Of a stretch of 52,148 nucleotides of DNA, positions 1 through 52,148 are shown in pieces. The stretch is from Parcubacteria group bacterium GW2011_GWA1_40_21. Lineage in GTDB: Bacteria > Patescibacteriota > Minisyncoccia > Phycocordibacterales > GWA1-40-21. The notes beneath the pieces were generated by a model that searched no databases, was not told the DNA's origin, and saw only the letters and a list, made by a program, of their open reading frames with translations. Made by a program: the position numbers and the translations under genes. Where the stretch lies: NCBI GenBank assembly GCA_000996205.1, contig LBYO01000002.1, forward strand, positions 1 through 52,148, given 5' to 3'. How positions within the stretch are numbered: the stretch's first letter is position 1; every line of letters begins with the position of its first letter.

Positions 1-222
1 TGATTTTTTATCTTTGATTTCATTTTGGCGAAGCCAAAATGTGTCCCACATATCGCGCGCAGGATGATCTTTGGGAATATTCAGGGCATCAAAATTGTAA
101 TGCTCTGTTTCAATTTCCGGGCCATCTATAAGATTAAAACCCATTTCGGAAAAAACATCATTTATCTTCCGAATGACTTTGGTGAGAGGGTGAATATGAC
201 CGAGCTTTTCTTTGTTATTCAT
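1..222 (-). CDS. pheS: phenylalanine--tRNA ligase alpha subunit, N-terminal part (gene continues past the left edge)
   Basis: My own minus-strand translation from the ATG at 222 gives MNNKEKLGHIHPLTKVIRKINDVFSEMGFNLIDGPEIETEHYNFDALNIPKDHPARDMWDTFWL. This carries the HPLT..GPEIE..NFDALN.P..HPARD..DTF signature of PheS. It is missing from the ORF track because it is edge-truncated. Confidence 0.85.
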   Translation of the reverse strand, partial: MNNKEKLGHIHPLTKVIRKINDVFSEMGFNLIDGPEIETEHYNFDALNIPKDHPARDMWDTFWLRQNEIKDKKS

Positions 223-229
223 AACGCAA

Positions 230-257
230 ATTATACAGAAAATCGAGCTTAATTCAA
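230..257 (-). promoter_or_regulatory. sigma70-like promoter TTGAAT-16 nt-TATAAT; the -10 ends 7 nt before the pheS ATG (leaderless mRNA predicted)
   Basis: On the minus strand, TTGAAT lies at 252-257 and TATAAT at 230-235, followed by ttgcgtt and then the ATG at 222. Confidence 0.45.
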
Positions 258-266
258 TCAAAACAG

Positions 267-305
267 AAGGTTGTAGCTCGCCCGCCGAAGAGGCGGGGTT
301 GTAAG
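267..305. repeat. F-family intergenic repeat fragment (GAAGGTTGTAG plus GC hairpin CCCGCC-gaaga-GGCGGG)
   Basis: It has the same GAAGGTTGTAG lead and CGCCCGCC...GCGGG hairpin as 33818-33892. Confidence 0.5.
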
Positions 306-336
306 AAAAAAAAGAAAATTTTAGGAAACAAAAATT

Positions 337-415
337 TCTGTCATTCCCGCGCAGGCGGGAATCCATGTTCAACCACAGAGAGTCTGGATTCCCGCCTGCG
401 CGGGAATGACACAGA
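337..415. repeat. A-family palindromic repeat (GTCATTCCCGCGCAGGCGGGAATCC arms, ATTCCC-N8-GGGAAT cores)
   Basis: Near-perfect inverted arms surround a ~25-nt centre. A second copy, in inverted orientation, lies at 14748-14828. Confidence 0.8.
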
Positions 416-445
416 GACGGAGATATCCTCATAGTTAAAAATAAT

Positions 446-961
446 TTAAAAAGTTATGAAATATTTAACTAGCCATAAAATTAAAGATATTATGAGAATT
501 TGAAGAAAAATACCGACAATGAAATGCTTTTCAAGTTTTTTGTTTCGGCTGTGAATCCAGTAATGAAAAAGATACAAAGACTTAAAAGGCTCGCGCCTAA
601 ATCTAAAGTAGGCAAATTGCAGAATATCGGGGGCGACTCCTCCTGCTATGCCCGCAATTAATATTGGCAGTGAAAAGACATTGAAACCTATAAAATAAAA
701 AGTGAAAAAAGAAAAGATAATCCCCAGAAGCATATCAAATGAGACTTTCTTAAAATCCGAAAAAAAATCTTTGCCGACTGTTATGTCATTATTTAAAGGA
801 TTATTCAAATCCTTCTTGGACGACAATAGATCATATTCCCAATGCGGAATTGCGTCCATAATATAGTGGCTCGCTAACGCGGCGGAAAAAGCGAGCGCCG
901 GATGAGATGGAAACGCGCTCGCCGCGGCAACTCCTATTATCGCATGGCTGGTTAAGATCAT
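446..961 (-). CDS. polytopic membrane protein, possibly a membrane-bound metal-dependent hydrolase (YdjM/DUF457-like)
   Basis: The 171-aa ORF has several hydrophobic helices and His-rich motifs (SHAIIG, HYIMDAIPHWEY, HYWIH). The family call is tentative. Confidence 0.4.
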   Translation of the reverse strand: MILTSHAIIGVAAASAFPSHPALAFSAALASHYIMDAIPHWEYDLLSSKKDLNNPLNNDITVGKDFFSDFKKVSFDMLLGIIFSFFTFYFIGFNVFSLPILIAGIAGGVAPDILQFAYFRFRREPFKSLYLFHYWIHSRNKKLEKHFIVGIFLQILIISLILWLVKYFITF

Positions 962-1068
962 ATTGATTGATTTAAGGTAAGATTATAATACAATCAAAGA
1001 TCAAAATAAATACATGCAAAAAACTCCACCTAATAAATCATATCATCAGGTGGAGTTTGTTTTTTATC

Positions 1069-2112
1069 TTAGGATAAAATTTTGCCGGCTTGCAATAATA
1101 TGTACTCCGTATCTTTCCAGCTCAAGCAAGAATCTGTGACGGAAATGCCATATTTCAACGCAGACGGGTCGTCAGGAATTTTTTGACTACCTTCATTAAG
1201 GTAGCTTTCCAGCATTGCGCCGACAATATTCCTATTCCCTTCCAATCGTTGATCTAAAATATTCTTAAGCACTTTAACTTGATTGATGTGATTTTTCCCG
1301 GAATTTCCGTGCGAACAATCAACCACCACCGACGGAAGCAGTTTTTCTGATTTCAGATGTTTGATGATTTCTGAAATACTTTCATCGTCATAATTGGTTA
1401 AATTCCTGCCCCCTCTTAAGATAATATGAGCCCAAGGATTGCCTTTTGTTTTTATCATGCTTAATGTCGCATTTTCATCAATCCCGACAAAAGTATGACT
1501 ATGCTTAGAGCATTGCATGGCATCAATGGCGGACTGATAAGATCCATCCGTACTATTTTTAAACCCGACAGGCACGGACAAACCGCTAGCCAATTCTCTG
1601 TGCGTCTGCGATTCGGATGTCCTCGCTCCTATTGCGGCATAGCTTAACAAATCAGAAAAATATCTCACAGAAAAAGTGCCTAGTACCTCAGAACCGATTG
1701 GCAACCCCAAGTCAGTTATTTTTTTGGATATTCTTCTGGCAATTGTTAAACCTTCGGCTATATCGCACGAACCATCCAAGTGAGGATCGTTTATCAACCC
1801 CTTCCAGCCTATCGTGGTTCGTGGCTTTTCAAAATAGGTTCTCATTACAATAAAGATTGACTGCTCTAATTTTTTCTTGAGCTCAAGCAATTTGTAAGCG
1901 TATTCCATAGCCTCTTCTTCGCTATGTATAGAACATGGACCGACTATCATCAGAAAACGGTTGTCTTTTTGTGAAAGTATATTTTTTATAATTTCCCTGC
2001 TTTCCAGTACTGATTTTAGAGCCAGTCGTGATGCTGGAAACTGTTTCTCTAAAACTATCGGCATCGGCAACTTGACAACTTTTTCAACATTCACAAACCT
2101 TACTTTCTTCAT
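1069..2112 (-). CDS. aroG: 3-deoxy-7-phosphoheptulonate (DAHP) synthase, class I
   Basis: The 347-aa ORF carries LMIVGPCSIHSEEEAMEYA, KPRTTIGWKGLINDP and GARTSESQTHRELASG, which are typical of AroF/G/H. Confidence 0.9.
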   Translation of the reverse strand: MKKVRFVNVEKVVKLPMPIVLEKQFPASRLALKSVLESREIIKNILSQKDNRFLMIVGPCSIHSEEEAMEYAYKLLELKKKLEQSIFIVMRTYFEKPRTTIGWKGLINDPHLDGSCDIAEGLTIARRISKKITDLGLPIGSEVLGTFSVRYFSDLLSYAAIGARTSESQTHRELASGLSVPVGFKNSTDGSYQSAIDAMQCSKHSHTFVGIDENATLSMIKTKGNPWAHIILRGGRNLTNYDDESISEIIKHLKSEKLLPSVVVDCSHGNSGKNHINQVKVLKNILDQRLEGNRNIVGAMLESYLNEGSQKIPDDPSALKYGISVTDSCLSWKDTEYILLQAGKILS

Positions 2113-2144
2113 CTTTTATCCTTTCAATAATTAATTTTCCAAAG

Positions 2145-2178
2145 AACAACAAAAAACCGGCTTCACAAGAGGCCGGTT
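2145..2178 (-). terminator. intrinsic terminator-like hairpin about 35 nt upstream of the aroG start
   Basis: The minus-strand RNA reads AACCGGC-cucuugugaa-GCCGGUU followed by UUUUUUGUUGUU. Confidence 0.55.
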
Positions 2179-2359
2179 GCAGATGTCTAAATTAATTAAT
2201 TCTAATCTTCTTAAATTTTAGGCAACAATAACCAGTCTCTTGTCAGTTAGAGTTTTATTAAAAAAACCTCTTATAAAATAAATTCCGAGCACCGAATAAA
2301 TTTGATTTTTTCATCAATTTCAATGATACAAGAAATATCAAGGAAAGCAATCCGTTCGG

Positions 2360-2531
2360 TCACACTACTGTCAGCTCCGCGAAAAACTGCGAGCCTTTGC
2401 CTTCCCCTTCGGACTCCGCCCAGATTTTGCCGTTGTGGGCCAGAACGATGCTTTTCGCTATAAACAAACCGAACCCGGTGCTGTCAACATTTATCTTTTG
2501 GGAATTTTTGCCTTTGCCACCTTCGGTAAAT
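2360..2531 (-). pseudogene. orphan 3'-terminal remnant of a histidine kinase gene (HATPase_c G2 box to the stop codon)
   Basis: It translates to LFTEGGKGKNSQKINVDSTGFGLFIAKSIVLAHNGKIWAESEGEGKGSQFFAELTVV*. It is ~92% identical at nucleotide level to the 3' end of the intact kinase gene (5895-6034). There is no upstream kinase sequence; it begins right after the M20 peptidase stop codon. Confidence 0.8.
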
Positions 2532-2535
2532 AATT

Positions 2536-3612
2536 TTATAAATATTTTTCAATTATTGCTTTGTATATCCGTTTTGTTTTTTGCAAACTTTTTTTGCTCA
2601 CCCACTCATCCGACTGGTGAGCATTGAAAGGCCCTGGTCCAAGAATGATCATCTTAGAAGCCGCGCCGTCAAGAAAAGAACCATCCGTAAAATAATTTAC
2701 CCCTTCACTTTTATTTTTAGTGATTTTTTCCATATCAGAAATAAATTTTTTATCATCGCACTGCGCTGGTGGAACTGAAAACATAACTTTTACTTTAGCC
2801 TTGTATTTTTCTGAAATTTTTAAAAAGTTTCTGATTATTTCATTGTTCTGTTTCTCCTTAACGGTGCGACATTCTATTTCTAAAACACATTCATTTGGCA
2901 CCTTATTGACAGCATCTCCACCTTTTATTTTTCCCACATTAACAGTGGCGTAATTGGGCGTAAAAATATCATTTTTATCATTTTTAATGCGCACAAAATA
3001 TTCTTGAATTTCTTTAATAAAATCAGATGCAAGAATTATGGCGTTTAATCCTTTTTCAGGTTCGCTCCCGTGATATTCTTTGCCGAAAAAATTTACCACG
3101 AAAGAAACGATCCCCTTGGACGCGATTATTGGTTTAAGATTTGTAGGTTCTCCGACAATAATATAATCAGTGTCTATTTTTTTAGTTTTTGTAAAATCTG
3201 TTATTCCTTTAAAACTTATTTCTTCGTCGTATGTGAGTAATATGCTAAATCCATTTTTGCAATTTTTAAAATTTATTTGCGATAACGCGGATAACAAAGA
3301 AGCGATTCCGCCTTTCATATCAGAACTGCCAAGACCGTAAATTTTGTCCCCGTCAATTGTCATTTCAAAAGGGTCGTTTGTCCAATTTTTACCGGCGGAA
3401 ACAGTGTCCGTGTGTCCCAAAAAAGTTAAAATCGGTTTTTTACCGATTGTGGCAAAAAGATTTGCCTTATTGTCTTTGTTGTTTTTAATTAAGGAAACAT
3501 TAAAACCGAATGCGTTTAAAAAATCGCCTATCCAGCTTGTTATTTTAGCGTTTTCCTTATCGGAAACAGTATTAAATTTTATTAAATTTTTTAAAATATT
3601 TTCAATATTCAT
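2536..3612 (-). CDS. M20 family metallopeptidase/deacylase (ArgE/DapE-like)
   Basis: The 358-aa ORF carries FLGHTDTV, GLGSSDMKGG and LTYDEE, which are the M20 metal-ligand and catalytic motifs. Confidence 0.85.
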   Translation of the reverse strand: MNIENILKNLIKFNTVSDKENAKITSWIGDFLNAFGFNVSLIKNNKDNKANLFATIGKKPILTFLGHTDTVSAGKNWTNDPFEMTIDGDKIYGLGSSDMKGGIASLLSALSQINFKNCKNGFSILLTYDEEISFKGITDFTKTKKIDTDYIIVGEPTNLKPIIASKGIVSFVVNFFGKEYHGSEPEKGLNAIILASDFIKEIQEYFVRIKNDKNDIFTPNYATVNVGKIKGGDAVNKVPNECVLEIECRTVKEKQNNEIIRNFLKISEKYKAKVKVMFSVPPAQCDDKKFISDMEKITKNKSEGVNYFTDGSFLDGAASKMIILGPGPFNAHQSDEWVSKKSLQKTKRIYKAIIEKYL

Positions 3613-3673
3613 ATATTTTTATAAATAAAGGGAAGTGACTTTTGCGGCCACCTCCCTTTTTTGAAAATCAGCT

Positions 3674-4207
3674 TTATTGGAACATCGCCCAATAAGTCCT
3701 GTCAAAATGTTTACCGTCTTTAATCTTTAGATCACTAAAGCCCAACTTGCTATACATTTTTCTGGCTGGCACAGCGTTAATGTGTGTTCTTAAACACCAA
3801 CAATCAACCCCGATTTTCTTAGTTTGCTTGATGATACTTTTTGTTATCTTTCCGCCTATGCCATGCATCCTATGTTTCTTGTGGACACCAAGCTCATCAA
3901 TATAAAAGACTGCTTTTGATGCCTGTTCAAACAAGAAACTCAAGAGATTGCTGTTAGATATCGCCTCCATTAGTTTTTTGTCTATTTGATATCCCCATGT
4001 AAAACCTATTACTTTGTCTTTGTTAACAGCTACTATCAACATCGCCGCCTCTTTCTTTAATTGTTCTTGAATATCTCTCAAGACTTCTTTTTGTTTCCAA
4101 AAATATTCATTCCATGGCGGTTCTTTCCAAATCTCGCAATAAAGCCTAGCGGTTTTTTCAAGCAGTTTTTTGTCGCCATTATTACCGCAAATTTTTATAA
4201 TTTCCAT
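3674..4207 (-). CDS. GNAT family N-acetyltransferase
   Basis: It carries the GNAT motif A, ELGVHKKHRMHGIGGKI. The start was trimmed to the ATG at 4207 (MEIIKICG), which is preceded by AAGGAG. The ORF-track start at 4294 abuts the hisS stop codon. Confidence 0.8.
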   Translation of the reverse strand: MEIIKICGNNGDKKLLEKTARLYCEIWKEPPWNEYFWKQKEVLRDIQEQLKKEAAMLIVAVNKDKVIGFTWGYQIDKKLMEAISNSNLLSFLFEQASKAVFYIDELGVHKKHRMHGIGGKITKSIIKQTKKIGVDCWCLRTHINAVPARKMYSKLGFSDLKIKDGKHFDRTYWAMFQ

Positions 4208-4294
4208 CCGTATCTCCTTAAGATAAAAATTTAGACAGTCGTCAGTTATATTATAACTGACGACTGTCGCAAATAACACGAATTCGAAACTCAA

Positions 4295-5635
4295 CTACAT
4301 TATCTTGCTTACTTCCGAGCAAACATCATTCAAGTTTACAAAGTTCTGTTCCCCCGTTTCAAGATTCTTGATCTGGACACTGTTTTTATTAACTTCATCA
4401 TTACCAGCAATAATGGCAAACCTAAATCCCTTCTTGCTAGCGTATTTAAGTTGATCGCCTAATTTCTTGGAATCAAAATAAACTTCTGTTTTAATACCGC
4501 TATCCCTAAGTAAAGTGGCGATATTAAAATAGTAAGACATCAGGTTTTTATCCATTGATGTTATCAACACGAGAGCTGTCGTGGACGGACCGGTTTTTAT
4601 TATTCCCGCCTTAAGCAGTTGAGAAAACAGCCTTGTCAGTCCAATTGATATTCCCACCCCAGGCATTTTCTTGTCGCCAAAAAAACTCGTTAGATTGTCA
4701 TAGCGACCGCCGGAACAAATGCTTCCAATCCCAGGATAATCAATCAGTGTTGTTTCGTAAATCGTTCCCGTGTAATAATCCAAACCGCGAACAATGCCGA
4801 GGTTAATTTTGTAGCTCTCTTGAGGAATACCGAGAGAATTCATGTGTCCAATCACCTGTTCGAGCTCATCAACTCCTTGTAAGAACAATTCATTGTCTAC
4901 TTTGCAAGAACGGAGATATTCCATTGTTTCATTGATTGACTTGTTAATGCTGGCGAAATTGATTATGTCATCAATGGTGTTCGCACCTATTCCTTTTTCC
5001 GCCATTGTTTTTCTTGTTTCAGCTACTCCAACTTTTTCAAGCTTGTCTATCGCATGCATAGCTTCATTGATACAATGGCTACTTAATCCGTAAAAGCTAA
5101 AATAGCCCTGGAGTATTTTTTTGTTGTTCACATTTATCATGAACTTTCCAATATTCATTTGCTTGAATATTTGGTAAATAACACTCGGCATTTCAGCGTC
5201 TACTAAAAGTGGCAACTCTCTATCACCCACGACATCAATATCGCATTGATAAAATTCGCGGAATCGACCAGACTGTGGTCTTTCTCCGCGCCAGACTTTT
5301 TGAATCTGGTAACGACGGAATGGAAAACTTAAAAGACCGTAGTTTTGTACCACATAGCGAGCCAACGGCACAGTCAAATCGAAATGAAGCGCCAAGTTTT
5401 GGTCATTGTCGCCAGAATAATTAGACAAACGTCCCAAAGTATAAATTTCCCTGTCGTTAGAGCCTTTCGCTATAAGCATAGCCGTTTTTTCAACAGCGCT
5501 TGTCTCTATCGGCACAAATCCATACTTCTCAAAATTTTCGCGTATCATGTCTAAAATACTCTGTTCCAAAATTCTTTCTTCCGGCAACCATTCCGGGAAA
5601 CCGCTTATGGCTTCTGGCTTTAAAAAATTACTCAT
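4295..5635 (-). CDS. hisS: histidine--tRNA ligase, paralogue 1
   Basis: The 446-aa ORF carries GFPEWLPEE, DLTVPLARY, motif 2 FRRYQIQKVWRGERPQSGRFREFYQCDID, RGLDYYTG and GGRYDNL. It also has a C-terminal anticodon-binding domain. Confidence 0.85.
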   Translation of the reverse strand: MSNFLKPEAISGFPEWLPEERILEQSILDMIRENFEKYGFVPIETSAVEKTAMLIAKGSNDREIYTLGRLSNYSGDNDQNLALHFDLTVPLARYVVQNYGLLSFPFRRYQIQKVWRGERPQSGRFREFYQCDIDVVGDRELPLLVDAEMPSVIYQIFKQMNIGKFMINVNNKKILQGYFSFYGLSSHCINEAMHAIDKLEKVGVAETRKTMAEKGIGANTIDDIINFASINKSINETMEYLRSCKVDNELFLQGVDELEQVIGHMNSLGIPQESYKINLGIVRGLDYYTGTIYETTLIDYPGIGSICSGGRYDNLTSFFGDKKMPGVGISIGLTRLFSQLLKAGIIKTGPSTTALVLITSMDKNLMSYYFNIATLLRDSGIKTEVYFDSKKLGDQLKYASKKGFRFAIIAGNDEVNKNSVQIKNLETGEQNFVNLNDVCSEVSKIM

Positions 5636-5860
5636 GACATTTATCCTCTCAAAAATTTACGAGTCAAAGTTAACTAAAAAAACAATTTTTCTGCCCAACA
5701 TTCCCTATCGCATTGTAGCACCTCCTCCCTAAACAGTAAGAAACTGAAAAATAGAATTGCGATTTTTAACAGAAGCAACCTCCTTTCTTTAAATTGGCTT
5801 TATCATGTTTTAAAAGAACAATCGTTCCTATACAAAATACTATCTATATTCCCTCATTTG

Positions 5861-7468
5861 TCAATGTTTTGGGAATTCCACCAAAAACTCGCTTCCTTTG
5901 CCTTCCCCTTCCGACTCCGCCCAGATTTTGCCGTTATGAGCCAAAACAATGCTTTTCGCTATGAACAGTCCGAAGCCGGTGCTGTCAACATTTATCTTTT
6001 GGGAATTCTTGCCTTTGCCGCCTTCGGTAAACAATCTTTCTTTGTCTTCTTTTGTAAGTCCGACTCCCGTATCTTTGACACTAAACAGAATCTTGCCGTC
6101 ATTCTTGGACAAAGAAACGGTAATCTTGCCAGCGGGAGTATATTTGATTGAATTGTCTATGAGATTTTTGATGACATGCTTTAGCTGGAATTCATCCCCC
6201 GACATTTTGAAATCTCCTTCGTTGATATTTGTTTCAAAGGAAAGTTTTTTGTCATGGACGTTTTTATCTTGTTCTGAAATCACGCTCAAAACGAGTGCCT
6301 TAAAATCTAAAACCGCCTTGCTGTACTTCATAAGCCCGCCTTTTATGCTCGCGGCGTTTAAAACATCTTGGACCATAGCGATCCCGTCGTTGTCAGATCT
6401 CAATCCTTCTTTCGCGATTACTTCCATCTTTCCCTCAAGCCGGCCGTAATCTCCGTCAAGCATTGCCGAAAATATGTATTTGGATTTCGTGAAAAATCCT
6501 TTGACTTGATGAGTGATGAAGTGTATTAGATCTTCCTGTCTTTCGTTCGCGACTTGAAGCTGTTCTCCCTGTTCGGAAATAGTCTGCACGAATTTATTCA
6601 TCAAGAAGCTTACGATGAGCACTATCATAAAGACCGAGGATCGATAAATGACGGCGGAAATATCTTGCGCAAAAATTATTTCTGAAAATGAGACGATTGA
6701 GAGCACGAATGTCAATCCCGCAACCGCAGCTGTTCTTAAATTAAAAAGCCTGTGCTTGTATATCGCATAACCCGTAAACGCGACGAATGGGAAAATGAAA
6801 AGAGCACCAAGAGGAATAAATCTGACATTTAGAAAAACTGCAGGAAGAATCACATTAAATGTGATAAGTAAAGAAAACATTATAACAGTCCCAATTAAAA
6901 TCAAGATGTGCTGTTTTCTCTCTCTGCCTTTCGCTTTGAAAGTTTTTCTTATAAAAATACTTACCCCACCTAAGACTAGTCCTGCCACAACAAATAAAAA
7001 TAAAAATATACCGTTTGCCACGACAGTCTTTGACACCGAGCCGTCAGATGACAATTGGGCTATGCTTGGAAAAACTAGAGGTGTTAAGGTGATAGCAGAA
7101 GTGATTACAACAAGCGGTATCAATAAAAATTTATACATCCACGGAAAATAAATTTTTTCTTTGGGAAAGACATACAAAAAAGTAAAAAAAGTAAAAGCGT
7201 GCCAAACTCCAAGAAAGATAACTGCTCGCAAAAGCCAAAGAACAACCGTCGGCGAAGTTGCCTGATAATTTATGTAGTTAAAAAAGCTCCATAAAATGGT
7301 AATAATCGAGAAAATAAAAAAGAATTTATTCGTTATGCTCTTGCGATTAGTGATATAAATCACAAAGCCCAATATTCCTATAGCCGCGATAGTAGACCCA
7401 ACCGACAACAGATCAAAATTTTTTAAAGGAATATTTCGTATTACATTTGCAATTTCGCTAAGTAACAT
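5861..7468 (-). CDS. sensor histidine kinase with a multi-TM N-terminal domain
   Basis: About 9 predicted TM helices are followed by the H-box HFITHQVKG, N-box DNSIKYT, G1 DTGVGL and G2 GFGLFIAK. There is no response regulator in the window. Confidence 0.85.
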   Translation of the reverse strand: MLLSEIANVIRNIPLKNFDLLSVGSTIAAIGILGFVIYITNRKSITNKFFFIFSIITILWSFFNYINYQATSPTVVLWLLRAVIFLGVWHAFTFFTFLYVFPKEKIYFPWMYKFLLIPLVVITSAITLTPLVFPSIAQLSSDGSVSKTVVANGIFLFLFVVAGLVLGGVSIFIRKTFKAKGRERKQHILILIGTVIMFSLLITFNVILPAVFLNVRFIPLGALFIFPFVAFTGYAIYKHRLFNLRTAAVAGLTFVLSIVSFSEIIFAQDISAVIYRSSVFMIVLIVSFLMNKFVQTISEQGEQLQVANERQEDLIHFITHQVKGFFTKSKYIFSAMLDGDYGRLEGKMEVIAKEGLRSDNDGIAMVQDVLNAASIKGGLMKYSKAVLDFKALVLSVISEQDKNVHDKKLSFETNINEGDFKMSGDEFQLKHVIKNLIDNSIKYTPAGKITVSLSKNDGKILFSVKDTGVGLTKEDKERLFTEGGKGKNSQKINVDSTGFGLFIAKSIVLAHNGKIWAESEGEGKGSEFLVEFPKH

Positions 7469-7478
7469 ATTTTTGTAA

Positions 7479-8390
7479 TTAAATCTCTCTTAAATAATGA
7501 CCTGTATTCTTAAAAAAAGATACTTTAGAAAAATTCAAATTTATTTTCCCTGAATATCGCAACATTGAAAAAATAGTGCCGTTTAAAAATACGGGGTTAT
7601 TCCAAGCAACTATAGATTGCGGTATCATATGAAACCAGCTTCTATACCCATCATACTCCAAAGATTTTTTTGATATTTCCTTTATTATTTTATCCAGTTT
7701 ATCCTTATCAGATTCTTCAGTAAGGTGATGCTTAAAAAGAGAATTGTAGACTAAATCAAAATATTTTGGCGGGAATTCGGCACCAAGATTAAAAATATCG
7801 TTTTTACACAAAATGACAGTGATTCCTCTGTTCGTTTTTGCTATTTCTTCAAGTCTGTTTTTCGTCAAGTTTTCAACATCAACAATCTCAACTGCTTTTC
7901 CTAAAAAATTTAGATTTTCTTTTGCTATTTTATTGGTGATCGGCGATTTGTCCACTCCGATGAAGATAATCGGTTTGCCGTATTTTTTCTCAAGCAATTG
8001 AGAAATGACTTGTCTGTCAACTTCCATCCCTCCCGCGCCCAAGTTGGCTAGTATAAGAGGTCTGTTCTCTTTCAAAATACTCTGAATGACTTTATCTGCT
8101 AACGGTTTTACTAATCCCGGACGATCTTTCCTCTCCATTTCTATCAATCTCTTATGCATCCTCACATCCCACTCCTCCACCGGAAAATCCGTCAATTCCA
8201 GAAGTCTTGAACCGTCAATCTTTGACGCTCTGGTCAGAAGCCACCATACATAGCGGGGCAAAGATTTCATCGCCTCCGCGAATTGTATGTTTTCCTCAAT
8301 CGCGTAAAGTCGACCGCTATATCGCGAGTCGTTCTTGAACTCCCGCAACTTTTCCAAAATGCCCTCTATTTCCATTCTTCTTTTTTTCAT
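7479..8390 (-). CDS. class I SAM-dependent methyltransferase-like protein
   Basis: It carries LILANLGAGGME (motif I), FIGVDKS (motif II) and DLVYNSLFKHHL. The fold-level call is tentative. Confidence 0.5.
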   Translation of the reverse strand: MKKRRMEIEGILEKLREFKNDSRYSGRLYAIEENIQFAEAMKSLPRYVWWLLTRASKIDGSRLLELTDFPVEEWDVRMHKRLIEMERKDRPGLVKPLADKVIQSILKENRPLILANLGAGGMEVDRQVISQLLEKKYGKPIIFIGVDKSPITNKIAKENLNFLGKAVEIVDVENLTKNRLEEIAKTNRGITVILCKNDIFNLGAEFPPKYFDLVYNSLFKHHLTEESDKDKLDKIIKEISKKSLEYDGYRSWFHMIPQSIVAWNNPVFLNGTIFSMLRYSGKINLNFSKVSFFKNTGHYLREI

Positions 8391-8455
8391 AATTGGAAGA
8401 AACTATCAGATTTAATGATACTCAATAGTATATCAGATAATTCCAAAAATGTTTT

Positions 8456-9529
8456 TTATTTTACTTCATTCGCAAACAAAATGTTCGGCTTCATTCGCAT
8501 TGAGCGCGCGGAGGGTTCGTCGGCGTAGCCAATGCGGAATAGCATTGGAATAGTTTTGCCTTCAACTCCAAAAGTCCGCTCTATATCAGAATAAGCGATC
8601 TTTATTGTTTCTAAATGATTCTGGCTGAAAACGCCGACATCCCCGCCGCCCTTTATCCTTTCCATAAAATATATAACGCCGGTGCACGGGTGAACGCTCA
8701 ATCCCAATTCAGTCGCTTTGAGCCAGACTCTCTCTGCCGTCCGTCCGGCATTTATAAAATCTTCGCGACTGTTCCCTTTCGCGACGACGACAGCCAACGC
8801 GCCGGAATTGGCGTATTTTTCGGCATTTTCTTTGGCGATAATTCTTGAAACTTTTCCGATCTTGTTTAAAATTTTCAAAATCAGCCAATTTTTGAAGAGC
8901 TTCACGCCTTTGAGCTGGTGAGGCAGGAATTCAAGAGTCTTGATATAAAAACCTCCCGCTTTGTCTTGGTCTTCTTCTTTCCAAAGAATGTGCTCGTAGA
9001 AAAAATCATGCAACTTTTTATTTTCAAAAATAATTTGTTCATTCACCGCAAGCGCTTTACCGAGAGTGTTGAGCGATTCTTCATCATCAATAATTTTTAA
9101 TTCTCCAAGTCCGGCCTCTCTTGCTGTCTCAATCAGTTGTTTTTTCTGATCATCTGATAATTTTTGGTGCGCGTGATCCTTCCTGTTCGTGCACCTCTTT
9201 GCAATGAAAGGATACAACGACAGCTCTCTTGAGTTAGTCGCATCGAGCGTCAAAGTGGCAACAAGATTCTGCTCTTCCTTTATGGGAAATAATTTAACAC
9301 TAGCCTTGTATCCGTATTTCAAAGCGACGATGACAATGTTTTCAATAAGCGCGCCGTGCGCGGCATAAGAACCTTTTTGCTCAAAATTATAAAGGGATGT
9401 GTCCGCCTCCGGCACATTGAAAATATGAATATCGCTTCCATCCGCCGCGAATTTCCACGGCTGGCAATTCTCGCCGGACGGCGCAAATACACTTTCCGTG
9501 ATAATTTCTTGAATATCTTTGTTATTCAT
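8456..9529 (-). CDS. double nitroreductase-fold FMN-dependent oxidoreductase
   Basis: It has the APSGENCQPWKF signature, and its length fits two nitroreductase-like halves. The start was trimmed from the TTG at 9583 to the ATG at 9529. Confidence 0.7.
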   Translation of the reverse strand: MNNKDIQEIITESVFAPSGENCQPWKFAADGSDIHIFNVPEADTSLYNFEQKGSYAAHGALIENIVIVALKYGYKASVKLFPIKEEQNLVATLTLDATNSRELSLYPFIAKRCTNRKDHAHQKLSDDQKKQLIETAREAGLGELKIIDDEESLNTLGKALAVNEQIIFENKKLHDFFYEHILWKEEDQDKAGGFYIKTLEFLPHQLKGVKLFKNWLILKILNKIGKVSRIIAKENAEKYANSGALAVVVAKGNSREDFINAGRTAERVWLKATELGLSVHPCTGVIYFMERIKGGGDVGVFSQNHLETIKIAYSDIERTFGVEGKTIPMLFRIGYADEPSARSMRMKPNILFANEVK

Positions 9530-9673
9530 TTTTTTATATAAATCCAATAAAATAAAGAGATTTTTGAACGAGTCACAATTCAAAAAAACTTTATTTTAAT
9601 AATATAATAAAATAGGCAATAAACAAAATTTGTCGCTACATATTCTGATGCGTACAAGTATGAAAATCAATTT

Positions 9674-10321
9674 TTAATACAAAGACTGGAAATATTTTAA
9701 ACTTACTTTTATAAATTTTTCAGTATTTTGTTCTTTCGTCCAAATCTTTTTAATTTCCTCCAGCTTACTTTTCAAATCCGGATAAAACAAAAGCTCCTCT
9801 GCCCCTACGAACTTCTGAATTGCCTTTAAATTAAGAAAAATTACATTAAAAATTTCAGAAAGTTCCCACAAAGCCTTGTCATCCTTTATACCCAACTCGT
9901 GGCAAAAATCATAAAAGGCAAAGTGGGTTAATTCATGAGCAATAACTTCTTTCCGCATATCATGCGACCGTTTGTAATAAACTTGAAAAGATTTATTTTC
10001 CAAATAACGAGGATTACAATTAAAAATAGACAAATAGCAAGTGTAATTTTCTTTACTGAAATCTCGTCCGAAATACTTTTGAAGTTCAAGAAAAAGAGGC
10101 TCTTTTATTTCATCAAAACACAACTTGGTATCTTTTAGAATTTCTTCCAATTTACCCTTGCTTTTCAGATAAAAATTATCTATATATTCAATATGGTTTT
10201 CTTTACTAATATGAGGATGATCATCTTGTATTTTTTTGCCAAAATCCGCTCCACCAACCATGGCATCGCGGAAAGACATATACACCTCTTTATCCAATTG
10301 TTTATTTAATTCTATTTTCAT
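9674..10321 (-). CDS. hypothetical protein with an HExxH motif (possible zinc metallopeptidase)
   Basis: The only recognisable motif is EVIAHELTHFAF. The start was trimmed from the TTG at 10330 to the ATG at 10321. Confidence 0.4.
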   Translation of the reverse strand: MKIELNKQLDKEVYMSFRDAMVGGADFGKKIQDDHPHISKENHIEYIDNFYLKSKGKLEEILKDTKLCFDEIKEPLFLELQKYFGRDFSKENYTCYLSIFNCNPRYLENKSFQVYYKRSHDMRKEVIAHELTHFAFYDFCHELGIKDDKALWELSEIFNVIFLNLKAIQKFVGAEELLFYPDLKSKLEEIKKIWTKEQNTEKFIKVSLKYFQSLY

Positions 10322-10344
10322 ATTAGTCAATACAATGTAAATAT

Positions 10345-11541
10345 TTACAAATTGAATATTTTTTTAAAATTTTCGGCGATTTTGCCGCGTTTTTCAACTT
10401 CTTCAAGAGAATTATAATTCGGCACGAGTTTCTCGTCCAAAGATATGAGGGCGCGATTGTTTTCAAGGGGCTGGCCACAAAGAATTTTGCGGACACAATA
10501 AGCGACCGCCGAGCCGTTCACAAGGGCGGCGCCACCGAGCTGAGGCCATGAGACGATGGTCTTGCCCATCTCAAGAAGAGATTGCTGCATTCTTTCCGTC
10601 ACATTCTCCGGTCCGACATGTTTTGTTATCATCCTGCCGATTCCGAATTTGTCCAATTTGGAAAGCATCTCATAGGACACCTCGCCCATTCTTCCTTGAA
10701 AAAATGGAGTGTTCGGGTCAAGGTCATATCTTTCAATATCCACCACGGCGTTGTCGCCATTGTCCGCTGCCATTACCACCGCTATTTTATGTTTCTTCGC
10801 TTGTTCGCGAATAAGATATTTCACCGCTAAATTATCAAGCTCGTCAATCACAATATCTAAGCCTTCAAAAAATTTGCCGATGTTTTCTTTGGTCAAACCT
10901 TCCGGAAACAATTCCACTTCGGCGTAAGGATTGATTTCGTAAATTTGGCGCGCGGTCATCTCCACTTTTAAAACGCCGAGATTGTCCACGCCCGTCCTTA
11001 TTCTATTGGTATTGGAAAGAGCCAAACGGTCAAGATCGGCGAGCTTGATTCGCTTCGCTCCGCCCTGAAGAACAATTGCGAGCGCGACGCTGTTCCCGAC
11101 GCTAAGTCCGCCGATGCCGACTATCGCGTTATAAAATTTTTCTTGCTCCTCTTTGTTTATAAGATTTTTATTTCTGGCGGTTCTTACCATTTGAAAATCG
11201 TCTTCTTCCAGAATGTGTGTCAATTTGGAAAGCCACGGAAAATAAACCCAGTGGCCGCTCTGCCATATCGGACATTCTTTATCCAGCGCAGAATAATAAT
11301 CTTCAAACTTTTTCTTAAAATCGGGAGCGTAGACCATGCTCGGATTTTTCACCGCGAATAACTCGTTCTGCTGTTCTTTGTAATCATCAGCAACGTACTG
11401 GATTCTCCTCAAATTAAATAAATCATTGGCGGCATTCTGATCTTCCGATTTTTTAAAATCAAAGACGGTCGGCTTGGAATCAATGGCTGCCGACGCTCTT
11501 TCGTCTAAACTTTCTTTCAATTCTTGTGATATATTTTTCAT
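10345..11541 (-). CDS. ThiF/MoeB/E1-like adenylyltransferase with a ~135-aa N-terminal extension (Rv1355c/MoeY-like N-terminal half)
   Basis: IVGIGGLSVGNSVALAIVLQGGAKRIKLADLDRLALSNTNR is the E1 nucleotide-binding loop with the SN.NR motif, and VIDELDNLAVKYL is the DN motif. Confidence 0.8.
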   Translation of the reverse strand: MKNISQELKESLDERASAAIDSKPTVFDFKKSEDQNAANDLFNLRRIQYVADDYKEQQNELFAVKNPSMVYAPDFKKKFEDYYSALDKECPIWQSGHWVYFPWLSKLTHILEEDDFQMVRTARNKNLINKEEQEKFYNAIVGIGGLSVGNSVALAIVLQGGAKRIKLADLDRLALSNTNRIRTGVDNLGVLKVEMTARQIYEINPYAEVELFPEGLTKENIGKFFEGLDIVIDELDNLAVKYLIREQAKKHKIAVVMAADNGDNAVVDIERYDLDPNTPFFQGRMGEVSYEMLSKLDKFGIGRMITKHVGPENVTERMQQSLLEMGKTIVSWPQLGGAALVNGSAVAYCVRKILCGQPLENNRALISLDEKLVPNYNSLEEVEKRGKIAENFKKIFNL

Positions 11542-11574
11542 AAAATAAAAATTAAATTTTTAAAAACAACTTTT

Positions 11575-13104
11575 TTAAAGACGGATCGGATAATCTTTCT
11601 TCACCCACTTCTGCTTTGTTCCGCTCTTGAAATAAAGCGGGTGTTCATAATTCCATAAAATAATTTTAGGAACGACTCTTCCGGGCATCATATTGGCGTT
11701 ATTTTTATGCTCCGCGCTATTTTTCAAAAGCGATTCAACTATTGATTTCGTAATTTCCTTTTCCAGAGACCTCCCCGTCTTAACGCCATTTTTCAGCTCA
11801 ATATTAATCTCCAAATATTCATCGTGCTTCCTATCGTGCTTTGTGAACATTGTAAACCTTCCTGTAATATAACTCGCAAATTTAGCGCGTTCCAATCCCC
11901 CCTTCACATATTCCGGAAAAATAATCGCTCCGTAAAGCTTGGTGGACATATCCGTTCTCTCATACAAATATACCGACGGAAGCTCGGAAATTGTATTTTC
12001 CAGCCCTGCGCTTTTCGCCTCTTTTCTTATGTCTATTCCGTGCGACTTGAAGATTGAATCGGCATCATTCCAGCTGACAACTCCGCCGTTGTCGCCTATC
12101 TCGTATCGAAGGAAAGGTATAGTATTGTTGCCGGTACAATAAATATTTCCATTCGGTGATTCAAAATTGATGAATTCAGGATTAAACTGGGCGAAAGTCG
12201 GCAAGCGATTCGCCTCGGCAAATATATTTTTATATATATTCTTTCTTTCAAGGGCTATCCTCCGCATCATAATATTCACCGGAGTTTCTATCGCCATTGT
12301 TCCTATATCGGCGCTTCCATAAATATTCATAGTGCCGGTGTGAATATCTTGAATTCCAGTTTTATCAATTATGTATTCCCTGAATTTTTCAGAAAAAGAT
12401 TCAGCCGCGAAAATTATCCTGACATTGTGATCCTGCCATTTGACACCCTGGCTTTTGGCTTCATCAACGACATCTTTCATAAAAGGCGGATAGCCACAGA
12501 GTATTATCTGGTCAAACTTATGTCCTATATTTTTTAGCGCCTCAAAGATTTCCTTTTTGTTGACCCCGGGCGTAATAATCGTCAGAGGATAGCCTCGGCC
12601 AGAAATCAATCTAAAGGCCTGATAAGTAATCAGTCCGCCTATCCAGACACCCATGCCGAAGCACACTATAACTAGGGTTGATTTATTTACATCAATGCCA
12701 CTGTTCTCAAGAAAAATCTGATGATAAATGGACGATTGCCAATCCAAGATATGATTGCGCGGAAAATAAAAAGGCGCCCCTGTAGAACCTGATGTGGAAG
12801 TAAAAACTAAAGACTTCTTCAGATACCCGTTCCAAGTCAAATCCTCAAGCGGATATTGCCGCAGGTAGTTTTCCTTGCTTGTCGAGGGAACCGATTTGAA
12901 ATCTTTAAAATTTTTAACCTTAGCCGGATTGATTTTATTTTTCCGCAAAAAATCTTTGTAAGCCGGCACCTTTTCAGCCGCTTCGTGAAAAAGCTTAAGC
13001 GATACCTCCTCGGCTCTCTTTGTCCAATAATCGCTTTTTTTATCCTTTATCCGCTTTAGCGTTTTTCCCGCGATTTTCTTCTCTTCTCTATTATTTATAT
13101 TCAT
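11575..13104 (-). CDS. adenylate-forming ligase, PaaK / coenzyme F390 synthetase-like
   Basis: It carries the P-loop FTSTSGSTGAPFYF, plus YGSADIG and FLRYEIGDNG. Its 509-aa length is also consistent. Confidence 0.75.
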   Translation of the reverse strand: MNINNREEKKIAGKTLKRIKDKKSDYWTKRAEEVSLKLFHEAAEKVPAYKDFLRKNKINPAKVKNFKDFKSVPSTSKENYLRQYPLEDLTWNGYLKKSLVFTSTSGSTGAPFYFPRNHILDWQSSIYHQIFLENSGIDVNKSTLVIVCFGMGVWIGGLITYQAFRLISGRGYPLTIITPGVNKKEIFEALKNIGHKFDQIILCGYPPFMKDVVDEAKSQGVKWQDHNVRIIFAAESFSEKFREYIIDKTGIQDIHTGTMNIYGSADIGTMAIETPVNIMMRRIALERKNIYKNIFAEANRLPTFAQFNPEFINFESPNGNIYCTGNNTIPFLRYEIGDNGGVVSWNDADSIFKSHGIDIRKEAKSAGLENTISELPSVYLYERTDMSTKLYGAIIFPEYVKGGLERAKFASYITGRFTMFTKHDRKHDEYLEINIELKNGVKTGRSLEKEITKSIVESLLKNSAEHKNNANMMPGRVVPKIILWNYEHPLYFKSGTKQKWVKKDYPIRL

Positions 13105-13164
13105 AATCTTTTCTTGATGGCTCCAATAACCAAAAAAATACGCCGTCTTTTTGAATAGCGTATT

Positions 13165-13188
13165 TCAACTGCCAAATCAACTGCCAAA
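13165..13188. repeat. tandem direct 12-mer TCAACTGCCAAA x2 upstream of the 13104 operon
   Basis: The two copies are exact and adjacent. Confidence 0.6.
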
Positions 13189-13408
13189 ATTATTTTGCAA
13201 TACAGAAGCAGTCAAAGTTTTTTTGCCATTGTCAATGCGGATGGTATTGGCTATATTGCGTATTTCCATAAATTTATAAAAGTGCCTAAATTCTAGTGTG
13301 AAATATAGCTTTTGTAAAGCATTGACAAATAAGATTAACTGTGATAACCTTTTAATAGTTTTTTACAGGCTTTATAACTTTTTCTTTTAGAGAAATGGGG
13401 GGGAAGAA

Positions 13409-13783
13409 ATGAAAATTGAGATTAAAACAGATAATGTCGGCTTGTTAATTGGGATGTTGGAAATCTTAAAAAACAAAGATTATTTGGGGCAAACGATATT
13501 GGGTCCTAATGAAAGTCTAGACTTAATTCTAGACTTGAAAGAGAAGAAAATATTAAGACTGACAATTAGTAAAAGATTAAATTCATCTATTGGGAATTAC
13601 AGCGAGAGGGACCAAAGATCAATTTCTATATCAGACACTAATAGGTCAGTACTTAGTGATGTAGAGATTGTGCTTGTTTATGACTACGGGCAGAAATTCG
13701 TGAGTTCCATCAAATCTATCGAGGAAGCGGTGAAAAATAAGCAGGCCGAAATAAAAAAAGGCATTGAAAATAGTATCGGTTAA
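13409..13783 (+). CDS. hypothetical protein
   Basis: The 124-aa ORF has a purine-rich GGGGGGAAG 3 nt upstream of the ATG and a downstream terminator. It has no recognisable motif. Confidence 0.5.
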   Translation: MKIEIKTDNVGLLIGMLEILKNKDYLGQTILGPNESLDLILDLKEKKILRLTISKRLNSSIGNYSERDQRSISISDTNRSVLSDVEIVLVYDYGQKFVSSIKSIEEAVKNKQAEIKKGIENSIG

Positions 13784-13820
13784 ATCGGCTAAATCGATTA
13801 AATTTAGAAAAAATAGTCAA

Positions 13821-13875
13821 AAAGGGTCTTATGCGAGATTACAAAATCTTTTACATAAGACCCTTTATTTTTTTG
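13821..13875. terminator. bidirectional intrinsic terminator between the 13409 ORF and truB
   Basis: GGGTCTTATG and CATAAGACCC form a 10-bp stem. It is flanked by an A-run on one side and TTTATTTTTTT on the other. Confidence 0.6.
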
Positions 13876-13876
13876 A

Positions 13877-14719
13877 TTATATTTTCAGAGAATCCTTAAT
13901 TTCAAAATCACCGACTTTAGTCCTCTTTAGATTCAAAAGAGTCGCTCCTATCTTGAGATCTTTGCCGAGCTTATGAGCAATTGACCGGATATAAGTTCCG
14001 CTGGAACATTTGATTTTTATTTTTGCTGTCTGAAATTCAGCGCTATATGAAAATGGTACACAATTTCTGCTATCGCTGAAATTGTGTACCATTTTGTTTT
14101 TGAAATTTTGGAACTTGTTTGCGGGCTTATCCTTTAAAATTCCTTGCCATTTTTTCAAAATTTTTTCCTGACGGAAATCGCCTTTTACCTTTTGAATTTT
14201 TTTATTGATTTGAGCGAGCAGATTTCTCCCGTTAATTTTTTGCAGGCGCAGAATTTTGATTTCATAAATTTCTCTTTCTTTCTCTGGAATTTTTATATCT
14301 TTTATCTTTTCCTCTCGCGACCATTCAAAAAGAGGTTTGCCTTTTATCTTGTATGAAGAGTACGGCGGAAATGGCTGTTTGTTTTTTCCCAAAAATTTAT
14401 TTAAAAATCCGGCAAGCTCATCTTTGTGAAAATCTTTTATCACTTTTTTCCTTTTAGGCAACCCCAAAATGTCATAGGTATCCGTTTCAAATCCGAATAC
14501 TATTTCGGCTTCGTATTCCTTGTCCAGTTTAAGGTATTTTTCTTTTTCGTAAACGGCGCTTCCCGCAAGCAAAATTAAAACTCCCTCCGCCAGAGGGTCC
14601 AGCCGTCCGGCGTAAGTAATTTTTACGCTTTGATATTCAGGATTATTTGCGCGGAAACGGTTAATCACCTCAAGCGGAGTCTCACCCTCCCTTTTGTAAA
14701 TATTTAAAACTTTATTCAT
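13877..14719 (-). CDS. truB: tRNA pseudouridine(55) synthase
   Basis: It carries AGRLDPLAEGVLILL, which contains the catalytic Asp motif, and has TruB-like length and layout. Confidence 0.9.
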   Translation of the reverse strand: MNKVLNIYKREGETPLEVINRFRANNPEYQSVKITYAGRLDPLAEGVLILLAGSAVYEKEKYLKLDKEYEAEIVFGFETDTYDILGLPKRKKVIKDFHKDELAGFLNKFLGKNKQPFPPYSSYKIKGKPLFEWSREEKIKDIKIPEKEREIYEIKILRLQKINGRNLLAQINKKIQKVKGDFRQEKILKKWQGILKDKPANKFQNFKNKMVHNFSDSRNCVPFSYSAEFQTAKIKIKCSSGTYIRSIAHKLGKDLKIGATLLNLKRTKVGDFEIKDSLKI

Positions 14720-14729
14720 TATTTTTTTG

Positions 14730-14759
14730 ATTATCCGGTTATTTCATTCTGTGTGTCAT
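14730..14759 (-). promoter_or_regulatory. candidate truB promoter ATGACA-18 nt-GATAAT, with the -35 supplied by the end of repeat A2
   Basis: On the minus strand, ATGACA lies at 14754-14759 and GATAAT at 14730-14735, 10 nt before the ATG. Confidence 0.3.
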
Positions 14760-14828
14760 TCCCGCGCAAGCGGGAATCCAGACACTCTGTGCTGTTGAAC
14801 ATAGATTCTCGCCTACGCGGGAATGACA
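14748..14828. repeat. A-family palindromic repeat, second copy (inverted orientation, right arm degraded by 3 transitions)
   Basis: It aligns end to end with the reverse complement of 337-415. Confidence 0.8.
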
Positions 14829-14875
14829 AAAATCTTTTCTTTCCCCGCAACCCTCTTCATCTCTCCCTGTATTTT

Positions 14876-14908
14876 CCTACAACCTAAAACCTACCACCTA
14901 CAACCTTC
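14876..14908. repeat. F-family motif CCTACAACCTAAAACCTACCACCTACAACCTT
   Basis: It carries the same CCTA(A/C)AACCT-type units as 26650-26690, 33818-33845 (reverse complement) and 38755-38810. Confidence 0.4.
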
Positions 14909-14917
14909 TGCTAATGC

Positions 14918-14946
14918 TTGTCTATTATACATATTTTCGCTAGAAT
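14918..14946 (+). promoter_or_regulatory. promoter TTGTCT-17 nt-TAGAAT; the -10 ends 9 nt before the hisS-2 ATG (near-leaderless)
   Basis: The hexamers lie at 14918-14923 and 14941-14946, and the ATG is at 14956. Confidence 0.45.
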
Positions 14947-14955
14947 TTAGCGATT

Positions 14956-16275
14956 ATGAAGGAAAAAACCAACAAAAAAATCTCAACCGAATCTTACAAG
15001 GGCGTACGCGACTTCTATCCGCAAGATATGTTTGTCCAAAATTACATATTCGGAATTATGAGAAAAGTGGCGGAAAGTTTCGGCTACAACGAATATGGAG
15101 CTTCTATTTTGGAACCAGCCGATCTTTACCGAGCCAAGACCGGAGATGAAATCGTGAACGAGCAAACCTATTCGTTCAAAGACCGCGGGGACAGAGAGGT
15201 GACATTGCGTCCAGAGATGACGCCGACTGCCGCCAGAATGGTGGCGGCGAAAAAGCGCGAGTTTTCTTTTCCTCTGCGATGGTATTCAATCCCCAATCTC
15301 TTCAGATACGAACAGCCGCAGAAAGGACGGCTCCGCGAGCATTGGCAGTTGAACGCCGACATATTCGGAGTGGAAAGTATTGAAGCGGAAATTGAAATTA
15401 TTTCAATCGCGCGCGCAATTATGAAAGCATTCGGACTGAAAGACGGAGATTATGAAATAAGGGTGAATGACCGAAAAATTATGAACTATATTCTGGAAGA
15501 TTTCTTGTCGCTCTCGCCTGCCGAATCTCATAGTGTTTCAAAAATCATAGATAAAAAAGACAAGATGAGCAAAGAAGATTTTGCCGACAAAATCCGCTCT
15601 ATTGTCGGAGAAAAAAGTGACGAACTTACAAATCTTCTCCATTCAAAAAACCTTGAAGAATTTATTTCTCTTCTGCCGGAAAAAGCCCGAACGCATCAAG
15701 GCGTATTGGAAATCAAAGAACTTCAGAATAAACTCGCCGAACTTGGTATTAAAAACACCGTGTTCAGCCCGACGCTTATGCGCGGCTTTGATTATTACAC
15801 TGGAATCGTGTTTGAAATTTTTGACACCAATCCGGAAAATCGCCGCGCGATTTTCGGCGGAGGGAGATACGATGATCTGTTAAGCATTTTCGGCGCCGAA
15901 AAAATCCCGGCGGTCGGCTTTGGAATGGGAGATGTGACCACTCGCGATGTTCTTGAGACTTATGGTCTTATGCCGAAATACAAGCCAGCCACGGAACTTT
16001 ATATCTGCGTTTTGGAAGAAAAATACCGGAATTATGCGCGCCAATTGGCGCAAGACTTGAGAGAAGACGGACTTAACGTCGCCGTTGACTCCTCCGGCAA
16101 GAAAGTCGGCGATCAGATAAAATACGCCGACAAAAACTTGATACCTTTTATTGTGTGCGTAGGAGAAAATGAAGTTAAAAATGAAGAATTAAAAATAAAA
16201 AATCTAAAATCGGGCGAAGAAACTGCCTTGAAAGCCTCTAAGGTTTATGATTTTTTAAAGAATAAAAAATCATAA
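14956..16275 (+). CDS. hisS: histidine--tRNA ligase, paralogue 2
   Basis: The 439-aa ORF carries YKGVRDFYPQD, TLRPEMTPTAARM, motif 2 LRWYSIPNLFRYEQPQKGRLREHWQLNADIFG, RGFDYYTG and GGGRYDDL. It also has a C-terminal anticodon-binding domain. Confidence 0.85.
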   Translation: MKEKTNKKISTESYKGVRDFYPQDMFVQNYIFGIMRKVAESFGYNEYGASILEPADLYRAKTGDEIVNEQTYSFKDRGDREVTLRPEMTPTAARMVAAKKREFSFPLRWYSIPNLFRYEQPQKGRLREHWQLNADIFGVESIEAEIEIISIARAIMKAFGLKDGDYEIRVNDRKIMNYILEDFLSLSPAESHSVSKIIDKKDKMSKEDFADKIRSIVGEKSDELTNLLHSKNLEEFISLLPEKARTHQGVLEIKELQNKLAELGIKNTVFSPTLMRGFDYYTGIVFEIFDTNPENRRAIFGGGRYDDLLSIFGAEKIPAVGFGMGDVTTRDVLETYGLMPKYKPATELYICVLEEKYRNYARQLAQDLREDGLNVAVDSSGKKVGDQIKYADKNLIPFIVCVGENEVKNEELKIKNLKSGEETALKASKVYDFLKNKKS

Positions 16276-16281
16276 TCACTT

Positions 16282-16325
16282 TACTTGAACTTAGAAATCG
16301 AACTTGGAAACCGAGTTTTCAAGTA
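16282..16325. repeat. B-family hairpin repeat (core AACTTGGAAACCGAGTTT)
   Basis: TACTTGAA pairs with TTCAAGTA around the core. A related copy lies at 23531-23573. Confidence 0.5.
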
Positions 16326-16338
16326 GAAAAAATAAAAA

Positions 16339-16914
16339 ATGAGAAAATTGATATTTGATATTGAGACGAAAAATTCTTTTCAAGAAGTCGGGAGCAACAA
16401 TCCGGCAGATTTGGATATTTCTGTTGTCTGCGTCTACGACTATAAATCAGATCAATACAATAGTTATTTGGAAAAAGATTTTAAAAATCTCTGGCCGATT
16501 ATTGAAAAAGCCGATATGCTTATTGGCTACAATTCCGAACATTTTGACACTCCTCTCTTGAATAAATATTATCCGGGCGACCTAACCAAAATTAAAAATT
16601 TGGACATCCTCAAAGAAATAAAAAGCTCGCTCGGCAGGAGAATAAAGCTGGACACTATCGCCGAAGCTACTCTCGGCAAGAAAAAGACAGGTCACGGACT
16701 TGAAGCCATTACTTGGTGGAAGAATGGCGAGGTGGATAAAATAATCAAATACTGTCTGGAAGATGTGAAAATAACCAAAGAAGTCTATGAGTACGCCCTC
16801 AAAAACGGATTACTCAAATATAAAGATGGAAATGAATTGAAAGAAATAAAACTGGACGTGAGCCATTGGGAAGAGGAAATCGCAAGTTCAATAACGCATA
16901 CTCTGCCGTTTTAG
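16339..16914 (+). CDS. RNase H-fold 3'-5' exonuclease-like protein (DEDD type)
   Basis: It carries LIFDIETKN (Exo I, D.E), GYNSEHFDTPLL (Exo II) and YCLEDVKITKEVY (Exo III-like). Confidence 0.6.
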   Translation: MRKLIFDIETKNSFQEVGSNNPADLDISVVCVYDYKSDQYNSYLEKDFKNLWPIIEKADMLIGYNSEHFDTPLLNKYYPGDLTKIKNLDILKEIKSSLGRRIKLDTIAEATLGKKKTGHGLEAITWWKNGEVDKIIKYCLEDVKITKEVYEYALKNGLLKYKDGNELKEIKLDVSHWEEEIASSITHTLPF

Positions 16915-17190
16915 AATTTTGAGTCACAAAAATGCTTCTGAATCTGATGCGAAATTAAGTTATTTTGTAAATAAAAAAACTGCTCAACTATTTAATATCT
17001 AAACAAGATAAGTAATAGGTGAGCAGAGTATTAATAGATTAATGCTAACTGAAACATTTTTTAAAACAGAAATCCGTATACGGTACTAACAAAAATTTGG
17101 CTAAAACTAAAATGATAATAGGAAATAATAAGAATACTAATATGTCCGTGTATATATTATTCTTGATAAATAGAGTTTTTCCACGGAGTC

Positions 17191-17607
17191 TTATCTCTGA
17201 TATTCCTCTCTTGTGTTCATAACTATCTTTGGCCCACACAATAAAGTTTTTTTATTATCATGCCAGTATTTAATTTGATAGACCAATCGATAGTTATTGT
17301 TAAAATAACTTGAATACTCACTTTCTATCTTAACTGTCACTTTCCCATTTCCCTCTGTCAATTTCTTAAACGAATCCAGATCAATCAATGAATAATAGAC
17401 TGCGGGATCGTCCGATTGAGAAACAGGATCAAGATATGGCATCACTGAGACAACATCATTTGATATATCATTTTTCAACTCATAATTGCTTGGTAGCCAG
17501 ATAATTACCGATTCTAGTGAAGGTCGAGCCAAAAAGATAAACTCTAAAATAATAATCCCGCCTAAAATAAACATGTTAAATCCAACTTTTCGTGATTTAT
17601 TGCTCAT
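17191..17607 (-). CDS. hypothetical membrane-anchored protein
   Basis: The ATG is preceded by a strong SD (ACGGAGGA), and there is an N-terminal TM helix. The 3' end overlaps ORF 17045-17239 at an A7 tract (see findings). Confidence 0.55.
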   Translation of the reverse strand: MSNKSRKVGFNMFILGGIIILEFIFLARPSLESVIIWLPSNYELKNDISNDVVSVMPYLDPVSQSDDPAVYYSLIDLDSFKKLTEGNGKVTVKIESEYSSYFNNNYRLVYQIKYWHDNKKTLLCGPKIVMNTREEYQR

Positions 17608-17793
17608 TTATATCCTCCGTATATACTGCAAATTTCATTTCACTTAATTTAGCTGACTAACACTAGTCGCTTAGCCGTTATTTCAAAAAACAAATTTATT
17701 TCATTTAAGCACCCTTTAACATGAGTGTCAAGTTTTTTTCACAATTTTTTCACAATAAATTCCGTTTACACAAACACATAATTTTCATTAAAC

Positions 17794-18579
17794 CTACTCA
17801 ATAAGCAAAAACGAGAACATTAGGGCTATGCCGCCAAGTATGGAAATGAATTGAATCGCGGATTTTTTTGGGTCCGATGTTTTGTGGATTTCAGGGACGA
17901 GGTCCGAACCAGCGATGTAGATGAATCCGCCGGCAGCGATGGAAATTATGAACGGTGTGAATCCTTCTATTTTAGCGCCAAGCAGTAGAGCGATGATTAC
18001 TCCAAGGACTGCTGACAGAGCAGAATAAAAATTAAAAAGCAGAGCCTTGAATTTGGAAAAACCGTAGTGAAGAAGCAAGCCGAATTGCCCTATCTCTTGA
18101 GGTATCTCATGAAGAATGACTGCTATTGTCGTGGTGATTCCGACCTCTATGCTTACCATATAACTCGCGGCGATAATTATGCCGTCAAGAAAATTGTGAG
18201 CGGTATCGCTTAAAAGTATCATATAGCCTGCCGGTTTGATTTGTGTTTCCTCCTTGTGAACTTCAGAGTGGACTTCGCAAACCTCATCGGCTTCAGTATG
18301 GCTGTGCCGCCAATGGATGAATTTTTCAAGAACAAAAAAAATTATTATTCCCAGAAGAATAAAGGCGGAGATTACCGAACCGGAAATTCCGCTTTCAAAA
18401 GCCTCGGGTATGAGGTGCACAAAAGTGTCTCCGAAAAGCGCGCCTACGGAAAAACTGACCAAAACGAATATAATTCCTTTCAAAATTTTTTCATTTACGG
18501 AAATAAAAAATAGCCCAACAAAAGAAATCAGGCTGACGATGAGAACACTGACACCGCTGTATATTGATACGGTTAGCAT
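17794..18579 (-). CDS. zupT: ZIP family divalent metal transporter
   Basis: It carries HNFLDGIIIAASY and HEIPQEIGQFGLL, which are ZIP signature helices, and has 8 predicted TM segments. Confidence 0.85.
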   Translation of the reverse strand: MLTVSIYSGVSVLIVSLISFVGLFFISVNEKILKGIIFVLVSFSVGALFGDTFVHLIPEAFESGISGSVISAFILLGIIIFFVLEKFIHWRHSHTEADEVCEVHSEVHKEETQIKPAGYMILLSDTAHNFLDGIIIAASYMVSIEVGITTTIAVILHEIPQEIGQFGLLLHYGFSKFKALLFNFYSALSAVLGVIIALLLGAKIEGFTPFIISIAAGGFIYIAGSDLVPEIHKTSDPKKSAIQFISILGGIALMFSFLLIE

Positions 18580-18587
18580 TTTATAAA

Positions 18588-18629
18588 ATCATAACTTTAT
18601 CATTATTATAATATAAAGTATGATATAAT
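18588..18629. promoter_or_regulatory. AT-rich inverted repeat overlapping an extended -10 (TGATATAAT) in the zupT/dsbA-like divergent region
   Basis: ATCATAACTTTAT (18588-18600) pairs with ATAAAGTATGAT (18613-18624). TGaTATAAT lies at 18621-18629 on the plus strand. Confidence 0.3.
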
Positions 18630-18659
18630 GTATCTTAATATAAATTAATTTATAAAAAA

Positions 18660-19382
18660 ATGGAAGAAAAAAAAAGAAATAATTTTATGATTCCCGTGGC
18701 GATAATTGTCGCCGGAGCTTTAATCGCGGTAGCTTTATTTTTGACAAACAAGGACGAAAATCCGTCCGCAGGCGAAAAAATAGCCGGGGAAAGCGCGCAG
18801 AATGAAATCCAAATTGAACAGGTCACCGCCGACGACCATATTCTTGGAAATCCGAAAGCTCCCATAATGATTGTTGAATTCTCCGACACGGAATGTCCTT
18901 TCTGCAAGAATTTCCATCAGACTATGCACGCGACCATAGACACCTACGGCAAAACAGGCAAAGTCGCTTGGGTTTATAGGCATTTCCCGATAGACCAGCT
19001 TCATTCCAAAGCCAGAAAAGAGGCGGAAGCGACGGAATGCGCCGCGGAGCTTGGGGGTAATGAAGGATTTTGGAAATACATAGACTTGTTATACAAGAAA
19101 ACGCCTTCAAATAACGGGCTTGACTTGTCTCTTTTGCCGCAAATCGCGGAAGAGAGTGGTTTGGACAAAACCGAATTCAAGACTTGCTTGGATAGCGGAA
19201 AATACGCCGATAAGGTTGAGAAAAATTATCAAGATGCGGTCGCGGCTGGAGGGCAAGGAACGCCTTACACGGTAATCATCACTAAATACGAAAAAATCCC
19301 TATCAGCGAAGGCGCAATTCCTTTCAGCGGAGGACCTGTGAATATGAAGCTTATTCTTGATGATCTTATAAGCAAGAATTAG
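18660..19382 (+). CDS. DsbA-like thiol:disulfide oxidoreductase with an N-terminal membrane anchor
   Basis: It has an FSDTECPFCKNFH CxxC active site in a thioredoxin-fold context, plus an N-terminal TM helix. Confidence 0.8.
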   Translation: MEEKKRNNFMIPVAIIVAGALIAVALFLTNKDENPSAGEKIAGESAQNEIQIEQVTADDHILGNPKAPIMIVEFSDTECPFCKNFHQTMHATIDTYGKTGKVAWVYRHFPIDQLHSKARKEAEATECAAELGGNEGFWKYIDLLYKKTPSNNGLDLSLLPQIAEESGLDKTEFKTCLDSGKYADKVEKNYQDAVAAGGQGTPYTVIITKYEKIPISEGAIPFSGGPVNMKLILDDLISKN

Positions 19383-19437
19383 AATTATTTAGATCCAAGT
19401 TAATTTAAAAGAAGAGAGGCAAAAAAAATAAATTACT

Positions 19438-19743
19438 ATGATTATAACTATTAGTTTATTGTTTGTTATATTAATATTTTCTTTTATATTTGGTATTTTT
19501 TTACTGAATAATAAAGAAATGTCCAATTTTTCAAGAATTTTTTGGACATTTTTTACTCCTTTATTGCTGTATTTTTCTTTATTTTTAATTTTTGAGAGAT
19601 TTAATTTGCCCAAAAAAGTTGGAATCGTAAGTGAATTTCCTGGATTAATATTTCTTATAGCTGTTATAGGATTCTTTGTAGTTAATTATTTAATGCTGAC
19701 ATTTTATATTATTTATAAAAAGAGGGCTAAAGGCAATTTTTAA
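19438..19743 (+). CDS. hypothetical small membrane protein
   Basis: The 101-aa ORF has 3 hydrophobic helices. The region is very AT-rich and holds a competing antisense ORF, so support is weak. Confidence 0.3.
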   Translation: MIITISLLFVILIFSFIFGIFLLNNKEMSNFSRIFWTFFTPLLLYFSLFLIFERFNLPKKVGIVSEFPGLIFLIAVIGFFVVNYLMLTFYIIYKKRAKGNF

Positions 19744-19801
19744 TTATTTTTTATAGATAAATTTAAACTCGAAATGTTAGGCTTAATTTATAAAAATAAA
19801 T

Positions 19802-22800
19802 TTAAGCGAGCCCCATCATCCCGCGCAACTCGCAGTGTTCGCATTTTTTGTTGTCGCATTTTTTGTCCCAGAATGAAAAAGTTGCAATTTCTTTCACAAT
19901 CCTTTTGATTTCCTCGGCAAGAGCTTGAGTGTCTTCATCGGAAATGTCTAATTTTTCCTTATGATACTTCACAGCGTCATCCGGCTCGGTGAAATCTATT
20001 TCCCCCGATGTCATTCTGTATTTCCCTTTCTCATAGTTATCCAAAAGAAGTTTGTAAAATACGAGCTGGCGTTTGTAATCGCCTTTTGAATTTTTTGTTT
20101 TTCCTTCTATTTCATTCCGGCTTTTCGGCTTGGAAGTTTTGTAGTCAACGACATTGACATTTCCGTCTTCATCAATTTCCAATTTGTCCAATTTCCCTTT
20201 GAGAAGAATAGATTCTTCTCCGCTCTCCGTCTTTTCAATTGGCAGAAAAATGCCACCGATATTGAACTCGTTTATGATAGATCTTCTCCACTTCCCTTTA
20301 TAAAAATCATAGTAACCGCCGAGAGACTTTCCCCCTTTTTCAAGCGATTCTTCAAAATCCCTGTCGGAGAGAGGCTGTTTCATCAGATAATTTCTAAATA
20401 AATCCAGAAAATCTTTTCGGCTCATATCCTCCTCGTTTTTGTATTTATCAAAAAAATGACTTAATGCCGCGTGAACCGCCGTGCCGTACATCTGGTGCTT
20501 GCTTTGGGATTTTGGCAAACGGATTAGGTTATTAAAAAAATAATTCCACGGACAATTAAGGTAATTATTTATTGCCGTAACGGAAAGTCCTTGTTCAAAA
20601 AAAATCTTTTTAAGATATTCTTTGTCTTTAATGTCCGCTCCGGCGCTCTTTGCCTCCGAAAAAGCCGATTCTTTTTGACGCGAATATTTCTCTTCAAGAT
20701 CTTTCGTGTCAACGACATTAAGATGCGAGCCGTCAATCTCTCCGATAAACTGGGAAGGCAAAAGTTTTTCTCCATTTTCTCCTTCTAAAGAATATGTTAT
20801 CGCCGCTTCTTTTTTGGCTCTTGTCATCGCCACATAGAAAAGTCTGCGCTCATCGTCAATCTGAGAGCCTGCCTGAACAGATTCTCCGCTCATCGGTATT
20901 TTGAAATTCCTGATTTCCCTTTTGTTGCCCCAATGACCGTCAGTCGCTCCGACGATATAAACGAATTCATATTCAAGCCCTTTTGATTTGTGCGCCGTCA
21001 TAATCCTCACGCCTCTGTTGCCAACTTTTTTAGAATTGGATTTTATGGAAATGCCATGATTTTCCAATATATCCAAATAATCCACGAAATCACGAAGTCT
21101 GTAATCCTTATGATTTTGAGCCAGTTTTTTTATTTCTTCAAACAGCGTATCAAGCCGAGCAAGTTTTTCCGCGGAATTATTAAGCGAAAGGAGGTGATTC
21201 AAGAATCCGGAATCTCGAACGAGAGTTTCAAAAAAATCAAGGATGTTTTTATTTTGGGAAAGACGGCTCCACTTTATAAGATTGTTGAAAATTAAAATTA
21301 TTTTTTCGGACTGTTCCGCTCCGGCTTCTTTGAGTTTCGCCGAGCTTCTCAATATGTCAACGAGTCGGCTTTTTTTTGAAGCACAGTAACGCAATATTTT
21401 CAAAACATCCATATAATCAATATTCAAAAAATCAAAACACAGAACACGAGAAAGAAATTCGTCATTATTCAGATCATTTAACGAACGGGCGACAATTAAA
21501 AGCTTCAAAATTTCTTCATCTGAAAAAAGATTCTTATCGGATTCAATGGCGAACGGAATGCCGGCTTTAGCAAGCGAGCGGGAAATATTGGAAGCGTCCC
21601 TATTCTCCCTGTGAAGTATGGCTATCTCGTTCGGATTAACTCCCTCTTTAATCTTTTTCTGAATATCATCGGTCAAAAAGTCCATTTCATATCTGAATTT
21701 TGAGAAAGGATAAAGCGACAGCGCGATATTTTTGTGTCCGGCATTTGCTTTGAGTTTCACCCGCAGGCTCTCGTCTTTCAGAATATTTTTGCCGATAAGG
21801 CTATGGGAGGCATCTAAAATCGTCTGGGTTGAACGATAATTGTCATCTAGCCGCACAATCAAAGCTTCCGGATAAATATTTTTGAAGTAGAGAAAATTGT
21901 CCAGGGAAGCTCCTTGGAAACGGAATATCGCCTGTTTTTCGTCGCCGACGACGAAAAGGTTGGGATTTTCGTGAAAGCCTGAAATCAGTTCCAGCATTTT
22001 ATTCTGGGCGCTGTTGGCGTCTTGATGTTCATCGGCCAAAATGTATTGATATTTTTCCTGCAATTCCAAGAGAAGTCCTTTATCGCGGGTGAGGGATTTT
22101 ATAGCCTCAAGTATCATATCTTCATAGTCATACAGTCTCTTTTCCATCAAAGATTTTTCGTATTGTTTGTAGACGATCAAAAGCTCTTTATTTTTTTCAA
22201 TGCTTTTTTCAATATCCTTATACTTCCCTTTCATCTCTCCTTCATATTTACCGTTCTTGTGATACAAGTCTTCTGTGTTGGAAAAATTTTTCTCCTGCTC
22301 TTTAGTAATTTCAGCCAGATTTTCCGGACTCACATTTTCCCTTTTTAAATTCCTTATTTCGGAAATTATCGGCCGGATATGATAAAAAGGGTCGCCGTAA
22401 GGCTTGAGTTTCTGAAGCTTTGTGGAGCTTATTATTTCTTCCAGAATTTTAATTTGGTCAATGTCAGTGGCGTTGTTGGAGCCGATTATTCTCGGAAATT
22501 CTTCCGGATAATTTTTAATTATTTCATTGGCAAAGCCGTGAAAGGTATTGATGTTCACTTTGTAAGCCACGCTTCCGATGATGTCCGCCAATTTCTGGCG
22601 CATTGAGTGAACCCCAGATTCGGTGAAAGTCAGCGCGAGAATACTATCCGGAGTCGTATCGGTTTTCGCCAAAATATTGGCGATGCGAAGCGTGAGGATT
22701 GAAGTCTTCCCTGTTCCCGGTCCGGCGATTACCATAACCGGCCCTTCAATCGCGTCCACCGCTTCCTTCTGCCGAGGGTTTAATTTCTTGTATAATTCTT

Positions 22801-22819
22801 CAAATTTTGAAGTTTTCAT
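19802..22819 (-). CDS. UvrD/PcrA-type superfamily 1 helicase fused to a C-terminal PD-(D/E)xK (Cas4/AddB-like, 4-Cys) nuclease
   Basis: The helicase part shows Walker A AGPGTGKTS and LADEHQD, with a UvrD-like layout. The C-terminal part shows VVDYKTSK, QLVFYKLLL and the cysteines NCPWNYF ... CDNKKCEHC. Confidence 0.85.
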   Translation of the reverse strand: MKTSKFEELYKKLNPRQKEAVDAIEGPVMVIAGPGTGKTSILTLRIANILAKTDTTPDSILALTFTESGVHSMRQKLADIIGSVAYKVNINTFHGFANEIIKNYPEEFPRIIGSNNATDIDQIKILEEIISSTKLQKLKPYGDPFYHIRPIISEIRNLKRENVSPENLAEITKEQEKNFSNTEDLYHKNGKYEGEMKGKYKDIEKSIEKNKELLIVYKQYEKSLMEKRLYDYEDMILEAIKSLTRDKGLLLELQEKYQYILADEHQDANSAQNKMLELISGFHENPNLFVVGDEKQAIFRFQGASLDNFLYFKNIYPEALIVRLDDNYRSTQTILDASHSLIGKNILKDESLRVKLKANAGHKNIALSLYPFSKFRYEMDFLTDDIQKKIKEGVNPNEIAILHRENRDASNISRSLAKAGIPFAIESDKNLFSDEEILKLLIVARSLNDLNNDEFLSRVLCFDFLNIDYMDVLKILRYCASKKSRLVDILRSSAKLKEAGAEQSEKIILIFNNLIKWSRLSQNKNILDFFETLVRDSGFLNHLLSLNNSAEKLARLDTLFEEIKKLAQNHKDYRLRDFVDYLDILENHGISIKSNSKKVGNRGVRIMTAHKSKGLEYEFVYIVGATDGHWGNKREIRNFKIPMSGESVQAGSQIDDERRLFYVAMTRAKKEAAITYSLEGENGEKLLPSQFIGEIDGSHLNVVDTKDLEEKYSRQKESAFSEAKSAGADIKDKEYLKKIFFEQGLSVTAINNYLNCPWNYFFNNLIRLPKSQSKHQMYGTAVHAALSHFFDKYKNEEDMSRKDFLDLFRNYLMKQPLSDRDFEESLEKGGKSLGGYYDFYKGKWRRSIINEFNIGGIFLPIEKTESGEESILLKGKLDKLEIDEDGNVNVVDYKTSKPKSRNEIEGKTKNSKGDYKRQLVFYKLLLDNYEKGKYRMTSGEIDFTEPDDAVKYHKEKLDISDEDTQALAEEIKRIVKEIATFSFWDKKCDNKKCEHCELRGMMGLA

Positions 22820-22845
22820 TGGCGTAAATTATAACACGGAGACTA

Positions 22846-23002
22846 ATACCATCCCCAATTAATCATTTCCGCCAATCCTCCAAAATAGCGGGCTACGACT
22901 TTGAGGAAAATCCTCAACATATCTCGATATGCCTCGTATTTTCCTCTTCGTCTCGCCTCGCTATTTTGGACGCTAACGGAAAGCATTAATTGGGGATGGT
23001 AT
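22846..23002. other. 157-nt extended branched hairpin (18 + 6 + 12 + 3 bp stem segments; candidate sRNA or MITE)
   Basis: ATACCATCCCCAATTAAT (22846-22863) pairs with 22985-23002. TCCAAAATAGCG (22879-22890) pairs with 22959-22970. There are internal local hairpins. Confidence 0.6.
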
Positions 23003-23016
23003 AAGGTTGATTTATG

Positions 23017-23060
23017 TAAAATCCCCACCGCAAATTTATTTATTCACGGCGGGGATTTTT
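23017..23060 (-). terminator. intrinsic terminator after the 23069-23422 gene (also usable on the plus strand)
   Basis: AAAATCCCCACCG pairs with CGGCGGGGATTTT, and T-runs follow on both strands. Confidence 0.5.
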
Positions 23061-23068
23061 ATTCCATT

Positions 23069-23422
23069 TTAAAAACTTGCAGATGAAACTTGTCCGGAGG
23101 CGGAGTAAATTTGTTGCTTCTCTTTTTCTTTTTCCGTAGTGACGCAAAAATTGCATATCTTGAAACATCCATTGACGGCAATCCCTCCAAACATTACGGC
23201 ATTTTTAATGGATGTTGTGTAGGGATAAGGAATTCTTTTCCATTCATTATTAATCTCCAAATCCCCGCACTTCGGACACGTATTAACCAGGTATCGATTC
23301 AACAGAATGTCGAATTCACGTCCGGTAATCTTATCCCAAAATTTTTTAAAAGACTCCTTTAAAAAATTTTGTTTCTTGACTGCCTTTTTCCCTGCAGGCG
23401 CAACAATAGGACCTTCGCACAT
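23069..23422 (-). CDS. hypothetical zinc-ribbon protein
   Basis: It has a strong SD (AAAGGAGGTG) and CPKC ... CNFC cysteine pairs. Confidence 0.6.
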   Translation of the reverse strand: MCEGPIVAPAGKKAVKKQNFLKESFKKFWDKITGREFDILLNRYLVNTCPKCGDLEINNEWKRIPYPYTTSIKNAVMFGGIAVNGCFKICNFCVTTEKEKEKQQIYSASGQVSSASF

Positions 23423-23530
23423 TTAACACCTCCTTTCATTTAAATAAAATAAATAGGGAACAATTTTTATTATTATTGCCTAAAAATAAACTTAAATCAA
23501 GCAAGCTGAATTTGTAAAGTTTTGGACACC

Positions 23531-23573
23531 CAAACTTGGAAACCGAGTTTGGAAACCGAGTTTCCAAGTTGGC
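23531..23573. repeat. B-family hairpin repeat with internal tandem GGAAACCGAGTTT x2
   Basis: AACTTGGAAAC pairs with GTTTCCAAGTT. It lies directly after the rpoD stop codon. Confidence 0.5.
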
Positions 23574-23577
23574 GATT

Positions 23578-24771
23578 CTAATAATTCCTCAATCGGTTTA
23601 TCTTTTCGTGGATTCTTATTTTTTCGTGGGCTTTTGCTTCAATTTGTCTGATGCGCTCTCTGGTGACGCCGAATTCCCTGCCGACTTCTTCAAGCGTATG
23701 GGTTATTCCGTCACCTAAACCGTGCCTCATTTCAAGGATTTTTTTCTCTTTGGGAGAAAGGTCGCCGAGTATTTCTTTGACTTGGTCGGACAAAATTCTC
23801 CTTGAAGAATCCTGATCGGGAGAAAGAATTTTGTCGTCGGCTATGAAATCGCCCAGAGTTGATTTACCGTCATCGCCTTCATCGCCGACAGGGCTTTCCA
23901 AAGACACAGTATCCTGGTCAATTTTTTCAATATTATAAATTTTTTCAACTTCCAACCCCATCTCTGTGGCAATTTCCTCCGGCATAGGTTCACGCCCGAG
24001 ATCTTGAGAGAGTCTGCGAACAACTTGTTTGTATTTGGCGATGGTTTCAACCATATGCACCGGCACTCTGATAGTTCTAGACTGATCAGCTAACGCTCTC
24101 GTTATCGCTTGCCTGATCCACCATGTGGCGTAAGTGGAAAATTTATAACCTTTGGTCCAATCAAATTTATCAACCGCCCTAAATAATCCGAGGTTTCCTT
24201 CTTGAATAAGGTCAAGAAGGGTAAGATCAGCGCTTCTGCCAACATATTTTTTGGCGATTGACACCACAAGGCGCAAGTTCGCCCGGGCAAGAAGATTTTT
24301 CGCTTCTTCATCGCCCTGCTCTATTCTTCTTGCCAGCTCTTTTTCCATATTTGCCGAAACCAGCGCGTATTGCCCGATCTCCTTGAGATACATCTGGATT
24401 GAATCGTGAGAGGAATCGCTTTTGCCGCCATAAACATTTTTCTTGGAGGAAACCTCTTCCTGGTCAATGCTTAATATTCCCCCTCCTTCAAGAATGTCCA
24501 CTCCAGAGACAGAAAGTCGGCTATAGAGGTCATCTAAAAATACTATATCTTCTTCAATGTGCGGAAATTCTTTCAATATCTCGTCGTATGTGACAAAACC
24601 GCGCTCCTTTCCTTTAGCAAGGAGACGATCGGTTCTTGCTTTAAAGTCCTTCACTTTCTTGGCTATTTTCGGGTCTAATTTTTGTTTTTTTACTTTTATA
24701 ATCGCTTTTCTTGGAGCTTTCTTTGCTCCCCCTTTTTTCTTTAAAACTTTTTTTTGAATTTTCTTTTTCAT
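23578..24771 (-). CDS. rpoD: RNA polymerase sigma factor, primary sigma-70 type
   Basis: It carries region 2 ([37 protein letters not shown]) and region 4 ([19 protein letters not shown]). There is a Lys-rich N-terminal tail. Confidence 0.92.
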
Positions 24772-24814
24772 ATTTGTTTATTAATTTTTAATTAAATCGC
24801 GTATAAATAAAATT

Positions 24815-26539
24815 TCATTTTCCTATTTTTTTCAAACCTTCCAATTGTTTTACCAGCGACTGGCACTTATTCAAAATTTTTCTTAATTCATCTTCCCCGC
24901 TTTTTACCCTTTCCGCGTCGTGCAGTTCTTTGATGGCGGAATCGAGTTTGATCTTCAAATATTCTTCTTCAAGGCTCAAAATAAGATTGCCTAAATCTTT
25001 CTCCGCCACCTTATTATCCGCATAATAAACTTCCGCCTCAAAAATAAGTTTGTCTTTGGAACTTTCAGGCGTTTGCGACAATTCATTAAAATCTTTCTCG
25101 CCTATTATATTTTTAAGATTTTCTTTTGCTTTATCAAGAAGCGCGAACGGTTTGTCTTTTGATTCCTGCCAAAATAATATTCCGGCAATTCTTCTTAGGA
25201 TTGAATCCTTGCGAAGCGCTTGCGGTTCATCATCTTTTCTTAATATCTTAGCATTTCCGCTCGCAAATTCATCGTTCGCAACTATTTTGACCTGTTTTAA
25301 ATCGGCCCATATCGACTCTTCTTTGATTTGAGCCGTATCGGCTATCTTTGTCACAAAGTGAGATTTCTCAATATTACTTTCAAGCGCTGAAATAAAAGGG
25401 AGTACTTTATCTTTAATTTTCATAGCTATTTTTCTCCTGTCAGACTCTTCGCTAAGAACGCGATCTAAGTAGAAATCAATTATATGTTTGGATTCTTTGA
25501 GCGACATTGCCCATTTCTCCTTATTTTTCAAAATCAGCTCTGCTGGATCAAAACCTTTCGACAATTCGGCGATTTTCACTTCCATACCGAGAGAGAGAGC
25601 AATCTGCCAAGCTCTCGCCGAAGCGTTAAAGCCGGCATTATCCGCATCAAACGCCGTAATTACTCTGTTTGACAAACGCTTGAGAATCTCAAGATGATTC
25701 GCTGTAAGAGCTGTTCCCGACGATGCCACAGCGTTCACATAGCCGGCTTGATGGCACATAATTAAATCCATCTGGCCTTCAACCAATATTGAATAGTCCA
25801 TTCTTTTTATGGCTAGTTTTGCCCTGTCAAATCCGTAAAGCACTCTTGATTTGCTGAAAAGCTCCGTCTCCGGGCTGTTCAAATATTTCGCCGACTTGCC
25901 GTCATCGCGGAGAATCCTTCCGGAAAAAGCGATGACTCTGCCCGAGCTGTCAAATATCGGGAAAATAATTCTACCTCTGAATCTGTCGTATGATCTCCCC
26001 CCGTCTTTTTTTACGAGTCCCGCTTTCTCCATTTGACTCGCGGAAAAACCTTTTGTTTTTAGGTGATTTTCCAGATTATTCCACAGAGGCGGGGCGTAGC
26101 CGATCCTCCACTCTTTTATGGTCTTGTCCGAAAGTCCGCGCTTTTTGAGATAATCGGAGGCCTCGCTTGCTACAGAAAGATTATGTTCAAAGAAAACCGT
26201 TGATTCTTCCATCGCTTCAAAAAGTTTTTCCCTCTCGTCTCTGAATTTGGGATTTTCGGAAACAAGTTCCACTCCGGCTCTCTCCGCGAGAACTTTGAGA
26301 GCGCCTCTGAAATCCAATCCTTCAAACTCTTCCACGAAAGTAAAAATATCTCCTTTCGCCCCGCATCCAAAACAATAATACGAATCGCGTTCCGGAGAAA
26401 CGAAAAAAGACGGAGTCTTTTCGTTGTGGAAAGGGCATCTCGCTTTAAAACTGTTGCCTGCTCTGTCCAGCTTGATATAAGACCCGATGAGGTCAACTAT
26501 GCCGAGCCTCTCTTTAATTTTATCAACAGAAGATGACAT
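24815..26539 (-). CDS. dnaG: DNA primase
   Basis: It has the zinc finger CPFHNEKTPSF...CFGCG and the TOPRIM motifs EGQMD and DADNAG. Confidence 0.92.
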   Translation of the reverse strand: MSSSVDKIKERLGIVDLIGSYIKLDRAGNSFKARCPFHNEKTPSFFVSPERDSYYCFGCGAKGDIFTFVEEFEGLDFRGALKVLAERAGVELVSENPKFRDEREKLFEAMEESTVFFEHNLSVASEASDYLKKRGLSDKTIKEWRIGYAPPLWNNLENHLKTKGFSASQMEKAGLVKKDGGRSYDRFRGRIIFPIFDSSGRVIAFSGRILRDDGKSAKYLNSPETELFSKSRVLYGFDRAKLAIKRMDYSILVEGQMDLIMCHQAGYVNAVASSGTALTANHLEILKRLSNRVITAFDADNAGFNASARAWQIALSLGMEVKIAELSKGFDPAELILKNKEKWAMSLKESKHIIDFYLDRVLSEESDRRKIAMKIKDKVLPFISALESNIEKSHFVTKIADTAQIKEESIWADLKQVKIVANDEFASGNAKILRKDDEPQALRKDSILRRIAGILFWQESKDKPFALLDKAKENLKNIIGEKDFNELSQTPESSKDKLIFEAEVYYADNKVAEKDLGNLILSLEEEYLKIKLDSAIKELHDAERVKSGEDELRKILNKCQSLVKQLEGLKKIGK

Positions 26540-26540
26540 A

Positions 26541-26693
26541 TTATTAGGTTGTAAACTAGGTTTTAGTTTCTAGGTTATAGGTTTTAGAAATTGGGATTTG
26601 ATTAGACATTAGGTCAATTAGAAATTAGAAATTTATATCAGCTTCTCTTCCCTAAACCTAACACCTATAACCTAATCGCTATAACCTTCCCCA
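26541..26693. repeat. F-family composite repeat (AGGTTATAGGTTTTAG units, ATTAGAAATTAGAAATT core, CCTAAACCTAACACCTATAACCT units)
   Basis: The 27-nt string CATTAGGTCAATTAGAAATTAGAAATT (26608-26634) is identical at 38712-38738, and the flanks are also similar. Confidence 0.6.
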
Positions 26694-29600
26694 CTACTCC
26701 CCCTTCTTATCAATTATCTCCTGAATCATTTTATACTTCGCGCTGCCTTTGAAGCCTGTTCCTGCCGGTATTAGCCGTCCTATTATCACATTCTCCTTGA
26801 GTCCGACAAGCTTGTCTGTGTTTCCTCTTATGGCGGAGTTTATAAGGATTCTCGTAGTGTGCTGGAACGAGGCGGCTGACAAGAAACTTTTCCTTGAAAG
26901 AGAAACTTCGGTGATTCCCATAACGACAGGCTCGGCTTTCGCTTCTTCTCCTCCCGCCACTTTCGCTTTATTGTTTTCTCCAACAATTTCAAAATCAGTC
27001 GTCAATTCTCCGACGGACAAAGCGGTACTTCCTGAATTTTTTACTCTTTTTCTTGAGAACATCTGTCTTACGATAATTTCAATATGCTTTCTGGAAACAG
27101 TCTCACCTTGAAGTTCGTAGAGTTTGTTTACTTCGGAAATCACATAGTTCATAGCTTTTTCCTTGCCAGCATATTTAAAAACATCGTCAATATCAGCGGA
27201 GCCATCGGTGATTATGTCGCCTTTCTTGACCTTGTCGCCGACTTTGACAAGCGACATTCTCTTATAATTCATTGAATACTCAATCTCAGAGACTTTCTTT
27301 CCTTTTGGCTTGTCTTCCAGTTCCGGAATTATAGTTATGACTTTTTCCTTTTCTAAATCTTTGATGGAAGAAACAACGCCGCTTACTTCCGAGACGATAG
27401 CCGGATTTTTCGGCTTTCTTTTTTCAAAAACCTCTTCCACTCTGGGCAAGCCTTGAGTAATGTCTCCGCCGATTGACGCTATTCCTCCAGAGTGGAAAGT
27501 TCTCATAGTGAGCTGCGTGCCCGGCTCGCCTATGGCTTGAGCGGCTATCGTGCCGACCGCTTCTCCAAGTCCTATGAGTTTGTCTTTGCCGAGGTCAATG
27601 CCATAGCATTGCGCGCAAATGCCCTGAATCGTTTTGCAAGCAAGAGGTGATCTGACCGACACTTCGTCAACGCCTTCTTTCTCAATTTTCAACGCGTCAT
27701 TCTTTGAAAGAAGATGCCCTTTCTTGAACATAATGTTCTTTTTTGAATCAAGCGCGTCAGCCGCCAATACCCTGCCGCGTATGTTTTTGGCGATTGAAGC
27801 TTCCATTCCCGAAGCGCTTTCTTTTTTAATTGATATTCCTTCCTTGGTTCCGCAATCATCTTCAGTGATAAGCACATCTTGCCCGACATCAAAAAGTTTT
27901 CTCGTGAGATACCCCGCCTTCGCCGTGTTCAAAGCCGTGTCGGTGAGGCCTTTGCGCGAACCGTGAGTCGTTATGAAATATTCAATCGGAGTAAGTCCTT
28001 CTTTGGTGGAGCTTATTACCGGAAATTCAATGGTGTCGCCGGCCGTATTTTGAATGAGACCTTTCATACCGGCCATCTGAGTAATAGCCCCAAGCGAACC
28101 TCTGGCTCCGGACTTCCACATATCGTGAACCGAACCGTTAGGATCAAGGCTTTCCGGTATGAGCTTCTCAATCTCATTTTTGGCGCCATGCCAAATTTCA
28201 ATATTTTTTCTCAATTTTTCATCTTTATTGAGCAATCCTTCTTTGTATTGCTCCACGACTTCTTCGTATTTTTCCTTCGCCGCACTAATCACGGCTCCTT
28301 TTCTCTCCGGAATTTTAATATCGTCAATTCCCCAGCTGATTCCGGAAAGCGTCGCGTATTTGAAGCCGAAGGACTTAATCCTGTCCATAACATCCGGAAC
28401 TTTTTCTATGCCATAAATGTTTATCATATCGTCAACGATTCCAGACATAACTTTCTTGGTTATCTCTTTGTTTTCATAATGATAATCATCAGGCAAAATG
28501 CTGTTGAAAAGAAGCCTGCCTACAGTAGTTTCAAAAATCTTGCCGCCGAATTCTTTATATCTAAGACTGTCAGTAGGCATAACTTTTATTTTGGCTCTAA
28601 GGCTGACCGCTCCGAAATCATTAGCTGTGATAGCCTCGTTCGGTGATGAGAAATATTTTCCCTCGCCCTTGTCGCCCGGGACCACTTTTGTAATCCAGTA
28701 ACAACCCAAGATAATATCCAAAAGTTTGGCTGAAATTACCGGTTCGCCGTTTCCCGGCTTCAATATGTTTTTGTCTGAAGCCATAATTTCTCTGGCTTCG
28801 GCTTGTGCCTCTTCGCCCAATGGAACATGCACAGCCATATTGTCGCCGTCAAAGTCGGCATTGAAAGCGGTACAGACCAGAGGATGAACTTGAATGGCGT
28901 TGCCTTCTATAAGGACGGGCTTGAAAGCTTGAATGCCCAGCCGGTGAAGAGTGGGCGCTCTGTTCAAAAGCACATATTTGTCTTTTATCACATTCTCAAG
29001 AATAGCCCAGACTTCCGGAATTCCGTCATCAATCAACCTGCCTGCTCCTCTTATGTTGTAGGCGAGCTCGCTTCTCAAAAGCTCCGAGATGACAAAAGGT
29101 CTGAAGAGTTCAAGAACCATATGTTTCGGAAGCCCGCATTGATTGAGCCTGAGTTCCGGGCCAACGACTATGACTGATCGGCCGGAATAATCCACTCTCT
29201 TTCCAAGCAAATTAGCCCTAAAAAGACCTCTCTTGCCTTTCAAATTATCAGCAATGGATTTCAGGGGTCGTTTTTGAGCCGGACTCATGGAGGTAAACAA
29301 AGAGCCGCCACTTTTTATTGAATTATCAATAAGCGAATCAACGGCCTCTTGAAGAATTCTTTTTTCGTTTCTTAAAATCACATCCGGAGCTTTTATCTCT
29401 TTCAGCTTTTTCAACCTGTTGTTTCTGTTGATGACTCTCCTGTATAAATCATTGACATCGGAAGTGGCGTATCGTCCGCCGTCAAGCGGAACCATCGGCC
29501 TCAAAGCCGGCGGTATCACGGGAACTCGGAGAAGAAACATCCATTCCGGCCTTATGGAAGAAGACATCATCGCCTTTATCACGCTTAAGCGCTTGTTTAT

Positions 29601-30389
29601 TTTTTCTTTTTCCACGGAACTTGATTTTTCATAACTCGCCTCAAGCTTTGAAACAAGTTTTTTCAAGTCAATATTCTTCAGAATGTTATAAACTGCTTCA
29701 GCGCCGATTCCGGCTTCAAACAAAGTGCCGTATTTCACGGAAAATTTATGATATACGATCTCATCAAGCACTTTTCCCTCTTGGATGCTTTCAATATCCT
29801 TTTTGGCGTTAAGCAGAAGCTCCTTGAGAGCGTCTTTTGTTTTTTCATCATTGGCTGATTTGACTTTTGATTTGTATTCGCCGTCAAGCTCCTTTAGGAA
29901 TCTTTCTCTTTCCGATTCATTGACTTGAGTGATGATATAGCCGGCAAAATAGACGACTTTTTCAAGGTCGGTGGCGGTCATTCCGAGCACAAGGCCGATT
30001 CTGGAAGGAGTGCCTTTCAAAAACCAAATGTGCGATACGGGACTGGCAAGCTCTATATGCCCCATTCTTTCTCTTCTTACGATTGATCTGGTTATTTCAA
30101 CTCCGCACTTTTCGCAAATTATTCCTTTGTATCTCACTCCTTTGTATTTTCCGCAATAACATTCATAGTCTCTGTCCGGTCCGAAAATCTTTTCGTCAAA
30201 AAGACCGTTTTTTTCGCTTCTCTGCGTCCTGTAATTTATAGTTTCCGGTTTAGTCACTTCCCCGAATGACCATTCTTTAATTCGCTCCGGAGAAGCGAGC
30301 TTTAAAGTGACGGTATCAAAATCGTTCTGGTCCGATGCCGACCTTGCCTTAAAATTATATTGATTTTTAAATTCATTTATATTGCTCAT
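26694..30389 (-). CDS. rpoC: DNA-directed RNA polymerase subunit beta'
   Basis: The 1231-aa ORF carries the NADFDGD catalytic loop and the zinc motif CYCGKYKGVRYKGIICEKCGVE. Confidence 0.97.
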   Translation of the reverse strand: MSNINEFKNQYNFKARSASDQNDFDTVTLKLASPERIKEWSFGEVTKPETINYRTQRSEKNGLFDEKIFGPDRDYECYCGKYKGVRYKGIICEKCGVEITRSIVRRERMGHIELASPVSHIWFLKGTPSRIGLVLGMTATDLEKVVYFAGYIITQVNESERERFLKELDGEYKSKVKSANDEKTKDALKELLLNAKKDIESIQEGKVLDEIVYHKFSVKYGTLFEAGIGAEAVYNILKNIDLKKLVSKLEASYEKSSSVEKEKINKRLSVIKAMMSSSIRPEWMFLLRVPVIPPALRPMVPLDGGRYATSDVNDLYRRVINRNNRLKKLKEIKAPDVILRNEKRILQEAVDSLIDNSIKSGGSLFTSMSPAQKRPLKSIADNLKGKRGLFRANLLGKRVDYSGRSVIVVGPELRLNQCGLPKHMVLELFRPFVISELLRSELAYNIRGAGRLIDDGIPEVWAILENVIKDKYVLLNRAPTLHRLGIQAFKPVLIEGNAIQVHPLVCTAFNADFDGDNMAVHVPLGEEAQAEAREIMASDKNILKPGNGEPVISAKLLDIILGCYWITKVVPGDKGEGKYFSSPNEAITANDFGAVSLRAKIKVMPTDSLRYKEFGGKIFETTVGRLLFNSILPDDYHYENKEITKKVMSGIVDDMINIYGIEKVPDVMDRIKSFGFKYATLSGISWGIDDIKIPERKGAVISAAKEKYEEVVEQYKEGLLNKDEKLRKNIEIWHGAKNEIEKLIPESLDPNGSVHDMWKSGARGSLGAITQMAGMKGLIQNTAGDTIEFPVISSTKEGLTPIEYFITTHGSRKGLTDTALNTAKAGYLTRKLFDVGQDVLITEDDCGTKEGISIKKESASGMEASIAKNIRGRVLAADALDSKKNIMFKKGHLLSKNDALKIEKEGVDEVSVRSPLACKTIQGICAQCYGIDLGKDKLIGLGEAVGTIAAQAIGEPGTQLTMRTFHSGGIASIGGDITQGLPRVEEVFEKRKPKNPAIVSEVSGVVSSIKDLEKEKVITIIPELEDKPKGKKVSEIEYSMNYKRMSLVKVGDKVKKGDIITDGSADIDDVFKYAGKEKAMNYVISEVNKLYELQGETVSRKHIEIIVRQMFSRKRVKNSGSTALSVGELTTDFEIVGENNKAKVAGGEEAKAEPVVMGITEVSLSRKSFLSAASFQHTTRILINSAIRGNTDKLVGLKENVIIGRLIPAGTGFKGSAKYKMIQEIIDKKGE

Positions 30390-30401
30390 AGTTGTTTTTT
30401 A

Positions 30402-33400
30402 TTATTCATCTCCATAATTACGGTCGTCTTTCTTCTCCTTTTTTAATTCAACGTCAAGCGACAATCCCCTCAAATTGTTCAAAAGCACATTGAATGACGC
30501 CGGCGTGTGAGGCTGTTTTATTTTTTCTCCCTTGACGATAGAGTCAAAAGCGGCCGACCTTCCCACAATGTCGTCTGATTTGATGGTGAGCATTTCGCGC
30601 AAAGTATGAGCCACTCCGTGACCCAAAAGCGCCCAGACTTCCATTTCTCCGAATCTCTGCCCTCCGGCTTGAGCCTTGCCTCCAAGAGGCTGTTGAGTTA
30701 TGAGAGAATAAGGACCGATGGAACGCATATGTATCTTGTCTTCAACCATATGATGAAGTTTGAGCATATACATATAACCTATGGCGATATCCTGATCAAA
30801 AGGCACTCCGGTCCTTCCGTCATAGAGTTTAATCTTTCCGTTTTGATTGAAGCCGGCTTTCTTAAGTTCTTCTTTTATTTCAGCGTCAGTGGCTCCGGCA
30901 AACGGCGGAACAATCGCCTGATAGTTTAGAGCGTGAGCGGCAAGACCGAGGTGGAGTTCCAAAATCTGCCCCAAATTCATACGAGAAGGCACTCCGAGCG
31001 GAGTAAGAATAATATCAACAGGCGTGCCGTCCGGAAGGTAAGGCATATCTTCCTCCGGAAGAATTTTTGAAATGACTCCTTTGTTTCCGTGCCGTCCGGC
31101 GAGCTTGTCTCCGACTGAAACATTTCGGAGTTGCGCCACTTCTATGTGGATTCTTTTTATTATTCCAGACTCCAGCTTGTCTCCTTTCTCCCTTGAAAAT
31201 ATCTTGACGCTGATAATTCTTCCTCTCTTTCCTCCTTCAAGCCGTTTGGAAGTATCTTTGACATCTCTGGCTTTTTCTCCAAAAATTGACCTTAAAAGAC
31301 GCTCTTCCGGAGTAAGCTGGGTTTCGCCTTTTGGCGTGATTTTTCCGACAAGAATATCGCCCTGGCGCACTTCCGCACCTACTCTGACTATTCCGTCCTC
31401 ATCCAAATTCTTCAATTTGCCCTCTCCCACATTCGGAATATCGTGAGTGGTGATTTCCGGACCGAGCTTGGTGTCTCTCACATTAACGACAAAATCTTCT
31501 ATATGAATGGATGTGAATTTGCTGTTTTTGACAAGCCGTTCGGAAATTATTATGGCGTCTTCGTAATTTGCTCCGGACCAAGACACGAAAGCCACCAAAA
31601 CATTTTGCCCAAGGGCCATTTCGCCGTTTTTGCTGGACGAGGTGTCGGCAAGAAGGTCGCCTTTCTTGACTTTTTGTCCGAGGTCTACGGTAGGTCTCTG
31701 ATGAAAAGCCATAAAGCTGTTTGTTCTTGAGAATTGAACGAGATTATATGTCTTTTCTTTGCCTTTATTATTTTCAACGATTATTTTCTTGGAATCAACG
31801 TAAGAAACGGTTCCATCTTCATCGGAAGTTATTATTCTTCCCGTATCAAGCGCCGCTTTTGATTCAATACCTGTGGCCACAAGCGGGGCTTCCGGCGATA
31901 TGCAGGGAACGGCTTGTTTTTGCATGTTGGATCCCATAAGCGCGCGGTTCGCGTCATCGTGGTTCAAAAACGGGATCATTGATGTCGCTATGGAGAAAGC
32001 TTGGTTCGTGGCCACATCAATAAAATCAACTTCTTCTTTTTTAACAAGCTGGGGTTCGCCGTTGACACGCACTTCCACGTCATCATTCACTATGAGTCCG
32101 TTTTCGTCATATTCATTGGCGGCGTGCGCAATTTTATAATTTTCTTCTTCCAGCGCGTTCAGATAGTTGATTTCTTTGGTGACTTTTCCGTTTTTCACTT
32201 TAGCGTAAGGAGTTTCAACCATTCCGAATTCATTGATTCTGGCGTAAGTGGCAAGCCTCAAAATAAGTCCGATGTTCGGACCCTCGGGAGTGTGAATCGG
32301 GCAGACTCTGCCATAATGCGAAGAGTGGACATCTCGCACTTCAAAGCCGGCTCTTTCCCTTGAAAGGCCTCCCGGACCGAGGGCTGAAAGAGTTCTCAAA
32401 TGCTCAAGCTCGGTGAGTATGTTTTCCTGCTGCATAAATTGAGAAAGCTGGTTTGTGGTGAAAAATTCTTTTATGCGCGCTTGAAGCGGTCTTGGCGAAA
32501 TAAACTGAACGGGCGTAGTAATTTCAGGGTCAATAGTGGACATTCTGTCCTGAATATTTCTTTTCATTTGCGACATTCCCACGCGCATTTTCTGCTGAAG
32601 AAGCTCACCCACGAATTTCACCCTTCTTGAGCCGAAATGGTCTATATCGTCTTCAAGAGCATCAGGATTGGCGTTCAATTCGGCGATATTGTTTACGATC
32701 ACGGCCATATCGTCAAGAGAAATGGTCTTTCTCTCCAGTTCTTTTTCATCAAGGCTTTTATTAAATCTCTTGTTGAATCTGAACCTGCCGACTTTTGAAA
32801 GGTCGTATCTTTCTTCATTAAAAATTGAACGGATAAATTCTTTGGCATTTTCAACATTGGCCAAATCTCCGTCTCTAAGCTTTTTGTGTATCTCAATAAA
32901 TGACTCTTCCGCGGTCTTCGCGTGGTCTTTGGCCAATGTTTGTTCTATTGATTTCTTAGCGTTCTCTTTGCCCTTGAAAAGATCCATGATTTCCTTGTCG
33001 GTATTCGCTCCGATAACCCTAAGGAGAGATGTCATCGCGAACTTCCTCTTTTTATCAATCTTCACGTAAATCGCGCCGTCGGCATCCGTTTCTATTTCTA
33101 TCCAAGCTCCCCGCGCCGGAATTATTTTTGCTCCAAAATAATTTTTTCCTTTTATCTCGCTTGAAGTGAAAAATATTCCGTAGGAACGGGCAAGCTGGGG
33201 AACAATGACTCTTTCAATGCCGTTGATAATGAAAGTTCCGTGAGAAGTCATTATCGGAAAATCCGCCAAAAATATTTCCTGTTCTTTGACTGAATCCAAT
33301 GTCTTGTTTTTAAGCCTCGCTTTTATCTTAAGCGTGGCTTCGTAGGAGATTTTGTTTTCCTTGGCATAATGCTCATCGTATTTAGCCTCCGAAATTTCAA

Positions 33401-33620
33401 AGCCGGTGAACGCAAGTTCAAATTTCTTGTCTCCGTAATCCTTAATCGGAGAAAAATCTTTAAAAACTTCCGCGATGCCTTGCTCAAGAAGCCATTTGAA
33501 CGAGTCCAGCTGCGGCTTTACCAGGTTTGGTATTGAGGTCAAAGGTTCTTTAAATTTGCCGAAGTATTTTTTTTCTTTCTTCTTTTCAATATCAAAAATC
33601 GGTTTTATTTGAGTCTTCAT
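30402..33620 (-). CDS. rpoB: DNA-directed RNA polymerase subunit beta
   Basis: Canonical RpoB motifs are present throughout, for example GRHGNKGV and QRFGEMEVWAL. The ORF track starts at the TTG at 33641; the first ATG is at 33620, so the start is uncertain by 7 codons. Confidence 0.95.
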   Translation of the reverse strand: MKTQIKPIFDIEKKKEKKYFGKFKEPLTSIPNLVKPQLDSFKWLLEQGIAEVFKDFSPIKDYGDKKFELAFTGFEISEAKYDEHYAKENKISYEATLKIKARLKNKTLDSVKEQEIFLADFPIMTSHGTFIINGIERVIVPQLARSYGIFFTSSEIKGKNYFGAKIIPARGAWIEIETDADGAIYVKIDKKRKFAMTSLLRVIGANTDKEIMDLFKGKENAKKSIEQTLAKDHAKTAEESFIEIHKKLRDGDLANVENAKEFIRSIFNEERYDLSKVGRFRFNKRFNKSLDEKELERKTISLDDMAVIVNNIAELNANPDALEDDIDHFGSRRVKFVGELLQQKMRVGMSQMKRNIQDRMSTIDPEITTPVQFISPRPLQARIKEFFTTNQLSQFMQQENILTELEHLRTLSALGPGGLSRERAGFEVRDVHSSHYGRVCPIHTPEGPNIGLILRLATYARINEFGMVETPYAKVKNGKVTKEINYLNALEEENYKIAHAANEYDENGLIVNDDVEVRVNGEPQLVKKEEVDFIDVATNQAFSIATSMIPFLNHDDANRALMGSNMQKQAVPCISPEAPLVATGIESKAALDTGRIITSDEDGTVSYVDSKKIIVENNKGKEKTYNLVQFSRTNSFMAFHQRPTVDLGQKVKKGDLLADTSSSKNGEMALGQNVLVAFVSWSGANYEDAIIISERLVKNSKFTSIHIEDFVVNVRDTKLGPEITTHDIPNVGEGKLKNLDEDGIVRVGAEVRQGDILVGKITPKGETQLTPEERLLRSIFGEKARDVKDTSKRLEGGKRGRIISVKIFSREKGDKLESGIIKRIHIEVAQLRNVSVGDKLAGRHGNKGVISKILPEEDMPYLPDGTPVDIILTPLGVPSRMNLGQILELHLGLAAHALNYQAIVPPFAGATDAEIKEELKKAGFNQNGKIKLYDGRTGVPFDQDIAIGYMYMLKLHHMVEDKIHMRSIGPYSLITQQPLGGKAQAGGQRFGEMEVWALLGHGVAHTLREMLTIKSDDIVGRSAAFDSIVKGEKIKQPHTPASFNVLLNNLRGLSLDVELKKEKKDDRNYGDE

Positions 33621-33643
33621 ATTTTTTAACAAATTTAACAAAC

Positions 33644-33670
33644 AAAAAAATTGCCTTTTGCCAAAGGCAT
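33644..33670 (-). terminator. terminator-like hairpin plus U7 inside the rpoB leader (candidate attenuator)
   Basis: The minus-strand RNA reads UGCCUUU-ggc-AAAGGCA followed by AUUUUUUUGUUUG, and ends about 20 nt before the start codon. Confidence 0.45.
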
Positions 33671-33778
33671 TAACAATAATCTTTTAAATTATTTCTTTAT
33701 GCAAAGCAAGATATGCTTTTATCTTTTTTAAAATGAAAATTGCTTTACACAATAACTCAATCTTGCAATTATGGAGAT

Positions 33779-33806
33779 AGTATAAACAAACCGTTTATTT
33801 TGTCAA
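33779..33806 (-). promoter_or_regulatory. candidate rpoB promoter TTGACA-16 nt-TATACT
   Basis: On the minus strand the hexamers lie at 33801-33806 and 33779-33784. Confidence 0.4.
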
Positions 33807-33817
33807 TGCCAAAAAGA

Positions 33818-33892
33818 AGGTTGTAGGTTTTAGGTAGTATAGGTTGCCGCGCCCGCCATTGCTACGCTCAGGCGTTGCGGGCGGGTAGGTTT
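33818..33892. repeat. F-family repeat with a GC-rich hairpin (CGCCCGC ... GCGGGCG)
   Basis: GAAGGTTGTAGGTTTTAGGTAGTATAGGTTG is followed by the hairpin. It is related to 267-305. Confidence 0.5.
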
Positions 33893-33932
33893 TTGTAATT
33901 TTCAGTCAATGAACATTTCCACAAGAAAACCA

Positions 33933-34475
33933 TTAATCAAATTTTATCGGAACAACTAACTCGTCATCATTTTGAGACAGACCTGAAGGATTGTCTTTTT
34001 TAAGAATCAGCTTGCCTGTCTTGACTGAAGGCTTTTCAAAATTGAGAGTCGCTTTAAACGGCACGAATTCCGTGGTCATCCATTCCCCTTCAGCTTGCGC
34101 TATCCCCACGGCGATTTCATTGCCATCGTCATCAAAAAGTCTTATCGGAAATGACGCCTCAAAAAACCAATAACCTCTGGCAAGACCGGAAACGACAAAA
34201 GGGCTTTTGACTATCTTGTTCGGCAAAGGTGCGCTCACTTTTATCAGATCGCTTTTATCGGCAAACGCAGTATCATCTTTTTCAACATCTTCCGTAAAAG
34301 ACTTCCCGTCCGGCGTTCGGCATTGTCTTGGATAAGATTCCAAAATTGAGTAGCCTTTAAGCGCGCACTCTTTGAAATTTATTGGTTCTGTATCGTCCCT
34401 CCTGCCGACATCAAAAACAAGCGCCGCGATTACAAATATAAATATTATTGAAATTGCAATTATTATTTTTTTCAT
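33933..34475 (-). CDS. secreted/anchored protein with a Gmad2-like immunoglobulin-fold domain
   Basis: There is an N-terminal TM/signal segment, and the C-terminal segment VVSGLARGYWFFEASFPIRLFDDDGNEI...EFVPFKATLNF resembles Gmad2 domains. The call is made from memory. Confidence 0.45.
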   Translation of the reverse strand: MKKIIIAISIIFIFVIAALVFDVGRRDDTEPINFKECALKGYSILESYPRQCRTPDGKSFTEDVEKDDTAFADKSDLIKVSAPLPNKIVKSPFVVSGLARGYWFFEASFPIRLFDDDGNEIAVGIAQAEGEWMTTEFVPFKATLNFEKPSVKTGKLILKKDNPSGLSQNDDELVVPIKFD

Positions 34476-34501
34476 AATTTTTACAAAAACCTATATTTGT
34501 A

Positions 34502-34530
34502 AATATTTGGACATCGGATGTCCAAATATT
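34502..34530. repeat. C-family palindrome AATATTTGGACATC-G-GATGTCCAAATATT
   Basis: The arms are a perfect 14 nt. It is related to 43761-43803. Confidence 0.6.
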
Positions 34531-35101
34531 ATTTTAAAGATTTCCTTAATAAATATTTGATTAGAGTGTAAATCCCATATATTGCCATCGCCCCTATGAA
34601 TGTTGAAATGATAATCTTAAATTCGTAGCGCTTCAACTTCCCCAAAAATATTTCCAAAACATCACCGAAGAAATAACCGGAAATTCCAACAATCAAAACC
34701 CAAAGAATTGATCCGAGAGTATTAAATAAAAGAAAAACCGGCGTCTTGATGGTGGACATACCAAGACTCAAGGGAACGACAGTTCTAAAACCGTACATAA
34801 AGCGAAGCGCGAAAGAAATGAATGGGGCTCTTTTGTCAATATGTCTTTGCGGCTTTAGCATCAGATTTTTTAATTTGGGCCATCTTTCAATCACTTTCTT
34901 GCCTTTATGCCTTCCGACAAAGAACCAAGCCCAATCGCTCACTATAGCTCCCATAAACGCGAAGAAAAAAACAAGCGGGAGCTTCAAAAAACCTCCATAT
35001 GCCGCGAGGCCTCCCAAGACCAAGACCGCTTCCCCTTCAAATATTCCACCCAGAAAAACAGCGACGTAGCCATAAGAATCTATGAGTGAAATAAGCGACA
35101 T
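34529..35101 (-). CDS. DedA family membrane protein
   Basis: It carries YGYVAVFLGGIFEGEAVLVLGG and the FMYGFRTVVPLSLG motifs. The start was trimmed to the ATG at 35101. Confidence 0.8.
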   Translation of the reverse strand: MSLISLIDSYGYVAVFLGGIFEGEAVLVLGGLAAYGGFLKLPLVFFFAFMGAIVSDWAWFFVGRHKGKKVIERWPKLKNLMLKPQRHIDKRAPFISFALRFMYGFRTVVPLSLGMSTIKTPVFLLFNTLGSILWVLIVGISGYFFGDVLEIFLGKLKRYEFKIIISTFIGAMAIYGIYTLIKYLLRKSLK

Positions 35102-35157
35102 CAAACAATTCTACACGAATTTTGCGCTGAAACAAAATCGCCCGCGCAGTTCATCTC

Positions 35158-35213
35158 TAATAAAATGTGTATCTTATTTAAGCGATCGCCTAATTAAGAT
35201 ACACATTTTATTA
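35158..35213. repeat. 56-nt palindrome (23-nt arms, loop containing GCGATCGC) in the dedA/cupin divergent region
   Basis: TAATAAAATGTGTATCTTATTTA pairs with TAATTAAGATACACATTTTATTA. Confidence 0.6.
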
Positions 35214-35306
35214 AACTTAAATTAAGATATTAAAAATTTGGATTGATTTTTTAAAACTGATACACTAAACAACAAAATTCATTATAAATATAATCTAAAT
35301 AAAAAT

Positions 35307-35642
35307 ATGGAAAACAAAATATCAAAAAATTTATCGGGACAAACAATCAGTTTGTCCAACTTGATAGATTATCAAACAGGTTCGGTAGTCAGCCGAGAAA
35401 TTCTCAAAAAAGCGAGCGGTGGCATAACTCTGTTCGCCTTTGACGAGGGCGAAGGACTGAGCGAGCACACCGCGCCGTTTGACGCCGCCCTGCACATACT
35501 GGAAGGAGAAGCCGAGATAAAACTTTCCGGCAAAAGCAATAATCTCAAAATGGGAGAGATGATAATTATGCCCGCCGGCGAACCTCACTCCGTAAAAGCA
35601 TTGGGGAAATTCAAAATGCTTTTGACGATGATTAAATCTTAG
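35307..35642 (+). CDS. cupin domain protein
   Basis: The 111-aa ORF carries the cupin motifs GLSEHTAPFD and MPAGEPHSV. Confidence 0.75.
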   Translation: MENKISKNLSGQTISLSNLIDYQTGSVVSREILKKASGGITLFAFDEGEGLSEHTAPFDAALHILEGEAEIKLSGKSNNLKMGEMIIMPAGEPHSVKALGKFKMLLTMIKS

Positions 35643-35667
35643 CTCTTTTTAAATTGCAAATCCTGTG

Positions 35668-35698
35668 AATTCTGTGGGTATCTGATATCCACAGAATT
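35668..35698. repeat. D-family palindrome AATTCTGTGGGTATC/GATATCCACAGAATT
   Basis: It sits between convergent genes. It is related to 38108-38144. Confidence 0.65.
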
Positions 35699-35764
35699 AG
35701 TGAAAATGGGAGCAACAATGACAATTCAGGCAAGTGCCGTTTTTTCAAAAAACCCGCAATGTCT

Positions 35765-36646
35765 TCACTTCTCAAGACAGGTGTTAAAAATTTTTACTTT
35801 GCTATTGTATTTATCAACAAGATTCTTTATCTCGCCACTCAAAAGTTTTATTTCTCTGACAACTCCGTTGTATTCTCCAATTTTTTTATTATACTCACCG
35901 ATATCTTTTATTTTTTCTTTTTCCATAGATTCTATTTCAAAATAATAAGCCTTGGCTTTTATATCCAATAAGGCTATCTTGCCTTCGCCTTCATCTATCA
36001 CTTTTTTTATTGAATAATCCGGCTCATCGCAAAGACTCAAAGGCCGTCCAAAGATTTGAACGGCAAGCCAGACTTTTTTGCCTTTATACAATCCTTTTTC
36101 CGCCGCTATTCCTATTTCCGCGTATCGTTTGTTTAAAATGTTAGCCCTGTGTCCGGGACTGTCCATCCATGCCTGCACGAGACCGTCATCGCCGCTAAAA
36201 TTTCCCAAAGCGATATTCTCGCCCACTAAGATGAATTTATAACCGACATCATACGCGATGTCCGAAGCTCCTACGCCCGAAGGCGATTTATGCTCAAAAT
36301 ACTCTTTCTCAAACATATCTTTAATCCTAAGGGCAGCTATCCGAGTGAGCTTTGAATTTTGGGATAATGCCGGCAATGACCCGTTGTCTTTTCTTTGTTT
36401 ATTTGTCCATTCAAGTATTCCGCCAACGGAAAGAAGCGATTCCGGATAATCTTTCTTGCTCAAAACGGGTGGCAATTCCGCGATTTTTTCTTCCGCTTTC
36501 TGAATGATTTTTCGGGTGGAAGTCGCTCCGATATAATCAGACATCTCCGTCAATGTCGGCAAAGAGACTTCCGGTAATTTCAAAAAATAAAATCCGAAGA
36601 CAACAAGAGAAATGAAAATCGCGACTGAAATCAAAAATTTTTTCAC
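35765..36646 (-). CDS. CAP (SCP/PR-1/YkwD-like) domain protein with an N-terminal anchor and C-terminal coiled segment
   Basis: It carries NKQRKDNGSLPAL...HKSPSG...GENIALG...VQAWMDSPGHRANIL. The start codon is GTG. Confidence 0.8.
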   Translation of the reverse strand: MKKFLISVAIFISLVVFGFYFLKLPEVSLPTLTEMSDYIGATSTRKIIQKAEEKIAELPPVLSKKDYPESLLSVGGILEWTNKQRKDNGSLPALSQNSKLTRIAALRIKDMFEKEYFEHKSPSGVGASDIAYDVGYKFILVGENIALGNFSGDDGLVQAWMDSPGHRANILNKRYAEIGIAAEKGLYKGKKVWLAVQIFGRPLSLCDEPDYSIKKVIDEGEGKIALLDIKAKAYYFEIESMEKEKIKDIGEYNKKIGEYNGVVREIKLLSGEIKNLVDKYNSKVKIFNTCLEK

Positions 36647-36681
36647 ATTGATATTTTAACATAATAATTCATCCGTATCGC

Positions 36682-36722
36682 TAAAAATGATAAAGGGAAC
36701 CGCGCCGAAACGCAGTTCCCTT
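36682..36722 (-). terminator. intrinsic terminator after the 36753-37115 gene
   Basis: AAGGGAAC pairs with GUUCCCUU, followed by UUUAUCAUUUUU on the minus strand. Confidence 0.5.
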
Positions 36723-36752
36723 TTAATCAGGGGATGATTTTTTCATTTTAAA

Positions 36753-37115
36753 TTAACAAGCTTTTACTATCGCAAGGTTTACTCTGTTATCAATAAGCCC
36801 CGCCGTTTGAAACAACTTGATTAAATCAGCCGTCAGCCCTTTTTCCATAAGAGAAAGATACTTCTCGCCGATTTTCTCCAATTCAATAGCCGTCTCCACG
36901 AAAATCATATGGATTTTTTCCTTCAATTCCTTGGAATCAAATCCTGCGACGACTTTGTGGAGATATGCCACCTGGTGCATTAACATTTCTGAAACTTTGT
37001 CAACATTCTTGTCGCATGAGTCATAGCCCTGTTGCAAAATGTCCGACAACTCTTTACTTTTGGCTACCGCTCTTTTCATATGTGCGACTTTAGTTGTTGT
37101 TATTGGCCTGACCAT
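36753..37115 (-). CDS. hypothetical helical protein
   Basis: The ATG at 37115 is preceded by AAAGGGGGTGA. No motif was recognised. Confidence 0.55.
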   Translation of the reverse strand: MVRPITTTKVAHMKRAVAKSKELSDILQQGYDSCDKNVDKVSEMLMHQVAYLHKVVAGFDSKELKEKIHMIFVETAIELEKIGEKYLSLMEKGLTADLIKLFQTAGLIDNRVNLAIVKAC

Positions 37116-37243
37116 CTTACTCACCCCCTTTCAAATCGGGTGAAAAAATAAAAAAATAAAAACTGACTAATGCTATTAACATCCCCTTTAAACTACATCA
37201 AAAAATCTTTAAAACTCTTAAAATAAACTAACTCGCAACCAAG

Positions 37244-37270
37244 ACCGGCACAAAAACTGCCGGTTTTTTG
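37244..37270 (+). terminator. orphan plus-strand terminator-like hairpin
   Basis: ACCGGCA-caaaaac-TGCCGGT is followed by TTTTTTG. There is no plus-strand gene upstream. Confidence 0.4.
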
Positions 37271-37407
37271 AAAATATTTCATAATCCTGACGCGCGGTTA
37301 ATTCCAGAGTAATTAAGATTTTTTGTTTATATTACAAAGTGCCAATCTGTCCATCTGCCCTAAATTTTAAACCTTCAGCATGCGTTGTCAAGCCGACTGG
37401 CGCGGAC

Positions 37408-37436
37408 ATAAAAAAGCCCCTTAAACAAAAGGGGCT
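37408..37436 (-). terminator. intrinsic terminator after the 37473-37697 gene
   Basis: AGCCCCUU pairs with AAGGGGCU, followed by UUUUUUAU on the minus strand. Confidence 0.55.
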
Positions 37437-37472
37437 TTTCTCTTTGTGAACAAACAAGGGTTCTTCTTATTA

Positions 37473-37697
37473 TTATTTTAACTCGTACCTAACTTCAGCG
37501 CGAAGCAAATTTGTTTCCTCGTCAAAAGTAAGAAGGTTATTTTCAATTCTTACTCCTATCGGAATACCTCCAGCTTCTTCAATGGCATCTTTTCCTATCT
37601 CAACTTCCTCCCTAATCGCCACATCTCTAAGTCTTTTGAAAATTTTTCCGTTTATATCTCCAATGTCTCCGTAAACGACAAAAGAACATTTTTTCAT
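37473..37697 (-). CDS. hypothetical protein (74 aa)
   Basis: It has a strong SD (GGGAGGA) and its own terminator. No motif was recognised. Confidence 0.55.
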   Translation of the reverse strand: MKKCSFVVYGDIGDINGKIFKRLRDVAIREEVEIGKDAIEEAGGIPIGVRIENNLLTFDEETNLLRAEVRYELK

Positions 37698-37778
37698 TCT
37701 TAAATCCTCCCATTTGTTTAGAATGACTGAATTAAAATAAAGATTCTATCAAAACAATATACTATATCCATAGAAAAG

Positions 37779-38030
37779 TCAAGGTCTAAGGTTTTTTAAT
37801 TCTTCAATTATCCTGACATCCCACAACCTCTTTCTTTTGATAATCGGGGCTTGGCTTTTGGAATTGAGAGATTCAATTTTCCCTGTCGCCGATAATCCAT
37901 ACCTTTCCCAAAAAGCCAATATGCGGGCTTTGCGCAACGCTTGTTCGGTAATCATATACCGATACCTTATCGCATCATTGTAGACGGTGACAAACCCCTT
38001 GATCCCTCGATATTTTGAGTGTATTTTCAT
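37779..38030 (-). pseudogene. N-terminal remnant of an IS481/IS3-like transposase (HTH part only; no catalytic domain follows)
   Basis: ALRKARILAFWERYGLSAT and SKSQAPIIKRKRLWDVRIIEELKNLR resemble the N-terminal region of DDE transposases, recalled from memory. The ORF stops after 83 aa. Confidence 0.45.
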
Positions 38031-38107
38031 ATTGCGCCCATTTGATTAATGAGTGCAATATGTTTGTGAGGTTAGACAGGTTTTTTGATTGAAATATTAA
38101 ACCTTTA

Positions 38108-38144
38108 TTAAATTCTGTGGGTATCAGATACCCACAGAATTTAA
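38108..38144. repeat. D-family palindrome TTAAATTCTGTGGGTATC-A-GATACCCACAGAATTTAA
   Basis: The arms are a perfect 18 nt. It lies directly after the rpsP stop codon. Confidence 0.65.
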
Positions 38145-38165
38145 TAGAACTTGAATCGACGAAAA

Positions 38166-38543
38166 TTAAGCGGCCGGAGCGGTCGGAGTAGGGGTCTCGG
38201 TTGCTACGGGCGCAGATGGTTCAACCGCCTCTTTTTTGGCTTCCTCTTTCACTTCTTTCACAATAGGTCTCTTTTTCGGCAAGACATTTATCTTTTTGCC
38301 GCTTATAACTTTCTCGCTTATTAAAAGATTATTCATAGTTTCCGAAACTTGAGCTCCGTTTGAAATCCAATATTTTATTCTGTCGCCATTTATTTTGTTA
38401 TTGCCTTTTCCTTCTCTGAAATCGTGCGAGCCGAGAATTTCCAAAGCCTTGCCGCTTTTTGGGCCCATTTTGGAATCAACCAATACAATACGAAAAGACG
38501 GCTCGTTTTTCCTGCCCACCCTTTGTAGTCTTATTTTTAACAT
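38166..38543 (-). CDS. rpsP: 30S ribosomal protein S16 with a Pro/Ala/Thr-rich C-terminal extension
   Basis: It begins MLKIRLQRVGRKNEPSFRIVLVDS. The start was trimmed to the ATG at 38543. Confidence 0.9.
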   Translation of the reverse strand: MLKIRLQRVGRKNEPSFRIVLVDSKMGPKSGKALEILGSHDFREGKGNNKINGDRIKYWISNGAQVSETMNNLLISEKVISGKKINVLPKKRPIVKEVKEEAKKEAVEPSAPVATETPTPTAPAA

Positions 38544-38580
38544 AAATAGTATGCTAACAGAAAGTCCTTGAGAGGTCAAT

Positions 38581-38818
38581 CAAAACGCGGATACAAATTT
38601 CTAATGTCTAATTCCTAATTTCTAATCAATACCCAAATCACAATACCTAAATAAAGAAATGAGAAAATCAAAAGTTCAATTGGGTTTTAGTTTCATTGTT
38701 CATTGAAATTTCATTAGGTCAATTAGAAATTAGAAATTGCCCTTGCTAGCTTCTTTCCTAAAACCTAACACCTAGAAACTAGTCCCTATAACCTAGTCCC
38801 TAATCTAAAACTCTGCTA
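38581..38818. repeat. F-family composite repeat, internally inverted (38590-38650 vs 38700-38745), filling the rpsP/rnr divergent region
   Basis: It shares the 27-nt core (38712-38738) and the CCTAAAACCTAACACCTAGAAAC units with 26541-26693. Confidence 0.6.
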
Positions 38819-38820
38819 CA

Positions 38821-40770
38821 ATGCAAAATATGAAAAAACATACAGACGGAAAGACAAAAATAATCGGAACAATAAGCATGAATTCAAAGGGGGTCGGATT
38901 CGTGACGACGGATTTATTTGACGAAGATGTTGAAATACAAACGACATCTTTAAATACCGCCCTTAATAAAGATGAGGTGGAAATATTGATTCACCCGGGA
39001 TTAAGCAGGCAGAAAAGGCATTTGGGAGAAGTTTTGAAAATAATCAAAAGAGCGAAAGATTCTTTCGTTGGTATTTTGGAAAAAGAAAATGACGAATTTT
39101 TCCTCGTTCCCGACGACAAGAAAGTCTATGTGGACATACTTATTCCCAAAGAGCGCGCCAAAGGCGCGCAGGGCGGAGAAAAAGTTTTGGCAAAATTGAT
39201 AAAATGGGACGATCCGAAAAAATCGCCGGAAGGAGAAGTGGTGAAAATCTTGGGCAATAAAGGAGAACATAATGTTGAAATGGAATCAATCGTTCTTGAA
39301 AAAGGATTTGAAATAGAATTTCCTTATGAAGTTGAGAAGGAAGCCGAAGCGACCGCGAAAAACGAAAAGGACATCTCGGAAGAAATTAAAAAAAGGCGGG
39401 ACTTCAGAGATACGCTAACTTTCACGATTGACCCCGTTGACGCGAAAGATTTTGACGACGCCATATCGCTCAAAGAAATCGGCGGAGGAAAATACGAAAT
39501 CGGAGTTCATATAGCCGATGTCTCGCACTATGTCAGAGAAGGAACATCAATGAACACAGAGGCAAGAAAAAGAGGCTTCTCCGTTTATCTGGTGGATAGG
39601 ACAATACCGATGCTTCCCGAAATACTGTCTAACGACATTTGCAGTTTGAATCCGATGGAAGAAAAACTTTCTTTCTCCTCCGTTTTTGTTATGGATAAAA
39701 ACGGCAGCATCTTGGAAAGATGGTTTGGAAAAACAATAATAAAATCTGACAAAAGATTTTCCTACGAAGAAGCGCAGGCGGTTTTGGACGCGAAATTGGG
39801 AGAGTGTTATGAACCGTTAAACACTTTGAATGTCATCGCTAAAAAACTCCGCGACGATAAATTCAAAAAAGGAGCGATTGATTTTGAGCAAGATGAAGTG
39901 AAATTTGAGCTTGATAAAGACGGCAAGCCTTTGCGAATTTATATTAAAAAAAGATTGGATACTCACAAACTGGTGGAGGAATTTATGCTTTTGGCAAACA
40001 AGGAAGTGGCCGAATTTATTTTCAAAGCCAGCAAAAGCAGACAAGAAAAACACAACCCTTTCATCTATCGCATTCACGATGTTCCCGACAAAGAAAAGAT
40101 TGCCCAGCTTTCCGTATTCTTGAAAGCGCTTGGATACGAGCTGGAGCTTAAAGAAAAAGGCTTGACCGCTAAAGACTTGCAAATGCTTTTCAAAATGATT
40201 GATGGCAAGGCGGAAGAGTCAATGATAAAGACGGCGGCGATTCGCTCTATGGCCAAAGCCGTTTATTCCACCAAAAACATCGGGCATTTCGGCTTGGCTT
40301 TTGAATACTACACGCACTTCACTTCTCCCATCCGAAGATACGCCGACCTTTTGGTGCACAGACTTTTGGAAAAACATCTTCAAGACAAAACTATTCCGAA
40401 ACACGAATGGAATCTGTACGAGAAAATGGCGATAGAGACCACCGAAAAAGAAATCGCCGCCGCGGAAGCGGAACGCAATTCCAAAAAATACAAGCAAGTT
40501 GAATATATGAAGGAACATATCGGCGAAGTGTTTGATGGAGTGATTTCAGGCGTCACGGAATGGGGTTTGTATGTGGAAGAAACGAACACAAAATCCGACG
40601 GTATGGTGAGCTTGAGGAATTTGACTGATGATTATTATATTATGGATGAGAAAAATTACGCTTTAATCGGAGAGAAAACCAAGAAAAAATACGGCCTCGG
40701 CGACAAGGTGAAAGTAAAGCTTCTCGGCGCCGATTTGGACAGGAGGACTTTGGATTATATTTTTGTATAA
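38821..40770 (+). CDS. rnr: ribonuclease R
   Basis: It has an N-terminal cold-shock-like region, the RNB motifs DPVDAKDFDDAISL and HFGLAFEYYTHFTSPIRRYADLLVHR, and a C-terminal S1 domain. Confidence 0.9.
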   Translation: MQNMKKHTDGKTKIIGTISMNSKGVGFVTTDLFDEDVEIQTTSLNTALNKDEVEILIHPGLSRQKRHLGEVLKIIKRAKDSFVGILEKENDEFFLVPDDKKVYVDILIPKERAKGAQGGEKVLAKLIKWDDPKKSPEGEVVKILGNKGEHNVEMESIVLEKGFEIEFPYEVEKEAEATAKNEKDISEEIKKRRDFRDTLTFTIDPVDAKDFDDAISLKEIGGGKYEIGVHIADVSHYVREGTSMNTEARKRGFSVYLVDRTIPMLPEILSNDICSLNPMEEKLSFSSVFVMDKNGSILERWFGKTIIKSDKRFSYEEAQAVLDAKLGECYEPLNTLNVIAKKLRDDKFKKGAIDFEQDEVKFELDKDGKPLRIYIKKRLDTHKLVEEFMLLANKEVAEFIFKASKSRQEKHNPFIYRIHDVPDKEKIAQLSVFLKALGYELELKEKGLTAKDLQMLFKMIDGKAEESMIKTAAIRSMAKAVYSTKNIGHFGLAFEYYTHFTSPIRRYADLLVHRLLEKHLQDKTIPKHEWNLYEKMAIETTEKEIAAAEAERNSKKYKQVEYMKEHIGEVFDGVISGVTEWGLYVEETNTKSDGMVSLRNLTDDYYIMDEKNYALIGEKTKKKYGLGDKVKVKLLGADLDRRTLDYIFV

Positions 40771-40785
40771 TACTTTGAACTGCGA

Positions 40786-40900
40786 TGTCCCAAATCACGA
40801 AATGCAAAAATTTATGGTCTGGTTGAGCAAAAACATTTTAAAAAATAAATAGCTTTTGCGACCCGAGGACCTAAATTTTTGCATTTCGTGATTTGGGGCA
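40786..40900. repeat. E-family long hairpin element, copy 1 (~31-bp stem, ~50-nt conserved centre)
   Basis: TGTCCCAAATCACGAAATGCAAAAATTTA..GGTC pairs with GACCTAAATTTTTGCATTTCGTGATTTGGGGCA. Copy 2 lies at 47121-47230. Confidence 0.8.
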
Positions 40901-40949
40901 CAACAACATCAAAAAAATTAATTCACAATATTGAGATTATAATAAAACA

Positions 40950-42251
40950 ATGCGTAATAATATCGTCCATCAAGGAGCGGGAGAATTGACCTATGAGATA
41001 AGAGGGATAGTGGAAGTGGCTGAAAAAATAAAAGGTCTCGGGCAGGAAATATATTGGGAAAACATCGGCGATCCGGTGGCAAAAGGTTATCAAATTCCAG
41101 AATGGATAAAAGATATGGTTAAAAAAGCGATTGATGATAACAAGTCGTTCGCCTACAATCCGACTAAAGGACTGCTTGAAACCCGCAATTTTCTAATGAA
41201 AAAACGCAACTCTAAAGGCGGAGCCAAGATTACCGCCGAAGACATTTGTTTTTTCAACGGACTAGGCGACGCGATTTCAAAGGTATACACATACCTTAAA
41301 AAAGAAGCCCGCGTGATAGGTCCATCGCCCGCTTATTCCACCCATTCTTCCGCCGAAGGCGCGCACGCCGGCTATCCTCATATTACTTATAATCTCCTGC
41401 CGGAAAAAAATTGGCTACCGGATCTAAACGACTTGCGAAATAAAATAAAATATAACCCCGCCATTTCCGGAATTTTAATCATCAACCCGGACAATCCAAC
41501 CGGAATGGTTTATCCGAAGAAAGTCCTGCAAGAGATGGTAAAAATCGCCAAAGAATACGACCTATTTATCGTGAGCGACGAAATTTATTGCAATGTGGCG
41601 CACGACAAAAAAAAGATGACCGCGCTTGCCGAAATAATCGGCGATGTCCCGGGCATAGCGATGAAAGGCATATCTAAAGAATTCCCTTGGCCTGGAAGCC
41701 GATGCGGTTGGATAGAAATTTACAATAAAGACAAAGATGAAATTTTCGCGAAATATGTAAAAAGCATTGTGAACGCCAAGATGCTTGAAGTCTGCTCCAC
41801 CACTCTGCCCCAGAGCGTCATCCCCGCCATAATGTCCGACCCGCGCTACGAATCTCATCTTGAAGAAAGGCGGAAATTTTATAAAAAAAGAGCCGGAATG
41901 GCGTTTGATATTTTAAAAAAAGTTCAAGGTATAATTTCCCCGAAAGCGGCAGGCGCTTTTTATGTTTCTACTGTATTCAAGGACGGTGTATTAAACGGCA
42001 GGCAAACCTTAAAAATTAAAAATGACAAAGTGAGAAAATTCGTGGAAGAAAAAACGGCGAACGGCGTTTCGCCGGACAAAAGATTCGTCTATTATCTTAT
42101 GGGCGCGACAGGCATCTGCGTCGTTCCCCTTTCCGGATTCAACTGCAACCTCCAAGGCTTCCGCGCCACCCTCCTTGAATCCGACGACTCCAAATTCAAA
42201 TGGATTTTTGAGACTTTGGGGAAGAAGATAGGTGAATATTTGAAAAGCTAA
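40950..42251 (+). CDS. class I/II pyridoxal-phosphate-dependent aminotransferase (AlaA-like)
   Basis: The 433-aa ORF carries INPDNPTG, VSDEIY and SKEFPWPGSRCGW, the last containing the PLP lysine. Confidence 0.85.
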   Translation: MRNNIVHQGAGELTYEIRGIVEVAEKIKGLGQEIYWENIGDPVAKGYQIPEWIKDMVKKAIDDNKSFAYNPTKGLLETRNFLMKKRNSKGGAKITAEDICFFNGLGDAISKVYTYLKKEARVIGPSPAYSTHSSAEGAHAGYPHITYNLLPEKNWLPDLNDLRNKIKYNPAISGILIINPDNPTGMVYPKKVLQEMVKIAKEYDLFIVSDEIYCNVAHDKKKMTALAEIIGDVPGIAMKGISKEFPWPGSRCGWIEIYNKDKDEIFAKYVKSIVNAKMLEVCSTTLPQSVIPAIMSDPRYESHLEERRKFYKKRAGMAFDILKKVQGIISPKAAGAFYVSTVFKDGVLNGRQTLKIKNDKVRKFVEEKTANGVSPDKRFVYYLMGATGICVVPLSGFNCNLQGFRATLLESDDSKFKWIFETLGKKIGEYLKS

Positions 42252-42300
42252 TTCTATACCCCCTTGAACATAGAGTGTCTAAGCTCTTTAATTCAGTCAT

Positions 42301-42334
42301 AAAAAAAATCCACAGAAAAATTATCTTCTGTGGA
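42301..42334 (-). terminator. intrinsic terminator of the ncRNA locus (its hairpin can also act for the plus-strand aminotransferase gene)
   Basis: The minus-strand RNA reads UCCACAGAA-gauaauuu-UUCUGUGGA followed by U8 (the plus-strand A-run at 42301-42308). Confidence 0.6.
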
Positions 42335-42626
42335 CTTTTCAAAATGTCCAAGTCTACCTTATACTGGTTACCCAGTTTTCTCCCAAAGAGGGTGGTATTT
42401 CAAGGACGAATCTGCCCCGCCGGAACGGTAGCCTAGCATGTGGCTTCATTTTCTCCCACCTATCCTACGCAACTTTTTGCAAGGTAGACCGAATTGACTA
42501 GACGGAATCGAACCGCCCCCGCTTCCCAAACCAAGAGGAGTATAATCGCTAGGAAAATATACCTGTCCTAATTTATAGGGAAAAAATGCGGACTGCCTTT
42601 GTTAGTCAGGACATTAAGAACAATCT
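42301..42626 (-). ncRNA. candidate ~325-nt ncRNA: tRNA-like T-arm/acceptor module followed by a 23S rRNA L1-stalk (H76-78)-like module
   Basis: There is no ORF, and the locus has its own promoter and terminator. GCGUAGGAUAGGUGGGAG (42453-42470) and CCUUGAAAUACCACCCU (42389-42405) are the conserved L1-stalk strands. They are closed by the helix 42481-42490 with 42352-42360. The T-arm GGCGG-UUCGAUU-CCGUC lies at 42501-42517. The ends are approximate. Confidence 0.5.
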
Positions 42627-42632
42627 TGAATA

Positions 42633-42660
42633 AGTATGATTATTTTTGCGCGTTTGTCAA
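42633..42660 (-). promoter_or_regulatory. candidate promoter TTGACA-16 nt-CATACT for the ncRNA locus
   Basis: On the minus strand the hexamers lie at 42655-42660 and 42633-42638. The geometry matches the rpoB candidate promoter. Confidence 0.45.
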
Positions 42661-42666
42661 TAAAAA

Positions 42667-43149
42667 TCATATTTTCAATTCCATCCTTAATGTCTCCGGT
42701 AAGTATTTATTCTTTGGATATTTAACAATCTTTACTTTTTGAAATCTGCATTGTTCATAAGCACGAATCGCCCTAAGGTTTGTTGGTCTTACTTCCAAAT
42801 AAATATTAGAAATTCCAATTTTTTTCGCCTTTCTCACGAGAATATTTATTGCCCTTGATCCAATTCCTTTATCCCAATATTTTTTCTCTCCAATGACAAT
42901 CTGCGTTTCGTGCCAATTATTTCGCCTTTTAACCAATGATATGTGCCCGATAACTTCCCGGTCCGCAATCATCCTAAAATTATAATCATTTTTGTTTTCT
43001 AATATCACTTGAAAATATTTATCGACTTCTTGATCTGAAATTACCTTCAAAATACCGCTTGTTAATTTAAGCAGTTCTTTGTCCCTCCACCATTTTGCAA
43101 AATAATTTTTGTCAGACAGTTTAATTTTTCTTAAGTTAATTTTAATCAT
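42667..43149 (-). CDS. GNAT N-acetyltransferase, RimJ/RimL-like
   Basis: It carries IVIGEKKYWDKGIGSRAINILV (motif A) and NLRAIRAYEQCRFQK. The start was trimmed to the ATG at 43149. Confidence 0.75.
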   Translation of the reverse strand: MIKINLRKIKLSDKNYFAKWWRDKELLKLTSGILKVISDQEVDKYFQVILENKNDYNFRMIADREVIGHISLVKRRNNWHETQIVIGEKKYWDKGIGSRAINILVRKAKKIGISNIYLEVRPTNLRAIRAYEQCRFQKVKIVKYPKNKYLPETLRMELKI

Positions 43150-43172
43150 AAATAAAAAAGATGGTCTACCAA

Positions 43173-43427
43173 TCAATACAATTCTGAGTGGGTGCCGATT
43201 TTCATAAATATAGCCACGCCGTTTTCTTCTTTAAATATCGCTCTGTAATCTCCTGTCACATTGATACTTCTGCAATCTGTGAAAGTCTTGTCTACTGAGT
43301 GATTTTTCAGCGTTGCGTTAGTCCTGTCTTTCATAAAGACTTCTAAACGCTCATAAAACTGATTCTGTAATTTCGGTGATAATTTCTTCAATTTCTTTTT
43401 GAAGTCCTTATGAAAATTAATCTCCAT
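43173..43427 (-). CDS. type II toxin, RelE/YafQ family mRNA interferase
   Basis: The 84-aa ORF carries CRSINVTGDYRAIFKEENGVAIFMKIGTHSELY, the typical C-terminal signature. Confidence 0.8.
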   Translation of the reverse strand: MEINFHKDFKKKLKKLSPKLQNQFYERLEVFMKDRTNATLKNHSVDKTFTDCRSINVTGDYRAIFKEENGVAIFMKIGTHSELY

Positions 43428-43430
43428 ATA

Positions 43431-43706
43431 TTAACTCTTGAGATACGCGATAGCATCTTTTGCATTATTGAATCCGGGAGAAATATTTTTACCACTCTTA
43501 ATATCCTTTAATTCGCGAACGATGCTTTTGCGCGCGCGAGGATTAAAAACTTCTTTAACCACCAGACCGACATTGAGCTGGTTATCCACAAAAGCTTTAG
43601 TGGCGAGCTTAAGAATTGTGGTAAAAGAAATGCCCTCATTTTGAGCTTTTCTCATAGCTTGATTCTTAAGATTCTTGTCAATTTTAAAAATTACTTGAGT
43701 GTTCAT
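43431..43706 (-). CDS. type II antitoxin, RelB/DinJ (ribbon-helix-helix) family
   Basis: KIDKNLKNQAMRKAQNEGISFTTILKLATKAFV parallels the DinJ N-terminus. It lies 3 nt upstream of the toxin. Confidence 0.7.
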   Translation of the reverse strand: MNTQVIFKIDKNLKNQAMRKAQNEGISFTTILKLATKAFVDNQLNVGLVVKEVFNPRARKSIVRELKDIKSGKNISPGFNNAKDAIAYLKS

Positions 43707-43735
43707 GGTTTTATTATGCTTAGTTTAATGTATAT

Positions 43736-43764
43736 ATATTATATATCTATTATATATATGTCAA
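43736..43764 (-). promoter_or_regulatory. candidate toxin-antitoxin operon promoter TTGACA-17 nt-TAATAT, overlapped by an AT palindrome (possible operator)
   Basis: On the minus strand the hexamers lie at 43759-43764 and 43736-43741. The spacer is TATATATAATAGATATA. Confidence 0.4.
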
Positions 43765-43803
43765 ATACCAACTTGGACATCCGATGTCCAAGTTGGTATT
43801 TGA
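43761..43803. repeat. C-family palindrome (21-nt arms) TCAAATACCAACTTGGACATC-C-GATGTCCAAGTTGGTATTTGA
   Basis: It is a perfect palindrome between the smc 3' end and the toxin-antitoxin promoter. Confidence 0.7.
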
Positions 43804-43840
43804 TTTACTTTATAGACTAATTTCAGTTAAAAAACTGAAA

Positions 43841-46153
43841 TTATTTCGCCACTTTGACCGCTTCTTCAAATTTGATGGAGAGGAGTCTGGAAATGCCGTC
43901 CGAGCCCATTGTGATGCCGTAGATTATTCCGGCACGAGACATTGTTTCTCTGTTGTGGGTAATAAGAATAAGCTGGGAATATTTGGAAAGATTTTCTATC
44001 ATATCGCCGTATTTTTTTGAATTTGCTTCATCAAGCGCCGCGTCCGTTTCGTCCAATATTATAAACGGCGGAGGATTGACTTGAGAGATGGCAAAAAGAA
44101 GCGCGATGGAAGTAAGCGCTCGCTCGCCGCCGGAGAGCATCGTAAGCCCTTTTATCTTTTTTCTCGGAAGACTTACATCAATATCCACCCCTTCTTCTCC
44201 CTCCTCTTCTTCCGATTCAACGGACAGTTCGCCCGCCTCGTCCACTGAACCGCTTAAAAGCGCCGAGACATTGGTATCGGAATTTCTTTTTTTCTTTTTT
44301 TCCCTGATTACCGACAGTCCGGCGTGCCCGCCCGATCCAAACATTGATGAGAAAAATTCTTGGAATTGCGCGTTTATTTTGTGAACCCCTTCCTTAAATT
44401 CATTTGCTATAAATCCTTCAAGCTCTTTAATGATGTCTTTGAGAGAAATTGCCGACCGGTCAAGATCTTCCAATTCGCGGGCAAGAAAAGCGTCTCTCTC
44501 GTTCGCTTCTCTGTATTCTTTGATGACATCATCTCCGGAGCCGATTCCCGCGTCTTCAAGTCTGATTTTTATTTTTTCAATCGTCCTTCTTCTTTCGTCT
44601 TGAACCGACCTGTCTTCCTTCAAAATATCTTCAATGGAAACTTCCGCGCCGTTTTCGTCCAGAATTTTGCCGGAATCATAATGTAAAGCCCCTATTCCCG
44701 CCAAAATACCGGCCTCTTTAAGTTCCATCTTGAAATTCTCTTCAGATTGCTTGAGTTTGTCTTCGCGATATTCCACATCTCTCAACTTGCCACTGACTTC
44801 ATTCTGCTCCGCCATAATTTTAAACATCGCTTTTTCGGCATCTCGGCTGGAATCTTTTTCTCTTTCAATTTCTTCTCTAATTTCCGAATATTCCTTGATT
44901 ATTTTTTTCTCCTCTTCTTCGGCTCGTTTCAATAATTCATCTATTTTAACCCTCTCCTCTTTCAAAATACGCAATTCTTTTTCCGTTTCCATGCTATCGC
45001 TCGAATTATCGGCGCTCTTATGCTTGGAAATAAAGCCAGAAAGCACATCTTTTATTGACCTTAAAATATTTTTGACTTGTAAAATATCATCCTTCCCCAA
45101 AGCCGTTTCAATTTCGCCGTGAACACCAGAGGCAACCCCCTCAATCTCGCGAAGCTCAATCTTTTTATCTGAAGCGTGTCTCAATGCCTCACTTTGCCTC
45201 TTCAGAATTTTTTCCAGCGAATTTATCTCGCCTTCAATCCTTCCTATGTCTCTTGTGAGAGAATCTTTTTGAAAACGCGCCCCCTTCAGCCTTCCCTCAA
45301 TGCTTATGAGTTCCTCGCTCTTCACATCTTTAGCCGAAGACCCTGCCAAAATCCGCTTCGCTTTGGCAAGCTCGTCTTCCAGCTCACGCCGTCTTTTTTC
45401 CGGAATTTTCTTTTCCTCTTCAAGATGCGTTCTCTCGACTTTTAAATACATTTCTTCCCTTTTGAAATAATTTCTATACAGCTCTTTAAGCCGTTCTTTC
45501 ATCTCGTTGGCTTGCTCGAGCTTTTCAACTTGCTTCTTTAGAAATTTCAAATGCGGAGCGATTTCCCTTCGCAGAGATTTCACCGATTCAATATTCTCTT
45601 CAGTTTTCTCAAGTTTTCGCTGGCTCTCCTGCTTTTTGTATTGATAAATTTTGAGGCCGAGCGCGTCTTCAACCATCTCTCGGCGATCTTTGATATTCGC
45701 ATTCAAAATCTTGTCGGCTTCCCCCTGCGAAATGATGTGATGTCCGGACGAGCCGATGCGCGCGGAGGCAAGAAGCTCAATGATGTCTTTGAGACGGACT
45801 TGACTGCCGTTTATGAAATATTCGCTGGAAGAATCTCTGTGCACGACTCTCTCAATGGACACCTCGTCAAAATCAATGTTCATCCATCTTCTCGTATTGT
45901 CAAAAATAACTTTCGCCGATGCCCTATTGGAGCGCGCGATATCTCTGGAACCGTTCCAGATGAGGTCTTCGGCGCGCTTGCCGCGAAGCGATTTTATTGA
46001 TTGCTCACCCAAGACAAACCTAAACGCCTCGGCAATGTTGGATTTGCCAGAGCCGTTCGGACCAACTATCCCGGAAATCGGTGCAGAAAAATCCAGCGTC
46101 GTTTTTTTCGCAAACGACTTAAAACCGGAAAGTTCCAGAGTTTTTAAATACAT
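43841..46153 (-). CDS. smc: SMC-family chromosome partition ATPase, short form (770 aa) without a recognisable hinge
   Basis: The N-terminal head reads LSGFKSFAKKTTLDF...GPNGSGKSNIAEAFRFVLGEQS. The C-terminal head reads LSGGERALTSIALLFAISQVNPPPFIILDETDAALD. The middle is coiled coil. Confidence 0.85.
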   Translation of the reverse strand: MYLKTLELSGFKSFAKKTTLDFSAPISGIVGPNGSGKSNIAEAFRFVLGEQSIKSLRGKRAEDLIWNGSRDIARSNRASAKVIFDNTRRWMNIDFDEVSIERVVHRDSSSEYFINGSQVRLKDIIELLASARIGSSGHHIISQGEADKILNANIKDRREMVEDALGLKIYQYKKQESQRKLEKTEENIESVKSLRREIAPHLKFLKKQVEKLEQANEMKERLKELYRNYFKREEMYLKVERTHLEEEKKIPEKRRRELEDELAKAKRILAGSSAKDVKSEELISIEGRLKGARFQKDSLTRDIGRIEGEINSLEKILKRQSEALRHASDKKIELREIEGVASGVHGEIETALGKDDILQVKNILRSIKDVLSGFISKHKSADNSSDSMETEKELRILKEERVKIDELLKRAEEEEKKIIKEYSEIREEIEREKDSSRDAEKAMFKIMAEQNEVSGKLRDVEYREDKLKQSEENFKMELKEAGILAGIGALHYDSGKILDENGAEVSIEDILKEDRSVQDERRRTIEKIKIRLEDAGIGSGDDVIKEYREANERDAFLARELEDLDRSAISLKDIIKELEGFIANEFKEGVHKINAQFQEFFSSMFGSGGHAGLSVIREKKKKRNSDTNVSALLSGSVDEAGELSVESEEEEGEEGVDIDVSLPRKKIKGLTMLSGGERALTSIALLFAISQVNPPPFIILDETDAALDEANSKKYGDMIENLSKYSQLILITHNRETMSRAGIIYGITMGSDGISRLLSIKFEEAVKVAK

Positions 46154-46443
46154 ATAGAACCCATCTCAAAAATAAACGCTTATAATAGATACATAATACT
46201 TGATATCGATTGAATATCCAAACAAAAGTGGGTGCGGGGGTTTTCCACATCCACCTATTGCAAATAAAAAAATATTTGCTATATTATTGACAGTTGTTCT
46301 TTGAGGTGTTTTAAAAACATTAAAAATTAACAAGACTTGATTCTATAAAAATTTTGAAGAAAGGAGAAGGTGTGTAGTTTTTTTGTCTTGTTTTTTATAT
46401 TTTACTTTTTCAATTTTCCAAAAAAGTATGAGAAGGAGAGTGT

Positions 46444-46803
46444 ATGATACCGCGTGGCAGTCATAATGATTATTGTATTGGAGTTTGTCCTGAACTCAAA
46501 GAATTTTTGATACGGAACAGAGGCGTCTACGAAAACCCATTGAGATTAGAAGAAGATTTGAAATCACTTGAGCAAAAAGGAGTAATTAGGGTTATTGATT
46601 GCAAAAAGAATCAGTACGCCCTAACTCTCATCTTAAAGAAAGATGGACGGACAATAAAAGAAGTGGAAATCGAAGGTGTGGATCATTTGCACTGCTTGTT
46701 TTTCGTTTCTCAAATGGAAGGGATGACAGAAAACGGGTGCAGGCAACCTTGTTGCGAATTGGCGTGTTGTGTTGTAAAAAAACTCACGGCAAAATTGTCT
46801 TGA
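46444..46803 (+). CDS. hypothetical protein with a Cys-rich C-terminus
   Basis: There is an SD (AAGGAGAG) 5 nt before the ATG. The C-terminal tail reads GCRQPCCELACCVV. Confidence 0.5.
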   Translation: MIPRGSHNDYCIGVCPELKEFLIRNRGVYENPLRLEEDLKSLEQKGVIRVIDCKKNQYALTLILKKDGRTIKEVEIEGVDHLHCLFFVSQMEGMTENGCRQPCCELACCVVKKLTAKLS

Positions 46804-46819
46804 CTTCAAAGGAGGAGCA

Positions 46820-47050
46820 ATGAGGAAAAGGAAAAATAATAATTCAACGATTAAGGATATTGTTACTTACTGTCCGCAATGCGATGATGTTCCAGAAGTC
46901 AATGGGGACTCAATTGCTGTCGCTGAGGAATGTCTCAAACATAAACTTAAGTTTAAAAAGTCTGACAATGGAGTTATGGTGTCAGGTGTTCCTGTGGAAA
47001 TGTTTAATGAAATGATGAAACCCGTGAGTTTAAGCTCGCAGGAAATATAG
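46820..47050 (+). CDS. hypothetical small protein with a CxxC motif
   Basis: There is an SD (AAGGAGGAG) before the ATG, and the motif YCPQCDD. It shares a terminator with the preceding ORF. Confidence 0.5.
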   Translation: MRKRKNNNSTIKDIVTYCPQCDDVPEVNGDSIAVAEECLKHKLKFKKSDNGVMVSGVPVEMFNEMMKPVSLSSQEI

Positions 47051-47086
47051 ATGTTTTAAAAAATATCTCGGAAATTTTTGGATCAG

Positions 47087-47116
47087 GCCTTTGTTCGGAG
47101 GACAAAGGCTTTTTCT
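47087..47116 (+). terminator. intrinsic terminator of the 46444-47050 gene pair
   Basis: GCCTTTGT-tcggag-GACAAAGGC is followed by TTTTTCTATTT. Confidence 0.6.
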
Positions 47117-47120
47117 ATTT

Positions 47121-47230
47121 ACCCCAAATTACAAAATGTAAAAATTATAGGTCTATTGAGCAAAAACATTTAAAAACAAATAGCTTTTGCGACCCGAGGA
47201 CCTAATTTTTTACATTTTGTAATTTTGGGT
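47121..47230. repeat. E-family long hairpin element, copy 2 (its 3' arm overlaps the last ~9 codons of trmD)
   Basis: ACCCCAAATTACAAAATGTAAAAATTATAGGTC pairs with GACCTAATTTTTTACATTTTGTAATTTTGGGT. The centre is ~90% identical to copy 1. Confidence 0.8.
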
Positions 47231-47867
47231 ATTTATGATTCTTTTTCCACTCTTCAATTTTTTTATGGTCGCCGGAAAGAAGAACTTTCGGAACTCTGTA
47301 TTTCTTGCCTTTGTGTTCAATAACTTCAGGCCGAGTGTAGACATCAGGACTTGAGACCCGCGAATCTTCAAGGGAATTAAAATCTCCAAGCACTCCCTCA
47401 ACCTGTCTAGAAACACAGTCAATAATCGCCATCGCCGGCAATTCCCCTCCGGTCAAAACATAATTTCCCATTGAAACATCTTCCATTTTGAAAGCTTTCT
47501 TAACTCTCGCGTCAACACCTTCGTATCTTCCGCAAATTATTATAATATCGGAATAATTTTTTGTCGCTTTTTTGGCGTAATTATTGTCAAACTGCGCGCC
47601 CGAAGGCGACAAAAAAATAATTTTCACTTTCTTCTTCCCGCCTTTCGCTTTTTCAATGGCTTTTATGACAGGCATCGCTTCAATGACCATTCCCGGCCCT
47701 CCGCCATACGGCTTCCTGTCTATTCTTCTATTCCTGTCTTTGGTAAAATCGCGTGGATTGTAAAATTTAATTTTAATCTTTTTATCTTCAATCGCCCGCC
47801 CCAATATTGACCTCTTTATGTAAGAGTCAAACATTTCCGGAAATAATGTGATTATATGAAAAGTCAT
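47202..47867 (-). CDS. trmD: tRNA (guanine37-N1)-methyltransferase
   Basis: It begins MTFHIITLFPEMFDSY and carries GRYEGVDARV and GGELPAMAIIDCVSR. Confidence 0.92.
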   Translation of the reverse strand: MTFHIITLFPEMFDSYIKRSILGRAIEDKKIKIKFYNPRDFTKDRNRRIDRKPYGGGPGMVIEAMPVIKAIEKAKGGKKKVKIIFLSPSGAQFDNNYAKKATKNYSDIIIICGRYEGVDARVKKAFKMEDVSMGNYVLTGGELPAMAIIDCVSRQVEGVLGDFNSLEDSRVSSPDVYTRPEVIEHKGKKYRVPKVLLSGDHKKIEEWKKNHKYPKLQNVKN

Positions 47868-47943
47868 AATATTTTATATTAAACGAAAAATCTGCAATGC
47901 ACAATCGCATTACAGATTTTTCGTTTTCTTTGAAGAATTGAAA

Positions 47944-48255
47944 CTAAATCTTCAAATCTTCCATAGCCTCATCAACGCTTTTTGACGCTCGGCTTTCTCT
48001 CGGAGCGGCTCCTTCCGGCTCGTTAATTTTCAAATTAACTCTGGAGTTATTCTTCATTCCAACAACGCGGAGAAGCGTCCTGATCGCTTTGGCGGTATTT
48101 CCCATTCTTCCGATAATCTTGCCCATATCGTCCGGATGAACTTCAAGAGTCATCAAAACTCCCATTTCATCCACCGTTCTGACTATCTTTACTTTATCAG
48201 GATTATCTACTAATGCCTTAACAACTGAATCAAGAAATTTTGTATCGTTTTCCAT
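47944..48255 (-). CDS. KH-domain RNA-binding protein (YlqC/UPF0109-like)
   Basis: It carries VKALVDNPDKVKI...DDMGKIIGRMGNTAKAIRTLL, which includes the GxxG KH motif. Confidence 0.85.
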   Translation of the reverse strand: MENDTKFLDSVVKALVDNPDKVKIVRTVDEMGVLMTLEVHPDDMGKIIGRMGNTAKAIRTLLRVVGMKNNSRVNLKINEPEGAAPRESRASKSVDEAMEDLKI

Positions 48256-48408
48256 TGTGTGTATTTTCTTTTTAAAAATCTATCGCAGTATTTCGACCAA
48301 CTTTGGAGCTTCTTAATAAGCGCCTTTATCATTAACCTTACTGCTAAAATTATTCTAATACGGCAGGCAATTCAAGTCAATGAATGAACTAAGTTTGTAA
48401 AGTTAGAA

Positions 48409-48505
48409 AGTTATCAAGTTCATTCCGCCTGAGGCGGATCCTCCTCGGGAGGAAAAGTAAAGACGAGAAAAGCTTTGAACTTTCCACTTGATGAACTTGA
48501 TAACT
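48409..48505. other. compound hairpin element: a 15-bp outer stem enclosing two GC-rich mini-hairpins
   Basis: AGTTATCAAGTTCAT (48409-48423) pairs with ATGAACTTGATAACT (48491-48505). Inside are CCGCC-tga-GGCGG and CCTCC-tcg-GGAGG. Confidence 0.55.
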
Positions 48506-49113
48506 CATTTGACCTGTCCTTCCAATTCGGCTATTTCTTGTTCGGCGCGGCGCTCTTCTTCTTTCAGACCGGATAACTGCCGTTCAAGTCTCTTCTTTTC
48601 GGATTCTTTTATGTCCTCATCTTTTTCTTTTGGATTTGAACCTTTCTTGGCATTTTCTTTTTTCTCTTTTTCTTCCACATCCTCCTTAATATAATTGAAG
48701 TCTTTTTCCAGCTCAGATATTTCACTCTCAATTTTTGCGTCTTCTTTTTTCTTTTCGTTAATTTTGACCGTCAATCCCGCCAGTTTGTGTTTCCCGATAT
48801 TTATCTGAAGGTGGTCATTTTCAGAAACATATTTCGCGCTTTCAATATCGATCTTCAGATTTCTTACATCCCGATCAATTATTCCGATTCCCCTCTCAAG
48901 ATTTTCTATCTCCTGTTTTTTTAAAAACACAATCCTTTTTTTAACACTGAGCTTGGATTGGATAACGGCGCGCTCTTTCACCGCGTCCGCCTCTCTCTTT
49001 TCTTTTTCCTTCTTGGCATTCTCTTCCAGCTCTTTTTTCCTTCGCTCTTCCTCTCTCCTCTTGGAATCAAGGGGGTCGTATTTATCATCCGGCCTGTTTT
49101 TTATATAAGACAT
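48505..49113 (-). CDS. hypothetical highly charged coiled-coil protein
   Basis: It has a K/E-rich heptad-like sequence and no recognisable motif. The start was trimmed from the TTG at 49128 to the ATG at 49113. Confidence 0.5.
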   Translation of the reverse strand: MSYIKNRPDDKYDPLDSKRREEERRKKELEENAKKEKEKREADAVKERAVIQSKLSVKKRIVFLKKQEIENLERGIGIIDRDVRNLKIDIESAKYVSENDHLQINIGKHKLAGLTVKINEKKKEDAKIESEISELEKDFNYIKEDVEEKEKKENAKKGSNPKEKDEDIKESEKKRLERQLSGLKEEERRAEQEIAELEGQVK

Positions 49114-49222
49114 AACTTTTAGCTTCAATATTTTAATTTAAAAAATTATACATTATCTGACAAGAATTTTAAAGCAGAATTGAACAAGTTCTCCATATTC
49201 ACTCTGCATTTTCACATCGCGC

Positions 49223-49672
49223 TCAGTTGCCGGTAAGATTTTCAGAAAATTTTTTCAGAAGCCATGAGCTAGATTGAACTTTTCCGCCGTCACCGATATC
49301 GGAAACTATCTTGCAGCCTATTTCTTCGCAGACAGCCACTTCCGGTATATTTCCGATATGGCGATCTCCCCCTTTGGCAAATATATCCGGCCTTACTTTT
49401 CTTAGAGCGTCGCAAATACTGATGTCTGAGGTATTTTCAGTGTGCTCCGTAACAAAAACCTCGTCCACGCCTTTAATAGCCTCCAGTATTTCCTTGCGTT
49501 CATTCTCCGACATAAACGCATAGCCTTTTTTATGTTTAAGCCAATTGTCATTGTTCATAATAACCACAAGCTTATCCCCCAACTTTTTGGCTTCTCGGAT
49601 CATTCTCACATGGCCGATGTGGATAGGATCAAACCCGCCGCTCACTGCGACTACAATATTTTTTGTTTTCAT
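49223..49672 (-). CDS. cytidylyltransferase/adenylyltransferase family protein (HIGH-motif nucleotidyltransferase)
   Basis: It carries VAVSGGFDPIHIGHVRMI. Its 149-aa size resembles TagD or RfaE domain II. Confidence 0.75.
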   Translation of the reverse strand: MKTKNIVVAVSGGFDPIHIGHVRMIREAKKLGDKLVVIMNNDNWLKHKKGYAFMSENERKEILEAIKGVDEVFVTEHTENTSDISICDALRKVRPDIFAKGGDRHIGNIPEVAVCEEIGCKIVSDIGDGGKVQSSSWLLKKFSENLTGN

Positions 49673-49795
49673 ATATTAAAAATGTATAGACTTAATGATC
49701 TAGACTATATATAAGACCTTATCAAAAGACAGGCCAAAAAGTCAAAATTCTATTTAATTGGACACGCTTGATAGACAGAATTGCCCAGTGTTTTT

Positions 49796-50452
49796 TCAAT
49801 TAAAAGCAACCCATTCCCCCTCGCTTACAACTTCAATTTTTCCATCAACAACTTTCAGAGCTGAATTGTCATCAATAGCGTAAATTTTTTCAGACATTCC
49901 CTTCGTGGCTTCCTCTATAAAATCTTTTCTGACTTTATTGAAATATTGAGAATTAAGATGCGGGAGAATATAGAAATCTACAAAATTAAGACCTTCCATA
50001 TTTTCAGTCTTATCTAAATCCTCTAAATAGATGCTTTGAGATATTTTAAGAGCCAAGTCTTTGCTAACCACACAGCTTCCAGCGCTTACTCCCACATAGA
50101 CTTTGGTCTTTAGCAATTCCGGCAAAATTTTTGCAAGCCCCGATTTATTAATCCATTCCATAAGGTGGAATGTATTTCCACCTTCAAAATATAGAATGTC
50201 GGCTTTTTCGAATTTAAGCTTCCATAGCTTTTCATCAATGGCCGAAATATCGGCAATTTCAATTGACTTAAAACCCTGCTTTTTCAGATTTATCAAATCA
50301 TCAATTAGCCAACTTTTATCGCCTTTTTCAACATTTGACGCAGTGGGAATAAAAACCAAAGAAGTCTCTGAAAGTTTTTTACCAACCATACCAGATAAAG
50401 CATTCACTATTGATTTATTTTTTATTCCGGCTGATGTGAGAAGCAGTTTCAT
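49796..50452 (-). CDS. peptidase S51 (dipeptidase E-like) / type 1 glutamine amidotransferase-like protein
   Basis: It begins MKLLLTSAGI, and carries FEGGNTFHL and VGVSAGS, the nucleophile elbow. Confidence 0.75.
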   Translation of the reverse strand: MKLLLTSAGIKNKSIVNALSGMVGKKLSETSLVFIPTASNVEKGDKSWLIDDLINLKKQGFKSIEIADISAIDEKLWKLKFEKADILYFEGGNTFHLMEWINKSGLAKILPELLKTKVYVGVSAGSCVVSKDLALKISQSIYLEDLDKTENMEGLNFVDFYILPHLNSQYFNKVRKDFIEEATKGMSEKIYAIDDNSALKVVDGKIEVVSEGEWVAFN

Positions 50453-50459
50453 GTTTTAA

Positions 50460-50786
50460 TTAAATTTCTTCTAGTGGATATACATCTAAAGCGACCTCTT
50501 CGTAAGGGTGTGTTTTCTTGATTGATTTTATCACATCCACCAGATTTTTTTGTTCACATACGACCTCTATCCGCTCCTCCTGAACCGATTCCAATTTGCC
50601 AACTTCTCCAATCGCCAGATGCGCGCCATCTTCGGGTTTGAAACGACCGGTACCTTTTGACGAAAAACTGCAGAATGTGTAATCCCCGATTTTCCCAGCC
50701 CCGGCTTTGCCTATCGCCTCGCGAACCACATCAGCGTGTGATTCGGGGACAAAGACAACAATTTTTACTTTATTGGATTGGCTCAT
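50460..50786 (-). CDS. stand-alone NIF3/YqfO insert-like (PII-fold) domain protein
   Basis: It carries KIVVFVPESHADVVREAIGKAGAGKIGDYTFCSF...HPYEEVALDVYPL. The start was trimmed to the ATG at 50786. The family call is from memory. Confidence 0.5.
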   Translation of the reverse strand: MSQSNKVKIVVFVPESHADVVREAIGKAGAGKIGDYTFCSFSSKGTGRFKPEDGAHLAIGEVGKLESVQEERIEVVCEQKNLVDVIKSIKKTHPYEEVALDVYPLEEI

Positions 50787-50820
50787 AATTAATTTATATT
50801 TACCATAGTATTTCTTAAAT

Positions 50821-51267
50821 CTATTTCCGCGCTTGCATTGATTTGAATATTTCAACAAATTTTTTATTCCTTGGCGATGCTTTTAATTGTTGAAATTCAT
50901 CCGGAGTCACCCACATAAAATCATCGTGTTCGTGACTTAATATCACTTCAGTTGTCGTCGGTTGAGCTGTATAGCATATTGTCACTAAATAACGGACTGC
51001 CGTCAAAGACTCTTCTTCTTTATCTTTAAGTCTGGAGATAACATCCATAACCGATAATTCTTCAACATCTAAACCTGTTTCTTCTCTGATTTCTCTAGTG
51101 ATTCCATATTTAATATCTTCGCCGTAATCCAAAGCGCCACCGGGCAAGTCCCAACACAAAGACCATGTGGGAGCCGTTTCAGTGCGTCTAATCGTTAATA
51201 TTTTCCCGTCACTGTCATACAAAATGGCCTTCTGCGAAACTTTAATTTGTTTATTTTTATCTTCCAT
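50821..51267 (-). CDS. NUDIX hydrolase
   Basis: It carries the Nudix box GGALDYGEDIKYGITREIREETGL. The start was trimmed to the ATG at 51267, giving an 11-nt overlap with the secA end. Confidence 0.8.
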   Translation of the reverse strand: MEDKNKQIKVSQKAILYDSDGKILTIRRTETAPTWSLCWDLPGGALDYGEDIKYGITREIREETGLDVEELSVMDVISRLKDKEEESLTAVRYLVTICYTAQPTTTEVILSHEHDDFMWVTPDEFQQLKASPRNKKFVEIFKSMQARK

Positions 51268-52148
51268 GACACTTTTTATACTTCTTCCCGCTGCCGCAGA
51301 CGCACGGGTCGTTTCTTCCGATTTTGTCGCCTTCTTCATTTGTAGGAGATTTTAAGGCGGAGTTTTTGGGATTGGAATTATTATCCGCCTTATTTTCTCC
51401 TCCTCCGACTAAAGTAACATTCTTCTCCATCTCTTTGAGCTTCTCTTCTTCCTTGAGAAACATTCCTGCGCCGATGTGAGGGACAAGCCTAGCGATTTCT
51501 TCTCTTATGGCGAATTCCATTTCTTTGAAAAGCCGCAGGCCCTCTTTCTTGTATTCTACGAGAGGATCGCGCTGGCCGTAGGCCCTAAGATTAACGCTTG
51601 ACCTTGTGTAATCCATCATCTCAAGATGCTCCACCCAGAACATATCAATAGCTTGAAGAAGTAATCTCCTCAAAGCCGAGTAAAATTCGTCTTCGCCGAG
51701 CAAAGCTTTTTTATCGTCAAGAATTTTTCTTATCTCATCATCCTCAAACATCTCAGCAAGTTTTTCTTCAATATCTTTTCTTACTCCCAAAAGTATTTTC
51801 CTTCTTCTTTCATAAACGATTTTTCTCTGATGGTTCAAAATATCGTCGTATTCAAGCACATGCTTTCTGGCGTCAAAATTGAAGCCTTCTATTTTTTCCT
51901 GCGCTTTTTCAAGCGAGCGAGTAATGAGATAATTCTGAATCGGCTCATCTTCCGCGATGCCGAATCTGCCCATCATCTTTTTTATCATCTCGCTCGCGAA
52001 CACGCGCATTAAGGTGTCTTCTAGTGATACATAGAATTGCGTCTCGCCCGGGTCGCCTTGTCTGCCGGCGCGACCTCGAAGCTGGTTATCTATGCGCCTC
52101 GCTTCGTGTCTTTCCGTTCCTATGACGACAAGACCGCCGAGTCCTTTC
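51257..52148 (-). CDS. secA: preprotein translocase ATPase SecA, C-terminal part (gene continues past the right edge)
   Basis: The frame is open to the window edge. It reads GGLVVIGTERHEARRIDNQLRGRAGRQGDPGETQFYVSLEDTLMRVF and has the C-terminal zinc motif CVCGSGKKYKKCHG. Confidence 0.95.
   Translation of the reverse strand, partial: KGLGGLVVIGTERHEARRIDNQLRGRAGRQGDPGETQFYVSLEDTLMRVFASEMIKKMMGRFGIAEDEPIQNYLITRSLEKAQEKIEGFNFDARKHVLEYDDILNHQRKIVYERRRKILLGVRKDIEEKLAEMFEDDEIRKILDDKKALLGEDEFYSALRRLLLQAIDMFWVEHLEMMDYTRSSVNLRAYGQRDPLVEYKKEGLRLFKEMEFAIREEIARLVPHIGAGMFLKEEEKLKEMEKNVTLVGGGENKADNNSNPKNSALKSPTNEEGDKIGRNDPCVCGSGKKYKKCHGR

Follow-up and report, generated by a model that had tools for sequence, protein, structure and literature searches.

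The window, the whole 52,148-nt stretch of Patescibacteria DNA analyzed here, carries on its minus strand a four-gene core module of Patescibacteria composed of a PaaK-fold ligase, a ThiF-like cyclase, a flavin oxidase and a seven-transmembrane (7TM) histidine kinase. We give roughly even odds (about 0.5) that these genes specify a pathway to a small molecule, an N-acyl (dehydro)amino acid or an oxazolone, in which the PaaK-fold ligase supplies the substrate and which is functionally tied to the sensor kinase; the product and the kinase are possibly a signal–receptor pair. Relative to the known systems, the new elements are a PaaK-fold ligase in place of an absent N-acyl amino acid synthase, the conserved ligase–cyclase–oxidase–kinase order in Patescibacteria, with a search on the sensor domain retrieving the same enzymes, and a methyltransferase that is only an optional member.

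The original prediction described six co-directional minus-strand genes separated by 10–144 nt. An ORF check of the window found all six at the coordinates first given, with gaps of 33, 23, 144, 65 and 10 nt in the order ligase to kinase, and the proposed domain assignments were borne out by Pfam and NCBIfam profiles and, for the ligase and the methyltransferase, by AF2 models and Foldseek fold matches. The longest ORFs of the HExxH and oxidase genes open at TTG codons (10330 and 9583, respectively); homologue N-termini favor the ATG starts at 10321 and 9529. To define module membership, we used 52 species-representative loci with at least 5.5 kb of sequence downstream of the ligase. The ThiF/E1-like cyclase gene (E1) was found downstream in 52 of 52, the oxidase in 49 and the kinase, on the same strand, in 48, while the complete order ligase–E1–oxidase–7TM histidine kinase was kept across Patescibacteria in 45. 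Outside this set, E1 was not detectable in loci L118 and L153, and some loci had very divergent oxidases. Co-occurrence beyond the source genome, which the original prediction required, was far above random expectation for four genes of the six, including the kinase, previously only listed as the sixth gene and in fact a conserved core member. It did not extend to the HExxH gene (0 of 80 species-representative loci) and only in part to the methyltransferase (13 of 80), and the six genes are therefore not a fixed unit.

E1 (10345..11541, minus strand, 398 aa) is an adenylating cyclase that resembles TyzB and is the counterpart of Rv1355c/TrzS in its N-terminal half. Its Pfam ThiF domain spans residues 127–259 and is preceded by an N-terminal extension, which is included in the match to the NCBIfam 'Rv1355c family' model NF005901 (E 2.5e-97, 327 bits, model positions 8–343 of 722). 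The ThiF, MoeB, MoeZ and UbaA models reached 44–75 bits against cut-offs of 150–650, so that E1 favors the Rv1355c family over other ThiF models by more than 250 bits. The best PDB match was TcdA, another ThiF-like cyclodehydratase, with PaaA and MccB much weaker than TcdA, ThiF or MoeB. The ATP/Mg residues expected by the original prediction were retained in an alignment of 17 homologues, in which G145, G149, D169, D171, N177, N179, R180, K192, E234 and D236 were invariant; each was kept in at least 98% of 67 homologues. D236 is the equivalent of D217, the key adenylation Asp of TrzS. E1 is a catalytic, adenylating member of the oxazolone-synthetase family and not a docking scaffold.

The oxidase (8456..9529, minus strand), an Acg-type tandem nitroreductase-fold flavin-dependent protein resembling TyzC, corresponds to the other half of Rv1355c/TrzS. 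It matched NF011424 (E 7.8e-63), NF005901 (E 1.4e-58, model positions 372–713) and the Acg family NF047509 (E 1.4e-38), and its sole PDB match was Acg (2YMV). A flavin-binding-like motif, A-P-S-G-x-N-x-Q-P-W (residues 34–43), and residues R130, N133 and R134 were at least 98% conserved across 52 homologues; we propose that the protein is an alpha,beta-desaturase. E1 and the oxidase each cover one half of NF005901 and score below its full-length cut-off (327 and 199 bits, respectively, versus 476); the suggestion that they are a split version of the Rv1355c/MoeY architecture holds.

The accompanying statement that Rv1355c had no established function and the genes no assigned pathway has been overtaken. 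Rv1355c ('MoeY') is now TrzS, an ATP-dependent cyclase that is also an O2-dependent desaturase and forms N-acyl tryptazolones, with both activities and the key residue experimentally demonstrated (PMC12856293). OxzB and TyzB/TyzC perform equivalent chemistry on tyrosine and phenylalanine (bioRxiv 10.1101/2020.06.11.147165; PMC10404671). TrzS and OxzB carry both halves in one fused protein, whereas the window encodes them separately; the partner gene is a TrzA/OxzA acyltransferase in the former and a ligase in the latter. TyzB/TyzC is a characterized split ThiF and oxidase pair (PMC10404671). In the TyzACB system of Mycobacterium tuberculosis (Actinomycetota, not Patescibacteria), the ThiF-like ATP-dependent cyclase TyzB (Rv2338c) and the Acg-type flavin-dependent oxidase TyzC (Rv2337c) lie side by side in an operon with a substrate-supplying enzyme, as in the module; that supplier, the N-acyltransferase TyzA, is an acyl-CoA-dependent N-acyl amino acid synthase, whereas the module's proposed supplier is a PaaK-fold ATP-dependent ligase, and TyzACB has no co-conserved histidine kinase. 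By analogy with OxzB, TrzS and TyzB/TyzC, the ThiF-like protein would adenylate an N-acyl amino acid at its carboxylate and close an oxazolone ring, and the Acg-type flavoprotein would then add the alpha,beta double bond. Characterized oxidases use O2 and many Patescibacteria inhabit anoxic groundwater, which counts against this reading.

The combination of a methyltransferase with ThiF-family and nitroreductase-family proteins also has precedents among N-acyl dehydrotyrosine clusters, in those for stieleriacine (PMC12479983) and for thalassotalic and kyonggic acids. The module differs from these in lacking their hallmark NasY synthase, in including a kinase and in the nature of its methyltransferase (7479..8390, minus strand, 303 aa), which belongs to a family of only 115 proteins whose members with a named source organism are all Patescibacteria. 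The AF2 model (pLDDT 94.2) has a class I SAM-dependent methyltransferase fold, and the top Foldseek matches, all class I, were CmoA, BamL, CysG, NovO/CouO and Coq5 (E about 1e-6). The gene lies between oxidase and kinase in the 13 genome loci counted above and in 20 of 80 metagenome loci, and is an optional tailoring member of the module. Stieleriacine-type end products are N-acyl dehydro-amino acids and not isolated oxazolones, which is plausible here too; the product would thus be an N-acyl dehydro-amino acid or an oxazolone, methylated in those lineages that have the methyltransferase. Given these clusters and the functions of TrzS, OxzB and TyzB/TyzC, the E1/oxidase/methyltransferase part maps onto a known type of pathway.

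The first gene of the module encodes the ligase (11575..13104, minus strand, 509 aa), a member of the ANL superfamily of adenylate-forming enzymes. NCBIfam PaaK/F390 matches were weak and confined to the N-terminus (E 1e-13), and a phmmer search of the PDB found PaaK at E 8e-5. The AF2 model (pLDDT 83.8) had its best Foldseek matches in PaaK1, PaaK2 and BT_0428 (E about 1e-20), with ClxA at 2e-15. The family has more than 1900 homologues; all of the top 120 with a named source organism, as well as all 80 best genome loci, were from Patescibacteria. ANL-like motifs were invariant (T104-S-G-S-x-G-x-P111, Y262-G, I336-G-D and K497/K499), with a P-loop, TSGSTGAP, that unlike that of PaaK contains no Lys. 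We propose that the ligase activates a carboxylic acid and couples the product to an amino acid or to CoA. It sits upstream, where oxzAB and trzAS carry an acyltransferase; neither the window nor seven loci with Pfam annotation have an acyltransferase in the module. ClxA is an ATP-dependent amide/ester ligase that requires no CoA (PMC12519233). Together with NatL2 and PfxC, also PaaK-fold amide (ester) ligases of benzoxazole pathways, it illustrates that the PaaK-like ANL fold can join an adenylated acid straight to an amine or phenol; identity to the window ligase is only about 16%, the biosynthetic context is different, and ClxA and NatL2 feature a C-terminal domain-swap extension. The synthase missing from the module is the usual one, which depends on acyl-CoA/ACP. 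We propose the ligase as substrate supplier: it would activate a free, possibly aryl-type, carboxylic acid with ATP and form the amide with an amino acid directly, a CoA-free reaction with precedents in ClxA and NatL2.

The same oxazolone-type chemistry could also be served by an ordinary PaaK-like aryl/acyl-CoA ligase, with N-acylation by an unlinked acyltransferase and with the kinase as a regulator that senses an unrelated external cue. The top structural matches, among them 2-hydroxyisobutyryl-CoA ligase, are true CoA ligases, JGI annotation labels relatives of the ligase phenylacetate-CoA ligase, and GNAT genes are present elsewhere in the window (3674–4294 and 42667–43176). We nevertheless regard this arrangement as rather unlikely: the module has no conserved acyltransferase partner, the GNAT gene at 3674–4294 has no counterpart in 83 loci, and CoA or fatty-acid metabolism is generally scant in Patescibacteria. 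Its second element, a kinase that may merely regulate the operon, is in keeping with the frequent placement of two-component kinases beside operons under their control, and has to be weighed against the properties of the kinase itself.

The kinase (5861..7468, minus strand, 535 aa), the last gene of the core, has HisKA_7TM, DHp and HATPase_c domains (Pfam HisKA_7TM, E 1.6e-12; HATPase_c, E 1.9e-25), and H320 was kept in at least 98% of 22 homologues. The gap to its upstream gene, 10 nt in the window, is annotated as 1–3 nt in three other loci (L001, L002 and L084). When the search was started from the 7TM domain, an oxidase or methyltransferase lay upstream in 58 of 64 loci, and ligase, E1 and oxidase were all present in 33 of 41. 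The sensor domain is almost confined to the neighborhood of the module enzymes and equals the ATPase domain in conservation (47% versus 46%), which goes beyond what would be expected of a generic regulator. Only about one locus in four had an adjacent response regulator gene, and none was found in the 52-kb window. We propose that the kinase is a receptor or regulator of the pathway. Co-transcribed with the enzymes, it would be coupled to their product, most simply as its membrane receptor and otherwise as a pathway regulator. Autoinducer synthase–sensor kinase gene pairs such as CqsA/CqsS, LuxM/LuxN, AgrBD/AgrC and ComQX/ComP likewise keep small-signal biosynthetic genes beside a polytopic membrane histidine kinase as a unit; the module has no sequence relationship to these and in most loci no adjacent response regulator, and its sensing role is our proposal. 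A ligase, oxazolone-type enzymes and a dedicated kinase maintained together in tiny-genome Patescibacteria suggest a small-molecule signal made beside its own receptor.

The HExxH gene (9674..10321, minus strand) lies between E1 and oxidase and encodes a zincin-motif protein of an uncharacterized Patescibacteria family. H129, E130, H133 and E156 (H-E-x-x-H and a downstream Glu) are invariant; no Pfam, NCBIfam or PDB match was found, and remote relatives likewise matched neither Pfam nor PDB. By tblastn, the gene was present in just one of 80 metagenome loci and was missing from L004, in which the ligase is 87% identical to that of the window. In L084/L085 it occupies the same position, preceded by a Cys-rich peptide of 33 aa and by a radical-SAM gene, and in L086–L088 it occurs outside any module. 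It is a passenger from a separate cassette, a lineage-specific insertion in close relatives of the window only.

Other peptide-type genes recur in or near the module: radical SAM/SPASM with Peptidase_MA_2 in L006, a peptide-maturase-like radical SAM/SPASM with two HExxH proteins adjoining oxidase–methyltransferase–kinase in L089, clear S9 peptidases in four loci (L036, L058, L059 and L067), an MvdD-like ATP-grasp protein in L067, and aaRS-like paralogues. With these inserts, a peptide substrate also fits. In a RiPP-like pathway, E1 would adenylate the C-terminal carboxylate of a ribosomal peptide in the style of MccB or PaaA, the oxidase would desaturate it, and tailoring or processing of the peptide would fall to the ligase, methyltransferase, HExxH peptidase and radical SAM enzymes. 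In formal terms the C-terminal residue of a peptide counts as an N-acyl amino acid, and for most characterized ThiF-like enzymes the substrate is a peptide, a protein or tRNA (PMC12596934). We judge this reading unlikely, as each peptide-type gene is limited to a few lineages and missing from most loci, and E1, N-terminal domain included, falls by the margin given above into a family whose characterized members act on small N-acyl amino acids, with PaaA and MccB among the weaker PDB matches of E1. Further, neither the window nor 82 loci (the 80 species-representative loci plus L001 and L084) had a conserved ubiquitin-like, GG-ended or precursor ORF inside the module, next to it or upstream of it, consistent with the absences noted in the original prediction.

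The possibility that E1 activates a sulfur carrier or ubiquitin-like protein in the manner of ThiF, MoeB or E1, with the carrier encoded elsewhere, accords with its Pfam domain and weak ThiF, MoeB and UbaA matches, and is very improbable given how far those scores lie below both the model cut-offs and the Rv1355c score. The aligned E1 homologues share neither an invariant cysteine nor a CxxC zinc motif, the surroundings of the module in the 82 loci contain no small ORF that is GG-ended, and no rhodanese, E2, JAB or ThiS/MoaD genes were found in annotated contexts. A YcaO-less azole/azoline (TOMM-like) synthetase, with E1 as docking 'C' protein and the oxidase as 'B' dehydrogenase, is scarcely credible: the pairing of E1-like and FMN nitroreductase-fold proteins in one cluster, on which the earlier analogy to McbBCD and SagBCD was drawn, is superficial, and membership tests contradict it, with E1 keeping all ATP/Mg residues that non-catalytic TOMM C proteins lack, the oxidase Acg/TyzC-type and not SagB-type by NCBIfam and PDB, no precursor peptide in the 82 loci or the window, and no YcaO in the annotated loci or the scanned large ORFs of the window (two RpoB/RpoC-sized ORFs excepted), so that the module is not a member of this class.

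The ligase shares its 304-nt upstream intergenic region (13105..13408, minus strand) with a divergent ORF that is not conserved, and the module promoter presumably lies there. This region contains a -35/-10-like site at 13318–13290, although the promoter signal was not above shuffled expectation, and its small ORFs, proposed earlier as a search target, had conserved counterparts upstream of the ligase in 0 of the 82 loci. A second intergenic stretch, 5' of the oxidase gene (9530..9673, minus strand), had no Rfam match and a promoter scan not above chance. About 100 nt of it are alignable among the window, L004 and L107, and it is kept at the DNA level in relatives both with and without the HExxH gene; it may serve as a promoter inside the module or have a regulatory role. 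Accessory neighbors of the module fit amino-acid or dehydro-amino-acid chemistry: five loci have an M19 dipeptidase, of a family with dehydropeptidase among its members, and elsewhere an SDR separates ligase from E1, a class IV aminotransferase adjoins the ligase, or the kinase is followed by DAHP synthase or chorismate genes.

Six minus-strand ORFs were found exactly where the original prediction, written from the sequence alone, had placed them: a PaaK-fold ligase (11575-13104, 509 aa), an E1-like protein (10345-11541, 398 aa; hereafter E1), an HExxH protein (9674-10321), a nitroreductase-fold oxidase (8456-9529), a methyltransferase-like protein (7479-8390, 303 aa) and a histidine kinase (5861-7468, 535 aa). 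From ligase to kinase, the genes are separated by 33, 23, 144, 65 and 10 nt. The longest mechanically called ORFs start at TTG codons for the HExxH gene (10330) and the oxidase gene (9583), and the N-termini of homologues back the ATG starts first chosen for both. The remainder of the window is ordinary chromosome, encoding sigma-70, DnaG, RNase R, SMC, TrmD, a SecA fragment, a UvrD-like helicase and a ZIP transporter at a G+C content of about 38%, and its close relatives are metagenome-assembled genomes of Parcubacteria/Patescibacteria. Scanning 3400-14000 for promoters and terminators turned up as many candidates as in shuffled controls and so does not define the operon; an Rfam search of the window returned no match. 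Upstream of the ligase lies a divergent 124-aa ORF (13409-13783, plus strand) that has no family match and no counterpart among the 83 loci designated L001-L083; at the same position, L084, a near relative of the window, carries an unrelated 104-aa ORF.

The ligase has more than 1900 relatives, and all those with a named source organism among the top 120 are Patescibacteria. Scanning one genome per species yielded 127 confirmed ligase loci, the best 80 of which are all from Patescibacteria, including Paceibacteria groups and Uhr-, Magasanik-, Doudna- and Gracilibacteria. Co-occurrence was counted by tblastn with the window proteins in the 52 loci whose sequence extends 5.5 kb or more past the ligase. 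On the same strand, E1 followed in 52/52, the oxidase in 49/52, the kinase in 48/52 and all three in 45/52, so that these four genes recur together outside this genome, a recurrence on which the original prediction had depended. In the reciprocal test, which used the kinase 7TM domain as query against metagenome contigs, an oxidase or methyltransferase lay immediately upstream of the kinase in 58 of 64 loci with room, and ligase, E1 and oxidase were all upstream in 33 of 41; only two loci with room had none of these enzymes upstream. The annotated gap between oxidase or methyltransferase and kinase is just 1-3 nt in three loci (L001, L002 and L084). Co-occurrence in both directions and in a fixed order, together with these tight gaps, identifies ligase-E1-oxidase-kinase as the core of the module. 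The methyltransferase is found between oxidase and kinase in 13 of the 80 genome loci, and two metagenome-assembled genomes each carry two copies of the module (L023/L034 and L058/L076).

Variants of this arrangement were also seen. L118 and L153 (5422-9599) have oxidase and kinase directly after the ligase, with no E1 detectable within 8 kb. A divergent E1 adjoins the kinase in L058, L064 and L083, and L058 has a divergent oxidase that tblastn missed. In L089/L124 (2035-5847), oxidase, methyltransferase and kinase occur with no ligase or E1 within 6 kb. Ahead of that oxidase are a radical SAM/SPASM protein (best NCBIfam match an anaerobic sulfatase maturase, with peptide-maturase models next), two HExxH ORFs, one of them with a HEISHFLFFD motif resembling HELTHFAFYD of the window protein, and a small alpha/beta-hydrolase-like ORF.

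Family membership and conserved catalytic residues were observed for the module enzymes. Pfam ThiF covers residues 127-259 of E1, and residues 19-376 match positions 8-343 of the 722 in NF005901, the NCBIfam model of the Rv1355c family (E 2.5e-97, 327 bits), against at most 75 bits for all other NCBIfam ThiF, MoeB and TcdA models. The oxidase matches positions 372-713 of that same model (E 1.4e-58), and has further matches to a related fused family, NF011424 (E 7.8e-63), and to the Acg family (E 1.4e-38); Acg (2YMV) is its sole PDB relative by sequence. The two proteins cover separate parts of NF005901, which bears out the earlier idea of a split Rv1355c. An Acg/TyzC-type oxidase gene is adjacent to the ThiF gene in 49 of the 52 loci, and in the window only the inserted HExxH gene parts the two. 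The oxidase motif A-P-S-G-x-N-x-Q-P-W, along with R130, N133 and R134, is kept in at least 98% of 52 homologues.

In a 17-sequence alignment of E1, G145, G149, D169, D171, N177, N179, R180, K192, E234 and D236 are invariant, and each is also kept in at least 98% of 67 Patescibacteria homologues. G145 and G149 belong to the nucleotide loop; D236 lies within a D-x-x-D-N motif and presumably corresponds to D130 of MoeB, D127 of ThiF and the motif Asp of TrzS. The ATP-binding Arg and Asp residues essential to the original assignment (D169, D171, R180 and D236) are intact throughout the 17 aligned homologues. Neither the 17 aligned sequences nor the 67 homologues have a conserved Cys, a residue pattern that argues against thioester or persulfide chemistry as well as against a non-catalytic docking role. 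The nearest relative of solved structure is TcdA, itself a ThiF-like cyclodehydratase. Judged by sequence, the ThiF-like domain of E1 is assigned to the Rv1355c/TyzB/OxzB clade, and its adenylation residues are preserved.

Pathways to oxazolones and N-acyl dehydro-amino acids were found only in 2021-2025. In Pseudoalteromonas rubra, the ThiF-nitroreductase fusion OxzB is an oxazolone synthetase whose substrates, N-acyl tyrosine and phenylalanine, come from the acyltransferase OxzA (bioRxiv 10.1101/2020.06.11.147165). TyzB and TyzC of M. tuberculosis are a split pair with a partner acyltransferase, TyzA; TyzB is ThiF-like and carries out ATP-dependent cyclisation, and TyzC is a flavin oxidase responsible for O2-dependent desaturation (PMC10404671). 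The original prediction knew of no established function for Rv1355c/MoeY proteins, which is superseded: Rv1355c is TrzS, which makes N-acyl tryptazolones together with TrzA and requires D217 in its ThiF motif (PMC12856293). In the stieleriacine clusters of planctomycetes, an N-acyl amino acid synthase is accompanied by a ThiF protein, a nitroreductase and a methyltransferase (PMC12479983).

The module is best read as an oxazolone/N-acyl dehydro-amino acid type cluster, Patescibacteria-wide, in which a ligase replaces the synthase and a 7TM sensor kinase is coupled. An N-acyl amino acid synthase accompanies the OxzAB, TyzACB and TrzAS systems, whereas here the PaaK-fold ligase holds the upstream position; no adjacent acyl-CoA- or ACP-dependent synthase of this kind was present in the window module or in the annotated loci L001, L002/L003, L084/L085, L169, L170 and L171. 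A GNAT gene in the window (3674-4294) was rejected as the missing N-acyltransferase because its conservation does not follow that of the module. If the enzymes work as OxzB, TyzBC and TrzS do, E1 would adenylate an N-acyl amino acid at its carboxylate and close the oxazolone, the oxidase would desaturate C-alpha/C-beta, and the methyltransferase would tailor the product in those lineages that carry it. Position, fold and the absent acyltransferase suggest that the ligase builds the N-acyl amino acid from free acid and ATP, for which precedent exists in ClxA and NatL2, PaaK-fold enzymes that form amides without CoA (PMC12519233). The kinase may be functionally tied to the pathway product, most simply as its receptor, because of its exclusive linkage and the conservation of its sensor domain. 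We give this overall model, an oxazolone-type pathway with a ligase as supplier and a coupled kinase, a probability of about one half.

As for the claim that the genes match no known pathway, E1, oxidase and methyltransferase do fit this recently defined pathway type; the underlying observation was confirmed and its interpretation supported in part. Our searches found no literature tying these genes to Patescibacteria, a PaaK-like ligase or a histidine kinase, and nothing relevant on ThiF with nitroreductase and phenylacetate-CoA ligase or on oxazolones in Patescibacteria. An ATP-dependent ligase as substrate supplier, in place of an acyl-CoA-dependent synthase, would be new, and the retention of a dedicated small-molecule pathway is unexpected in a phylum of minimal metabolism. 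Many Patescibacteria genomes list this conserved block of four genes as hypothetical or 'phenylacetate-CoA ligase', and the model would provide it with a function; the ligase would also be a candidate biocatalyst if it forms amides directly.

One of the two main rival explanations is that the enzymes act on a peptide rather than on a small N-acyl amino acid. RiPP-type insertions recur at the module, which favors a peptide, but no conserved precursor accompanies it: searches near the module for conserved small ORFs returned only antisense shadow ORFs. One such insertion is a RiPP-like cassette between E1 and oxidase in L084 (4380-6601) and likewise in L085, consisting of a 33-aa Cys-rich ORF (MKKVSKKQLAEVAGKISTSVLLAQNCACGCSCH, ending in NCACGCSCH), a 457-aa radical SAM protein and an HExxH protein. 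Of this cassette, the window has the HExxH gene alone. L107, another near relative, also has an HExxH gene preceding the oxidase, and L004, whose ligase is 87% identical to that of the window, has none, with about 145 nt between E1 and oxidase. The window, L004 and L107 share a conserved intergenic stretch of about 100 nt just ahead of the oxidase gene; the insertion therefore falls between E1 and this element, which may be an internal promoter. None of the 80 genome loci has the HExxH gene by tblastn.

The HExxH family itself is 63-87% identical among aligned members, and those with names are Patescibacteria; invariant positions comprise the H-E-x-x-H motif, a Glu downstream of it and three Cys. 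The window protein matched nothing in Pfam, NCBIfam or PDB, either as a single sequence or as a profile. A profile search of 1.8 billion representatives gave 432 relatives, and ten remote ones had no meaningful Pfam match. Comparison by hhalign with the Peptidase_MA_2-like protein of L006 aligned the motif only (probability 2.6%). Away from the module, HExxH genes follow a radical SAM/SPASM gene and a methyltransferase in L087/L088 and sit between HAD hydrolase and NDK genes in L086. In these loci the family has a recurring neighborhood of Peptidase_S66, Peptidase_S51, NUDIX and NTPase_I-T genes; the window has a Peptidase_S51 gene at 49796-50452, about 40 kb from its HExxH gene.

The other main rival pairs a plain CoA ligase with a purely regulatory kinase. 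In Foldseek, the closest structures to the AlphaFold2 model of the ligase (17 homologues, pLDDT 83.8) are PaaK1/PaaK2 and BT_0428, at E about 1e-20; ClxA is matched as well (2e-15). No Pfam family matched the ligase, and its matches to PaaK/F390 families are weak and N-terminal. With PaaK equivalog models it reaches 48-50 bits, where the cut-offs are 646-700, and aligns over residues 36-267 only; by sequence it is therefore not a PaaK-type phenylacetate-CoA ligase, the fold being common to both.

The kinase has HisKA_7TM (E 1.6e-12) and HATPase_c (E 1.9e-25) domains in Pfam, and H320 is kept in at least 98% of 22 homologues; Pfam HisKA was found in the orthologues of L001 and L002. These features predict a two-component sensor histidine kinase. 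Mean identity to the window kinase is 47% in the 7TM domain, 46% in the ATPase domain and 31% in DHp, and the 7TM domain is met almost only alongside these enzymes. This linkage makes a signaling hypothesis directly testable. A response regulator adjoins the module in about one quarter of loci, and TrmB-family regulators lie in or next to it in 10/80 genome loci and 5/80 metagenome loci; the window yielded neither. The biological role of oxazolone pathways is regarded as unresolved by the authors who described them, who speculate on signaling (PMC12856293; bioRxiv 10.1101/2020.06.11.147165), and the literature searched describes no ligand for HisKA_7TM. A more ambitious form of our model, which we consider rather unlikely, is a self-contained signal synthase-receptor circuit, widespread in Patescibacteria, in which the ligase/cyclase/oxidase product, a labile N-acyl dehydro-amino acid or oxazolone, is sensed by the HisKA_7TM kinase; oxazolones are destroyed by acid and alcohols (PMC12856293). 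Such a circuit would give ultra-small, host-dependent bacteria dedicated cell-cell or symbiont-host chemical signaling, and would include the first receptor for oxazolones.

Two further candidates were rejected: a YcaO-less azole (TOMM) synthetase, as there is no conserved small ORF and no YcaO in the annotated loci or scanned window ORFs (the large ones except two of RpoB/RpoC size), and a sulfur-carrier or ubiquitin-like E1 system, which fails on both carrier and E1 motifs, with ThiF and MoeB models far below their cut-offs against E1 and only antisense shadows among candidate beta-grasp carriers with C-terminal GG near the module.

The methyltransferase-like protein (AF2 pLDDT 94.2) is modeled as a class I SAM-dependent methyltransferase; Foldseek returned exclusively such enzymes, many from natural-product pathways, and G118, G120 and D147 are invariant. 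Other neighbors vary. Peptidase_M19, the membrane dipeptidase/dehydropeptidase family, lies directly beside module genes in L006, L022, L034, L169 and L171, and an S9 peptidase is clear in L036, L058, L059 and L067, the last of which also has an MvdD-like ATP-grasp. An SDR gene separates ligase and E1 in L170 and L171, L006 has radical SAM/SPASM and Peptidase_MA_2 genes, and a class IV aminotransferase can adjoin the ligase. In L107 (1937-5204), three genes are inserted between an oxidase 87% identical to that of the window and the methyltransferase: a 377-aa ORF with no family match, an S66 LD-carboxypeptidase/MccF-like peptidase and a 372-aa AsnRS/asparagine synthetase A-like class II core.

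Directly after the kinase, the close relatives L004 (16823-17863) and L121 (2084-2779) encode DAHP synthase. The window DAHP synthase (1069-2112, minus strand) is parted from the kinase by a HisRS-GNAT-M20 peptidase block of about 3.7 kb (2536-5635), which points either to insertion of the block into the window or to its loss from the relatives. DAHP synthase opens the pathway to aromatic amino acids and is unexpected for a reduced genome. In the Uhrbacteria locus L002, kinase and response regulator are followed by chorismate mutase, a Trp-repressor-like gene and anthranilate synthase.

Two full-length HisRS genes flank the module within 11 kb (4295-5635, minus strand; 14956-16275, plus strand), scoring 396 and 381 bits where the TIGR00442 hisS cut-off is 287. 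The kinase gene of L064 has a HisRS-like neighbor, and a fragment-sized HisRS match lies upstream of the ligase in L006. Right after the stop of the minus-strand HisRS gene, a perfect 16-bp hairpin with a T-rich tail (4234-4268, minus strand) falls inside the longest GNAT ORF, whose start is probably further downstream, the next in-frame Met being at about 4210. In L001 (16411-21545), on a Patescibacteria contig of about 1 Mb, the gene after the module encodes a very large protein, longer than 1988 aa, that carries SpvB, TcdB_toxin_midN, RHS and YD-shell domains.

Follow-up and report, generated by a model that had tools for sequence, protein, structure and literature searches.

The window analysed here is the whole stretch of 52,148 nt from Parcubacteria group bacterium GW2011_GWA1_40_21 (contig LBYO01000002.1, positions 1–52,148), and all coordinates refer to it. 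A 415-nt gap next to a GNAT gene contained only mechanical ORFs of ≤53 aa in the ORF list, in keeping with the preliminary description of the gap as ORF-free, and holds an RNA gene on the minus strand. The locus is a predicted separate gene for a structured non-coding RNA of ~330 nt, with its promoter at 42633–42660 and its terminator at 42301–42334. Its parts, in the 5′ to 3′ direction of the RNA, are listed below.

42655–42660, minus strand: −35 hexamer TTGACA (promoter scan, coordinates checked)
42633–42638, minus strand: −10 hexamer CATACT (promoter scan, coordinates checked)
42616–42632, minus strand: 5′ leader UAUUCAAGAUUGUUCUU, folded into a small hairpin in the MFE structure, with no conservation in homologues
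42609–42615, minus strand: P1 5′ strand AAUGUCC, pairing with 42343–42349 (MFE fold and cognate duplex test)
42603–42608, minus strand: 5′ strand UGACUA of the acceptor-like helix (helix A), pairing with 42495–42500 (fold, coordinates)
42593–42602, minus strand: D-loop-like single strand ACAAAGGCAG, containing GG (sequence, family comparison)
42518–42592, minus strand: variable long arm at the position of the anticodon arm, UCCGC..UUCCC with GGGAA..GCGGG, plus an apical hairpin (MFE fold)
42501–42517, minus strand: T-arm GGCGG-UUCGAUU-CCGUC with a canonical T-loop (coordinates checked)
42495–42500, minus strand: helix A 3′ strand UAGUCA (fold, coordinates)
42471–42490, minus strand: 5′ strand of the H76 equivalent, GGUCUACCUU (42481–42490), and most of an inserted mini-hairpin (fold, coordinates)
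42469–42480, minus strand: the mini-hairpin GCAAAAAGUUGC inserted in H76, its last 2 nt overlapping the part at 42453–42470
42453–42470, minus strand: GCGUAGGAUAGGUGGGAG, comprising the top of H76, the first T-loop strand and the H77 5′ strand (approximately E. coli 2110–2127; the last 16 nt equal E. coli 2112–2127)
42406–42452, minus strand: H78-equivalent region, 47 nt (54 nt up to AUACCAC; alignment to the family and E. coli)
42389–42405, minus strand: CCUUGAAAUACCACCCU, comprising the second T-loop strand and the H77 3′ strand (E. coli 2164–2180, exact 17-nt identity)
42352–42388, minus strand: 3′ side of the H76 equivalent, two small hairpins followed by AAGGUAGAC (fold, coordinates)
42380–42390, minus strand: first small hairpin of the H76 3′ side, sharing 2 nt with the part for the H77 3′ strand
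42364–42375, minus strand: CUGGGUAACCAG, a hairpin with a GNRA loop on the H76 3′ side
42352–42360, minus strand: AAGGUAGAC, which pairs with GGUCUACCUU and closes the L1 domain (fold, coordinates)
42343–42349, minus strand: P1 3′ strand GGACAUU (fold, coordinates, cognate duplex test)
42301–42334, minus strand: intrinsic terminator, a 9-bp hairpin UCCACAGAA/UUCUGUGGA (42309–42334) followed by U8 (42301–42308; fold, coordinates checked)

The promoter hexamers are separated by a spacer of 16 nt and gave 10/12 matches in the promoter scan, and transcription presumably starts at the 5′ leader. The terminator hairpin was absent from the output of the terminator scan; it was present in the MFE fold and in sub-threshold terminator-type Rfam alignments, and a GC-rich hairpin with a U-run lies directly 3′ of P1 in most homologues. 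Every helix named in the preliminary description was recovered in the unconstrained MFE fold of the locus (−111 kcal/mol; z = −4.68 against dinucleotide shuffles, with 0/100 shuffles equalling it), and all of its motif coordinates on the minus strand were confirmed by direct check. That the region might be an assembly chimera with rRNA reads is argued against by 11 contigs (L002–L009 and L040–L042) from separate metagenome samples or assemblies, since they carry an identical 415-nt spacer while the adjoining GNAT protein varies among them. Exact-protein look-ups yielded only identical copies of the locus, which were of no use for covariation.

No rRNA, tRNA or tmRNA genes were found within the 52-kb window by Rfam at gathering thresholds or ARAGORN, which bears out the earlier statement that no rRNA operon is nearby. 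In E-value mode the Rfam matches on the window were confined to terminator look-alikes and one match of 10 bits to the T-arm. A tRNA identity was rejected, as ARAGORN predicted 0 genes in the window and RF00005 matched only ordinary tRNAs near homologues, never the module itself. A tmRNA identity was likewise rejected: ARAGORN found none, and the Rfam tmRNA models (clan CL00001) touched only the 17-nt T-arm, at 10–12 bits.

String comparison with E. coli MG1655 rrlH revealed that GTAGGATAGGTGGGAG is identical to positions 2112–2127 and that CCTTGAAATACCACCCT is identical over 17 nt to positions 2164–2180; the identity with the 23S L1 stalk given in the preliminary description proved exact for both strings. 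Each string occurs once in the 52-kb window, against chance expectations in shuffled sequence of 0.00 and 0.02 at ≤2 mismatches, and the module is collinear with E. coli 23S 2075–2205. When all complete E. coli genomes were searched with the locus by blastn, no match resulted, the identities being too short for BLAST statistics in 28 Gb.

Pattern scans identified ~20 distinct homologues, of which five were in genome bins (Saccharibacteria, Sungiibacteriota, Buchananbacteria, ‘Patescibacteria group’ and one titled ‘bacterium’ only) and the others on metagenome contigs (25 metagenome loci, ~20 of them distinct members). Members were found solely in CPR/Patescibacteria genome bins and environmental metagenome contigs. 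The search patterns demanded GTTCRA(W/N)TC and AGGATAGGTGGGAG, and the invariance of these strings and the restriction to the CPR are therefore partly artefactual. The fused pattern gave 0 matches in viral contigs, and hence no sign of a phage origin.

All members share one plan, consisting of P1, an acceptor-like helix, a T-arm with a canonical T-loop and a complete H76–H77–H78, with a terminator in most. The core is a multi-helix junction in which P1 joins the 5′ end to the 3′ end just ahead of the terminator. In the elbow module, helix A encloses a purine-rich D-loop-like strand, zero to two variable hairpins and a T-arm with a UUCRANU loop, while the L1 module keeps the two T-loop strands, the GGUGG/CCACC of H77 and UGAAG...GGAG at the base of H78. 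The preliminary description had looked to relatives for conserved or covarying homologues; ~20 members with covariation were found, and its anatomical reading, an L1-stalk module fused to a tRNA-like module in a self-contained non-coding RNA, holds family-wide. The RNA as a whole was claimed by none of the Rfam families, tRNA finder or tmRNA finder used, and no description of such an RNA was found in the literature searches made, so that the family is apparently undescribed.

A covariance model (R1) was built from the other members, with the window copy excluded from the seed. R1 matched the window at 42364–42517 on the minus strand with 79.8 bits (E = 1.6e-19, model positions 1–142 of 142), as its sole match in 52 kb, and scored the L1 stalk of E. 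coli itself at 90.3 bits. The Rfam model RF02541 exceeded its gathering threshold of 50 bits on members L015 (61.6 bits) and L036 (53.7 bits), at model positions 2126–2215. It did not match the window copy at gathering or at E ≤ 10, and the alignment of the LSU model at 42352–42490 that had been expected formally fails for this copy, which is attributed to its atypical H78 (54 nt rather than 43). As judged from sequence, true homology links the L1 module to 23S H76–78, a point settled by the homologues and R1.

At 43 nt, H78 is as long in 15 of 21 members as in E. coli. The window copy has 54 nt, with the basal GAA/UUC helix and the UGAAG...GA elements retained and the apex rearranged; the basal pair at columns 73/116 is A-U in the window and C-G elsewhere, a compensatory change. 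Apex variation ranges from 23 nt in L024 (nearly deleted) through the 54 nt of the window to 84 nt in L014 (expanded), and for this reason the T-loop partner in H78 is perhaps dispensable. At the platform pair equivalent to 2112/2169, 14 of 21 members have G/A, and both positions change jointly in others, to A/G in L014 and L029, C/G in L017 and G/C in L011. Ungapped registration of H76 failed because of its bulges, and a test of cognate versus non-cognate duplexes was used instead; the mean for self duplexes was −16.0 kcal/mol compared with −11.0 kcal/mol for cross duplexes, a difference reached in 0/20000 permutations.

The T-stem covaries across the family (pair 1, GC5/AU5/CG5; pair 2, AU9/GC3/CG2), and in the curated alignment A2 four of its five pairs have changes on both sides. 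The spacing between the T-arm end and the L1 strand stays within 30–38 nt, which may only follow from the conserved length of H76. For P1, an anchored self-versus-cross duplex test was informative: the P1 5′ strand of the window copy paired best with its own 3′ region (first of 19 both by row and by column), and 0/50000 permutations reached the mean observed family-wide. Helix A comprises six Watson–Crick pairs in the window and begins immediately 3′ of the T-arm. When anchored on a junction ‘AAC’, which the window copy lacks, it was found in 14 of 19 members against 4.9 expected (0/200000 simulations). A permissive, unanchored search for any helix A with an adjacent P1 did no better than shuffled sequence (Fisher p = 0.18), and support for both helices rests on the anchored tests for that reason. 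Duplex tests of the two helices with long segments gave no informative signal, and by-eye helices and alignment A2 were left out as independent evidence for them. Covariation or cognate-specific pairing thus supports the predicted T-stem, H78, H76, P1 and acceptor-like helix.

The D-loop-like position is occupied in most members by a purine-rich stretch containing GG; the GG of the window copy is predicted to pair with the T-loop. The long arm is not a conserved part, ranging from absent (L010, L019 and L028) up to ~75 nt; among the compact members, L024 measures 218 nt and L028 223 nt. The designation ‘tRNA-like’ stands for the T-arm, the acceptor-like helix and the D-loop-like purine stretch, and falls for a D-stem and a conserved anticodon arm. 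An acceptor-like helix on a genuine T-arm, a stemless reduced D region and a replaced anticodon arm are also features of the tRNA-like domain of tmRNA and of YrlA/Y RNAs, and in YrlA the 5′ and 3′ ends are likewise paired in a closing stem. Unlike tmRNA, however, the family RNA is without a CCA end, a G3-U70 pair, a tag reading frame and pseudoknots, and none of the tmRNA or YrlA/Y RNAs carries an rRNA domain; YrlA gave no match to the family RNA.

The window RNA begins 6 nt past the GNAT stop codon, and the preliminary description had raised the possibility of an rRNA fragment captured beside a toxin–antitoxin module. Flanking genes are unlike in nearly every member. Among the upstream neighbours of 10 other members that were examined there was neither a GNAT nor a toxin gene, and a 1.6-kb block comprising the RNA, the GNAT gene, a ParE-like gene and a 91-aa gene is missing from the syntenic site of congeneric relatives, where the spacer holds unrelated sequence in place of the RNA. 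The syntenic copies looked for in related genomes were thus absent, and the RNA is without positional conservation. Since the neighbours vary and close relatives lack the whole block, the link to a toxin–antitoxin system appears coincidental; the RNA system does not include the adjacent GNAT and ParE/YafQ genes. Mobile-element genes were observed near some members (an IS200-type transposase gene near L019 and a KilA-N gene near L010).

That the RNA is part of, or a decoy for, a GNAT/ParE-YafQ cassette, or an inert scrap of rRNA and tRNA, would fit the 6-nt distance to the GNAT gene, the loss of the block as a unit and the mobile-element genes near L019 and L010. It is already contradicted at the level of the family: no other neighbour examined (0/10) was of this kind, a promoter of its own precedes the RNA, and covariation of the structure extends over several candidate phyla, which would be unexpected of scrap. 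We regard it as extremely improbable.

Protein uL1 autoregulates its synthesis through mRNA mimics of its L1-stalk site, and in one lineage the RNA lies directly after rplJ-rplL, as would suit a cis-regulatory leader or attenuator sensing uL1 for an rplK-rplA operon. The Buchananbacteria carrier has rplJ-rplL without rplK-rplA upstream, and sister Buchananbacteria and Falkowbacteria have only 55 and 33 nt after rplL, leaving no room for the RNA. In no locus examined is the RNA upstream of rplA, and in the window and 10 homologue loci the neighbours are unrelated to rplK/rplA, so that the position of a uL1-operon 5′ leader was not found. No Pfam match to L1, L11, L10 or L12 was obtained in the ORFs of the 52-kb window, rplA was found neither there nor in the fetched extension, and a 10-kb extension of the genome carried aminoacyl-tRNA synthetase genes, gyrB and dnaE and no ribosomal cluster. 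The RNA moreover has its own terminator, and the downstream genes are often convergent (as in the window and in L014/L045). With flanking genes so unlike between members, a cis-acting leader is largely refuted by context and has next to no likelihood.

The bacterial L11/L1 operon leader and the archaeal L1 mRNA sites, like the family RNA, reproduce the uL1 recognition surface of H77/H78 off the ribosome. Those sites are minimal, each being one helix and an asymmetric loop inside the leader of the regulated operon, whereas the family RNA is a separate, terminated transcript without linkage to rplA, in which all three helices of the stalk are joined to a tRNA-like module.

The likeness to the 23S L1 stalk itself extends to the exact 16- and 17-nt strands, the order of helices, H77 and, in most members, the 43-nt H78. 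The family RNA differs in lying outside any 23S gene, under its own promoter and terminator; the context of a ~2.9-kb 23S gene was sought, and no rRNA was present in the 52-kb window or at any homologue locus. The base of the family H76 opens into P1 and the tRNA-like junction rather than into H75/H79, H76 has extra bulges and mini-hairpins, and the apex of H78 varies. The family RNA is a homologous module and not an rRNA gene.

A trans-encoded rRNA piece had also been proposed, for the case that the 23S gene of the carrier lacks H76–78. The RNA would then supply the stalk in trans, with P1 or the tRNA-like module as a docking or assembly handle. In favour of this, the L1 module resembles rRNA no less than a genuine stalk does (R1 gives the E. 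coli stalk 90 bits, and the LSU model matches homologues), and some CPR lineages are known to lose H78 and/or uL1 (PMC9297842). rRNA can also be fragmented into separately transcribed pieces, as in Chlamydomonas mitochondria (PMC8660880). The RNA, however, is self-closed by P1 and has its own promoter and terminator, which makes such a role unlikely; no free strand was seen that could rebuild the H75/H76/H79 junction, and the tRNA-like module would be superfluous to a ribosome. In addition, the gene is missing at the syntenic site of congeneric relatives, and a Saccharibacteria bin has a member although this phylum has uL1 and is not listed among those without H78 (PMC9297842), an argument that applies at the level of the phylum. 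Overall, this explanation is distinctly improbable.

The family RNA may instead be a stand-alone mimic of the ribosomal E-site contact between the L1 stalk and the tRNA elbow, acting off the ribosome as a sink or decoy and probably binding uL1, a reading that we put forward tentatively, as one somewhat short of probable. The L1 module would adopt its ribosomal fold, and if it folds as in the ribosome it would therefore offer a uL1 binding site and an interdigitated-T-loop platform able to stack on a tRNA elbow. The elbow held would most simply be the RNA's own tRNA-like module, or alternatively that of a second copy or of a cellular tRNA. The resulting particle would imitate, free of the ribosome, the E-site complex of ‘L1 stalk + deacylated tRNA’, and its target as sink or decoy could be either uL1 or a factor that recognises the state of the L1 stalk and its tRNA. 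Sequence comparison indicated that the uL1 recognition helices are conserved in the family. Precedents for such mimicry are 6S RNA, which mimics open promoter DNA, and ribosomal-protein leaders, which mimic rRNA sites. Among the roles suggested in the preliminary description, we infer that an L1 decoy or regulatory RNA and a tRNA-elbow-binding RNA would together give the best explanation. The complete absence of uL1 from some Parcubacteria (PMC9297842) counts against a uL1 mimic.

T-box, RNase P and the ribosome all bind tRNA in trans through the interdigitated T-loop device (PMC4810234), and the family RNA would use the same flat double-T-loop platform as T-box stem I and the RNase P S-domain. 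The motifs of those two RNAs are convergent and unrelated in sequence, whereas that of the family is a direct copy of rRNA; their tRNA partner comes in trans, whereas the family RNA has an elbow within the same molecule; and the family RNA has no specifier or catalytic domain. Rfam models of T-box and RNase P did not match the RNA (E ≤ 10 for the window, E ≤ 0.5 for four homologues).

It is conceivable, if unlikely, that tRNAs or pre-tRNAs are gripped at their elbows by the L1 platform, which would serve to sequester, chaperone or sense them, with the in-cis module as competitor or lid. The use of the device in trans by the three known RNAs (PMC4810234), the maintenance of the platform pair by co-variation and the presence of tRNA and RNase P RNA genes near several loci all speak for this. 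Stacking on the elbow alone, however, is weak and non-specific, and the second contact made by T-box and RNase P, with the anticodon or acceptor end, has no conserved counterpart in the family. The variable arm is not conserved, and the retention of the uL1-binding helices would be left unexplained.

Docking between molecules, in which the elbow of one copy sits on the L1 platform of another to form head-to-tail dimers or rings, would draw on the presence of both partners of a known RNA–RNA docking pair in one molecule. The arms are of unequal length (~10 bp for helix A plus T-stem and ~20 bp for H76, by estimate), and docking in trans is accordingly estimated to be geometrically easier than in cis. 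Recent cryo-EM of large bacterial RNAs (ROOL, GOLLD and OLE) has reportedly revealed RNA-only multimers, which is in line with this arrangement. It is pure speculation and predicts no conserved feature beyond those of the other models, and we give it very little weight.

Returning to the E-site mimic, a broader evolutionary form of it is possible, though doubtful: that the L1 stalk was duplicated out of 23S rRNA and fused to a tRNA-like elbow, giving an autonomous RNA or uL1–RNA particle that would constitute a fourth class of elbow binder and a regulator or sink in CPR translation. To our knowledge, free-standing copies of a functional rRNA domain have not been described in bacteria, the known rRNA mimics being minimal protein-binding sites inside mRNAs. 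If true, the RNA would be the first interdigitated-T-loop elbow binder derived by the copying of rRNA. Three RNAs are known to grip tRNA elbows, and more have been explicitly predicted (PMC4810234); the family would add a new class to these three. It would also bear on the open question of the frequent absence of uL1, bL9 or H78 from CPR ribosomes (PMC9297842), and in the extreme version would represent a detachable L1 stalk for ribosomes without their own. A conserved RNA with both halves of the E-site contact would provide a small, tractable model of the interaction between the L1 stalk and the tRNA elbow.

Loci of this kind could be mistaken for partial 23S genes or assembly chimeras, which a covariance model of the family would prevent. 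TTGACA/TATAAT-type promoter-like boxes were seen by eye upstream of several homologues. Finally, in L036, one of the several loci with tRNA or RNase P RNA genes nearby, a genuine RNase P RNA gene adjoins the family RNA as a separate gene.

The locus lies on the minus strand of the window, in a gap flanked by two genes identified with Pfam:

40950-42251, plus strand: aminotransferase gene
42252-42666: intergenic gap between the aminotransferase and GNAT genes
42667-43176, minus strand: GNAT gene, encoding an Acetyltransf_3-type (PF13302) acetyltransferase

The gap had been described as free of ORFs, and just mechanical ORFs of ≤53 aa were detected in 42252-42666. The minus-strand elements of the preliminary description were all located: TTGACA and CATACT separated by 16 nt (the promoter scan reported the same site), a 9-bp hairpin followed by U8, the T-arm GGCGG-UUCGAUU-CCGUC, the UGACUA/UAGUCA helix, the helix formed by GGUCUACCUU and AAGGUAGAC, and two rRNA-like strings. 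Identity of these strings to Escherichia coli 23S rRNA was exact by string comparison with MG1655 rrlH, GTAGGATAGGTGGGAG corresponding to 23S positions 2112-2127 and CCTTGAAATACCACCCT to 2164-2180. Each occurred once in the window, where 0.00 and 0.02 matches were expected by chance with up to two mismatches tolerated. Unconstrained folding of the ~330-nt predicted transcript (-111 kcal/mol, z = -4.68) recovered all the helices that had been proposed. The 415-nt spacer was identical in 11 contigs, each belonging to a separate metagenome sample or assembly, and the suspicion of a chimera with rRNA reads can therefore be dismissed in practice.

Homologues were sought with exact patterns in both collections, so that the search itself accounts in part for the apparent invariance of the strings used as patterns and for the confinement of the family to CPR bacteria. 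In a species-representative genome collection, the pattern of a T-loop with AGGATAGGTGGGAG 22-52 nt downstream was matched five times. Four matches lay in bins titled as Patescibacteria lineages (Saccharibacteria, Sungiibacteriota, Buchananbacteria and 'Patescibacteria group'), and the fifth in a bin titled 'bacterium' only. A similar pattern retrieved 25 loci from JGI metagenomes, and the fused-pattern scan of viral contigs gave no matches. About 20 distinct family members remained after filtering, the count excluding duplicates and two non-members, namely L018 (a chance match) and L033 (in which just one L1 strand comes after a true tRNA). The L033 element, at 8349-8490 (plus strand) of a 75 kb contig, is a genuine tRNA gene with GTAGGATAGGTGGGAG ~40 nt downstream and without the 3' L1 strand; it scored 31.8 bits against R1, the covariance model of the family, and represents either the decayed remnant of a member or a separate capture event.

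Although outside the search pattern, the 3' L1 strand UUGAAAUACCACCC, the UGAAG...GGAG(C/U)C motif at the base of H78 and a complementary H76 were present in the members. The H78 segment was exactly 43 nt long, as in E. coli, in 15 of 21 members, a length that the pattern did not demand, and the family could be aligned colinearly with E. coli 23S 2075-2205. The Rfam bacterial LSU model matched the L1 modules of two homologues, L015 (61.6 bits) and L036 (53.7 bits), above the gathering threshold at model positions 2126-2215. The LSU alignment anticipated in the preliminary description was thus obtained for these homologues and not for the window copy, which the model did not report and in which the H78 apex is rearranged (54 nt vs 43). 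R1, built from 18 other members with the window excluded, found a full-length match at 42364-42517 (minus strand; 79.8 bits, E=1.6e-19), the sole match in 52 kb, and assigned 90.3 bits, via its L1 part only, to the authentic L1 stalk of E. coli. These LSU and R1 results show the L1 module to be a true homologue of 23S H76-78 and place the window locus in the family as a true member.

The window copy ranks among the most divergent members. Its H76 contains two mini-hairpin insertions absent from most members, one at 42364-42375 (CUGGGUAACCAG, which has a GNRA loop) and one at 42469-42480 (GCAAAAAGUUGC), and its H78 apex also deviates from those of other members.

The elements of the family RNA, from 5' to 3', were as follows:

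1: 5' strand of P1, the closing helix
2: short junction, typically (A/U)AA
3: helix A, the acceptor-like helix, with C-G as first pair
4: purine-rich single strand, usually including GG
5: variable hairpins (0-2)
6: T-arm
7: 3' strand of helix A, 0-3 nt past the T-arm
8: 5' strand of H76
9: first T-loop strand and H77
10: H78
11: second T-loop strand and H77
12: 3' strand of H76
13: optional hairpins
14: 3' strand of P1
15: terminator, in most members

In L015 (contig Ga0066640_10028751) the 3' end of the RNA lacks a distinct terminator hairpin, the U-run coming directly after P1 (GAGAUGUGGAA/UUCCACGUCUC), a helix that may also serve as terminator stem.

Conserved, covarying homologues, on which the preliminary description had staked its claim, exist: the T-stem and H78 covary across the ~20 members. 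The objectively placed T-stem showed GC5/AU5/CG5 at pair 1 and AU9/GC3/CG2 at pair 2, and one H78 pair, for example, was AU11/GC11. H77 was invariant and uninformative on covariation either way. As bulges in H76 defeat an ungapped register, cognate and non-cognate strand pairings were compared (-16.0 vs -11.0 kcal/mol; 0/20000 permutations as good). P1 and helix A were first spotted by eye, and since a permissive search for both performed no better than on shuffled sequence, anchored tests were applied. Of 19 members, 14 had a helix starting at the C of AAC and pairing 0-3 nt from the T-arm, where 4.9 were expected (14 reached in 0/200000 simulations); the window helix A has six Watson-Crick pairs at offset 0 without the AAC anchor. 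The 13-nt segment preceding helix A paired better with its own 3' region (-13.6 kcal/mol) than with non-cognate ones (-9.1 kcal/mol), the cognate partner being best in 10 of 19 rows, with the window ranking first and 0/50000 permutations reaching the observed mean. A curated 51-column alignment gave 96.7 % pairing, and 14 of its 15 pairs had changed on both sides, figures that are circular for P1 and helix A. The platform pair equivalent to 23S 2112/2169 (42468 and 42400 in the window), which in the ribosome is the surface that stacks onto the tRNA elbow, was G/A in 14 of 21 members and switched jointly to A/G (L014, L029), C/G (L017) or G/C (L011), with G/U once. Judged from sequence, the family RNA is a conserved structured RNA, predicted to be an independent transcription unit, in which a complete L1 stalk of rRNA origin is joined to a tRNA-like elbow module.

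None of the tRNA, tmRNA, T-box, RNase P or other Rfam models claimed the RNA in the window or its homologues, Rfam 15 holds no dedicated family for it, the tRNA and tmRNA finders gave no match on it, and a full-text literature search found no description of such an RNA. We rate the family as a new class of bacterial non-coding RNA, built from two known modules.

The L1 stalk grips the elbow of E-site tRNA via two interdigitated T-loops, and uL1 binds H77/H78 and likewise mRNA mimics of that site; we regard a uL1 leader as a highly improbable role for this RNA. The interdigitated T-loop device is also used by RNase P and T-boxes (PMC4810234). Our tentative reading, quite possible if short of probable, is that the L1 module would fold as in the ribosome, bind uL1 and stack on an elbow, thereby mimicking the E-site stalk/tRNA complex away from the ribosome and serving as a sink or decoy. 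The elbow would most economically be supplied in cis by the molecule's own module; a trans-acting tRNA binder is unlikely, and head-to-tail self-assembly very unlikely. A split 23S rRNA with this RNA as its detachable stalk would suit the loss of uL1 or H78 documented in some CPR lineages (PMC9297842), but P1 closes the RNA, which also carries a tRNA-like module, and one member comes from Saccharibacteria, reported with uL1 and not listed as H78-less (a phylum-level argument only); we consider it quite unlikely.

The gene upstream of the RNA differed in nearly every family member:

L038: L21 (the L23 and L39 loci share the same C-terminal residues, by eye)
L030: YchF
L014: L7/L12
L022: TopA
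L021: ComF-like protein
L036: CobA
L019: IS200-type transposase
L010: KilA-N
L015: HerA-like protein
L011: PGK

In L036 a complete bacterial RNase P RNA gene (RF00010, 175.7 bits; 9875-10265, minus strand) directly follows the family RNA (~10260-10609), and a variant RNase P was therefore rejected as the identity of the family. This RNase P RNA gene has its own promoter-like boxes, and the locus contains two tRNA genes at other places; in L015 and L024 ordinary tRNA genes follow the family RNA.

In the window, the RNA belongs to a block with a toxin-antitoxin pair:

42252-43840: 1.6-kb block of the RNA, GNAT, toxin and 91-aa genes
43173-43427: ParE/YafQ-like toxin, overlapping GNAT by 4 nt
43431-43706: 91-aa putative antitoxin

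By its named RNase R relatives, the organism of the window belongs to the Patescibacteria and is of Parcubacteria type. Its congeners (L048-L050 and L052; RNase R 83-87 % identical) retain the genes for RNase R, the aminotransferase and the SMC-like protein, an unrelated spacer of 386-462 nt replacing the block, which is thus a lineage-specific insertion or deletion carrying the toxin-antitoxin pair and the acetyltransferase. R1 gave no match on the congeners' syntenic loci. The position of the RNA beside toxin-antitoxin genes is accordingly a local accident, and the suggestion of an rRNA fragment captured beside such a module is not supported as a function, the neighbours of the other members examined being different; a toxin-antitoxin accessory or inert scrap is scarcely credible. 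The RNA gene is positionally mobile, even inside one genus. Gene callers predicted an ORF of 69-89 aa in the replacing spacer of L048 (7851-8120, plus strand) and L052 (7888-8097, plus strand), with no Pfam match.

In sister lineages of the carrier with the order rplJ-rplL-RNA, there is no space after rplL. The usual gene cluster is rplKAJL-rpoBC. Window ORFs 30402-33641 (TTG start) and 26694-30389 are candidate rpoB and rpoC by size and sequence, by eye, and the region upstream of them (33933-35104) holds membrane-type ORFs of 180 and 191 aa in place of rplJ-rplL, whilst in the Buchananbacteria carrier (L045 9436-10405) no rplK-rplA stand ahead of rplJ-rplL. Neither genome, therefore, keeps the cluster intact.
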